A stretch of 34,859 nucleotides of DNA from Myxococcota bacterium (GTDB lineage Bacteria > Myxococcota_A > UBA796 > CAJQPC01): positions 1 through 34,859 of the forward strand of contig JAZAMN010000046.1 in assembly GCA_036229005.1 (NCBI GenBank). Direction: 5' to 3'. The notes beneath the pieces are model-generated. The model saw nothing but the letters and a program-made list of their open reading frames with translations, had not been told where the DNA came from and made no database searches. The position numbers and the translations under genes were made by a program. This document shows, piece after piece, positions 1 to 34,859 of this stretch (position 1 is its first letter; every line of letters begins with the position of its first letter).

Positions 1-7
1 CGTGTTG

Positions 8-312
8 GGCTTCGCAGGCTGGCGCGCCCCCTCCTGGCGGGTATCACGCGCGCCTGCCGCGAAGCCGCGAGGCTCATGCCTGAGCCGAGCCGGGGCTCCC
101 TCGGGGAGCTCCGCTCAGGGGGTGTGGGGGCCGTGCCCCCACAAAGGATCACGAGTTTGCTTCGCGGACCCCAAGTCCGGACAGCCAGCGCATCCGCTGA
201 AAGCGGATACCCGCGCGCTGGCGTCCGGGCTGCGAGGGCCATGCCTGGCCCGAGCCGGGGCTCCCCTTTGGGAGTCCCGCTTAGGGGGCGTGGGGGCCGT
301 GCCCCCACAAAA
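8..312 (+). repeat. Two tandem copies (about 8-145 and 175-312, period about 165 bp) of a four-hairpin structured element
   Basis: The 3' halves are near-identical (67-145 vs 232-312). Stems are kept through compensatory changes, e.g. GGCTCA-TGCC-TGAGCC vs GGGCCA-TGCC-TGGCCC. Both copies end in GTGGGGGC-CGT-GCCCCCAC-AAA. Confidence 0.85.
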
Positions 313-326
313 TACCGAGAGTTCGC

Positions 327-1751
327 TCAGCGAACTCTCGCAACCACCTTGAACTCCACAGCAATCGGGGTCGGGAGCGCCGTGATCGCCACGGTCGTCC
401 GGGTCGCCTGGATGGGCTGGAAGGTGGCCGCGTAGACCTTGTTGTAGCCTTTGAAGTCCCGGTCCATGTCGACCAGGAAGGCCTGGACGTCGACCACGTC
501 CTCCAGGCGGCTGCCGGCGGCCTCCAGGATGACGCGGACGTTGTCGATGACGGCCTGGGTCTGGGCTTCGATGTCGTAGTCCAGAGGGTTGCCGTCAGCG
601 TCCTTGATGGGACCGCCGGGGATGGCGTCGGTGCCGGGCTGACGGGGGCCGACGCCGCTGAGGTACAGCAGGTCTCCGACCCGCCGCGCGTGGGGATAGG
701 CCCCGACGGGCTTGGGCGCGGCCGAGGTGTTCACGGCGGTCTGCGCCCCGGTGTCCTCGCTTGCGGGCGGGGGGGCAGAGGTGCGCGGGGGCTGGGGTTC
801 GGGGCGGTGGGCCCCAGAGTCCGGAGTCGACACAGCGCCCTCCTCCCCCTGGACAGCGACGACGTTGCGGTCGCCGGTGAAGACCTCGACCTCGTCTTCA
901 TCGAACTCCTTGGAGCCGATGCCGCGCTCGACGGGGACCAGGGTGACGACGGCGGCGCCGGTGCCGTACAGAGGCGCGTAGGCATGCACGGTGCCGGCGT
1001 AGTTGTTGTGCTGGCCCATCACGCCGGACAGGAACCACATGGGCTTGAAGTTGACGACCTTCTGCACCCGGATGCGCTGCTGGATGCTGCGGGAGAGCTG
1101 CGCGACGTCCTCCAGGCGCCCCTCGCCCAGGAACTGCAGGAGCTTGCGGTTCCACTCGTCGTCCTTGGTGGAGTGGATGCGGTCCTCGCCCGGCTGGATC
1201 CAGTCGGTGAACAGCCGGTTGGACAGGGTCTGCACGTTGAACACGGCGACCTTGCGACCCTTCATGGCGTCGCGGGCGGCCTTGGCGAGCACGACGGTCT
1301 CAGCGCGGTCGGAGTAGACGTTGGAGCTGACGATGCTCGCCGGGATGCGGTTGTCCCCGTTGAGCAGCTTGAGCGCCACCACGGACCCGGTATCGATGGG
1401 GAAGCCGTGGTAGTCCACCGTGCGCGCCTGGAGCCCGCGGGCCTTGGCGGCGTCGCAGAAGCGCTCGCCGAACTCCTTGTCGATGCGGAAGGAGTAGGGG
1501 ATGGAGCCCAGGCCGTGGAAGAGCTCGTCCACGTGCACCCACTCGGGGTTCTCGCGGGCCTGGATCTGGTGCCCGATCACCGATGGCCACATGGTGCTGT
1601 AGAGCAGCAGGAGGTCGGCGCCGGAGTCGATGATGGCCTGCCGCGCGCGCTCGAAGCCGTTGGCCAGAGAGAGCCACCCCGCGTTGTCGTTGGGGCAGAG
1701 CAGGGGGTGGGGAATGCCGGGGACGATGCCCCCCAGGACGATCTCGCTCAT
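327..1751 (-). CDS. Fusion of 2-aminophenol 1,6-dioxygenase alpha (non-catalytic) subunit and a RidA/YjgF-family 2-aminomuconate deaminase
   Basis: N-terminal LigB-like region resembles AmnA/CnbCa (PGIPHPLL, YSTMWPSVIGH, GFPIDTGSVV) and lacks the beta-subunit Fe ligands. A Pro-rich linker precedes a C-terminal RidA domain (APKPVGAYPHARRVGDLLYLSG...FKGYNKVY...RTTV...VEFK). ATGA overlap with the upstream gene. Confidence 0.85.
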   Translation of the reverse strand: MSEIVLGGIVPGIPHPLLCPNDNAGWLSLANGFERARQAIIDSGADLLLLYSTMWPSVIGHQIQARENPEWVHVDELFHGLGSIPYSFRIDKEFGERFCDAAKARGLQARTVDYHGFPIDTGSVVALKLLNGDNRIPASIVSSNVYSDRAETVVLAKAARDAMKGRKVAVFNVQTLSNRLFTDWIQPGEDRIHSTKDDEWNRKLLQFLGEGRLEDVAQLSRSIQQRIRVQKVVNFKPMWFLSGVMGQHNNYAGTVHAYAPLYGTGAAVVTLVPVERGIGSKEFDEDEVEVFTGDRNVVAVQGEEGAVSTPDSGAHRPEPQPPRTSAPPPASEDTGAQTAVNTSAAPKPVGAYPHARRVGDLLYLSGVGPRQPGTDAIPGGPIKDADGNPLDYDIEAQTQAVIDNVRVILEAAGSRLEDVVDVQAFLVDMDRDFKGYNKVYAATFQPIQATRTTVAITALPTPIAVEFKVVARVR

Positions 1752-3007
1752 GCCTTGTACTCCTGGAAGGCTTCCACCGTCAGAGAGACGGTCTCGCGGA
1801 CGCGTTCGGTGCTGTGCTCGCGCTCGGGGATGCGCCCGATGGCGGCCAGCAGCATCTTCTCGGGCACGCCCTGGCGCAGCGCGGCCTTGATGTCGGGGAG
1901 GAGGTCGGGATCCAGGCCGTGGTCAAAGAGCGTCTTCAACCCCTCGGGCAGGGAGTCCGCGGGGGACTTCCTTGCGCTCCTGCCCGTCGGCGAGGTCCCC
2001 TCGGCGTCCGCTGCGTTGACCAGGTTCCTCAATCCTTCCAGGAGCTTGGCGCCCTGGCCCCCCTCGCGGATCTTCTTGCCGAGCTGCTCGAGCTGGAGGC
2101 TGTCGGCGAACTCCTTGAGGGGCTTGCGCTGGGCCTGGGGATCCAGCCACGCGGCGACGGCGTTGCCGGTGCCGATGACGGTGCCGTAGGCGTAGACCTC
2201 GGCCGGGAAGCTGGGGTAGTCCATGGCCGAGAGCATCCAGGTGAGCGCGCCGGCGTCGGTCTCGGAGATGGCCTGGGTGGTGAACTCGGGCATCAGGTCC
2301 ACGATCTCGCGGGCCTTGCCCTGCCGCATCAGCTCGATGATGCGCATGTCCCAGAGGTACTGGCCGTGGTGGGTGATGTGCTCGCGGCTCATGTCTTCGG
2401 GGATCTCGCCTTCGGTCACAAAGTGTCGGTGGCTGAGGCTGTGCGAGGACACCAGCACCACGCGCTTGTCGCTGGCCTGCAGGACCTCACGGGTGGCGCG
2501 GCCCAGGGCGATGGCCTGCTCCTGCATGACCTCGACGCTGTAGAACGCGGCGTTGCGGCAGCTCGAGAGGGTGACGATGGGGATGTCCCAGGCCGGGTTG
2601 AGCAGGTGTCCGGAGACGATCGTGCCGTAGTCCACGCGGAAGTCGGGGTTCTCCATCAGGGCGGTGACCAGGCCGGCCTCGCGGGCGGCGGTCTCCAGCT
2701 CCCGGGCCAGCTCCACGTCGACCTGGACGTCGTAGCTGTAGCGGAACAGGTTGGGGAACACGGGGTCCACCGACTTGCCCGACAGGCGCGGCACGGCCAG
2801 GAAGTGGGTGCCGATGTAGGTCTGCCAGTGGGGGCTCAGGATGACGATGGCGTCGGGCTGCAGCGCCAGGATGTCCTTGCGCATGCGCTCGTAGCCCCAG
2901 CGCAGGTTCTCCCAGCCGCACTCCGCGCGCGGCTCGTTCTGGGGCGGGTTCTCCGCGTAGACCAGGTGGGGGGGATGGGGCGCCAGGGCGCCGGCGATGA
3001 TGGGCAC
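1748..3007 (-). CDS. amnB: 2-aminophenol 1,6-dioxygenase beta (catalytic) subunit with an extra C-terminal region of about 130 aa
   Basis: Signature PHPPHLVYAENPPQNEPRAECGWE, plus SPHW, VDYGT, SHSLSH and YGTVIGTGNA. Start moved to GTG at 3007, which follows a GGAG RBS; the ORF-track start at 3115 lies inside a hairpin element. Confidence 0.9.
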   Translation of the reverse strand: MPIIAGALAPHPPHLVYAENPPQNEPRAECGWENLRWGYERMRKDILALQPDAIVILSPHWQTYIGTHFLAVPRLSGKSVDPVFPNLFRYSYDVQVDVELARELETAAREAGLVTALMENPDFRVDYGTIVSGHLLNPAWDIPIVTLSSCRNAAFYSVEVMQEQAIALGRATREVLQASDKRVVLVSSHSLSHRHFVTEGEIPEDMSREHITHHGQYLWDMRIIELMRQGKAREIVDLMPEFTTQAISETDAGALTWMLSAMDYPSFPAEVYAYGTVIGTGNAVAAWLDPQAQRKPLKEFADSLQLEQLGKKIREGGQGAKLLEGLRNLVNAADAEGTSPTGRSARKSPADSLPEGLKTLFDHGLDPDLLPDIKAALRQGVPEKMLLAAIGRIPEREHSTERVRETVSLTVEAFQEYKA

Positions 3008-3028
3008 TGGTGAGACTCCGAAGGAGAA

Positions 3029-3204
3029 GTTCCGCCGGCCCGACCTTCCGAAGAGGAGAGTCCGGCGGAACCCGGGCCGTTGTCGGCCCGCGGGGGCCTG
3101 CGCCCTTGGGCGCATTTCCGGGGGAGTCCCCCGGAGAAGAGAATGTAGGTTCGCGGCGTGCGGGAGATGGGGCCCGAAGGGTACCAGGGCCCGCGGGCCG
3201 CGAA
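3029..3204. repeat. Intergenic cluster of five consecutive GC-rich inverted repeats
   Basis: GTTCCGCCGG/CCGGCGGAAC (3029-3071); CGGGCCG-TTGT-CGGCCCG (3073-3090); TGCGCCC-TT-GGGCGCA (3099-3114); TCCGGGGGA-G-TCCCCCGGA (3117-3135); TTCGCGGC/GCCGCGAA (3151-3204). Confidence 0.75.
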
Positions 3205-3205
3205 A

Positions 3206-4663
3206 CTACAGCTGGATGCAGATGTTCTTGGACTCGGAGTAGAACTCAAGGCTCCACCGACCGCCCTCGCGGCCGACGCCCGAGTCTTTGACCCCGCCGA
3301 AGGGCACGCGCAGGTCGCGCTTGAGCCAGGTGTTCACCCAGACCATGCCGACGTGCAGGGCCTCGCTGACGCGGTAGGCGCGCTGCAGGTCCCGGGTCCA
3401 CACGCTGGAGGACAGGCCGTAGCGGGTGCCGTTGGCGGCCTGGATGGCCTCGTCTTCGGAGTCGAAGGGGTGGAGGCTGACCACGGGGCCGAAGATCTCC
3501 TCGGTCGCGCAGCGAGAGTCCACGCCCAGCCCGGCCAGCACGGTGGGCTCGAAGAAGGCGCCCTGATCCAGAGGCGTGGGCAGGCTGGGGATGCCGCCGC
3601 CGCAGAGTACACGTCCGCCCTCTTCGCGGGCCAGCGCCACGTAGCCGGCCACCTTGTCGCGGTGGGCCAGGGAGTTCAGGGCGCCCACGTCGGTGTCGGG
3701 GCTGCGCGGATCCCCCACCTTGAGGGCGGCCACGCGGGCGACCAGCTTCTCTTCAAACTCGGCGTAGATGCTGCGCTCCACCAGGATGCGGCTGCCGCAG
3801 AGGCAGATCTCGCCCTGGTTGGTGAAGGCCGCGCGGGCGGCGCCCTCTACCGCCTTGTCCAGGTCGCAGTCGGCAAACACCAGGGTCGCGTTCTTGCCGC
3901 CAAGCTCCAGGCTCAGCTTCTTGAACATGGGGGCCGCGGTGCGGGCCACGTGGGTGCCGGTGGCGGTCCCGCCGGTGAAGGAGATCAGCTTGACCTCGGG
4001 GTGCTCGACCAGCGCCTGGCCGGCCTCAGCCCCAAGCCCATGCACCACGTTGAACACGCCGTCGGGCAGCCCGGCCTCCTTGGTGATGCAGGCCAGCACG
4101 CTGGCGGTCAGCGGGGCCAGCTCCGAGGGCTTGGCGACGATGGTGTTGCCCATCGCCAGCGCGGGCGCGAGCTTCCAGGACAGCAGGTAGAGGGGCAGGT
4201 TCCAGGGGGTGATGAGCCCGCAGACCCCCACCGGGCTGCGGTGGGTGGTGTTCAGCGCGTCCGCCATGCGGTGCGAGGGCAGCTCCTGGTGGCGCACGGC
4301 CCCGGCGAAGAAGCGGAAGTTCGCGACCACGCGGGGGATGTCGATGCGGCGGGCCAGCGAGACGGGCTTGCCCTGATCTGCGCTCTCGACCTGGGCCAGC
4401 AGCTCCAGGTGCTGCTCCACCTTGTCGGCGATGTTGTCCAGGATGTCGGCGCGCTGCTCGAAGGACATGGCGGCCCATGCCGGCGCGGCGCGCTTGGCGG
4501 CGGTCACGGCCAGGTTGACCTCGGCTGGGCCAGATCGCGGCATGTCGACGAGCTTCTCGGATGTCGCGGGGTTGAGCTTCTCCATGAAGGAGGAGGGGAT
4601 CTCCTTCCTCCCGTCGATCCAGTTGGACCGCCCGCACATGATGGCTTCGAGGAGATCTCTCAA
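3206..4663 (-). CDS. Aldehyde dehydrogenase, 2-aminomuconic (or 2-hydroxymuconic) 6-semialdehyde dehydrogenase type
   Basis: ALDH motifs ITPWNLPLYLLSWK, KPSE, SFTGG, LELGGKN, NQGEICLCGSR (catalytic Cys), EEIFGPV and RDLRVPFGGVK, typical of the HMSDH/ALDH8 clade. Start is TTG 4663 (overlapping the upstream stop) or ATG 4639. Confidence 0.9.
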   Translation of the reverse strand: MRDLLEAIMCGRSNWIDGRKEIPSSFMEKLNPATSEKLVDMPRSGPAEVNLAVTAAKRAAPAWAAMSFEQRADILDNIADKVEQHLELLAQVESADQGKPVSLARRIDIPRVVANFRFFAGAVRHQELPSHRMADALNTTHRSPVGVCGLITPWNLPLYLLSWKLAPALAMGNTIVAKPSELAPLTASVLACITKEAGLPDGVFNVVHGLGAEAGQALVEHPEVKLISFTGGTATGTHVARTAAPMFKKLSLELGGKNATLVFADCDLDKAVEGAARAAFTNQGEICLCGSRILVERSIYAEFEEKLVARVAALKVGDPRSPDTDVGALNSLAHRDKVAGYVALAREEGGRVLCGGGIPSLPTPLDQGAFFEPTVLAGLGVDSRCATEEIFGPVVSLHPFDSEDEAIQAANGTRYGLSSSVWTRDLQRAYRVSEALHVGMVWVNTWLKRDLRVPFGGVKDSGVGREGGRWSLEFYSESKNICIQL

Positions 4664-5802
4664 GGCTGCTCCCAGTCGGCGAGGTACTGCTGGGTGTCAT
4701 AGACCCAGCGCTCCTGGTCGGGATCCCACTCGTCCCAGGTGGGCACCTGCTCCAGCTTGGGGACGTCGCGCTCGGGCACGATGCCGGGGACCAGGAAGGC
4801 CTTCTGCCGGTGCAGCGCGGAGGGGTTCCGGAGCTCGATGCCGAGCACGCCCAGGATGCCGCGGGCGACGTACCAGGTGGCCTGGGAGTTCCAGCCGTGG
4901 GCGATCTTGATGACCACGCCCAGGCCCTGGGGGTAGTCGGGGTGCTCGATGGCCATGCCCAGCAGACCGTCCGCGCCCTCCTTGGCGATCACGCGCCCGG
5001 CGCCGGCCTTGATGACGCTGGAGTCCAGGCGGTCGAAGCCGCCGACCAGGTCGGGGTGGCGGGTCATGGCCTCCCAGATCCAGTCGTCGTCCTTCTGCTG
5101 GACCAGGCCGGCGTAGAGGCGGGCGAGCTCGTTGACGGTGTTGGAGACGGTGGGCAGACCGCAGCCGTCCTTGGCGATGCGCAGGGGCTTCCAGTCGTCG
5201 CCCAGGTGCCTCCGGAGCTGCCCCAGGTAGGCCTGGAACGCGGGGTGCATGGGGAGGGTGTAGCCCACGCGGCGCCAGCCCTTGGCTTTGCAGCCGGCCA
5301 GGATGGCGGCGTGCTCCCCGGAGCAGGTGTGGTACCAGCGGCGAGCGCGTCGAACCTGGCGTCCAAACTGCACAAGCGGCACGTCCAGAGGCGTCTGCAT
5401 CAGGCCCCACTCGGCGGGGGCCAGCAAGGACTGTGCGGTGGCGACGTGCTCGGTGTCGCCGTTGTGGGAGGCCACGGAGATGGCCTTCTGCTCCCAGCTC
5501 CGGTCCGCCAGGTCCTGGGCGAACACCTTCATCATGAAGGGCTTCATCATGGAGCGGCCGTAGCAGAGCACGTTGCCGCCGAAGCTGTGGATGATGCGGT
5601 TGCCGTGGGCCCAGGCGACGGCGCCGTGGATGGTGGTCTCGCTCACGCCGTTGCGGCGGTAGTCGACCAGGGGCTCCCAGTCGACCTCCCGACCGGTCGG
5701 GATGCCGCGCTCCTGCTCGCCCAGAGGAGAGCGGGGGTACATGGCGGAGCCCGGGCGGCCCGGAGCGACCGCGCTGGGCGGGGTGTGCTTGTCGGCGCTC
5801 AC
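4660..5802 (-). CDS. L-asparaginase II (Rhizobium-type, class 3) family protein with altered motifs
   Basis: RSMMKP (RSxxKP), ASHNG, TCSGEH (canonical NCSGKH), DGCGLP and AKEGADG. Start set at GTG 5802 (GTGA overlap with the upstream stop). Confidence 0.8.
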   Translation of the reverse strand: MSADKHTPPSAVAPGRPGSAMYPRSPLGEQERGIPTGREVDWEPLVDYRRNGVSETTIHGAVAWAHGNRIIHSFGGNVLCYGRSMMKPFMMKVFAQDLADRSWEQKAISVASHNGDTEHVATAQSLLAPAEWGLMQTPLDVPLVQFGRQVRRARRWYHTCSGEHAAILAGCKAKGWRRVGYTLPMHPAFQAYLGQLRRHLGDDWKPLRIAKDGCGLPTVSNTVNELARLYAGLVQQKDDDWIWEAMTRHPDLVGGFDRLDSSVIKAGAGRVIAKEGADGLLGMAIEHPDYPQGLGVVIKIAHGWNSQATWYVARGILGVLGIELRNPSALHRQKAFLVPGIVPERDVPKLEQVPTWDEWDPDQERWVYDTQQYLADWEQP

Positions 5803-7037
5803 TGCTCGCCCTCCACCAGGGGCACCACGCGCTCCATGAAGTGGGTCATGTTGTCGATCACGCGGTCGCAGTCGTGGTTGAAGAAGTCGAACCACAGCAT
5901 CAGGCGGTCGTCGGGGTGGAAGCGCTCGCGGATCTGCGCGGCGACCTCCTGGGCGTTGCCGATCAGCGCGTTGTCGGCGGCCTGCTCCACCCGGCTGGGG
6001 TCGATGGTGCCCTGCAGGGCCTTCCAGTAGGCGCCCAGAGCCTCTCGGGCCTCGCGGTGGGCGGCCTCACTGCGCTCGGTGGGGCTCAGGCCGGGCTGCT
6101 CGTTCAGGAACACGAACACCGTGCGCGGCATGTAGGCGCGCTGCCAGGGGCCACCGTCGGGGTGGTAGTTGGCGGCCATGCGCTGGTGGGTGTCCTCGAT
6201 GACCTCGGGGCGGGTGATCGACAGGTTGAAGACCTGAACCGGGGCCCACTGGTTGAGCTGCTCCTGGAGCTTGGGGTCGTGGCTGCCCACGATGCGCACC
6301 AGCAGCTCGCGGCGCCAGGACTGGGGGATGATCTTGAGCACCTCGAAGTCCCAGCGGTTGGCGAAGGTGATGCTCTCGGTGTCGACCTCCTCCTCCAGCT
6401 CTTCAGAAAGGGCGTCAAGCACCTTCTGCCAGTCGGCGTCCGAGCGGAAGTTGTCCCGAGACAGGGTGGTGTCGCCCACGTCCGTGCTCGCCAGGGTCTC
6501 CCCATTGAGCAGCCGCAGGAAGATCTCGGCGGCCTCCGCGAACACCTTGCCGCGCAGGGCTGGCCAGGCCGCGGCCTCGACCTCATCGCGGGGGACGATG
6601 CCGCTGGCGCGGTTCATGAACTGGAAGCGCCCGCCCGAGAAGCCGATGTGCAGGCGCCGGGACTCCTGGGGGTCCAGTCCGTGCTGGAGCAGGAAGCTGG
6701 CCACGCGCTCCGCCGCTGCCACCGGGCCGCCCATGCAGACGATGTTCATGATGGCGGTGCCCACCTCGATTCTCTCGGTGCGGGCGAAGATGCGGGCCGC
6801 CAGGTCCAGGGCGTTGACGTTGAGCCCGACCTCGCCCTCCCAGTGGGGGATGACCGGGTGGTCGTGGGCCTTCTGCACCTCGGAGCTCAGGTGGGACTCG
6901 GCCAGCCAGGCAACGCCAAAACCAAGCTTGTCCGCCGATTCCACCTGTCGGTAGAAGCTTCGGAACATCTGCTGCTCGCTGGGCAGCTTGCCGTCCACTG
7001 GGGTCTGGCTGATGGAGAAGAAGATGTCGTAGCGCAT
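5799..7037 (-). CDS. LLM-class (luciferase-like) flavin-dependent monooxygenase
   Basis: N-terminal MRYDIFF...ADKLGFGVAWLAESH, TERIEVGTAI, PVAAAERVA, RLHIGFSGG and C-terminal LIGNAQEVAAQI fit the luciferase TIM barrel. ATG 7037 follows AAAGGA. Confidence 0.85.
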   Translation of the reverse strand: MRYDIFFSISQTPVDGKLPSEQQMFRSFYRQVESADKLGFGVAWLAESHLSSEVQKAHDHPVIPHWEGEVGLNVNALDLAARIFARTERIEVGTAIMNIVCMGGPVAAAERVASFLLQHGLDPQESRRLHIGFSGGRFQFMNRASGIVPRDEVEAAAWPALRGKVFAEAAEIFLRLLNGETLASTDVGDTTLSRDNFRSDADWQKVLDALSEELEEEVDTESITFANRWDFEVLKIIPQSWRRELLVRIVGSHDPKLQEQLNQWAPVQVFNLSITRPEVIEDTHQRMAANYHPDGGPWQRAYMPRTVFVFLNEQPGLSPTERSEAAHREAREALGAYWKALQGTIDPSRVEQAADNALIGNAQEVAAQIRERFHPDDRLMLWFDFFNHDCDRVIDNMTHFMERVVPLVEGEQ

Positions 7038-7059
7038 GGCCCGTCCTTTGCGGCGCATC

Positions 7060-7854
7060 TTAGCGCCCGACCCAGAGCAGGTCCGTCCAGAGCTCGGACT
7101 CCAGCAGCGGCCCGTCTTCCACAAAGAGGCTCTGGGCGTCGGGGTCCCCGCTCAGCTCTGCCCGCATCCACGCGGTCGCCAGGCCGCGGTGCCCGCCCCC
7201 GTCGCCGCCCATCTCCAGGTGTCCAGCCCCTCGGAGGTGCGCCACCAGCCCGGTTCCGCTGGTGCTCTCCAGCCACTCGTGGTTCTTCCGGGTCGGGGAG
7301 ATGATGTTGTCCCGGGCCCCAGACTGGATGAAGAGCCGGGTGTCGATCTCCGAGGGCTCCAGGGTGTCCTCTTCGCTCCAGAGGGAGGGCTTGGGGAGTG
7401 CGTTGGCCAGCACAGTGTCGATGTCCACCTCCTGGCCTTGGGTGAGCAGGTGCGCGTTCAAGGAGCTGCCGGCCCCTTGCGAGGTCCCCATGGCGCCGAC
7501 CCGCGAGAAGTCCGCCTGGAACGCCCCGGCGTCGGCTTCGAGCTGGGCCGACTCCAAGAGCGCGGCGGCGCGCTCCCCGGTGCCCATCTGCTCGTCATCA
7601 CAGGCCAGCACCACAAAGCCCCAGGAGGCCAGGTGCTCCAGCAGCTCTTGGTACTGCTCCGCGCGTGTGCCCGAGCCGTTGGAGAAGAGGATGACCGGGG
7701 CGGGATCCTCCGCGTCGGGGACATACGCGTACGCGGCGAGCCCATCGTCCAGCGCCCACTCCCAGGAGGAGAACGCGTGGGGGCCCGGCGCAGCGTGCAC
7801 CGCCTCCAGATCCAGGGGGGCGCGGCCGCAGGCCAACAAGGCGAAGAGGGTCAT
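7060..7854 (-). CDS. Alpha/beta hydrolase (chlorophyllase/cutinase-like), probable lipoprotein
   Basis: PVILFSNG, HLASWGFVV, nucleophile elbow GTSQG, GARD and GAGH give a Ser-Asp-His triad. ATG 7854 follows GGAGG; N-terminus is MTLFALLAC. Confidence 0.75.
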   Translation of the reverse strand: MTLFALLACGRAPLDLEAVHAAPGPHAFSSWEWALDDGLAAYAYVPDAEDPAPVILFSNGSGTRAEQYQELLEHLASWGFVVLACDDEQMGTGERAAALLESAQLEADAGAFQADFSRVGAMGTSQGAGSSLNAHLLTQGQEVDIDTVLANALPKPSLWSEEDTLEPSEIDTRLFIQSGARDNIISPTRKNHEWLESTSGTGLVAHLRGAGHLEMGGDGGGHRGLATAWMRAELSGDPDAQSLFVEDGPLLESELWTDLLWVGR

Positions 7855-7907
7855 CGGGGCCTCCGTGCTCGGGGTTGGGGCCCCGGACGCCCGAGGCCGT
7901 CGATCGT

Positions 7908-8669
7908 TCAGATGCCTCGGAGCCGTCCGCCATCGACCGGCAGGCTCACGCCCCGGATGTAGGCGCCGGCCGGAGAGCACAGGAAGGCGATCGCGCCGGC
8001 GGTCTCCTGGGGCTGGGCCAGGCGGCCCTCGGGGACCTGGGCCAGCCAGGCGGCGTGGACGTCCGACTCCTGGACGCCGGTGCGCGCGGCGCGGCCCGCC
8101 TTGAGGGAGCTGAGGCGCTCGGTGTCGGTGAAGCCCGGCAGCACGTTGTTGATGGTGATGCCCGGGGGCAGCTCGCGGGACAGGGACTTGGCCCAGCCGG
8201 CCATCGCCGCGCGGATGGTGTTCGAGACCCCCAGGTTGGGGATGGGCTCCCGCACAGACGTGGACAACACGTTGACGATTCGCCCGAAGCCGGCAGCCTC
8301 CATGTGGGGCAGGCAGGCCTGGGTGAGCTGGTGGGCGGCCAGCACGTGGCGGTGGAACGCGGCCCGGAGCGCCTCGGCCGGGGCCTGGGTCAGGGGGCCG
8401 CCCTTGGGGCCGCCGGTGTTGTTGATCAAGATGTGGACGGGCGCCAGCTCGGAGACCGCAGCCAGCAGCGTCTCGTGCTGGTCCAGGTCGGCGACGACGA
8501 AGCCGTGACCGCTGCCCGGGAGCTCGGCGACCAGGGCCTCCAGGCGCTCCTGTCGGCGGGCGAGGGCGGTGACCTTGGCGCCCATCTCGGCCAGGGCGAT
8601 GGCGGTGGCGCGGCCGATTCCGGCGCTGGCGCCGCAGACCAGGGCGTGGCGCCCAGAGAGTGGTGACAT
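7908..8669 (-). CDS. SDR-family NAD(P)-dependent oxidoreductase, atypical (SNTIR in place of YxxxK)
   Basis: CGASAGIG Rossmann motif, ILINNTGGP, NNVLPG and VDGG. ATG 8669 follows AGGAGG. Confidence 0.85.
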   Translation of the reverse strand: MSPLSGRHALVCGASAGIGRATAIALAEMGAKVTALARRQERLEALVAELPGSGHGFVVADLDQHETLLAAVSELAPVHILINNTGGPKGGPLTQAPAEALRAAFHRHVLAAHQLTQACLPHMEAAGFGRIVNVLSTSVREPIPNLGVSNTIRAAMAGWAKSLSRELPPGITINNVLPGFTDTERLSSLKAGRAARTGVQESDVHAAWLAQVPEGRLAQPQETAGAIAFLCSPAGAYIRGVSLPVDGGRLRGI

Positions 8670-8714
8670 GCAGACCTCCTGGGGCATCGCTTATAGCTGC
8701 AGCCTGGAGGCGTC

Positions 8715-9275
8715 ATGGGCTTTCGAGACAAGCTGCGGGCAAAGGTGGACAAGCACGGTGGGCTGGGCGGTCTGGCCAAGGCCGCCATCCGTCGGGCCGA
8801 TCCCCGGGCCAAGGGGACGGACAGCGCCCCGGTGACCTCGCCGGCGGGACAGAGCGCAGAGAAGGGGAGCCTCCCCACGGAGTGCAGCGTGGTGGGGTTC
8901 ACCGCTGTCGCGTGGTCCGATGCCCTCACCCCCTCCCGTCCCTTGCAGATCGTTCACGAGGGGGAGGCGATCGCGGTGTTTCGCGCTCAGGGGTCCACCT
9001 ACGCAATCTCGAACGTGTGCACCCACGAGGACGGGCCGCTTGCCGAAGGCGAGGTCAACGGTTGTGTGGTGGCGTGCCCCTACCATGACTGGCGCTTTGA
9101 CATGCAGACCGGGGAGTGCCTGAGCCACAAGGGCCGGCAGGTGGCCACTTGGCAGGTGCGCGAAGAGCAGGGGGCGGTGTGGATCGGCCCCCAGAAGAGC
9201 GAAGGCGCCGCCGAGCGCGGGGGCGCGCACGACGACGGGATGGAGGTCCTGGTCAAGGATCTCGACCAGGAGTAG
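8715..9275 (+). CDS. Rieske [2Fe-2S] ferredoxin with an N-terminal extension
   Basis: Rieske ligand motifs CTHEDG and CPYHDWRFD; GGAGG RBS before the ATG. Confidence 0.85.
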   Translation: MGFRDKLRAKVDKHGGLGGLAKAAIRRADPRAKGTDSAPVTSPAGQSAEKGSLPTECSVVGFTAVAWSDALTPSRPLQIVHEGEAIAVFRAQGSTYAISNVCTHEDGPLAEGEVNGCVVACPYHDWRFDMQTGECLSHKGRQVATWQVREEQGAVWIGPQKSEGAAERGGAHDDGMEVLVKDLDQE

Positions 9276-9289
9276 GGCCCCAGAGCGAG

Positions 9290-9317
9290 AGCGCCCCAGC
9301 CCGGAGGCTGAGGCGCT
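9290..9317. terminator. Hairpin between convergent genes, possible terminator or stabiliser (no U-tract)
   Basis: AGCGCCCCAGCC-CGGA-GGCTGAGGCGCT. It is fully paired on the minus strand with one G-U pair. Confidence 0.35.
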
Positions 9318-9338
9318 GGAGTCCCGGACCCAGGGGTC

Positions 9339-11078
9339 TCAGACCTGGAACTCGTCGACCCGCTGCTGCAGGCGGTTGGCGAGCTCGGCCAGGCTCTGTC
9401 CTGCCTTGGCCGTCTCCGCCGCGCCGGAGCTGGTGGAGTCGGAGATGGAGCGGATGCCCTCGACCTGGTTGGCCACGTTGCGCCCCAGCTCGCGCTGACG
9501 GCTGGCCTCCTGGGAGATGCCCCCGGTGACCTCGGCGATGCGCTCGACCCCGGAGAGGATGTCCTTGAAGGCCTCGCGGATGTCCTGAGCGCCCTTGCCC
9601 GTGGCGTCGGCCTGGACGCGGGTGGTCTCGATGGCGCGGCTGACCTCCTGGCTGCGCTCGCCCAGCTCCTGGATGAGCTGCTGGATTCGCTTGGTGCTCT
9701 CCTGGGTCTGCAGGGAGAGGGAGCGCACCTCGGCGGCGACCACCGCGAATCCCTGACCGGCGGCGCCGGCGCGCGCAGCCTCGGCCGCGGCGTTGAGGGC
9801 CAGCAGGTTGGTCTCCTGGGCGATGCCCCCGATGAGGTCGACGATCTTGGCGATCTCACCCACCTGGGTGTTCAGCCGGCCGACGGCCTCACCGGTGACG
9901 CCGACCTGGTTGGTCAGGCTGTTGACGCCGGTGATGGCGGCCTCGACCTCGCGGGAGCCCTTCTGGGCGGCCAGGTTGGCGCTGCCAGCGGCCCGGGCGG
10001 CCTCGGAGGCGCGGTCGGCCATGGACTCGGAGGCCTGGAGGAGCTGCTCGATGCTCTGCTTGGCCTGGACGGTGGCCTGCTGCTGACGGCGGACGCCGGA
10101 GCTGGTGGACTCGGTGACCCCCGCGAGCTGCTCGGCGGAGGCAGCGACCTCCATGGAGGCCTGGACGACCTGGCCGGTGAAGCCCTGCATGTCCCGGGTG
10201 AAGCCGTTGAACGCCCCGGACAGCAGCACCAGCTCGGCGGCGCCCTCTTCGGGGAGACGGACGCGCAGGTCCTTGTCCTTGCCGGCCTCGGCCATGGTGG
10301 AGGCCGCCTGGTTGATGGGCTTGGACACGTAGCGCTGGAGCACCCAGTGGATGAGCACCAGGGCGGCGAGCAGGCCGACCAGGCCAGCGATCACGCCCTT
10401 GATGATGTTGGTCTTGATGACCGCGTAGGCGGCGTCCAGGGGGCGGATGACCTCGAAGGCGCCGTGGAGATCGCCGACCTCCTTGTCGTCCATGTCGAAG
10501 CCGGCGATGTCGATGCCGTCCTTGTTGCCCCAGAGGTCCTCGCTGGTCGCGGGGTCACCGTGGCAGGCCATGCAGGACTCGGACAGGCGCACCGGGCGGA
10601 AGTAGCGCACGGCGTTCATGTCCTCGTCGATCGTGTACCACTCGATCGCGTCGGGGTTCTGCTCGAAGTACTGCAGCGCCTCGGACTCGAGGGGATCCGG
10701 CTCGTTCTTGGGGTTGCGGGCGCCCTCACGGGGGGTGCGGAAGGTGAACCCGCCCTCCTCGGACTTGGCCTTGGCGGACTCCCAGGCGGCCACGACCGGA
10801 ACCGCGGCCAAGATGCGCTCCTTGGCCTGCTTCTTGGGCATGGTCTCGGCGTACTCCCGCAGGTCTGCAGGCGTGAACAGACCGAGCGCCCACTTGGTCT
10901 CCATGTTGTCCCGCACCGACTCGGCCATGAGCACTGTGGTTCGGGCCGAGGCCACCTCGGCGTCGATGCGCGCGTTCTTCTCCTCCCAGGCGCGGCTGGC
11001 CACCAGCGCGCTGACCAGGAGGGCGATGAGCGCGGCGATTGGGACGCCGGCGCGGATTCCGATGCTGTCGCGGGTCAT
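9339..11078 (-). CDS. Methyl-accepting chemotaxis protein with a periplasmic heme-c (Tll0287/DUF3365-like) sensor domain
   Basis: Two TM helices, [13 protein letters not shown] heme motif (10560-10574), HAMP domain, and MCP signature [20 protein letters not shown]...[10 protein letters not shown]. Confidence 0.9.
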
Positions 11079-11126
11079 GTGGACTCCCAGGCACCCGAAT
11101 GACAGATTTCGGGCGTTCTGGAAGCC

Positions 11127-12233
11127 TCATCGGCTGAGCGGTCCCTCCCTGAAGGCATAAAAGTCCGGATCCGACAGCTCCGGCAGCGCGCGGCGGGGGC
11201 TCAACACGGAGCGAACCGCCCACAGCTCTGGGAAGACGCGGTATGTGGTGGTCTTGTCCAGGTAGGAGACGCCGGCGGATCCGCCCGTGCCCACCCGCCG
11301 ACCGATCAGGCGCTCCACCATGCGGGCGTGGCGGTGGCGCCAGAGCACGAGCTGCTCTTCGAGCTCCACGACGGTGTCCAGGAGCAGGCGAGGCCAGGCC
11401 AACAGGGGCAGCTCGCGGTAGCTCTCCACAAAGAGCAGCGCGGCCCGGATCCGGCGGATGCGCTCGGGGTTCTCCTGGACGTCGCGGGCCATCAGGAAGT
11501 CCTCGGTGGCCTGGCTCACCTTGGCGAAGCGCTCGCGGACGCCCTCGGGGTCCTCGCTGAGGCCTGCCAGCCGCTCAGCCTGCTGCTCGCGGGCCTCCTT
11601 CCCGTGGTGCAGGTAGTCCTGGAGGAAGGCCTTCACAGCCTCCTCGTCCCCGGGATCGCCGGGCTGGCTGCCCTGGATCGGGGTCCGGTAGAGCCAGCGG
11701 TGCAGGGCCTCCCGCAGTGAGGTCTCGCTGCGCGCCTGCTCGATGCGCCCCCACGCGAGCGCGCCCCCGGGGCTGGTCTCGGCCAGCTTGCGGATGTGGG
11801 TGAGGGGATCGGAGCCGCCGTAGCGCAGGCGCTGGGCCTCCTCCAGGCCCAGGAGGATCTCCAGCTCGCGCATCTGGAAGCTCTGGAAGCCCGAGCTGGG
11901 CACCAGCTTGTCCCGGAAGTCCAGGAAGTCCAGAGGGGTGAGGGTCTCCATGACCTTCATCTGGTCCACGGCCAGGCGCAGGATCTCGTTGACGCGGCCC
12001 AGGTGGTGCACGACGGAGGGCACGGCCTTCTCGGGGAGCGTGGGCGCGGCGAGCTGATCGCGGGCCAACCGCACCTGGGAGAGCACCAGCTTGAACCACA
12101 GCTCGTAGGCCTGGTGCACGATGATGAAGTGCAGCTCGTCGGGGCCGACCTGGTCGCCCAGGCCCTGCTGGCTGTCCAGGAGCTGCGGGAGGGCCAGGTA
12201 GTCCCAGTAGGTGGGGGTGCTCGACTCGGACAC
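11127..12233 (-). CDS. kynA: Tryptophan 2,3-dioxygenase (long form)
   Basis: TYWDYL, DELHFIIVHQAYELWFK, SSGFQSFQMRELE and WRHRHARMVERLIGRRVGTGGSAGVSYL. GTG start follows GAGGAG. Confidence 0.93.
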   Translation of the reverse strand: MSESSTPTYWDYLALPQLLDSQQGLGDQVGPDELHFIIVHQAYELWFKLVLSQVRLARDQLAAPTLPEKAVPSVVHHLGRVNEILRLAVDQMKVMETLTPLDFLDFRDKLVPSSGFQSFQMRELEILLGLEEAQRLRYGGSDPLTHIRKLAETSPGGALAWGRIEQARSETSLREALHRWLYRTPIQGSQPGDPGDEEAVKAFLQDYLHHGKEAREQQAERLAGLSEDPEGVRERFAKVSQATEDFLMARDVQENPERIRRIRAALLFVESYRELPLLAWPRLLLDTVVELEEQLVLWRHRHARMVERLIGRRVGTGGSAGVSYLDKTTTYRVFPELWAVRSVLSPRRALPELSDPDFYAFREGPLSR

Positions 12234-12296
12234 GTCAATCTCCTCGGGCGGCGGGGGGCGTGCAAGCGGTTATCCCCTCCGTCTATTGGAGGAGCG

Positions 12297-14174
12297 GTGA
12301 GCAGTATGCCCCTGGACGTGCTCGAGCGTTTTGGAGCGGCCACCAGCCGCGTGTTCGTCGGTGAGTCCCAGCAGGAGCGCAGCGGCGCCGGCGGTGCCCT
12401 GGAGGCCAGCGTGGAGCGCTTGGGTCTGGGGATGTTGGGCGGGGTGTTCCACGCCCATGCCGATCTGCACCGCCTGGAGCTGGAGGACCCCGACGTCCGG
12501 ATCGACGCTGTTCGCGCAGACGAGGTCATCGAGGTGCAGGTCCAGTGGGAGAGCGGCACCGCGTTCACCGAGCGCCTGCCCATCGCGCCCGTGGCGGGCC
12601 TGCTGCCCCACGACGGCGCCTTCCTGGTCCCCCAGGCCGACTCCCGCCACCCGGACCTCCGGGCCGCCCTGCGCTCCGGCGCGGGCTTCTGGCTCTGTGA
12701 GAGCGGCGACGGACTGCGGGCCTTCGGCGCGGGTCGGGTCTCCTCGGCGGAGGGGGCCCTGCCGGTCCTCGGGCGCCTGCCTGAGCGCGGCCAGCTCGGC
12801 TCCGCCGCCTTCTGCGCGCACATGGGCATCCGCCACGCCTACCTGGGCGGCGCCATGGCCGGCGGGATCGCCTCGGCCGCCATGGTCATCGCGCTGGGCC
12901 GCGCCGGCCTGATGGGCTTCTTCGGGGCCGGCGGCCTGGGGCTGGACGCCACCGAGCAGGCCCTGGCCGAGATCCGGGACGCCCTCACGGACGGTCAGGC
13001 CTACGGCGCCAACCTGCTCCACAACCCCCAGGAGCCGGCGGTCGAGATGGCCACCGTGGAGCTCTACGCCCGCTACGGCGTGCGGACCATCAGTGCGTCG
13101 GCCTTCATGGGGCTGACCCCCGCGCTGCTGCGCCACCGCTACACCGGCATCGCGCTGGTGGACGGCAAGCCCGTGTGCCCCAACCGGGTGATCGCCAAGA
13201 TCTCCCGCCCCGAGGTCGCCAAGCACTTCCTGAGCCCGCCCCCGGAGGCCGCGCTCCAGGAGCTGGTGGACGCCGGGCACCTGAGCGCCGAGCAGGCCGA
13301 GTGGGCCCTGCAGCTCCCCGTCGCCGACGCGATCACCTGCGAGGCCGACAGCGGCGGGCACACCGACCGCCGCCCGCTGCCGGTGCTGGTCCCAATCATC
13401 CTGCAGCAGCGCGCGCAGATCGCCGCCGAGCAGGGCTACGCCGAGCGCGGCATCCACATCTTCGTGGGCGCGGCCGGCGGGCTGGGCTCCCCCGAGTCCA
13501 TCGTGGGCGCGCTGGCCATGGGCGCGGAGTACGTGCTCACGGGCAGCGTGAACCAGGCCACCCCGGAGGCCGGCACCTCGGACATCGCCAAGGAGATGCT
13601 CCTGGAGGCCGGCATGGCCGACTGCGCCGAGGGCCCCGCCCCGGACATGTTCGAGCTGGGGGCCCACGTCCAGGTGCTCTCTCGCGGGACCATGTACGCC
13701 CGCCGCGGCAAGCGCCTGTACGACCTCTACAAGCAGTACAGTAGCTGGGAGGAGATCCCGGCCGCCGACCAGAAGAAGGTCGAGAAGCAGATCCTGGGCG
13801 CCCCCTTCGCCGAGCGCTGGGAGAGCACCGCCGCCTACTGGCAGGGCCGGGACCCCGCGCAGGTCACCCGCGCCCAGGAGAACGGCCGCCACAAGATGGC
13901 CCTGGTGTTCCGCTGGTACCTGGGCATGGCCAGCCGCTGGGCCCGCCTGGGCGACACCAGCCGCAAGCGGGACTTCCAGATCTGGTGCGGCCCCTCCATG
14001 GGCGCCTTCAACGCGTGGGTCCAGGACACCCCCCTGCAGCCCCTCGCCGCCCGCAAGGTCGCGGACGTGGCCGACGCCCTCATCCAGGGCAGCCTCCAGC
14101 TCCAGGGGGCCCAGGCGCTGGCCGCGCAGGGGGTGGCGGTGCCTGCCGCGCTGTGGGATACGCGGCCGCTGTGA
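12297..14174 (+). CDS. pfaD: PfaD-family FMN-dependent trans-acting enoyl reductase (PUFA/polyketide biosynthesis)
   Basis: GAMAGGIAS, NLLHNP, SASAFM, IAKISRPEVA, EADSGGHTD, GSVNQ, DMFELG and DFQIWCGPSMGAFN. Start is GTG 12297 after GGAGG (or ATG 12306); the ORF-track start at 11796 overlaps kynA. Confidence 0.85.
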   Translation: MSSMPLDVLERFGAATSRVFVGESQQERSGAGGALEASVERLGLGMLGGVFHAHADLHRLELEDPDVRIDAVRADEVIEVQVQWESGTAFTERLPIAPVAGLLPHDGAFLVPQADSRHPDLRAALRSGAGFWLCESGDGLRAFGAGRVSSAEGALPVLGRLPERGQLGSAAFCAHMGIRHAYLGGAMAGGIASAAMVIALGRAGLMGFFGAGGLGLDATEQALAEIRDALTDGQAYGANLLHNPQEPAVEMATVELYARYGVRTISASAFMGLTPALLRHRYTGIALVDGKPVCPNRVIAKISRPEVAKHFLSPPPEAALQELVDAGHLSAEQAEWALQLPVADAITCEADSGGHTDRRPLPVLVPIILQQRAQIAAEQGYAERGIHIFVGAAGGLGSPESIVGALAMGAEYVLTGSVNQATPEAGTSDIAKEMLLEAGMADCAEGPAPDMFELGAHVQVLSRGTMYARRGKRLYDLYKQYSSWEEIPAADQKKVEKQILGAPFAERWESTAAYWQGRDPAQVTRAQENGRHKMALVFRWYLGMASRWARLGDTSRKRDFQIWCGPSMGAFNAWVQDTPLQPLAARKVADVADALIQGSLQLQGAQALAAQGVAVPAALWDTRPL

Positions 14175-14974
14175 TCTGGTGGGTGCTGGCCTGCGCGCCT
14201 CAGCCCTCGGAGGCTGAGTTGTTTTCGCGGGCGCTGCTGGAATCGGATGCGGATGCAGGGTTTGCGCTCTGCGAAGGCATCTCAGGGGTCAGCGCACGCA
14301 GCGATTGTCAGCTGGCTGTTGCCGAGAACGCCGGGCAGCCTGAGGCCTGTCTCCGAGTCGAGTCACCAGCTCTCCGGGGGGAGTGCTTCTTCGTCCTGGC
14401 CGAGGGAGCCGCTGCGCGCAGGGACCGCTCGTCTGCCGTGGAGTTCTGTAGCCTGGCAGGTCCCTATCGGAGCGACTGTGTGCAGCATCTCTGGGATCCA
14501 CCCCTGCGTGCCAAACTCCGTCGCGCGGACACCCCGGAGAAGACCCTCCAACTGGCCACCCAGGTCTATTGTCAGTGGGAGGCCTTGCTGGCGGAGGACG
14601 AGGAGTTTCAGAGCCGGTTTTGGGAGCGGGCTTGGGTGGTGATGCACTCGCGGTCCGGCGCGCTTCGTTTGAGCAGGTGTGCGTCTCTTCCAGGCGACCA
14701 GCAGCTCAGGTGTGAACGGGCGGCCGGAGTCGTTTTGTTGAGGGTGTTGGATCAGGTCCCGCCCTCGCAGGCGCTGACTCAACAGGTGTGCTCGGAGGGG
14801 CTGCCTCCGTGGCCCGAGTTGGTGGGCCTGGAAGACCCCTTCCTGCTTGAGTTGCGCGACGATCGGTTGAAGGAGATCTGCCAGGCTGGTGGTCCCACGG
14901 CAGAGAGCAGCGCCCGGGAGCGGACCAGACAGCCATCGGAGAGGTCGGCTGTGGTCCAATGCCGGAGCCGATGA
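14171..14974 (+). CDS. Cys-rich hypothetical lipoprotein
   Basis: GTGA overlap with the pfaD stop; N-terminus MIWWVLAC; recurring paired Cys spaced about 11 residues apart. Confidence 0.6.
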   Translation: MIWWVLACAPQPSEAELFSRALLESDADAGFALCEGISGVSARSDCQLAVAENAGQPEACLRVESPALRGECFFVLAEGAAARRDRSSAVEFCSLAGPYRSDCVQHLWDPPLRAKLRRADTPEKTLQLATQVYCQWEALLAEDEEFQSRFWERAWVVMHSRSGALRLSRCASLPGDQQLRCERAAGVVLLRVLDQVPPSQALTQQVCSEGLPPWPELVGLEDPFLLELRDDRLKEICQAGGPTAESSARERTRQPSERSAVVQCRSR

Positions 14975-14975
14975 A

Positions 14976-16796
14976 ATGAAAGGGGGTCCTTTGTTGTTTC
15001 TTCTCCTCGCTTGTCTGGTCACTCCTGAGGAGTACCACGCCTACCTGAGCAGGGCCCAGGATGCCGACCAGGACGGGTATCTCTCTGCGCAATACGGCGG
15101 TGACGACTGTGATGACCGAGACGCCGCGGTGTTTCCTGGAGCCACCGAAACGTGCGATCAGCGTGACCAGGACTGTGACGACCGGGTGGATGAGTCTGCC
15201 GCTGAGGCGCCCAGGTGGTTTCTGGACGCCGACGAGGATCGATACGGCGCGGGCGCTCCCGTGCTCGCCTGCAGTGCACCTGACCGGCATGTGGCAGTCG
15301 ATGGGGATTGTGATGACCTTGACGCCAGCGTTCACCCTGGCGCCGTAGAGGTGTGTGGTGGAGGGGATGAAGACTGCGACGGGCTGCTCGACGACCTGGA
15401 TCCCAGCCTGGACCTCGGAACAGCCACCAGTTGGCACACGGATCAAGACGGCGATGGCTTCGGATCTGTGGAACAGAGCAGCCTTCAGTGCAGCGCCTCA
15501 GACGGCCTGGTCCAAGACAGCAGCGACTGTGACGACACAGACCGGAACATCAACCCAGATGCGACCGAGATCTGTGGCGATGGCGTTGACAACGACTGCT
15601 CCGGTGATTCGCCGGAGTGCATCCTCCGAGGGAAGCGCTTCCTGTCTGAGCCTGATCTGACCATCGAGGGGCTGGCTGGTGCAGCGGTCGCGAGCGATCA
15701 CGACGGCGATGGCGACGCAGAGGTCGTGCTGCTCGATCCCGCCGGGCTCTACCTCTTCGAGGGCCCATTCGGCGATGAAGAGATCCTGGAGCGGGGCGAC
15801 GCGGATTGGTCTCTGGAAGCGAGCGGTGCTGTCTCGCTTGCGGTGATCGCAGATCAGACTGGCGACGGGAACAGTGAGCTCCTTGTCGGCAACCCGTCGG
15901 ATGGGACCGTCAGCCTCTTCGCGAGTCAGTCTGATGGCTTTGGGCAGCTACCTGATTGGGCGATTCAGGGGCCAATCACCGGCCAGAAGTTCGGAAACAG
16001 CGTCAGCGCTCTTGGTGGCTCCGGCGCTCTGGCTGTGCTCTCTCCGGGGCTGACCGGCTCGACCCAGGGCCAGTTGCTGGTGTGGCTGGCCGTGCCCGAG
16101 ACAGACGTGTCCTCGGAGGACGCCGACCTTGTCTTCAGCTCCACGGCCTACCCAAAGTTCAATGGAGTCAGGACGGCGACCGGTGACCTGGATGGAGACG
16201 GCCAGGAGGACCTCGCCCTCTCGGTCCCTGCGCTCAGCGTCGTCGCCCTCAGCTTTGGATTCCAGGATGGGATCCTGGGGAGTCGCGATATCTCGGACGC
16301 AGATGCGGACATCCTCGGTGGTGCGATGGGGCAGTTGGGGGCCGCGATGGCAACAGGGGATCTCGACGGCGACGGCTATGTCGACTTGCTGGTCGGCGAG
16401 CCAGACGGGACCGGGGTTGTACACATCTTCTCAGGCGGAACTGCCTGGACTGCGGGGATGGACGCAGATGCTGATGCCCAGGTCAGCATTCCTGGGACAC
16501 AGAGTGGGGAGCAGTTCGGGCGCTTCCTCCATGTCGCGGACCTCGATGGAAACGGCAGAGACGACCTGGTCGCGGGGAGCTTTGTGGACTCTGGCAGCGG
16601 CTTTCTCTTCTACGGACCGCTCGGCTCGCGAAGCTCCCAGGACGAGTCGGACGCGGTCTTTGTCGGTCTGGATGGGAGGGACTGCTTCTCTGCATCGGCG
16701 TTGCTGGATCTGAACGCAGACGCGTCCGATGATCTGGTGGTGTCCTGCGCTGCGGGCGGCCCGGTCACCTACGCCATCCTCGGCCAAGGCCTCTGA
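14976..16796 (+). CDS. Surface lipoprotein with 'putative metal-binding' (MopE-like) repeats and FG-GAP/integrin-alpha repeats
   Basis: Lipobox LLAC; three DCDD...PGAxExC...DxDCD repeats; several GDLDGDG..DL.VG motifs. Confidence 0.85.
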   Translation: MKGGPLLFLLLACLVTPEEYHAYLSRAQDADQDGYLSAQYGGDDCDDRDAAVFPGATETCDQRDQDCDDRVDESAAEAPRWFLDADEDRYGAGAPVLACSAPDRHVAVDGDCDDLDASVHPGAVEVCGGGDEDCDGLLDDLDPSLDLGTATSWHTDQDGDGFGSVEQSSLQCSASDGLVQDSSDCDDTDRNINPDATEICGDGVDNDCSGDSPECILRGKRFLSEPDLTIEGLAGAAVASDHDGDGDAEVVLLDPAGLYLFEGPFGDEEILERGDADWSLEASGAVSLAVIADQTGDGNSELLVGNPSDGTVSLFASQSDGFGQLPDWAIQGPITGQKFGNSVSALGGSGALAVLSPGLTGSTQGQLLVWLAVPETDVSSEDADLVFSSTAYPKFNGVRTATGDLDGDGQEDLALSVPALSVVALSFGFQDGILGSRDISDADADILGGAMGQLGAAMATGDLDGDGYVDLLVGEPDGTGVVHIFSGGTAWTAGMDADADAQVSIPGTQSGEQFGRFLHVADLDGNGRDDLVAGSFVDSGSGFLFYGPLGSRSSQDESDAVFVGLDGRDCFSASALLDLNADASDDLVVSCAAGGPVTYAILGQGL

Positions 16797-16862
16797 CCGC
16801 GACACCTCGCCACACACCGAGGCCCCCGCCCATCGGCTACCTTGAGGGGGCCCGGAGCCCCC

Positions 16863-17249
16863 GTGAACCTCGCAGAGACCAGCAGCCTGCTCCTGGGGAC
16901 CGCGCTGCTGATCTGGGCCTACCGGAGCTACCAGCGCAGCCGGGCGCTGCTGGATGGCGCAGACCGCCTGCGCGTGGTCATCGAGCACGTCGAGGTCGTC
17001 GAGCAGATCGACGAGTTCCAGGTGCAGCGCCCCCACTACCGGGATCCCATCAGCGGCGAGCGCATCCGGGGCCACGAGAACCCCGGAGGCGACTACCGGG
17101 TCGGACAGGCCTGCCAGCTCCTCCGGGACCGGGCCAGCGGCGCGCTGCTGGAGCTCAACTGGTGGGAGCTGTGGGCCTTCCCCGGCTTCCTGGGCTGGGC
17201 GGGTGCCGCGTGGCTGGGCACGGGGATCTGGCTCCTCGCCAACCACTGA
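16863..17249 (+). CDS. Hypothetical membrane protein (TM, soluble region, TM)
   Basis: GTG start after GGAG; hydrophobic N- and C-terminal segments; host-like codon usage. Confidence 0.55.
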   Translation: MNLAETSSLLLGTALLIWAYRSYQRSRALLDGADRLRVVIEHVEVVEQIDEFQVQRPHYRDPISGERIRGHENPGGDYRVGQACQLLRDRASGALLELNWWELWAFPGFLGWAGAAWLGTGIWLLANH

Positions 17250-17272
17250 GCCCTCCGGCGCCAGGGCGGGAT

Positions 17273-18187
17273 TCAGGGCGCCGTCGACCAGGCCTCCACC
17301 CGCGGCATCGAGCACGCGGTCTGCGTGCAGATCTGCAGCGCCAGCTCCCCGCTCAGTGGCGGAGCCATCGGGATCTCCAGCCTCTGGGTCCCCGTCAGCA
17401 CCCACGCGCTGCCCAGAGCCTCCAGGGACTTCTCCTCGCCCGGCGGGATGGGGACCACCAGCTCCGGGTGGCCTGCCACGCTGACCTCCAGCGGGCGCCC
17501 GATCTCCTCGCGGGTGCCGTAGACGTGGAACCCGGGTGCGAGCTCCAGCACCAGGGTCACGGTGTCGCTCCCGGCCTCGACCAGAAGGCGCGTCGCGCTG
17601 TCCCAGTCGGGAGCGCTGTTGCTGTCGGGGCTGGTGTCCTCGCGGGTGTCCTCGCTGGGGGGCGGGAGCCCCAGGGAGTCCCAGTCACCCAGGAGATCAG
17701 AGGGTGAGACCCGCTGGGTGAAGTTCACGTGGGTCCGCTCAAAGACCAGCCGACCCTGGGGATCGACCACCAGGGTGGTGGGGTGGGGGAGCTCGGGCTT
17801 GTCCCGCCGGGAGATGCCCCACTGCGCCCAGAGCGCCGGGTCCACGGAGCGGATGTCGCCCTCCAGCCCGTGGGTCTGCTTGGCCGCGGCGATCACCTCC
17901 GGGGGCTCGCTCGTCAGGTAGATGAGCGTTCCACCGGCGGCCTCCAGGGCCTCTTCGTGCTGCATCCAGTCACGCACCTGCGCGACACAGTAGGGTCACC
18001 AGTCGGGGGAGCGCAGCAGCTCCAGCACCACCACGCGGCCGTGGGGATCCGGCAGGGTCACCGGCTCGGTGGCGGTGGGCACGCTCTGGAGGACGGCGCC
18101 CAGCTCCAGAGGCTCGGCCTGGACCGGCGCCGATGCGCTCGGCGGCTGGCTGGCGATGCAGCCCATCAGGGTCATCAAGGTCGTCAT
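17273..18187 (-). CDS. Selenoprotein: AhpC/TSA (Prx-like thioredoxin fold, UxxC) fused to a DsbD N-terminal-like domain; Sec at TGA 17996-17998
   Basis: ORFs 17996..18187 and 17273..17977 share a frame and read LRSPDW-[TGA]-PYCVAQV across the stop. LPHPTTLVVD is the cis-Pro region. PGFHVY and QICTQTACSMP are DsbD-alpha motifs. Confidence 0.85.
17969..17986 (-). promoter_or_regulatory. Bacterial SECIS-like hairpin
   Basis: mRNA reads UGA-CCCUACUGU-GUCGCGC-AGGU-GCGUGAC: a 7-bp stem with a G-containing loop starting 16 nt after the UGA. Confidence 0.7.
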
Positions 18188-18219
18188 GGGCCAGAGGATG
18201 ACTCTGGGCCCCGCCGGTT

Positions 18220-19146
18220 TCAGACCCCACCGCTCAGGCAGCGCAGCCCCCGAGACTCCAGCACCCTCTGGGCATCAGCGAGGTGCGGCTGGGTCGAGAA
18301 GACCGCCACCGCCGAGCGCTCACCGCCCGCGCCCATGAACTTGGCGCCCAGGGCACCCAGGCCGCGGAGCTCGGCGATCAGCCCGCCCAGGCGGGGGGCC
18401 TGCAGGGCGGGCAGATCCAGGCTGTCGTAAGCCGCCTGCGCCCGATCCAGCTTCTGCCCCAGCGCGGCCCAGTCCTGACGGTCCAGATCCTGGGCGCCTT
18501 GCTCAGCGGTTTCACCCCAGGTGCGCAGGGCGGCCTGCACGGCGGGCTGATCCCGGGCGGCGTTCAGGGCCTCCAGGATGGGGGCGGCGGGGACGGGATC
18601 GGGGAGCAGCACGACCAGGGTGGGGGGCGCCTTGCCCAGGGCCTTGCGCTGCTGGTCGGGCCAGCGGATCCGCTGCGGCTGGTCGAAGGCGCAGGCCAGG
18701 GGATCCAGGGGGCCGCAGGGCACGCCCAGGTCCTGACTCTCGGCCTCCAGGGCCCACGCGGCCGCCTGCACCCGGTCCAGCATGACGCCGGCGTGGGCAC
18801 CCAGGGCGCGCAGGGAGGCCACAAGCAGGGCGGCGCTGGAGCCCAGGCCCCGGCCCATGGGGATCTCCGAGCGAACAACCACGCGGGAGGGCGGCAGTTT
18901 CACGCCGTGGCGGGCCAGGGTGCGCGCCGCAGCGACCACGTAGCGGTTGGGGTCGGAGTCCAGGCAGCGGCCCGTCGCGTCGACGCGGGTCACGCCCAGC
19001 TCCGAGTGGATCACCAGGCCCCAGTCCGCAGCGCGGACCTGGACCTCCAGGCGGTTGGCGAGGGGGAGCACCAGGGAGGCGCCCTGTCCGGCCCAGTCGC
19101 AGTGCTCGCCCAGCAGGCAAGCGCGGGCGTGTGCGCTTCGAAGCAT
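18220..19146 (-). CDS. GHMP-family kinase (galactokinase/mevalonate kinase-like)
   Basis: LLGEHCDW, PMGRGLGSSAA ATP-binding motif, CGPLD and GAKFMGAGG. Confidence 0.85.
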   Translation of the reverse strand: MLRSAHARACLLGEHCDWAGQGASLVLPLANRLEVQVRAADWGLVIHSELGVTRVDATGRCLDSDPNRYVVAAARTLARHGVKLPPSRVVVRSEIPMGRGLGSSAALLVASLRALGAHAGVMLDRVQAAAWALEAESQDLGVPCGPLDPLACAFDQPQRIRWPDQQRKALGKAPPTLVVLLPDPVPAAPILEALNAARDQPAVQAALRTWGETAEQGAQDLDRQDWAALGQKLDRAQAAYDSLDLPALQAPRLGGLIAELRGLGALGAKFMGAGGERSAVAVFSTQPHLADAQRVLESRGLRCLSGGV

Positions 19147-19181
19147 GGGGAATCATAGCCGGCCCGCGTGGGGCGTGGTCC

Positions 19182-20051
19182 TCAGAGGGCGCAGTCGCCC
19201 TCGGCGCCGCTGGGCTCGAACCACTCCGAGGGCTCGCCGGCGCTCCAGACGGTGGCGCCGTTGGCCGACCAGCACTGCGTCAGGGTGGCCTCGTCGATGG
19301 GGAGATCCCCGCCGGAGATGGAGAGGGCCCCGCGGCCCTGGCCTGTGTGGAGCCAGGTGGACTCCAGGCCGAGATCCTCTTCGACCCCCTGCCCGGACTC
19401 GGCGTCCACGTCCTCCTGGAGCGCGGCGCTCAGCCAGCCGGAGCCGTCCGCGCGCTGCTCCACCTCCAGCAGGAAGGCAGCCTCCATCTCCAGGCTCAGG
19501 GTGCCGTCGGCCCCGTGCTGGTAGCGCAGCAGCATGTCCTGGGCGCCGTGGTCGGGGATCACCGTGTCCAGGGCGGCGGCGTCCCAGAACATGGTCCCGT
19601 CGGCCAGGGGCGCGTCGGGCTCGGTGGAGAGAGCCGCGCCGCCCTCGAAGAACTCGACCCAGGGGCCGTCCGAGGTGCTGCCGGCCTGGAAGGTGTAGAG
19701 GTAGTTCTCCCGGTCCGAGGTGCGCGTCATCTCCACCCGCAGGAAGCTGCCGGGGTTGTCGTCCCAGGCGCCCGGTCCCCAGACCCGGTGGTGCTCGCCG
19801 CGCTCGCTGGGGGGCACCGCGGAGATGGTGTTGGTCAGCGAGAGCACGAACGCGGTCTGGGCGGCCCCGGTGTTGAGGCTGTCCAGGCTCATCAGCAGCA
19901 GCTCGGCGCGGGGATCGGCGTCCACCGTGTCCACCGGCCAGGCCAGCTCCAGCAGGGTGGGGTCGGGCAGCGCGGACAGGAAGAGCGCGTCCTCGACGAA
20001 GGGGTCGTTGGACAGGGTGCCCGTGCAGGAGAGCAGCAGTAGGAGGCTCAA
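19182..20051 (-). CDS. Hypothetical lipoprotein
   Basis: TTG start overlapping the caspase stop (TTGA); N-terminus MSLLLLLSC; acidic, beta-rich body with a terminal Cys pair. The part of the track ORF upstream of 20051 is shadow sequence. Confidence 0.7.
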   Translation of the reverse strand: MSLLLLLSCTGTLSNDPFVEDALFLSALPDPTLLELAWPVDTVDADPRAELLLMSLDSLNTGAAQTAFVLSLTNTISAVPPSERGEHHRVWGPGAWDDNPGSFLRVEMTRTSDRENYLYTFQAGSTSDGPWVEFFEGGAALSTEPDAPLADGTMFWDAAALDTVIPDHGAQDMLLRYQHGADGTLSLEMEAAFLLEVEQRADGSGWLSAALQEDVDAESGQGVEEDLGLESTWLHTGQGRGALSISGGDLPIDEATLTQCWSANGATVWSAGEPSEWFEPSGAEGDCAL

Positions 20052-21688
20052 AAGCGCAGCCCCAACGCCAGGTTCCACTGTCGGGTCGCGAAGGCGTTCT
20101 GGTCGGCCGACACCGCGTAGCCCACCACCGAGGAGGTGCGGGAGAGGTCCAGCAGCAGGCTCATTCCGTGCTCCTTGCGAGGCACCAGGGAGGTCTGCAG
20201 GTAGCCGGTCCAGCCGCCGGCCGGGGCCAACGCGCTCTGGGGCTCGAGCTGCCCGTCGGGGAAGCTGCGGTCCAGGTAGAGGCCGCCGAAGCGCGCCCCC
20301 ACGCCGGCCTGGTAGCCGATGCGTCGCCCGAAGCCGCCCAGGTAGCCGGGCCAAGGGAAGAGCTCGCGGCTGGCCCAGCCCACGGAGAGCCCGGCGGTGG
20401 AGTAGGAGGCCCGGACCTGCACCGGCATGTCGGCCACCGGGGTCACGCTGCGCAGCGCGGAGCCGCCCGAGACGTCCAGGCCCCACCACGAGCGGGCGGT
20501 GCCTTTGCGGGTCATCCGGTAGGACACGCCGACGCTGCCGGTGGGGGGGAAGAGCTCGCCGCGCAGGGCGTCGTTTGCCAGGTAGTGACTGCCCACGTGG
20601 AGCAGCACGGCGTTGTCGGGCCCGCGCTCCCGGCGGATCTCCAGCTCCACGGCGCCCTTGGCCTGATCCTTGTCGTAGGAGACCGGCTCGAAGGTGGCCT
20701 GGGACAGGTCCACCACCTGGCCCTCCTTCACGCGCACCTCGGCGACCTGGAGGTGGGTGGGGTAGCGCACCTGCACCAGGTAGCGGCCGGGCTGCACAGC
20801 CATGCGTCGGTCGCGGCCGTCCAAGGCCACCTCGCCCAGGAAGCTGCGGCGCTCCACATCGAAGATCGCGAAGTTCCCCTGCATGTCCGCGCTGAACAGC
20901 AGGGCGGAGCTCGTGGGGGTCAGGTCCACCAGCACCACGTCGCCCTGGCCGGACAGGTCCCACTCGTAGGTGGGGTGCTGGGCCCCCAGCGCCGACTGGG
21001 AGGTGCGCACGACCGTCTCGTAGAAGATGTAGTCGTAGGCCTCGCCCAGGGACACCCGCGCATCCCCGTTCTCGTCGGCGAAGCCCGCCATCCCGGAGAC
21101 CAGGTAGTGGGTGAAGTAGGAGCCCGCGATCTCGTCGCTCTCCTGGCTGGCCTCGTCGCTGGCCGAGCTGGTGATGATCACCGTGCCCTCGGCCCCCAGG
21201 CGCTCGCTCACGTCGTGCACAAAGCCCGGCTGCCGCGTCCCGCCCTTGCGCCGCGTGGCCCCGCCCGACTGGCAGGCGTCAATGAAGGCCATGCGCACGT
21301 CCGCCCCGCTGCGGTCCAGCAGCGCCTCCAGCTCCTCGTAGGACACCCGCGTGTTGCGCAGCATCAGCCCCTGCTCGTCGGCGTGCCCGGAGTAGAAGAA
21401 GAAGAGCACGACCTCGTCCCCCTCGTCCGCGGCCTGCTCCATGGCCAGCTTGAGGTCGCCGAAGCTCTGCAGGAAGTCCCGGCGCTCGCCCCCGATCACC
21501 GAGAGCACGTCCTCCTCCGCGTACCCGGCCAGCCCCGTCAGCACGGAGTGCACCTTCCGGGCGTCGTCGTCGGCGAAGTACAGCGGCTCGGTGCCCGGAC
21601 CGCCCTGGTTGTTGGCGACCAGCAGGGCGAAGTTGTGCACCTCGGCCAGCGCCGGCGCGCTCAGCAGTGGGAGCAGCAGGGAGAGCAT
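20048..21688 (-). CDS. Exported caspase-like protease (peptidase C14) with a probable C-terminal outer-membrane beta-barrel
   Basis: Signal peptide ending ALA; catalytic His in FYSGH and Cys in DACQSG; EASQES, GSYFTHYL and QHP; amphipathic beta-strands ending WNLALGLRF. Confidence 0.85.
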   Translation of the reverse strand: MLSLLLPLLSAPALAEVHNFALLVANNQGGPGTEPLYFADDDARKVHSVLTGLAGYAEEDVLSVIGGERRDFLQSFGDLKLAMEQAADEGDEVVLFFFYSGHADEQGLMLRNTRVSYEELEALLDRSGADVRMAFIDACQSGGATRRKGGTRQPGFVHDVSERLGAEGTVIITSSASDEASQESDEIAGSYFTHYLVSGMAGFADENGDARVSLGEAYDYIFYETVVRTSQSALGAQHPTYEWDLSGQGDVVLVDLTPTSSALLFSADMQGNFAIFDVERRSFLGEVALDGRDRRMAVQPGRYLVQVRYPTHLQVAEVRVKEGQVVDLSQATFEPVSYDKDQAKGAVELEIRRERGPDNAVLLHVGSHYLANDALRGELFPPTGSVGVSYRMTRKGTARSWWGLDVSGGSALRSVTPVADMPVQVRASYSTAGLSVGWASRELFPWPGYLGGFGRRIGYQAGVGARFGGLYLDRSFPDGQLEPQSALAPAGGWTGYLQTSLVPRKEHGMSLLLDLSRTSSVVGYAVSADQNAFATRQWNLALGLRF

Positions 21689-22450
21689 TCAGCGCACCTT
21701 CTCGATCCGAAGGGTGTCCACGCCCGACAGGGTACCCAGCGCCTGCACGGCCTCGTGTCCGCCCTCCGCGTAGGCGTCCTCGACCAGCTCCAGGGCCTCC
21801 CCGACGGAGCCCGCCCCGAACACCGCCACGAACACCTCGGGGCCGGGGGCGTCATCCAGCTCCAGGGAGCCCGAGAGGAGCTGCAGCCCGTTGTCCCGCG
21901 CGATGCTCAGAGGCACATCGCCCGTCTCTGGCCAGTACTGCGCGCTCTGTCCGGTCCCGTCCACGCCCACCAGCACGATGCTCTGCTGCAGCGGCGCCCG
22001 GTAGGTGAACTGGATGCGGTCCCCCGGCTTGAGCACCTGGCCCTCGCTCCCGCTGGCGAAGCCCTCCGGCCCGTCCACCAGGAAGCGCAGCTCGACGTCC
22101 CCCTTGACCCCCGTGTAGGTCGCCTCCGGGGTCTGGTAGAGGGCGGGGAGCCCGATCAGGGCCACTGCAAAGGCCAGGGCCAACCCCCAGGACTGCCACC
22201 TGCGCCACCACGGCTCTGCGCTCGCGTCCATCGGCGAGGACAGGCTGTCCGGCTCCGCGCTGTCCTCCTGGATCTGCGCCGCGCGGCTGCTCAGGATCTC
22301 CCAGTCAAAGGCGGGGAGCCCCTGGGCGGTCTCCACCTGCGCCTGGAAGTCGGACAGCTCCGGGGCGGTCTCGGGCAGCTCGCCGGTGAGCTGGCGGCCC
22401 AGCTCCAGGCGGCTGGGGCGGCTTCCGTCGTTCACATCGAGCAGGGTCAT
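21689..22450 (-). CDS. Putative anti-sigma factor, single TM with a DUF4384-like periplasmic domain
   Basis: ATGA coupling to the sigma gene; one TM; GVKG...LKPGDRIQF...GVDGTG...LELDDAPGPE pattern. Confidence 0.7.
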   Translation of the reverse strand: MTLLDVNDGSRPSRLELGRQLTGELPETAPELSDFQAQVETAQGLPAFDWEILSSRAAQIQEDSAEPDSLSSPMDASAEPWWRRWQSWGLALAFAVALIGLPALYQTPEATYTGVKGDVELRFLVDGPEGFASGSEGQVLKPGDRIQFTYRAPLQQSIVLVGVDGTGQSAQYWPETGDVPLSIARDNGLQLLSGSLELDDAPGPEVFVAVFGAGSVGEALELVEDAYAEGGHEAVQALGTLSGVDTLRIEKVR

Positions 22451-23001
22451 GGCAGCACCAGCAGCAAGAGGATCAGGCCGGCAGCGGCGGCCAGGGGGAT
22501 GGCGCCCGACTCGACGTGCTGCCGGGCGCGCTCCTGGAAGGCCCGCAGGCGCTTCCGGAGGGTGGGGACCGAGATGCCGACCAGCTTGGCCGTGGCCTCC
22601 TTGGTCATCTCGTCGAAGTAGAGGTGGACCACGATCGCCTGGGTCTCCGGGTCCTCGCGCTCCAGCAGGGCCCGCACGGTGTCCGAGCGCTCCCAGGTGG
22701 TGGCCTCGGGCTTGGTGTGGCCCTCGCCCACGATCATGTCCCGGTGCTGCTCGCGCTTGTCCGCGCGCCCCCTGCGGTTGCGCAGGCGGTTCAAGCACAG
22801 GTTGGTGGAGATCCGGTACATCCAGGTCAGCGGGCTCGAGGCCCCCTGGAAGCTGTCCCAGCCCACGATGACCTTGGCGAAGGTGTCCTGCACGGCATCG
22901 CCGGCGTCCTCGGGGTTCTTGAGGATGCTCAGGCAGCGCGCGTACAGCACCTGGCCGTAGCGGTCGTAGAGCATCTGGATGTCGGCTTGGCTCGCAGGCA
23001 A
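22447..23001 (-). CDS. ECF RNA polymerase sigma factor with a hydrophobic C-terminal tail
   Basis: Region 2 (DAGDAVQDTF, TWMYRISTNLCLN) and region 4 HTH (MTKEATAKLVGISVPTLRKRL). TTG start follows GGAGG. Confidence 0.9.
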   Translation of the reverse strand: MPASQADIQMLYDRYGQVLYARCLSILKNPEDAGDAVQDTFAKVIVGWDSFQGASSPLTWMYRISTNLCLNRLRNRRGRADKREQHRDMIVGEGHTKPEATTWERSDTVRALLEREDPETQAIVVHLYFDEMTKEATAKLVGISVPTLRKRLRAFQERARQHVESGAIPLAAAAGLILLLLVLP

Positions 23002-23102
23002 GGGGGGGCCTCCGGTGTTTGGACCCGCCAGAGGCCCCGCGCAGAAAACTGCGGATCCATTTTCCCCGAAGCGCCCATTAGATTGGGGGCATCGAGGTCC
23101 CC

Positions 23103-23741
23103 ATGCTGCTGCTCCTGCTCGCCTGTGCCCCCACGCAGATCCCCGCCGCGCGCGCCCTGGCCACCGGCCAGCCCGACCACATCCTGGGCGACGCCGAGGG
23201 CCTGACCCTGGCCTGGCGCGCCGAGCGCACCAAGCCCGCCCAGCTCCCTTGGAGCAGCCTGACGGATCTGGAGCTGCGGCACCTGCAGGACGGCGATCAG
23301 CTCTGGGTCCGGGTGGAGGGCCGGGAGCTGCAGCTCATGGGCCGGCGCGGGGGCCGCCTGGACATGGAGGCCGCGATGATCGGCGCCTGGGGCCCCCTGA
23401 CCCCGCAGGCGGTGGGCGAGAGCCCCTACACCCTGCAGCCCTGGATGCAGGTGGGGGGGCCTCTGGGCCTGGAGGAGAGCGTGCTCAGCGAGGTCCCCGC
23501 CGAGGTCCAGGCGCTGCTGGACGGCTGCGTGAGCAAGCGGCGGGAGCGCAACCCGCAGCTCCTGGGGGCGCTGGGGCTGCGCGTGCATGGAAATGCAGAG
23601 GGCGTCCAGTGGGCGGCGGTGCAGGCGGACACGGCCCAGGACCCGATGCTCAACGACTGCCTGCTGCGGGGCTTGCAGCGTCAAGAGCTGGCTGGGGGGC
23701 ACAAGCTGACCCTGCGCATCGAGGGGGAGCAAGGGGGCTGA
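23103..23741 (+). CDS. Hypothetical lipoprotein with an AgmX/PglI-like (TonB-C-like) C-terminal domain
   Basis: N-terminus MLLLLLAC; C...RNPQLLG...DPMLNDCL pattern. Confidence 0.55.
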   Translation: MLLLLLACAPTQIPAARALATGQPDHILGDAEGLTLAWRAERTKPAQLPWSSLTDLELRHLQDGDQLWVRVEGRELQLMGRRGGRLDMEAAMIGAWGPLTPQAVGESPYTLQPWMQVGGPLGLEESVLSEVPAEVQALLDGCVSKRRERNPQLLGALGLRVHGNAEGVQWAAVQADTAQDPMLNDCLLRGLQRQELAGGHKLTLRIEGEQGG

Positions 23742-23816
23742 TCCAGGCCCGGTTTTCCTCGCTTGGGCTTGCATGGTCATGCAGGGTGAGGCATAAAGAT
23801 GCATCCGAGGTGGACC

Positions 23817-24269
23817 ATGGTCGCGCTGCGCAAGCCAACCCTCTCCGATCTCCCGTCGATGGAGGCCCTGATGGCGCCTCATGTCGCGAGCGAGGCCCTG
23901 CTGCCCCGCACGCGCCTGGAGCTGGTCCGGCACCTGCGGGACTTCACCGTGGCCGAGGAGGACGGGCACCTGGTCGGGCTGGCCAGCGTGAGCTTGGTGG
24001 ACCTGCACCTGGCCGAGGTGGGCGCCGTGGTCTGCGAGCAGCCCCAGCACATGGCGGAGCTGTTGGAGGCGGTGCTCTCGGAGGCGCGCCAGATGGGGGT
24101 GGATCGCGCCTTCATCCTGGCCCCGGATCCCAGCCGCTACGCCGCCTTTGGCTTTGAGCCCACGCAGCTCTCCGCCCTGCCCGAGAAGCGCGACCGCCAG
24201 TGCCTGCGCTGCCCTCGGATGGCCCGCTGCAAGCAGGTGCCCTTGGTGCGCTCCCTGGCCGAGGGCTGA
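23817..24269 (+). CDS. GNAT N-acetyltransferase, short ArgA (N-acetylglutamate synthase)-like
   Basis: LLPRT, LAEV, FGF and C-terminal LPEK...CLRCPRMARC. ATG 23817 follows GAGGTGG. Confidence 0.7.
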   Translation: MVALRKPTLSDLPSMEALMAPHVASEALLPRTRLELVRHLRDFTVAEEDGHLVGLASVSLVDLHLAEVGAVVCEQPQHMAELLEAVLSEARQMGVDRAFILAPDPSRYAAFGFEPTQLSALPEKRDRQCLRCPRMARCKQVPLVRSLAEG

Positions 24270-24281
24270 TAGGGGGAGGGC

Positions 24282-25871
24282 ATGCAGCCCAGCGCCCTGA
24301 CCTCCCACCTCCGCGGCATCCTCGAACACCAGGGCCAAGGCCTGGTCGATCGGGAGCAGACGCTCGCCCTGAGCCTGCTGGCCGCGCTCGCGGGCCACAA
24401 CGTGCTGCTGCTGGGGCCCCCCGGGACGGCCAAGAGCCTGCTGGCCCGGCGCCTTTCGGGAGCCTTCGCGGACGCGACGCGCTTTGAGTACCTGCTCACG
24501 CGCTTCACCACGCCGGACGAGCTCTTTGGGCCGGTGTCGCTGCGCGCCCTCAAGGAGCGCGACGCCCTGGAGCGCAACACCCAGGGCTACCTGCCGGCGG
24601 CGCAGGTGGTGTTCCTGGACGAGATCTTCAAGGCCGGCTCGGCGATCCTCAACGCCCTGCTGACCCTGCTCAACGAGCGGATCTTCTTCAACGGCGGCAA
24701 GGCCGAGCCCGCGCAGCTCCTGGTCTTGGTGGCCGCCAGCAACGAGGTGCCCCAGGGCGGCGAGCTCCAGGCCCTCTACGACCGCTTCCCCCTGCGCCTG
24801 CTGGTCGAGCCCGTGCGGGGAGAGGCCGCGTTCGAGGCTCTGCTCACCGCCTCCACCGAGCCCGCGCCTCTGCCCGTCGGGAGCCGCCTGCGGGTGGCCG
24901 ATCTGCAGGTCCTGCGCGACGCCCGCGACCAGGTCGGGCTGTCCGCTGGGGCCTTCGCCGTGCTGTCTCGGCTGCGGGAGCGCCTGGGGGAGGGGAGTCC
25001 GGCCGACTGGGAGCGCCGCTATGTCTCCGACCGGCGCTGGCGGCAGATCCTGGCGCTGCTCAAGACCTCGGCCGGGGCCCACGGCGCGCACGAGGTGCAG
25101 GAGGCCGACTGCGGGCTGCTGCGGCACATGCTCTGGAATGACCCCCAGGACGCCGCCGCGATCGGGGAGCTGGTCGACAGCGTGCTCCAGGAGCGGGGGA
25201 TGGACGCCGACCTGGACGCGGGCCCCGTGGGGGTGCGGTGGAAGCAGCTCCTGGGCCAGCTCGCGCTGCACGACTCGGCCCTGGCGCCCCGGGTGCAGGC
25301 CTGGGTGCTCCGGGTGGGGGACCGCGAGCGCCGCTACAGCCCCCAGGAGCTCAGCGCCGCCCAGCAGAACCCCTGGGATCACGTCCTGCGCAGCGAGGGC
25401 CTGTACTGGGACGGGCAGGCCTTCAAGCAGCTCCAGCGCTCGGGCAAGCGGGGCTGGGTCCTGGGTGACTGGGCCTGCTCCAGCCAGGAGATCTGGGACA
25501 AGGTGCTGGGCCACCAGGAGCCGGTGTTCGACGAGACCGTGCGCACCGAGCTGGTCCCCGAGCTGGGCGAGGGCGCCGTGGTGGATCTGAGCCAGATCCC
25601 CGGACCCACCCGCACCCGCTGGCTGGGGGAGCTGGGGGTGATCCACGGCACCCTGGAGGCCCAGGAGCAGCAGCGCCGCGCGCGCCTGAACGCGCTGGAG
25701 GCCCAGCTCGACGAGCACCTGTTCTTGCGACAGGACGACGTGGCCGGCTTGCGCCTGGGGCTGGAGCGCGCGGGGGTGGAGATCGAGACATGGCGCGAGC
25801 GCCTGGCCGAGCTGGAGCAGGCGCTGATGGAGGGTGGCCGCTGGGTCACCTCGGCCCTGCCTGACACATGA
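24282..25871 (+). CDS. MoxR-family AAA+ ATPase, RavA-like
   Basis: Walker A GPPGTAKS; YLLTRFTTPDELFGP; Walker B FLDEIFKA; ASNE; ALYDRF; VSDRRW. Confidence 0.9.
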   Translation: MQPSALTSHLRGILEHQGQGLVDREQTLALSLLAALAGHNVLLLGPPGTAKSLLARRLSGAFADATRFEYLLTRFTTPDELFGPVSLRALKERDALERNTQGYLPAAQVVFLDEIFKAGSAILNALLTLLNERIFFNGGKAEPAQLLVLVAASNEVPQGGELQALYDRFPLRLLVEPVRGEAAFEALLTASTEPAPLPVGSRLRVADLQVLRDARDQVGLSAGAFAVLSRLRERLGEGSPADWERRYVSDRRWRQILALLKTSAGAHGAHEVQEADCGLLRHMLWNDPQDAAAIGELVDSVLQERGMDADLDAGPVGVRWKQLLGQLALHDSALAPRVQAWVLRVGDRERRYSPQELSAAQQNPWDHVLRSEGLYWDGQAFKQLQRSGKRGWVLGDWACSSQEIWDKVLGHQEPVFDETVRTELVPELGEGAVVDLSQIPGPTRTRWLGELGVIHGTLEAQEQQRRARLNALEAQLDEHLFLRQDDVAGLRLGLERAGVEIETWRERLAELEQALMEGGRWVTSALPDT

Positions 25872-27241
25872 AGCCCTGGGCGCCGGCGCGGGCAGCCTGG
25901 CGATCGCTGCTGGAGGGGGAGTCCGCCCGGGTCCCCGCCTTGGCGCCTCCTTGGACCGCCCTGGAGGCCCTGCCGGGGCTGCTCTCCCAGTGGGTGCCCT
26001 GGACCCGGGGCCAGCCTGCCGCGGTGGAGCGGGCGCTGTCTCTGGTGGAGGAGCACCTCTCGGAGCTGCAGGAGCTCTTGGTCCTCCATCCGGACTCCCC
26101 GTCGCGCGGAGATCTCGCTCTCGCAGTCACCAGCGAGGACACACTGCTCGTGTTGGGCCTGCTGCCGCAGTCTGAGCGCGCCGGCTTGTCGCAGGTTGAT
26201 ACACCCGCGCAGGCCATCACCTGCCTGGAGCGGGGCCGGCGTCTGCTGGAGCGCCGCACCCTGGACTGGGAGCAGCAGACCATCGCCCGCGAGCTGCCCC
26301 GCCTGCTGGAGCGGGTGGACCGGGAGCTGCAGGGGCTGGGGCGACTGGGGGACGCGCTGCAGCTTGGGCTCGGGCAGCTCGGGCGGGGCGCGGACCGAAG
26401 CGTGGGGAGCTGGCAGCAGGCCGGCTGGGAGGGGCTGGAGGCGGCGGCGCGGGTCATGGGCAGCAGCTCCTCGCTTGCGGAGTATGTGCGACAGATTGGG
26501 CGGCGCCAGGGGGCCAGCGCGGTGAGCCGACCGGGTCCAGCGCCCATCGCAGCCCCTCCCTCGGAGATCCGGGGGATCACCCTGGGCCGGGATCTGGACC
26601 GCGTGCTCTCCAGTGAGCTGGGCCTGCTGGCGGATCCGGAGCTGGAGTGGGTGTTCGCGGAGCGGCTGCTCTCGGGGCGGCTGCTGCAGCTCGACGTGGA
26701 CCCGGCGATGCAGCGCGCAGAGGACGCCGGGCGCGTACCCATCGGGACCCACGCGGGGCCCATCCTGCTCCTGCTGGACACCAGCGGCTCGATGCGGGGG
26801 GAGCCCGAGCAGCTCGCCAAGGCGCTGACCCTGGCGATGCTCAAGGAGGCGCTCCTGGCCGGTCGGGCCTGTCACCTGGTCGCGTTCGGGAGCGACCGGC
26901 AGCTCCAGGTGGCCGAGCTCTCCGCGCTGCCGGCGGGGCTGCCCAAGCTGCTGGAGCTGCTCAGCGGGCGCTTCGCGGGGGGGACGGACCCGAGCTTGGC
27001 GCTGGAGCGGGCGCTGCAGTGGGAGGAGCCGCGGGCGGATCTCTTGATGGTGACAGACGGGGCCTTTGTCGCAAGAACCGAGCTGCTGAAGCAGATTGAA
27101 GCGGCCCAGCAGGCGAGGGGACTGCGCTGTCACATGTTGGTGGTGGGGGAGGGGCAGCACGCTGGGACCCACCGCGGCTGGGCGCAGTGTTCGCGGTGGG
27201 TGGGGAGCCTGTCGCAGGGGGAGGTCGTGGATGCGGGCTGA
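25868..27241 (+). CDS. VWA-domain protein, ViaA-like
   Basis: ATGA coupling to the ATPase; GITLGRDLDRVLSSEL; MIDAS motifs DTSGSM, GGTD and VTDG. Confidence 0.85.
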   Translation: MKPWAPARAAWRSLLEGESARVPALAPPWTALEALPGLLSQWVPWTRGQPAAVERALSLVEEHLSELQELLVLHPDSPSRGDLALAVTSEDTLLVLGLLPQSERAGLSQVDTPAQAITCLERGRRLLERRTLDWEQQTIARELPRLLERVDRELQGLGRLGDALQLGLGQLGRGADRSVGSWQQAGWEGLEAAARVMGSSSSLAEYVRQIGRRQGASAVSRPGPAPIAAPPSEIRGITLGRDLDRVLSSELGLLADPELEWVFAERLLSGRLLQLDVDPAMQRAEDAGRVPIGTHAGPILLLLDTSGSMRGEPEQLAKALTLAMLKEALLAGRACHLVAFGSDRQLQVAELSALPAGLPKLLELLSGRFAGGTDPSLALERALQWEEPRADLLMVTDGAFVARTELLKQIEAAQQARGLRCHMLVVGEGQHAGTHRGWAQCSRWVGSLSQGEVVDAG

Positions 27242-28553
27242 GCTCTTGGAGGCCCTGCGGGCGGGGTTGGAGGGGCGCTCGGGGAGTCTGAAGCACCCCT
27301 GGCTGGGCTGGCTGCTGCTGTGTCTGTGCAGGCAGCGGGAGCGGCAGCGCTGGTTGATGCAGGTGCGCAAGACGCACCTGGTGGACATCGACGAAGACCA
27401 CGGCGAGGTCCCGGGGCTCCCCGATTGGTCCTACCAGTTCCACGGGGTTGGGCTGCTGCTGTCGGGGCCGGGGCGCGAGCACATCGACGTGGACTTCCAC
27501 GTGGGGGACCCAGATGGGCGCACCGTCGACCCCTACTTCTTTACCCGGCGGGTGCTGGCGCTGGATCCGCCGGAGCTGCCGGAGCGGAGGCTTCGAGCGT
27601 GGCTGGACAGCTCGGCGCTGCTGGTCGCGGGGCTGCAGGAGCTGCGGGAGATGGGGTTGATTGGACACCCCAAGTCCCGGCATCTGTTCGAGCTGGAGGC
27701 GTCGCTGGGGGAGCTCTGGGGAGAGCTGGCTGCCTCAGGGTCGGAGGGCTGGGATGCCGCGTTTGGGGAGAATGGGGGCGATTGGGTGCGCGCTGAGTTT
27801 GGGCGCTGGAGCCTGTCTTTGGTGCGGCGGGATCGCAGTCGGGCGCAGATCCTGGGGGACCTCGTGGGGCGGGTGGACCCGGTCGCGCTGGCGGCGTGTG
27901 CTCGGGAGATCTACGTCGGGCCGGTGGACGCCGGGACGGGCCGTGCGATCGAGGCGTTGATGGCGCTCGGCGAGGTGCCCGGAGAGGCAGAGCTCGCGCT
28001 GGCCGCGCGCCTGGACCCGGCCCAGCACAACCCCTTCACGGCCTGTCGCCTGGCGCGCTGGTGCCTGTCGGCCGAGGTGCACACAGGGTTGGCCGTCCGA
28101 TTCATCACGGACTTTGCTGCCTGCCGGCGGTCGCCGGGCTTTCGGGGCAACCCCTTTGACGACGAGTACGCCTTCCTGGCCCTGGAGTTCCGCCCGGAGC
28201 TGGCGCCCGCTCTGGTCGCGCAGGCGCTCCGCTCCGGGACACCCTCCAGCACTCACCGCATGGGCGCGCTGCTCTCGCTGCTACAAGAGCCCTGGTGCGC
28301 CGAAGCGCTGCTCCAGGCCGCGCGGGAGTCCCAGGAGGGCAGCCGCACTCGCTATCTGGTGGCTTGTCTGCAGCACTTCGAGGACCCTGTTGTCCTCGCC
28401 GAGTCCATCTCGCTGATGCCTGCGCCGCCGCAGTTCCGGGAAGGTGAGGTCGGATACACGGGCGAGCAGGTCGCCTTCCTCAATCTGCGGGGAGAGGTCG
28501 AGCGCTCCCGGCGCAGCGTGGAGGCGGTGTTTCGGAGGCTGCGGCCGCAGTAG
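27231..28553 (+). CDS. Hypothetical protein with a DUF6896-like N-terminal domain and a helical C-terminus
   Basis: WSYQFHGVG...IDVDF pattern; ATG 27231 follows GGAGG and overlaps the VWA stop. Confidence 0.6.
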   Translation: MRAELLEALRAGLEGRSGSLKHPWLGWLLLCLCRQRERQRWLMQVRKTHLVDIDEDHGEVPGLPDWSYQFHGVGLLLSGPGREHIDVDFHVGDPDGRTVDPYFFTRRVLALDPPELPERRLRAWLDSSALLVAGLQELREMGLIGHPKSRHLFELEASLGELWGELAASGSEGWDAAFGENGGDWVRAEFGRWSLSLVRRDRSRAQILGDLVGRVDPVALAACAREIYVGPVDAGTGRAIEALMALGEVPGEAELALAARLDPAQHNPFTACRLARWCLSAEVHTGLAVRFITDFAACRRSPGFRGNPFDDEYAFLALEFRPELAPALVAQALRSGTPSSTHRMGALLSLLQEPWCAEALLQAARESQEGSRTRYLVACLQHFEDPVVLAESISLMPAPPQFREGEVGYTGEQVAFLNLRGEVERSRRSVEAVFRRLRPQ

Positions 28554-28561
28554 GGCTCAGC

Positions 28562-29113
28562 TCACTCCTCGTCTCCGGTGGAGCCGCCCTGTCCCTCGTC
28601 GTTGTCGCCGTCGGGATCGGTGCCTTCGCCGCCCACGGGGCCTTCGGTCTCGGTGGACTCGACCTCTGCGGACTTGTCGCCCAGCCAGACCGAGCTGCCG
28701 TCGGTGCCCACGGAGAGCGCCACGCCGAACACCGACAAGGTGATGGTCACGCTGGCTTTCACGTCATCGCTCTCGACGCTGCCGCCGTTGGGTCCCTCCA
28801 GGCGGAGGCCGCCGGACATCTTGCCCCTCCAGACCTGGTCGCCGGCCCGGACCTCCAGCGCACCGCCGGCCTTGGCGGCCTCGGCCACGGCCTTCATCCG
28901 GCTGGGGTCGGTGCGGAGCGTGAAATAGCGCTCACGGTCGCCCTGGGTGACGGTGACCTGGGCGATGCCCTCCTTGCTCCAGGACCTCAGCCGGATGCGG
29001 TGGGTCTGGCCCCTGGACTTGACCACCACCATCTGCCCGCCCTTGGCCAGGGCGACCTTGGGGAGCGCGAGGGCAGCGCCGGCCAGGACGAGGAAGCGGC
29101 GCCGATCGAGCAT
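28562..29113 (-). CDS. Tat-exported hypothetical protein
   Basis: Twin-arginine signal MLDRRRFL...ALA; GGAGG RBS; acidic C-terminal tail. Confidence 0.7.
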   Translation of the reverse strand: MLDRRRFLVLAGAALALPKVALAKGGQMVVVKSRGQTHRIRLRSWSKEGIAQVTVTQGDRERYFTLRTDPSRMKAVAEAAKAGGALEVRAGDQVWRGKMSGGLRLEGPNGGSVESDDVKASVTITLSVFGVALSVGTDGSSVWLGDKSAEVESTETEGPVGGEGTDPDGDNDEGQGGSTGDEE

Positions 29114-29210
29114 GGGGACCTCCGGAGGGCTGCAGTGTACGCGAAGCCTTGGAGAAACGCCCGCTCTCCGGAGTGGTGTCTCCGCCTGGGGCGAGCGGGG
29201 CTGCCTGCGC

Positions 29211-29780
29211 TCAGGGCGTGATGCTGACGGTCAGCCGGTCGCTGAGGTCCTGGCAGGTGAGGCTCTCGGAGCCCGAGATGATGGAGAAGGAGCCCGGATT
29301 GTGCCCGAACCCACCACAGAACGCGCTCCCGTCGTCGTACAGGACGCGAAAGAGCACGGTGGTGGTGTCCAGGAGCTCCGCATCGCAGCGCAGCGCGGTG
29401 CTCTGATCGGGGGTGGAGCCGCTCAGGCCGCCGGCTTCCTCGAGCACGCGCTCCATCTCAAAGCCCAAGGGATCGGTACTCTCGCTGAGCAGCGAGACGC
29501 TGTGGGTCTCGCTCTTGCCGCTGCCGCCGCCGGTCTCGCGCAGCCAGAGCTCCGGATCCAGGCGAGGGGGCTCCAGACCCGAGTAGGAGAAGCCCACGCG
29601 CAGGGTCTCTCCGTCACAGTCCAGCCAGGCGGCGTCGAAGTCCGGCGCGAGCTCTTCGGTCGCGGACTGGGTGTCGGTGGCTTCGATCCAGGTGTCCTCG
29701 CCGGTGCCGCTGGTGCAGGCCAGTGCGATGGCACACAGAGTGGCGGTGGTGAACCACAGTGTGGGGGTACGCAGCTTCAT
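29211..29780 (-). CDS. Hypothetical lipoprotein
   Basis: Signal ending IALAC; GGAGG RBS; four further Cys residues in the mature part. Confidence 0.65.
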   Translation of the reverse strand: MKLRTPTLWFTTATLCAIALACTSGTGEDTWIEATDTQSATEELAPDFDAAWLDCDGETLRVGFSYSGLEPPRLDPELWLRETGGGSGKSETHSVSLLSESTDPLGFEMERVLEEAGGLSGSTPDQSTALRCDAELLDTTTVLFRVLYDDGSAFCGGFGHNPGSFSIISGSESLTCQDLSDRLTVSITP

Positions 29781-29841
29781 CTCTCCCTCCAGATTCTCGC
29801 CCTGAGACCTGGGGAGTCTACACCAGCGGTGTCTGTGTGTG

Positions 29842-30906
29842 TCAACGACCCTGGCGGCGCTTCATGACCAGAGCCAGCACCTTGGCGACGGGCTGATACA
29901 GTTCTTCGGGGATGGGGTGGCCCACCTTGCCGTTGGCGTGCAGGGCGCGGGCCAGAGGGCGGTTCTCGACCTGCTGGATGCTGTGGCGGCGGGCCTCGGC
30001 TTTGATCTTCATGGCGATGGCGTCGACGCCCTTGGCCAGGATGATGGGGGCCGGGTACTCTTCGGGTCTGTAGCGGATGGCGACGGCGTAGTGGGTGGGG
30101 TTCGTGATGACCATGTCGGCCTCCTGGACCTTCTGTATGGCCATCTGACCCATGGCGAGCTGCCGGGCGCGGGCGCGGCGCTGGGCCTTGACGTGGGGGT
30201 CGCCGTCGTCCTGCTTGCGCTCGTCCTTGACCTCCTGGGTGGACATCTTCATGTCCTCGTGGTGTTTGTAGTAGTTGTATCCGTAGTCGATGATGCCGAG
30301 CACGATGAGCAGGGGGGCCGCTGACTGGAGCATGCCCACCGCGAGATCCCCCAGGACGGCGAGCTGCTGGCTGGGGTCGAGCTGGGCCATCACGATGAGT
30401 TGACCGGCCTTGTCCCGCATGCCCCACCACACGACGCCGCCCAGGGCACCCAGCTTGAGCAGACCCTTGGTGAGCTCGATGAGCGGCTGTAGGCTCAGGA
30501 ACTTCTGCTTGAGGGCGGGGAGGGGGTTCAAGCGCTCGGGCTTGGGCTCCAGGGCCTTGGTGGCGAGCTGGAAGCGGCTCTGGGCGAAGCCGACGAAGAG
30601 TCCGCCCATGAGTACGGCGCCCAGCACCGGCATCATGGCCATCAGGCCGGAGAGCCCGGCGAAGGCGAAGAGATCCATGAAGTCGCCCGCCGCGGAGCCG
30701 GAGAGCTCGCTGCCCCAGGCCCGGTAGGCGACCGCCCGGAACTGCTGGGCCATCCAGGGCGCGAACGCGAGCAGCGCGCCACCGCCAACCAGGACGACGG
30801 CCGCGGAGCTGATCTCCTGGGAGCGGACGATCTGGCCCTTCTCCGCCGCGTTCCGTAGTTTTCTCTCGGACGCGTCGTGTTGTTTTTCCTGGTCGTCGTC
30901 AGCCAC
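29842..30906 (-). CDS. flhB: Flagellar export substrate-specificity switch FlhB
   Basis: EKGQIVRSQE, TM region, MSTQEVKDERKQDDGDP, NPTH autocleavage motif and ENRPLARAL. Confidence 0.93.
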   Translation of the reverse strand: MADDDQEKQHDASERKLRNAAEKGQIVRSQEISSAAVVLVGGGALLAFAPWMAQQFRAVAYRAWGSELSGSAAGDFMDLFAFAGLSGLMAMMPVLGAVLMGGLFVGFAQSRFQLATKALEPKPERLNPLPALKQKFLSLQPLIELTKGLLKLGALGGVVWWGMRDKAGQLIVMAQLDPSQQLAVLGDLAVGMLQSAAPLLIVLGIIDYGYNYYKHHEDMKMSTQEVKDERKQDDGDPHVKAQRRARARQLAMGQMAIQKVQEADMVITNPTHYAVAIRYRPEEYPAPIILAKGVDAIAMKIKAEARRHSIQQVENRPLARALHANGKVGHPIPEELYQPVAKVLALVMKRRQGR

Positions 30907-31666
30907 CGGCCCCTCCGATCCCGACGAGCAGGCCGGTCAGCCAACGGGCCGCCTCCTGCACCGCTTGGGCATGGGTCTCCAGGAGCACGGGCAGGGAGAG
31001 CGCGAAGAGCGCCAGCGAGGCCACCGAGGTGAGGATGCTGCCCACGGAGAAGTAGATGTTCATGCGCGGGGCCAGGCGCACGAGGATGCCGACGAAGATG
31101 TTGGTGATCCAGACCAGGCCCAGGACGGGGCCGGCCAGGCGCGCGCCCAGGGAGATGGACTCGCTGATGGCGTGGAGGAGCACCGGGGCGCCCGCGAGCA
31201 GGTTGGGCAGGCTGCCGGCGGGGACGACCGAGAAGCTCTCGCCCAGCACGCGCAGGCAGTAGAGGTGGCCGCCGACGCTGAGGAAGACCATGCCGGCCAG
31301 CCAGGTGGCCAGGGTGCTGAGCACGCCGCTGGAGACCTTGAGGACGGGGTTGAACAGGGAGGCCATGCCGAGGCCTCCCTGCTGGGACATGATCTCGGTG
31401 CCCAGGGAGAGGGCGCCGAACACCACCGAGACGACCGTGCCCATGAGCAGGCCCAGCCCGGCCTCGCTTGCGACCTGGACGATGAGGATGCCGAAGCTGG
31501 CAGGCAGCTCCGGGAGGGTGAGCAGAGGTGCGATGACCAGGGTCAAGCCCGCTGCCCCCAAGACATGCACGTACTTGGGCACGCCCTGGGTGGAGAGCAG
31601 GGGGAGGCTCATCAGCAGGCCGCCGATCCGGGCGAACACGAGCAAGCCCAGCACGATGGCGCTCAC
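30899..31666 (-). CDS. fliR: Flagellar export protein FliR
   Basis: FARI, E..LG, Q.GLGMASLFNP, GGH and RLAPRMNIY; lies between fliQ and flhB. Confidence 0.9.
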   Translation of the reverse strand: MSAIVLGLLVFARIGGLLMSLPLLSTQGVPKYVHVLGAAGLTLVIAPLLTLPELPASFGILIVQVASEAGLGLLMGTVVSVVFGALSLGTEIMSQQGGLGMASLFNPVLKVSSGVLSTLATWLAGMVFLSVGGHLYCLRVLGESFSVVPAGSLPNLLAGAPVLLHAISESISLGARLAGPVLGLVWITNIFVGILVRLAPRMNIYFSVGSILTSVASLALFALSLPVLLETHAQAVQEAARWLTGLLVGIGGAGG

Positions 31667-31926
31667 GGCGTCCCGATGCTCTCGAACATGGCGGTGGAGA
31701 AGTCCACGACGTGCTGGAGCATCCAGCCGCCGGCCAGGGAGAAGATGAGGAACACGCCGAGCATCTTGGGGACGAACACCAGGGTCATCTCCTGCACCTG
31801 GGTCACGGACTGGATCAGGGAGATGGTGGTGCCGACCAGCAGCGCGGTGACGAGCAGGGGGCCGGCCACGGTGAGGGCGGTGATCATGGCCTGCTGGCCG
31901 AAGAAGAGGGCGGTGTCCAGGTCCAC
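31663..31926 (-). CDS. fliQ: Flagellar export protein FliQ
   Basis: QSVTQVQEMTLVFVPK signature. Confidence 0.95.
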   Translation of the reverse strand: MDLDTALFFGQQAMITALTVAGPLLVTALLVGTTISLIQSVTQVQEMTLVFVPKMLGVFLIFSLAGGWMLQHVVDFSTAMFESIGTP

Positions 31927-31936
31927 GGCGGCGTCC

Positions 31937-32626
31937 TCAGAGGGGGGCGTTGAAGGACTGGACCATGTTGGTGACCAGCAGGCCCCAGCCGTCCATGAGC
32001 ACGAAGATCAACAGCTTGAAGGGCATCGCGATGACCGGGGGCGGGAGCATCATCATGCCCATGCCCAGGAGCACCGAGCCCACGACCAGGTCGATGACCA
32101 GGAAGGGGATGTAGACCTTGATGGCGATGACGAAGGCGGCCCGCAGCTCGCTGAGCACGTAGGCGCTGGTGAGGGCGGCGGTGGGGATCTCCTCGACGGT
32201 CTCGACCTCGAGCTTGCCGATCTCCAGCACTGTTCGCATGTCGTCGCGCTGGACGTTGGCCATCATGAAGCCGCGCATGGGCTGCATGGCGCCGTCGATG
32301 GCGTCCAGGGTCTCCATCTCGCCGGCCATGAAGGGTTGGATGCCCTGCTCCCAGGACTGGGTCAGGGTGGGGCCCATCACGAGCAGGCTCAGGAAGAGGC
32401 TCAGGCCGATGAGGACCTGGTTGGGCGGGGACTGCTGCAGCCCCAGGGCCTGTCGGAGCAGGGAGAACACCACGATGAAGCGGGTGAAGGGGGTCATCAC
32501 CAGCAGCAGAGCCGGGATGAAGCTCATCGCCGTGAAGAGGACGAGCAGGCGCACGGTGGCGCTCACCTCGTCTCCGGTCGCGGTCAGGCCGACCGCTTGC
32601 TCCAGCAGGACATCACCGCCCATCAC
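31937..32626 (-). CDS. fliP: Flagellar export pore protein FliP
   Basis: MTPFTRF, GLQQSPPNQVLIGL, SEL..AF, GMMMLPP and PFKLLIFVLMDGW. Confidence 0.95.
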   Translation of the reverse strand: MMGGDVLLEQAVGLTATGDEVSATVRLLVLFTAMSFIPALLLVMTPFTRFIVVFSLLRQALGLQQSPPNQVLIGLSLFLSLLVMGPTLTQSWEQGIQPFMAGEMETLDAIDGAMQPMRGFMMANVQRDDMRTVLEIGKLEVETVEEIPTAALTSAYVLSELRAAFVIAIKVYIPFLVIDLVVGSVLLGMGMMMLPPPVIAMPFKLLIFVLMDGWGLLVTNMVQSFNAPL

Positions 32627-33507
32627 ATCCTCCGGCCCACGATGTCGCGGGTGCTCAGGAACTCCTGCTTGTCGACCTCAGCGCGGAGGCGGGGGGCAGG
32701 TCCGGGCTTGGGACCCGAGGGGGGGCTCTGCCAGGCCTTGACCACGGCGGGGCCGTCGGACTCGGGCTCCTCGTCGATGGGGGCCAGGTCCGCAGAGGTG
32801 AAGCGGCCGACCAGGCTGGGCCGGGCGCGCTGGCGCTTGGGGGCGCTGGCGACAACGTGGGGGCGCACGGGGGTGTCGCCCGCGGTGTCCTCGTCGTCGG
32901 TGTCCTCGATCTCGACCTGCACGCTGGGCTGGCGCTGCTGGGTGAGCTCGGGGCTGTCGTTGGGGATCAGGAAGCCGGGGATGCTGCCGCCCAGGTCGGA
33001 GACCAACTTGGGGGCGCCGTCGCCGAGGCCGATGAGCAGGCGCCGGGTCTCGCCGTCCTGGGCTTCGACCTCCATGAGCACCAGGGCGGCGTTTCCACCC
33101 AGGCTCTGGCGGGCCAGGATCTCCATCTTCTGGTCGCTCTGGGTGAGCTTGCCCTGGAGCTGCTTGCGCATGAGCACCATCACGCCGGCGGCGCCCAGGC
33201 CCAGCAGGCCCATGACCCAGGACCAGCGGCTGCCGGAGCTGGACTCTTGGGGGCTCTGGTCGAGCCAGGAGTCCAGGGCCGTGCCTTGCGGGGCGACCGT
33301 GGTGCTGGATGCGCTGGGGAGCGCTGCCAGGGGATCGGCCGGGGCTTCGGTCGCTGGAGCCGCCTCAGGGGGAGGAGCGAGGGGCCCGTAGACTGCCGGC
33401 TCCGCCGGAGCTGTGGACTCCACCGTCTCCACTTGGGGAGGGGGCTCGGGCCCCAGCAAGGGCACGTCGGCCCAAGCGAGGTGCGCGAGCAGCAGCAGGG
33501 AGCTCAT
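32623..33507 (-). CDS. fliO: FliO-like flagellar biogenesis protein with long low-complexity extensions
   Basis: Lies between fliN and fliP; TM followed by MEILARQSLGGNAALVLMEV...RLLIG. Confidence 0.7.
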   Translation of the reverse strand: MSSLLLLAHLAWADVPLLGPEPPPQVETVESTAPAEPAVYGPLAPPPEAAPATEAPADPLAALPSASSTTVAPQGTALDSWLDQSPQESSSGSRWSWVMGLLGLGAAGVMVLMRKQLQGKLTQSDQKMEILARQSLGGNAALVLMEVEAQDGETRRLLIGLGDGAPKLVSDLGGSIPGFLIPNDSPELTQQRQPSVQVEIEDTDDEDTAGDTPVRPHVVASAPKRQRARPSLVGRFTSADLAPIDEEPESDGPAVVKAWQSPPSGPKPGPAPRLRAEVDKQEFLSTRDIVGRRM

Positions 33508-33797
33508 GCGCTCTCCTTGAGGTCCTCGTCGGCTTCGACCTCGTCGCTCGCGTCGGCGTTTCCGCCCAGGATGGAGGTGATGCGGATGGCCAGTCGCTCG
33601 CCGACCATGACCACCTCGCCGCGGGCGTAGACGCGATCTCCGACCACCAGGTCCAGGGGCTGATCGGCGGGGCGATCGAGCTCGAGGATCTGGTCGTCTC
33701 CCATCTCCGCGAGCTCGCGGATGGTGAGGCGGGTTCGGCCGAGCTCGACCACGACGTCGAGGGGGATATCGTGGAGGAAGGCGACGTCCTTGGGCAT
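33504..33797 (-). CDS. fliN: Flagellar motor switch protein FliN (SpoA domain)
   Basis: LHDIPLDVVVELGRT, ILELDR and ARGEVVMV...IRIT. ATG 33797 follows GGAG (alternative start 33824). Confidence 0.88.
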   Translation of the reverse strand: MPKDVAFLHDIPLDVVVELGRTRLTIRELAEMGDDQILELDRPADQPLDLVVGDRVYARGEVVMVGERLAIRITSILGGNADASDEVEADEDLKESA

Positions 33798-33883
33798 GTC
33801 TGACTCCGAGTGGTGTCCTGCCATCGGACGGGGATCGTCGGAGTTGAGCGCTTTGTTTGGGATTTGAGAGTTGGGTGGGAATG

Positions 33884-34451
33884 CTGGCTGTGTTTTTTGG
33901 GTAGGGGGCAAGCCCCCTACGCCGGCGGAGCCGGCTGGACCCCCAGGGGGGACTGTGCTTTTTTGGTAGGGGGCAAGCCCCCTACGCCGGCGGAGCCGGC
34001 TGGACCCCCAGGGGGGACCTTCGCCAGTCCCCCCCAGGCCCCCCCCACGGCGTCGGGTCGCGTTCCGCGACCAGCACATCGCCTCCAATTGCCACCCAGG
34101 CCCCCCGGGGGGCTCTCTCCCCGTCGGGTCGGGCAAATGACGGCGCAATGCAGCCCGCGGGGCCGACTTGCACCATGGTTCTCTGGGGCTGAGGGCGGGC
34201 GGGCTGCTCGGTCCGGAGACGACGCCGCTCTTGGGCGGGCGGGTGGCTTGGTGAGCGGGGGTGCCGGGTAGTAGCGCCTGGCTGTGTTTTTTTAGTAGGG
34301 GGCAAGCCCCCTACGCCGGCGCAGCCGGCTGGACCCCCAAGGGGGACCCTCGCCGGTCCCCCCCAGGCCCCCCCACGGCGTCGGGTCGCGTTCCGCGACC
34401 TGCACTTCGCCTCCATCTGCCACCGAGGCCCCCAGGGGGGCCTCTCTCCCC
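33884..34451. repeat. Three copies (partial 33884-33952; long about 33953-34122 and 34278-34451) of a multi-hairpin REP-like element
   Basis: Each copy has a T-run, then GTAGGGGGC-AA-GCCCCCTAC, GCCGGC-GSA-GCCGGC and TGGACCCCCA. The long copies add GGGGGAC..GTCCCCC, GGTCGCG-TTC-CGCGACC and GGCCCCC.GGGGGG. Confidence 0.9.
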
Positions 34452-34511
34452 TTGACCCTCCCCCCATAGGCTGGACCACCTGGGTAAACCTCAAACACCC
34501 AGGAGCCAAAG

Positions 34512-34808
34512 ATGGCGAAGCGACGGCAGTACAGCGTCGAGTTCAAGAGAGAGGCCGTGCGCCTCGTGCAGGAAGAGAACCTCTCCTACACCCAGGTGGG
34601 TCGGGACCTGGGGGTTGACCGAAGCGTCATCCGTGCCTGGGTCAAGAAGGCCGAGGCGGGCGAACTGGAGACATCGGCCCCGAGAGCACGGACCGATGCG
34701 TCGATTGAGGAGGAGCTGCGCCGGTTGCGCCGAGAGAACGCCATTCTGCGAGAGGAGCGGGACATCCTAAAAAAAGCCGCGGCCTTCTTCGCCAAGGAGA
34801 GCCAGTGA
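34512..34808 (+). CDS. IS3-family transposase OrfA (HTH plus leucine zipper)
   Basis: RRQYSVEFKREAVRLV, VGRDLGV..SVIRAWV and ELRRLRREN..LREERDILKKAAAFFAKE. Confidence 0.93.
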   Translation: MAKRRQYSVEFKREAVRLVQEENLSYTQVGRDLGVDRSVIRAWVKKAEAGELETSAPRARTDASIEEELRRLRRENAILREERDILKKAAAFFAKESQ

Positions 34809-34859
34809 CGGCCTACCGGTTCATCACAGCGGAGAAGGCCAACCACCCGATTCGGCTGA
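34769..34859 (+). CDS. IS3-family transposase OrfB, 5' fragment in the -1 frame, entered at the AAAAAAAG frameshift site (or GTG 34805)
   Basis: The -1 frame reads ...VTAYRFITAEKANHPIRL, typical of an OrfB N-terminus; A7G lies at 34769-34776. Confidence 0.75.

Follow-up and report, generated by a model that had tools for sequence, protein, structure and literature searches.

How is kynurenine broken down in a genome that encodes the entry to and the exit from the kynurenine pathway and lacks the enzymes in between? The window, a stretch of 34,859 nucleotides (contig JAZAMN010000046.1 of the Myxococcota bacterium assembly GCA_036229005.1; genome 94% complete), raises this question. A sequence-only reading had noted that kynB, kmo, kynU, nbaC, and nbaD are missing from the window, and their absence extends to the whole genome. 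That reading proposed a bypass, and at the pathway level a bypass of KMO, kynureninase (KynU), 3-HAO, and ACMSD is strongly supported by gene co-occurrence and by the absence of these middle enzymes. The gene set acts in tryptophan catabolism, as a new route from kynurenine to 2-aminomuconate, with a probability of about 0.9, and two unstudied enzymes most likely replace four textbook ones. The specific split of kynurenine into aspartate and 2-aminophenol, with Baeyer-Villiger chemistry and the order of steps as proposed, has somewhat better than even odds.

Gene content of the locus

The pathway genes are all encoded on the minus strand. The single-copy kynA (11127..12233; PF03301, E value of 1.2e-55) codes for the tryptophan 2,3-dioxygenase (TDO) of the entry step. 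An SDR (7908..8669) is a putative 2-oxohex-3-enedioate reductase forming 2-oxoadipate. It is followed by a luciferase-like flavin monooxygenase (LLM) (5799..7037; PF00296), a candidate kynurenine oxygenase, and by a class-3 (ReAV-type) asparaginase homolog (ASN) (4660..5802; PF06089, E value of 1e-48), a predicted beta-aspartyl hydrolase in which Lys138 is replaced by Glu. The next gene, for an ALDH of the AmnC/NbaE type (3206..4663), has 2-aminomuconate 6-semialdehyde dehydrogenases as its best PDB matches (E value of 1e-147). The overlaps GTGA (LLM/ASN) and TTGA (ASN/ALDH) bear out the translational coupling suggested earlier for these three genes; an alternative ALDH start is the ATG at position 4639.

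After a gap of 198 nucleotides follow the two subunits of a 2-aminophenol 1,6-dioxygenase-type enzyme, which overlap in ATGA. Their assignment holds: the catalytic beta subunit AmnB (1748..3007) matches the beta chain 3VSG_B with an E value of 7e-108, and AmnA (327..1751; PF02900) is its LigB-type alpha partner, the two forming a paired alpha/beta set of LigB-family subunits. A C-terminal tail of AmnB of ∼125 residues (1748-2122) is found in the closest relatives only. The deaminase counted among the clustered kynA, ALDH, RidA, and SDR genes is encoded as well but has no gene of its own, as the RidA-family 2-aminomuconate deaminase domain (PF01042; about positions 327-746) is the C-terminal part of the AmnA open reading frame. 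The run of pathway genes described earlier is present but interrupted by three genes, none of them conserved: a chlorophyllase-like alpha/beta hydrolase (7060..7854, minus strand; weak PF07224 match), a local insertion with no match across 160 related loci; a Rieske ferredoxin on the opposite, plus strand (8715..9275), found in 3 of 80 related loci; and a methyl-accepting chemotaxis protein (9339..11078, minus strand; PF00015 and PF11845), also a local insertion, with no match across 80 related loci. The GC3 values of the ten open reading frames range from 0.86 to 0.96.

Conservation of the cluster and absence of the classical middle enzymes

kynA, SDR, LLM, ASN, ALDH, and AmnBA/RidA form a conserved cluster, with kynB as a usual member in related bacteria. 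Neighborhoods of this composition had been predicted to recur in other genomes, and their co-occurrence is wide. Among 301 genomes of the phylum, the ASN subfamily is found in 40, LLM in 42, and AmnB in 42, with all three in 38; three of the six exceptions to this coincidence are contig breaks. The 80 ASN-anchored loci from GTDB contain ALDH in 76 cases, LLM in 75, SDR in 63, and AmnB in 62. Around LLM in 80 metagenome loci, ASN is found 57 times and SDR 65 times, and KMO, KynU, HAO, and ACMSD are found in none; ASN lies immediately downstream of LLM in 47 of the 63 metagenome loci with enough room. The gene set is widespread and near-universal in Marine Group II, an order of abundant ocean archaea with ASN in 149 of 151 genomes. 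One genome, G171, encodes LLM, AmnBA, KynA, and KynB and shows no match to the ASN subfamily.

Searches for the classical enzymes, each with positive controls that gave matches, show KMO in none of 66 cluster genomes, an ACMSD orthologue in none of 70, and 3-HAO in 1 of 66, this copy being divergent and isolated. KynU is present in 48 of the 301 phylum genomes and in none of the 44 that carry any cluster gene; no match over the cut-off was found in 42 cluster genomes of the phylum or in 24 of other phyla. A complete kmo-kynU-nbaCD route, which could have spoken against the bypass, did not emerge in the source genome, where these enzymes are absent genome-wide. The expected anticorrelation with kynU and kmo stands as far as the zero overlap with KynU and the 0/66 for KMO are concerned, but the kynU exclusion is weakened by kinship because it follows the phylogeny: kynU is missing from each of the 58 genomes of the class, 22 of which also lack the cluster, and among genomes outside the class the zero overlap has a P value of about 0.26.

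Proposed route and competing readings

In the favored route, KynA, as judged by its family, would act with a formamidase, which is KynB in most bacterial clusters, to supply kynurenine. With FMNH2 from an unlinked reductase, LLM may insert oxygen on the aryl side of the ketone (Baeyer-Villiger or Dakin oxidation) to yield 2-aminophenyl beta-aspartate. The zinc/Arg site of ASN would bind the alpha-amino acid end, and the conserved machinery would form a beta-aspartyl-Ser intermediate, releasing L-aspartate and 2-aminophenol from the ester or from the O-to-N-shifted anilide. The acyl shift is not required, because a hydrolase with a serine nucleophile could take the aryl ester directly. By homology, AmnBA would open 2-aminophenol to 2-aminomuconic semialdehyde, which ALDH would oxidize before deamination by the fused RidA domain, and reduction by the SDR would presumably lead to 2-oxoadipate.

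Judged from gene content, LLM is the sole conserved oxygenase left as the source of the phenolic oxygen. Its model (pLDDT of 91) shows a luciferase alpha-type fold (Z of about 30), the TIM barrel common to type II Baeyer-Villiger enzymes and other LLMs (bacterial luciferase alpha, diketocamphane monooxygenases, the progesterone LLM, RslO1, and MsnO8). No close relative is characterized, and the structural neighbors (Z of 26 to 31 over about 320 residues) share 14 to 22% identity, which is too distant to give the reaction type. The nearest solved structures at this identity comprise both Baeyer-Villiger-type and epoxidizing enzymes, and RslO1, described as an epoxidase candidate (PMC8093152), ranks above the diketocamphane enzymes (Z of 29.5 versus 26). 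Baeyer-Villiger oxidation by LLMs is known (PMC8706424) and has been reported for an acyclic ketone (PMC12239570). An F420 ligase is found in none of five genomes tested; the source genome has one flavin reductase (PF01613), away from the cluster, with none inside it.

The asparaginase-shaped, beta-aspartyl substrate suggested earlier for ASN is compatible with its active site. ASN has the fold of ReAV and ReAIV, the class 3 L-asparaginases of Rhizobium etli (PF06089), and shares both Ser-Lys tandems (Ser48-Lys51 and Ser80-Lys263), Arg47, Cys135, His139, Tyr156, Asp187, and Cys189; these residues and Thr193 are present in 230 of 230 family members. In ReAV, the residues kept in ASN are described as anchoring the alpha-amino and carboxyl groups and forming the beta-acyl enzyme (PMC12292245), and the predicted site of ASN fits a beta-aspartyl-X substrate. 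The enzymes differ in the Cys135/Lys138/Cys189 zinc site, where both cysteines are kept and Lys138, reported as strictly conserved (kcat of 4.8 per s in K138A versus 416 per s) (PMC11024299), is Glu in all 230 members. Asn134 is replaced by Thr, Cys, or Gly in the subfamily, whose members are 68 to 86% identical to each other and about 27 to 36% identical to ordinary class-3 members. A second, ordinary class-3 asparaginase that retains the lysine is encoded separately in the source genome.

The main rival to the Baeyer-Villiger reading is a sequence of hydroxylation, ring opening, and cleavage, which is rather unlikely. LLM would act as a KMO analog forming 3-hydroxykynurenine, AmnBA would cleave this compound directly, and ASN would free aspartate from the resulting enaminone by C-C (retro-Claisen) hydrolysis, replacing ACMSD; the end products would still be aspartate and 2-aminomuconic semialdehyde, with free 2-aminophenol never made. 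All co-occurrence data are equally compatible with this order, 3-hydroxykynurenine is itself an o-aminophenol, and electrophilic oxygenases are among the LLM neighbors. Cluster and xenobiotic AmnB enzymes also separate on the tree. Arg196, beside the catalytic histidine, is found in 87 of 87 cluster enzymes, compared to Trp, Tyr, or Leu in five plasmid-type or catechol-context sequences and three solved enzymes; Arg153 is found in 81 of 87, and Gln64, Asp253, and a smaller residue at position 156 are frequent, in contrast to characterized enzymes. Arg196 and Arg153 could point to a larger or carboxylated substrate, and the loop of residues 152 to 156 aligns with the loop described as shielding the active site of the ARO enzyme (PMC10470539). 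On the other side, the iron triad His13, His62, and Glu251 with Tyr129 and His195 (PMC5291488) is invariant in 87/87 cluster sequences, and the iron ligands and nearby positions (Pro14, Pro15, Asp83, Pro84, Phe86, Pro87, His197, Phe198, and Thr282) are the same in cluster and characterized enzymes. One cluster AmnB, L049, is 65% identical to CnbCb and has the canonical pocket loop and Lys253, and the loop changes are therefore not needed for the job of the cluster. In one genome, G245, the gene for an LLM of a distant subfamily (42% identity) shows translational coupling with that of a true KMO, an arrangement that would be odd if both did the same job. The class-3 asparaginase fold is not known to hydrolyze C-C bonds, which also counts against this order.

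The same Baeyer-Villiger chemistry could run in another order, with LLM acting on N-formylkynurenine, ASN on an aryl ester incapable of the acyl shift, and formamidase last, converting 2-formamidophenol to 2-aminophenol. This order would avoid an unstable free-amine ester, and it would suit the source genome, in which no KynB or AFMID-like gene was found, as well as the position of KynB at the far cluster end, past RidA, in most bacterial loci (of the 20 bacterial regions with AmnBA that were retrieved, 16 contain KynB). However, the order of reactions can hardly be read from gene position, the scores of the cluster KynB (216 and 188 bits) are close to the kynurenine-formamidase cut-off of 223 bits, and aryl migration is less favored with a formylated amine, which makes this order quite unlikely.

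Degradation of some other aminoaromatic compound by the module, or a role of LLM as a downstream reductase, with kynA and kynB as mere neighbors, is improbable. In favor of this reading, kynA is located away from the module in the Marine Group II genomes examined, and orphan kynA genes occur in cluster-negative relatives, 10 of 20 cluster-negative genomes having TDO with neither route. Against this, kynA and kynB flank the LLM/ASN/AmnBA module in several phyla, TDO is present in 56 of 58 cluster genomes (40/42 and 16/16) with no other onward path, and two classical kynU-kmo loci have a homolog of the SDR (39 to 42% identity) after kmo. A classical route via 3-hydroxyanthranilate, with LLM, ASN, and AmnBA as analogs of KMO, kynureninase, and 3-HAO, is very improbable: Arg196 could bind a carboxylate and 68 of the 70 cluster genomes carry nadC, but the required ACMSD is missing from all 70, nadA in 67 of 70 (some as weak matches) indicates another source of quinolinate, and the product freed from a Ser acyl-enzyme would be aspartate rather than alanine and an aroyl acid.

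Relation to known pathways

The favored Baeyer-Villiger route shares its entry (KynA, with KynB in relatives) and exit (AMSDH, RidA-type deaminase, and SDR homolog) with the classical kynurenine pathway (KynA, KynB, KMO, KynU, 3-HAO/NbaC, ACMSD/NbaD, AMSDH, and deaminase), whereas LLM, ASN, and AmnBA stand in place of the four middle enzymes. The route is predicted to yield aspartate in place of alanine and CO2 as its co-product and would have no quinolinate branch. ALDH shares ∼50% identity with AmnC of xenobiotic clusters and with the ALDH from a kynU cluster; Arg120 and Arg464, the two substrate-binding arginines of AMSDH, are conserved. The RidA domain shares 44 to 47% identity with the RidA proteins of two amn-type clusters, compared to 36% with the generic RidA of the genome. 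A BD-FAE hydrolase adjoins the SDR in many archaeal loci.

The 2-aminophenol meta-cleavage clusters (cnb of Comamonas CNB-1, amn of Pseudomonas AP-3, and the ARO microcompartment of Actinobacteria [PMC10470539]) share the iron triad, second-sphere residues, alpha/beta pair, and AmnC and RidA homologs, and AmnB is 55% identical to CnbCb. The AmnB enzymes of the present cluster form a separate group with Arg196, AmnA is often fused to RidA, and the genes are linked to kynA/kynB, LLM, and ASN. The ARO paper states that the natural 2-aminophenol precursor for the ARO pathway is unknown; its main text mentions neither tryptophan, asparaginase, nor luciferase (PMC10470539). No description of the route was found in the literature searched. 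If true, it would add two enzyme activities: an LLM-fold monooxygenase would cleave kynurenine by a Dakin/Baeyer-Villiger reaction, and a protein of the asparaginase fold would hydrolyze an aryl beta-aspartyl compound. The route would be a core trait both of Marine Group II archaea and of many predatory-type bacteria. In the surface ocean, 2-aminophenol would then be an everyday metabolite of natural origin, and this natural role may be the source of the aminophenol dioxygenases that degrade pollutants. If hydroxylation comes first, the new element would be the hydrolysis of a C-C bond by a class-3 asparaginase fold. The lower path of the cnb and amn clusters leads to pyruvate and acetyl-CoA through 4-oxalocrotonate decarboxylase (AmnE) and 4-hydroxy-2-oxovalerate aldolase (AmnG), in contrast to the five genomes tested, none of which has either enzyme over the cut-off; in three loci, the cluster is followed by a gene for the 2-oxoadipate dioxygenase HglS.

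The cluster and its recurrence

The genes named in the sequence-only reading are all minus-strand genes and sit at the positions assigned to them: KynA (tryptophan 2,3-dioxygenase, TDO; 11127-12233), a short-chain dehydrogenase/reductase (SDR; 7908-8669), the luciferase-like monooxygenase (LLM; 5799-7037), the asparaginase-II homologue (ASN; 4660-5802), an aldehyde dehydrogenase (ALDH; 3206-4663), and the beta and alpha subunits of a 2-aminophenol 1,6-dioxygenase-type enzyme, AmnB (1748-3007) and AmnA (327-1751). The gene run proposed there is present with three corrections: RidA is fused to AmnA and is not a separate gene, AmnB bears the C-terminal tail described below, and the run is broken by a hydrolase, a Rieske protein and a chemoreceptor, none of which is conserved with the cluster. 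Overlaps of 4 bases join LLM to ASN, ASN to ALDH and AmnB to AmnA, and a gap of 198 nt lies between ALDH and AmnB. The alpha/beta hydrolase was ruled out as a formamidase or esterase, with no homologues in 160 related loci. AmnB carries a C-terminal tail of ∼125 residues (1748-2122, minus strand), found only in its closest relatives (63-65% identity) and showing no Pfam match and no usable Atlas match.

Relatives of LLM and ASN are numerous at 62-86% identity, with Myxococcota, Planctomycetota, Bdellovibrionia and Poseidoniaceae among the source names. The neighbourhood of LLM, ASN, AmnB, ALDH and KynA recurs in other genomes, as the earlier reading had expected. A GTDB scan anchored on ASN yielded 267 relatives; the best 80, of which 12 have a bacterial layout and all others belong to the Marine Group II type, with many truncated by contig ends, contain ALDH in 76, LLM in 75, SDR in 63, AmnB in 62, AmnA in 60, RidA in 58 and KynA in 7. 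In the best 80 of at least 489 loci from an independent metagenome scan anchored on LLM, SDR occurs in 65, ASN in 57, ALDH in 45, AmnB in 30, KynA in 20 and the KynB cyclase in 8, and KMO, KynU, HAO and ACMSD in none. ASN lies directly downstream of LLM in 47 of the 63 metagenome loci with room for it. KynB is found in 16 of 20 fetched bacterial regions with AmnBA, linking the cluster to kynB as well as kynA; the two cluster KynB proteins tested score close to the arylformamidase cut-off. Within the Marine Group II order, ASN is present in 149 of the 151 genomes with a completeness of at least 80%.

In split clusters, ASN stays with either LLM or AmnBA, and no case of LLM adjacent to AmnBA without ASN was found among the clusters examined. 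Since the usual gene arrangement already has ASN in mid-cluster, this pattern was rejected as evidence on the sequence of reactions. A BD-FAE alpha/beta hydrolase precedes SDR in many archaeal loci (adjoining it in Marine Group II at L009:6229-6975, L027:18964-19719 and L057:6351-7106) and is a candidate non-cyclase kynurenine formamidase. Two Planctomycetota loci feature a cysteine-dioxygenase-like cupin ahead of kynA (L037:6173-6766 and L036:2460-3077).

Absence of the classical enzymes

Neither family searches nor tblastn with relatives' orthologues detected KynU, 3-HAO, the KynB cyclase, KMO or ACMSD in the window's genome (94% complete), extending to the whole assembly what had been reported for the window. 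FAD proteins of this genome were ruled out as KMO (best 24-28%). The exclusion searches covered cluster genomes from this phylum (42) and from other phyla (24), with four more archaea for ACMSD, and classical-route control genomes gave matches in every search. KMO is absent from all 66 cluster genomes, 3-HAO is represented by a single divergent and isolated match (1/66), the ACMSD orthologue is found in 0/70, and KynU exceeds the cut-off in none of the 24 genomes of other phyla. The pattern recurs in several phyla and in archaea, in counts that ignore kinship. A class-V aminotransferase after KynB in one locus (L038) was rejected as a kynureninase, and an amidohydrolase beside the cluster in two genomes (G038 and G191) was ruled out as ACMSD at 21% identity. 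In one genus, an amidohydrolase close to ALDH and SDR (L189:8256-9071 and L190:2543-3358) has BB4693, not ACMSD, as its closest solved relative.

In an even sample of the phylum (301 genomes), with the ASN subfamily set apart from ordinary members (27-36% identity), the ASN subfamily occurs in 40 genomes, LLM and AmnB in 42 each, and the three together in 38. Three of the six exceptions are contig breaks (G166, G111 and G186); G171 lacks only ASN, G051 carries a canonical AmnBA amid phenol and catechol genes, and in G245 the LLM is a distant one (42% identity) whose gene shows translational coupling to an orthologue of kynurenine 3-monooxygenase (L154:1035-3531, contig G245:C42). The ASN subfamily, AmnB, KynU and TDO were not found in G245 (86% complete), whose LLM-KMO pair possibly belongs to a separate kynurenine-derived pathway.

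The proposed anti-correlation with kynU holds as a count, KynU being present in 48 genomes and in 0 of the 44 with cluster genes. It is not significant outside the class (P ∼0.26), because kynU is missing from all 58 genomes of this class, with or without the cluster. The naive test (P ∼4e-4) was rejected for treating related genomes as independent.

TDO is present in 40/42 and 16/16 cluster genomes and occurs with neither route in 10 of 20 cluster-negative genomes. Orphan kynA genes of the same subfamily (56-62% identity; L218-L222 and L225) occur in G156, G216, G071, G231, G281 and G241, relatives in which neither the cluster nor KynU was found. A role of the cluster as quinolinate supplier finds no support; nadA is present in 67/70 cluster genomes, though also in 2/3 controls. 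The NadA match of the window's genome is weak (98 bits, G000:C18:63297-64214, versus ∼390 bits elsewhere), as in several of its relatives, and marks a divergent type of quinolinate synthase.

Enzymes and reaction order

The LLM model (pLDDT 91) matches luciferase alpha chains (Z ∼30), RslO1 (29.5) and diketocamphane monooxygenase (26), with F420 enzymes ranking lower (Z of at most 24) and all structural matches at or below 22% identity. The respective papers describe luciferases and diketocamphane enzymes as Baeyer-Villiger monooxygenases (PMC8706424), a luciferase-like monooxygenase performing Baeyer-Villiger oxidation on progesterone (PMC12239570), and RslO1 as a proposed epoxidising enzyme (PMC8093152). 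A flavin reductase of the window's genome lies on another contig. The predicted complex of LLM and ASN scores 0.00 and is weighed neither for nor against any reading.

Kynurenine is a beta-aspartyl ketone. ASN carries the ReAV fold, and none of the eleven catalytic and anchoring residues varies across 230 family members. Asn134 is replaced by Thr, Cys or Gly. Lys138 is replaced by Glu in 230/230, so that the zinc site differs from that of ordinary class-3 asparaginases; an ordinary paralogue with the canonical zinc-ligand lysine is encoded at G000:C50:105568-106797. According to PMC12292245 and PMC11024299, the class-3 enzymes use zinc to anchor the alpha-amino and carboxyl groups and Arg47 to hold the carboxylate; the beta-acyl enzyme forms at Ser48, and Lys138 shows strict conservation. 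Given these roles, the invariant positions and the two changes, ASN has most likely kept its beta-aspartyl transfer, now from a changed substrate.

The AmnB iron triad, Tyr129 and His195, as named in PMC5291488, are kept in 87/87 sequences. Arg196 is found in 87/87 and Arg153 in 81/87. One full cluster (L049) keeps the canonical loop in an AmnB 65% identical to CnbCb, so that Arg196 is the only clear change left close to the site. A quick tree of 52 of 133 beta-subunit sequences after thinning leaves the root unplaced, and no descent of the xenobiotic type from the cluster type is read from it.

The best solved relatives of ALDH are 2-aminomuconate 6-semialdehyde dehydrogenases, and the RidA domain resembles amn-type RidA proteins more closely than it does the generic RidA of this genome; bacterial 2-aminomuconate deaminase is placed in the RidA family in a preprint (bioRxiv 10.64898/2026.06.05.730449). 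An SDR homologue (39-42%) follows kmo in two classical loci, and neither the AmnE decarboxylase nor the AmnG aldolase exceeds the cut-off in 5 genomes, which points to a putative end route by reduction to 2-oxoadipate. A 2-oxoadipate dioxygenase follows the cluster in three loci.

We infer that LLM, ASN and AmnBA turn kynurenine into 2-aminomuconic semialdehyde, a conversion that requires one oxygenation and the loss of a four-carbon amino acid. The cluster likely represents a variant of kynurenine catabolism, a pathway-level reading whose probability is put at roughly 0.9, and the variant probably includes two new enzyme activities. Aryl migration in electron-rich aryl ketones and the O-to-N acyl shift have chemical precedent. 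LLM would convert kynurenine to an aryl aspartate by Baeyer-Villiger oxygenation, ASN would free aspartate and 2-aminophenol, and AmnBA would open the ring. This order is plausible, at somewhat better than even odds; it needs precedented chemistry alone and fits G245, where an LLM homologue can adjoin KMO. In the less probable order, at perhaps one chance in a handful, hydroxylation at position 3 would come first, the ring of 3-hydroxykynurenine would then be opened and ASN would hydrolyse a C-C bond; this would account for Arg196. A variant acting on N-formylkynurenine is doubtful, and a non-tryptophan substrate slightly more so. A route through 3-hydroxyanthranilate is very improbable, as ACMSD is lacking.

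Significance and further features

Tryptophan catabolism by the kynurenine path is taught as needing kynureninase, and the AmnBA dioxygenase family is known from nitroaromatic degraders. The data suggest that 149/151 genomes sampled from the Marine Group II order, and bacteria scattered over several phyla, carry an alternative middle section, with the two key genes currently annotated as "asparaginase" and "luciferase". If true, two enzyme activities would be added, class-3 asparaginase homologues would act on a non-asparagine substrate, and the nitroaromatic-associated dioxygenase family would gain a natural substrate source. Metabolic models would change too: an abundant, uncultured archaeon of the ocean would be credited with making aspartate and 2-oxoadipate from tryptophan, without quinolinate. 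For actinobacterial loci, the natural precursor of 2-aminophenol is stated to be unknown in PMC10470539. No description of the route was found in the open literature searched.

At the end of the contig, two copies of a REP-like repeat of ∼165 nt with internal palindromes (47-335) directly follow the stop codon of AmnA-RidA. Unrelated to the finding, the window also encodes a PfaD-family enoyl reductase divergent from kynA (12299-14174, plus strand), a MoxR AAA/vWA pair (24282-27241, plus strand) and flagellar export genes (29842-34148, minus strand).

Follow-up and report, generated by a model that had tools for sequence, protein, structure and literature searches.

In Escherichia coli, electrons travel from thioredoxin to tmDsbD, then to cDsbD and nDsbD, and finally to CcmG or DsbC; the partners of nDsbD are thioredoxin-fold proteins, since it receives electrons from cDsbD and gives them to CcmG and DsbC, and Cys103 and Cys109 form its active-site pair (PMC3137068). 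In Caulobacter, ScsB reduces TlpA and the Prx-like protein PrxL, whose peroxidase activity was undetectable (PMC3322552). Among selenoproteins, Prx-like thiol:disulfide oxidoreductases with a PF00578 domain and a UxxC motif are listed in Table 1 of a recent catalogue (PMC13188914), a Sargasso Sea study counted 22 Prx-like sequences (PMC1088965), and BSepDB holds 57,630 entries (PMC13326102).

The gene described here has features of both groups: its predicted product carries selenocysteine (Sec) in a Prx-like domain and ends in a DsbD-alpha-like domain. It lies in a stretch of 34,859 nucleotides from a Myxococcota bacterium (assembly GCA_036229005.1, contig JAZAMN010000046.1), here called the window, and its features are collected in Table 1. 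The frame starts with ATG at 18187 and ends at 17275-17273 on the minus strand with a stop that is likewise TGA; codon 64 is TGA as well, in the context R-S-P-D-W-U-P-Y-C. A sequence-only reading of this DNA had taken the gene for a hidden selenoprotein split in two by the open reading frame track, with the minus-strand codons CGC TCC CCC GAC TGG TGA CCC TAC TGT and a read-through product of 304 residues. Re-reading the sequence gave the same codons and a 304-codon frame that only the TGA at 17998-17996 interrupts. The split is found in the databases too, which hold the piece before the UGA (P0031) and the piece after it (P0002) as separate proteins, coming from near-identical strains.

Table 1. 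Features of the gene in the window, and in-frame-TGA genes elsewhere in the host genome
Feature	Position	Strand	Basis or remark
Whole gene	17273..18187	minus	304 codons, one in-frame TGA (predicted Sec64); homologues align full length
Short hydrophobic leader, lipobox-like LMGC (Cys10), predicted lipoprotein signal	18158..18187	minus	sequence
AhpC/TSA (Prx-like thioredoxin-fold) domain, residues ~24-178	17654..18118	minus	Pfam PF00578 and fold match
In-frame UGA, predicted selenocysteine 64, position 1 of U-P-Y-C	17996..17998	minus	
Cys67, second residue of UxxC	17987..17989	minus	invariant in 14/14 alignment rows
Predicted bacterial SECIS	17969..17986	minus	7-bp stem, AGGU loop 16 nt past the UGA, -10.2 kcal/mol
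P134-H135-P136 loop	17780..17788	minus	alignment; aligned with the Arg site of thiol peroxidase
DsbD-alpha-like immunoglobulin domain, residues ~192-304, GFHVYG and Q-x-C-x4-C-x2-P	17276..17614	minus	Pfam, profile, fold
Cys287 and Cys292	17312..17329	minus	invariant in 14/14 rows; aligned with nDsbD Cys103 and Cys109
Thioredoxin-fold in-frame-TGA genes	C16:73480, C31:141973, C59:15418, C4:17214, C20:145132	minus, plus, minus, minus, plus	UPVC, TYGU, UPTC, UGAC, UGGC

The codon itself appears sound. When the sequence was checked for TGC or TGT at this position, contigs of two other marine runs, which cover all of the stretch and differ from it at 26 and 28 bases, showed no difference in the TGA, and an assembly error is thereby ruled out. 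Across the gene, strain X2 has 12 synonymous and 5 changed codons (12/17 synonymous) and strain X3 has 9 and 6 (9/15 synonymous); before the UGA, the changes in one strain are all synonymous (5), and those in the other amount to two conservative residue substitutions. Judged from these codons, purifying selection acts on both sides of the UGA in X2 and X3. A GTG at 17977 starts a frame of 234 codons downstream of the UGA, but a protein starting there would forfeit the leader and the active site. A contig of 185 bases from an RNA run overlaps part of the C-terminal domain and does not establish transcription, and a promoter and terminator scan around the gene found nothing.

The host genome (6.4 Mb, 70% GC, 94% complete) contains all four of selA, selB, selC and selD, the genes that the sequence-only reading had named for checking, each above its curated cut-off: selA scores 478 bits, selB 340 (both of its winged-helix domains are present), selD 280, and the tRNA-Sec, with anticodon TCA, 64.7. 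The host SelD (L018:298-2508, contig C35) is a Cys form, joined on one chain of 737 aa behind a pyridine nucleotide-disulfide oxidoreductase domain to which it is fused. TGA terminates 2715 of 3473 training ORFs and is the commonest stop; the genetic code is accordingly standard, without reassignment of TGA, and a tRNA-Trp(CCA) is present. As an internal control, the genome carries a formate dehydrogenase alpha-like gene (a molybdopterin enzyme; C14:65058, minus strand) with the motif CAATUHAP and a downstream hairpin.

One in-frame TGA is contained in five of the 30 AhpC/TSA matches of the host genome, the window gene among them. Five further thioredoxin-fold genes have a single in-frame TGA at their redox motif (Table 1), most of them with lipoprotein-like leaders, and on their sequences are likely to be additional unannotated selenoproteins; among the other Sec candidates of the genome, four of five show G-led hairpin loops at 17-18 nt. 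The TlpA-like UPTC gene is divergent to an MsrA gene with an export-like leader (C59:15191-16371), and the two products could possibly be a reductant and its substrate. A genome scan for read-through frames by the UxxC motif alone returned 391 candidates, mostly noise, and a codon-usage filter was used instead.

Directly 3' of the UGA, the hairpin GUCGCGC-AGGU-GCGUGAC was recovered as the sequence-only reading had described it, with the stem starting nine bases past the UGA. The likeness to fdhF proposed at the same time also held, GCAGGU being the longest word in common with the UGA context of E. coli fdhF (first 45 nt), at an offset of 14 nt after the UGA in the window and 15 nt in fdhF. Compared with the SECIS consensus model given in section 5 of PMC13188914, which we applied with our own script and not with bSECISearch, the hairpin fits in stem length, loop, distance and energy (values in Table 1); Rfam gave no match over the region up to E 10. 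The 24-nt core had a folding z-score of -2.9, against -1.1 when 39 nt were folded and +0.43 when 69 nt were. Model-compliant hairpins also follow 255 of 1500 true TGA stops (17%) sampled in this 70% GC genome, 117 of the 1500 being equally stable, so the hairpin is weak evidence alone and convincing only via conservation. Energy as the sole criterion was discarded, as neither the folding z-scores nor the 1500-stop comparison made it discriminating.

Conservation was analysed in two clades, and the hairpin covaries in both. Random synonymous recoding of the same peptide preserved the hairpin in 4-5% of trials, with a median of 0.058 over 17 close rows. In the 17 rows of the close clade, 88% of the stem cells are paired and four of the seven pairs have changed on both sides; 0 of 500 shuffles reached covariation as high and slid registers were at most 59% paired, figures that are supportive and not proof because the shuffles ignore kinship and the structure was taken from the window itself. 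The stem is also constrained by the encoded protein. The AG(G/U)U loop is located at exactly 16 nt in all 18 close Sec rows, 17 of which reach -7.5 kcal/mol. Neither of the two Cys rows reaches this energy and both fail the SECIS model, a loss that counts as one event and not two, since both DNA rows are of one lineage. A distant clade of 19 rows has a different 7-bp stem, 97% paired, with its loop at 21 nt.

We examined 108 loci, obtained from scans of genome and metagenome contigs with C-terminal GFHVYG patterns (12 loci, and the best 80 of 85) together with 16 loci from the host's order; 92 of the 108 thus came from C-terminal patterns, which are blind to the Sec column. Distinct loci bearing the motif numbered 69, and the column reads TGA in 67 and TGC in two, in agreement with the earlier expectation that homologues would have Cys or TGA there; the remainder of the 108 are duplicates, loci cut by a contig end, or the C-terminal domain only. 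Many of the motif-bearing loci are near-copies, and reduction to 85% identity leaves 38 Sec and 2 Cys rows. The TGA column is conserved across homologues of about 20-45% identity, with Cys in the others, and five more full-length Cys proteins were found besides the two TGC loci. Of the 22 best protein matches (E 1e-30 or better), 19 align downstream of the UGA only and three are full-length Cys forms, so records of the former kind lose the leader and the active site.

In the host's order, a match is present in 21 of 154 genomes: in 16 it covers the motif, which has TGA in 14 and Cys in two, and in five it is limited to the C-terminal domain. In the partial match of genome G073, our pattern found no motif. 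The fused gene was not found at E 1e-15 in any of the 21 other genomes of the host's family, three of them in its genus, and its distribution is therefore patchy; it is present in three other families of the order, which may reflect loss or transfer. The 13 other TGA genomes have selA (13/13) and selB (12/13, the one without it being 86% complete). Co-occurrence with the Sec machinery is uninformative here, because selA is present in 137 of the 154 genomes of the order, and selA and selB also occur in the two genomes with a Cys form. A tree was built from 21 close rows after masking of the Sec column; on it the five Cys rows require three changes and a single Cys clade is rejected (p-AU 3e-9), so Sec and Cys have been exchanged more than once, in a direction that the unrooted tree does not fix. 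Four loci (L032, L034, L038 and L039) are titled Enterobacterales or Pseudomonadota; the same sequences occur in genomes of the host's order, and the submitters' labels look wrong.

With the machinery present, the TGA kept in other assemblies and the homologues carrying TGA or Cys, the selenoprotein reading is upheld: the UGA is almost certainly recoded to Sec, with SelB predicted to bind the hairpin and deliver Sec-tRNA. Sec at UxxC is ordinary for a Prx-like fold. The earlier reading was right about the Sec site, missed the second (DsbD-alpha-like) redox domain and the lipoprotein-like N-terminus, and gave too much weight to the hairpin alone.

The N-terminal leader, MTTLMTLMGC, resembles the short lipoprotein signals of the host lineage, and a loose lipobox-like pattern of our own making, applied in place of a dedicated predictor, fits 11 of the 14 rows of alignment A2. 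We predict with moderate confidence that a lipid anchor keeps the protein in the cell envelope. The domain that follows matches PF00578 at 36.5 bits (cut-off 26) over residues 39-148 when C is substituted for U. Its best fold match is AhpE (5ID2: Z 18.5, rmsd 2.3, 147 aligned), and the top 20 matches are all peroxiredoxin-family chains (Z 15-18.5), with ResA, TlpA and DsbE lower (Z 11-14). The peroxiredoxin motif PxxxTxxC/U is absent, Sec taking the place of its Thr and Ser60 that of its Pro. By its UxxC motif the domain may belong to CDD subfamily cd02970 (PRX_like2), the alternative being cd02966 (TlpA-like). H135 and P136 occupy the Arg site of thiol peroxidase 2JSY; a conserved Arg, which we take to be catalytic in that enzyme, was not found at the aligned site. 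By its sequence, the P134-H135-P136 stretch is likely the thioredoxin cis-Pro loop.

The C-terminal domain scored 28 bits with PF11412 (DsbD_N; cut-off 25) over residues 199-298. Its profile matched E. coli nDsbD at E 1e-5, a single-sequence PDB search gave nothing, and its fold matched 1JPE (Z 12.0, rmsd 2.8, 107 aligned). G-F-H-x-Y and Q-x-C-x4-C-x2-P are invariant in 14/14 rows. AlphaFold, run on the 14-row alignment, returned a model that is confident within each domain (mean pLDDT 86.5) but has a pTM of 0.55 and a low-confidence linker near 180-190; given this pTM and the loose linker, the model does not fix the mutual placement of the two domains. The transmembrane beta domain PF02683 was not found in the window protein, and its sole copy in the genome lies on contig C20, in the one full alpha-beta-gamma DsbD-like gene of the host (DsbD/ScsB-like).

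The pair of domains occurs in several arrangements. The Sec domain and the DsbD-alpha domain are encoded by separate abutting genes in L040 and L042, both of Acidobacteriota, and in L062, and L144 has the Sec domain alone. In L040 and L042 the two-gene pair sits within a conserved block that also includes parA/parB, a gene for a bifunctional nuclease and a radical SAM/TRAM gene. A large metagenome clade (L049-L111) has fused Sec forms that start with MPLPPRDF, show no visible signal peptide and have the SECIS-like loop at 21 nt; Q/E and L/V residue changes accompany the changes of stem pairs in this clade. Envelope location and dependence on DsbD therefore cannot hold family-wide. Elsewhere in the host genome, L127:797-2058 (contig C57) has an AhpC/TSA gene of the Cys type (FNPGCPFV) and, directly after it, a free DsbD-alpha-like gene, an arrangement resembling the PrxL and free ScsB-alpha of PMC3322552, and a second free DsbD-alpha-like gene lies on C31 (L125).

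As regards the surroundings of the gene, a GHMP-kinase gene on the same strand (18220-19146, minus) ends 32 bases upstream and is possibly co-transcribed; among 102 flanking ORFs scanned, a GHMP kinase was not seen beside homologues. Between 327 and 12233 (minus), the window encodes LigB-type dioxygenases (one fused to a RidA-like domain), an aldehyde dehydrogenase, an asparaginase II-like protein, a luciferase-like monooxygenase, a short-chain dehydrogenase and a tryptophan 2,3-dioxygenase, a run whose predicted products suggest breakdown of aromatic compounds or tryptophan. Genes for a MoxR AAA ATPase and its vWA partner lie at 24282-27241 (plus), and flagellar export genes (FliR-, FliP-, FliO- and FliN-like) at 30899-34148 (minus).

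For the mode of action we lean, if only somewhat, towards a relay in which an envelope lipoprotein takes electrons from membrane DsbD through its immunoglobulin domain and recharges its Sec site, which in turn reduces substrate disulfides; this degree of belief covers the mechanism as a whole and, with it, the direction in which the electrons flow. Cys287-Cys292 would be reduced by the gamma domain of the DsbD/ScsB-like membrane protein encoded on C20, these cysteines would pass the electrons on within the chain to the selenenylsulfide of Sec64 and Cys67, in the way that nDsbD of E. coli reduces CcmG, and the Sec64 selenolate would attack oxidised thiols of envelope substrates. The relay is favoured by the match of the C-terminal domain to nDsbD with both cysteines and by the recurrence of the same domain pair as abutting genes, as well as by the thioredoxin-fold nature of the nDsbD partners, by the reduction of PrxL and TlpA by Caulobacter ScsB and by the presence of a full DsbD-like gene in the host. 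Against it, the N-terminal fold is nearer to peroxiredoxins than to ResA, TlpA or DsbE, and single-domain forms exist (the Sec domain of L144 and the five C-domain matches of the order). No recurring redox neighbour, and no hint of a substrate, was seen in the 102 flanking ORFs scanned, out of 176 picked by a heuristic at 27 loci.

Electrons might instead flow in reverse, from a membrane or cytoplasmic donor to the Sec domain, acting in the role of DsbD-gamma, and from there through the alpha-like domain to other thioredoxin-fold proteins, the whole being a DsbD minus its membrane part. nDsbD naturally receives electrons from a thioredoxin fold (PMC3137068), the clade with no visible signal peptide could draw on cytoplasmic thioredoxin reductase, and free DsbD-alpha-like genes occur in the host genome and in relatives. 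We nevertheless consider this direction unlikely: the fold of the N-terminal domain is the larger Prx/ResA type found in terminal acceptors, the profile matches cDsbD chains no better than E 0.1-0.2, such chains are absent from the 50 fold matches listed, and the host DsbD-like protein already owns a gamma domain.

Comparably improbable is a selenium peroxidase, in which Sec64 would reduce H2O2 or lipid peroxides and Cys67 would resolve, with the alpha-like domain as private reductant. The lack of PxxxTxxC/U and of a conserved Arg at the aligned site speaks against it, while the uniformly peroxiredoxin-family top 20 fold matches speak for it. Selenolates are reactive enough to need less catalytic help, which also counts in its favour. 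An envelope peroxiredoxin fed by ScsB exists, but Caulobacter PrxL, which is Prx-like and likewise lacks the motif and Arg residues, showed no peroxidase activity, with the reservation that it is a Cys protein of another subfamily (PMC3322552). Still less probable, in our judgement, is that the two domains are independent, or that the C-terminal cysteines are merely a structural disulfide, the domains in either case being joined for co-export or for the binding of substrates; forms with a single domain or with two genes do occur and the model leaves the domains undocked, yet the nDsbD active-site features are invariant in 14/14 rows and the pairing recurs, as a fusion and as abutting genes, in distant lineages.

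That the protein is no selenoprotein at all, the TGA being a real stop (of a pseudogene, a split gene or an assembly error) or Trp under a changed code, is very improbable, for although compliant hairpins follow 17% of true stops and the GTG 17977 frame exists, the same column is TGA or Cys across homologues of about 20-45% identity, two other strains keep the TGA between flanks whose changes are mostly synonymous, the genome uses TGA as its main stop and has a tRNA-Trp(CCA), and the downstream frame lacks the leader and the active site; Trp reassignment, a frameshift and a two-gene reading were considered and rejected.

More broadly, we propose tentatively that the gene may belong to a widespread uncurated family of self-recharging selenoproteins, in which each chain would unite a Sec Prx-like reductase with its own DsbD-alpha shuttle. 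One Myxococcota order would have it as an envelope lipoprotein, Acidobacteriota would encode it in two genes, and the members in a large metagenomic clade would, it appears, be cytoplasmic; the SECIS register would have moved between clades (16 versus 21 nt), with several Sec/Cys exchanges. If this is true, the cytoplasmic form would be a DsbD-alpha redox fold operating outside the DsbD pathway. The read-through reading corrects a systematic annotation error, and the bacterial selenoproteome gains a domain architecture, predicted to act in the envelope. Being soluble and made of just two domains, the protein also offers a compact system in which to study how electrons pass between a thioredoxin fold and a domain of the nDsbD type, and its natural Sec and Cys versions allow selenium and sulfur chemistry to be compared. 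What is known of Sec recoding itself is unchanged.

Novelty was judged by the catalogue table, NCBIfam and the literature. A fusion of AhpC/TSA with DsbD-alpha is not in the table of 119 families of PMC13188914, where the only DsbD entry is the rhodanese/DsbD fusion TsoB. Literature searches on selenoprotein AhpC/DsbD fusions and on Myxococcota selenoproteins found no paper on this fusion. In NCBIfam the window protein had no match at E 0.1, and its homologues pass no model either; six of them score 35-46 bits with NF040769 (SelL-related redox protein), whose cut-off is 120. Members may already sit in BSepDB as Prx-like. What is new is the fusion to a DsbD-alpha-like domain, together with how broad a family is being truncated in annotation.

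By its sequence features the window protein is a member of the Prx-like UxxC selenoproteins (PF00578), with which it shares the Pfam domain, the UxxC motif as opposed to the TxxU of Sec peroxiredoxins, a SECIS just 3' of the UGA and Cys homologues; unlike the Prx-like selenoproteins catalogued in that source, it has a C-terminal DsbD-alpha-like domain and a lipobox-like leader (PMC13188914). By the same features it is not a true peroxiredoxin, a DsbD or an NF040769 protein. NF040769 and the true peroxiredoxins BCP/PrxQ, AhpE and Tpx have the same fold as its N-terminal domain, from which the peroxiredoxin motif is missing. With nDsbD (1L6P, 1JPE), the C-terminal domain shares the immunoglobulin fold, the cysteine pair and a Tyr aligned in the GYYLY stretch, with four residues between the cysteines where nDsbD has five; unlike DsbD, the chain is without a membrane domain, and its thioredoxin-fold partner is fused N-terminally and bears Sec. 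In the Caulobacter ScsB/PrxL/TlpA/PprX system, a DsbD-family alpha domain likewise reduces exported Prx-like and TlpA-like proteins and free alphas occur, but the components are separate polypeptides that use Cys chemistry, the alpha is of another class and the Prx-like protein is of subfamily cd02969 (PMC3322552). In a comparison with the exported reductases TlpA, ResA and CcmG, the leader and the motif fit, the fold match (Z 11-14) is lower than that to peroxiredoxins and the homologues are far below the NCBIfam ResA/DsbE cut-offs; the action proposed here would resemble that of a CcmG/TlpA-type reductase with a tethered nDsbD.
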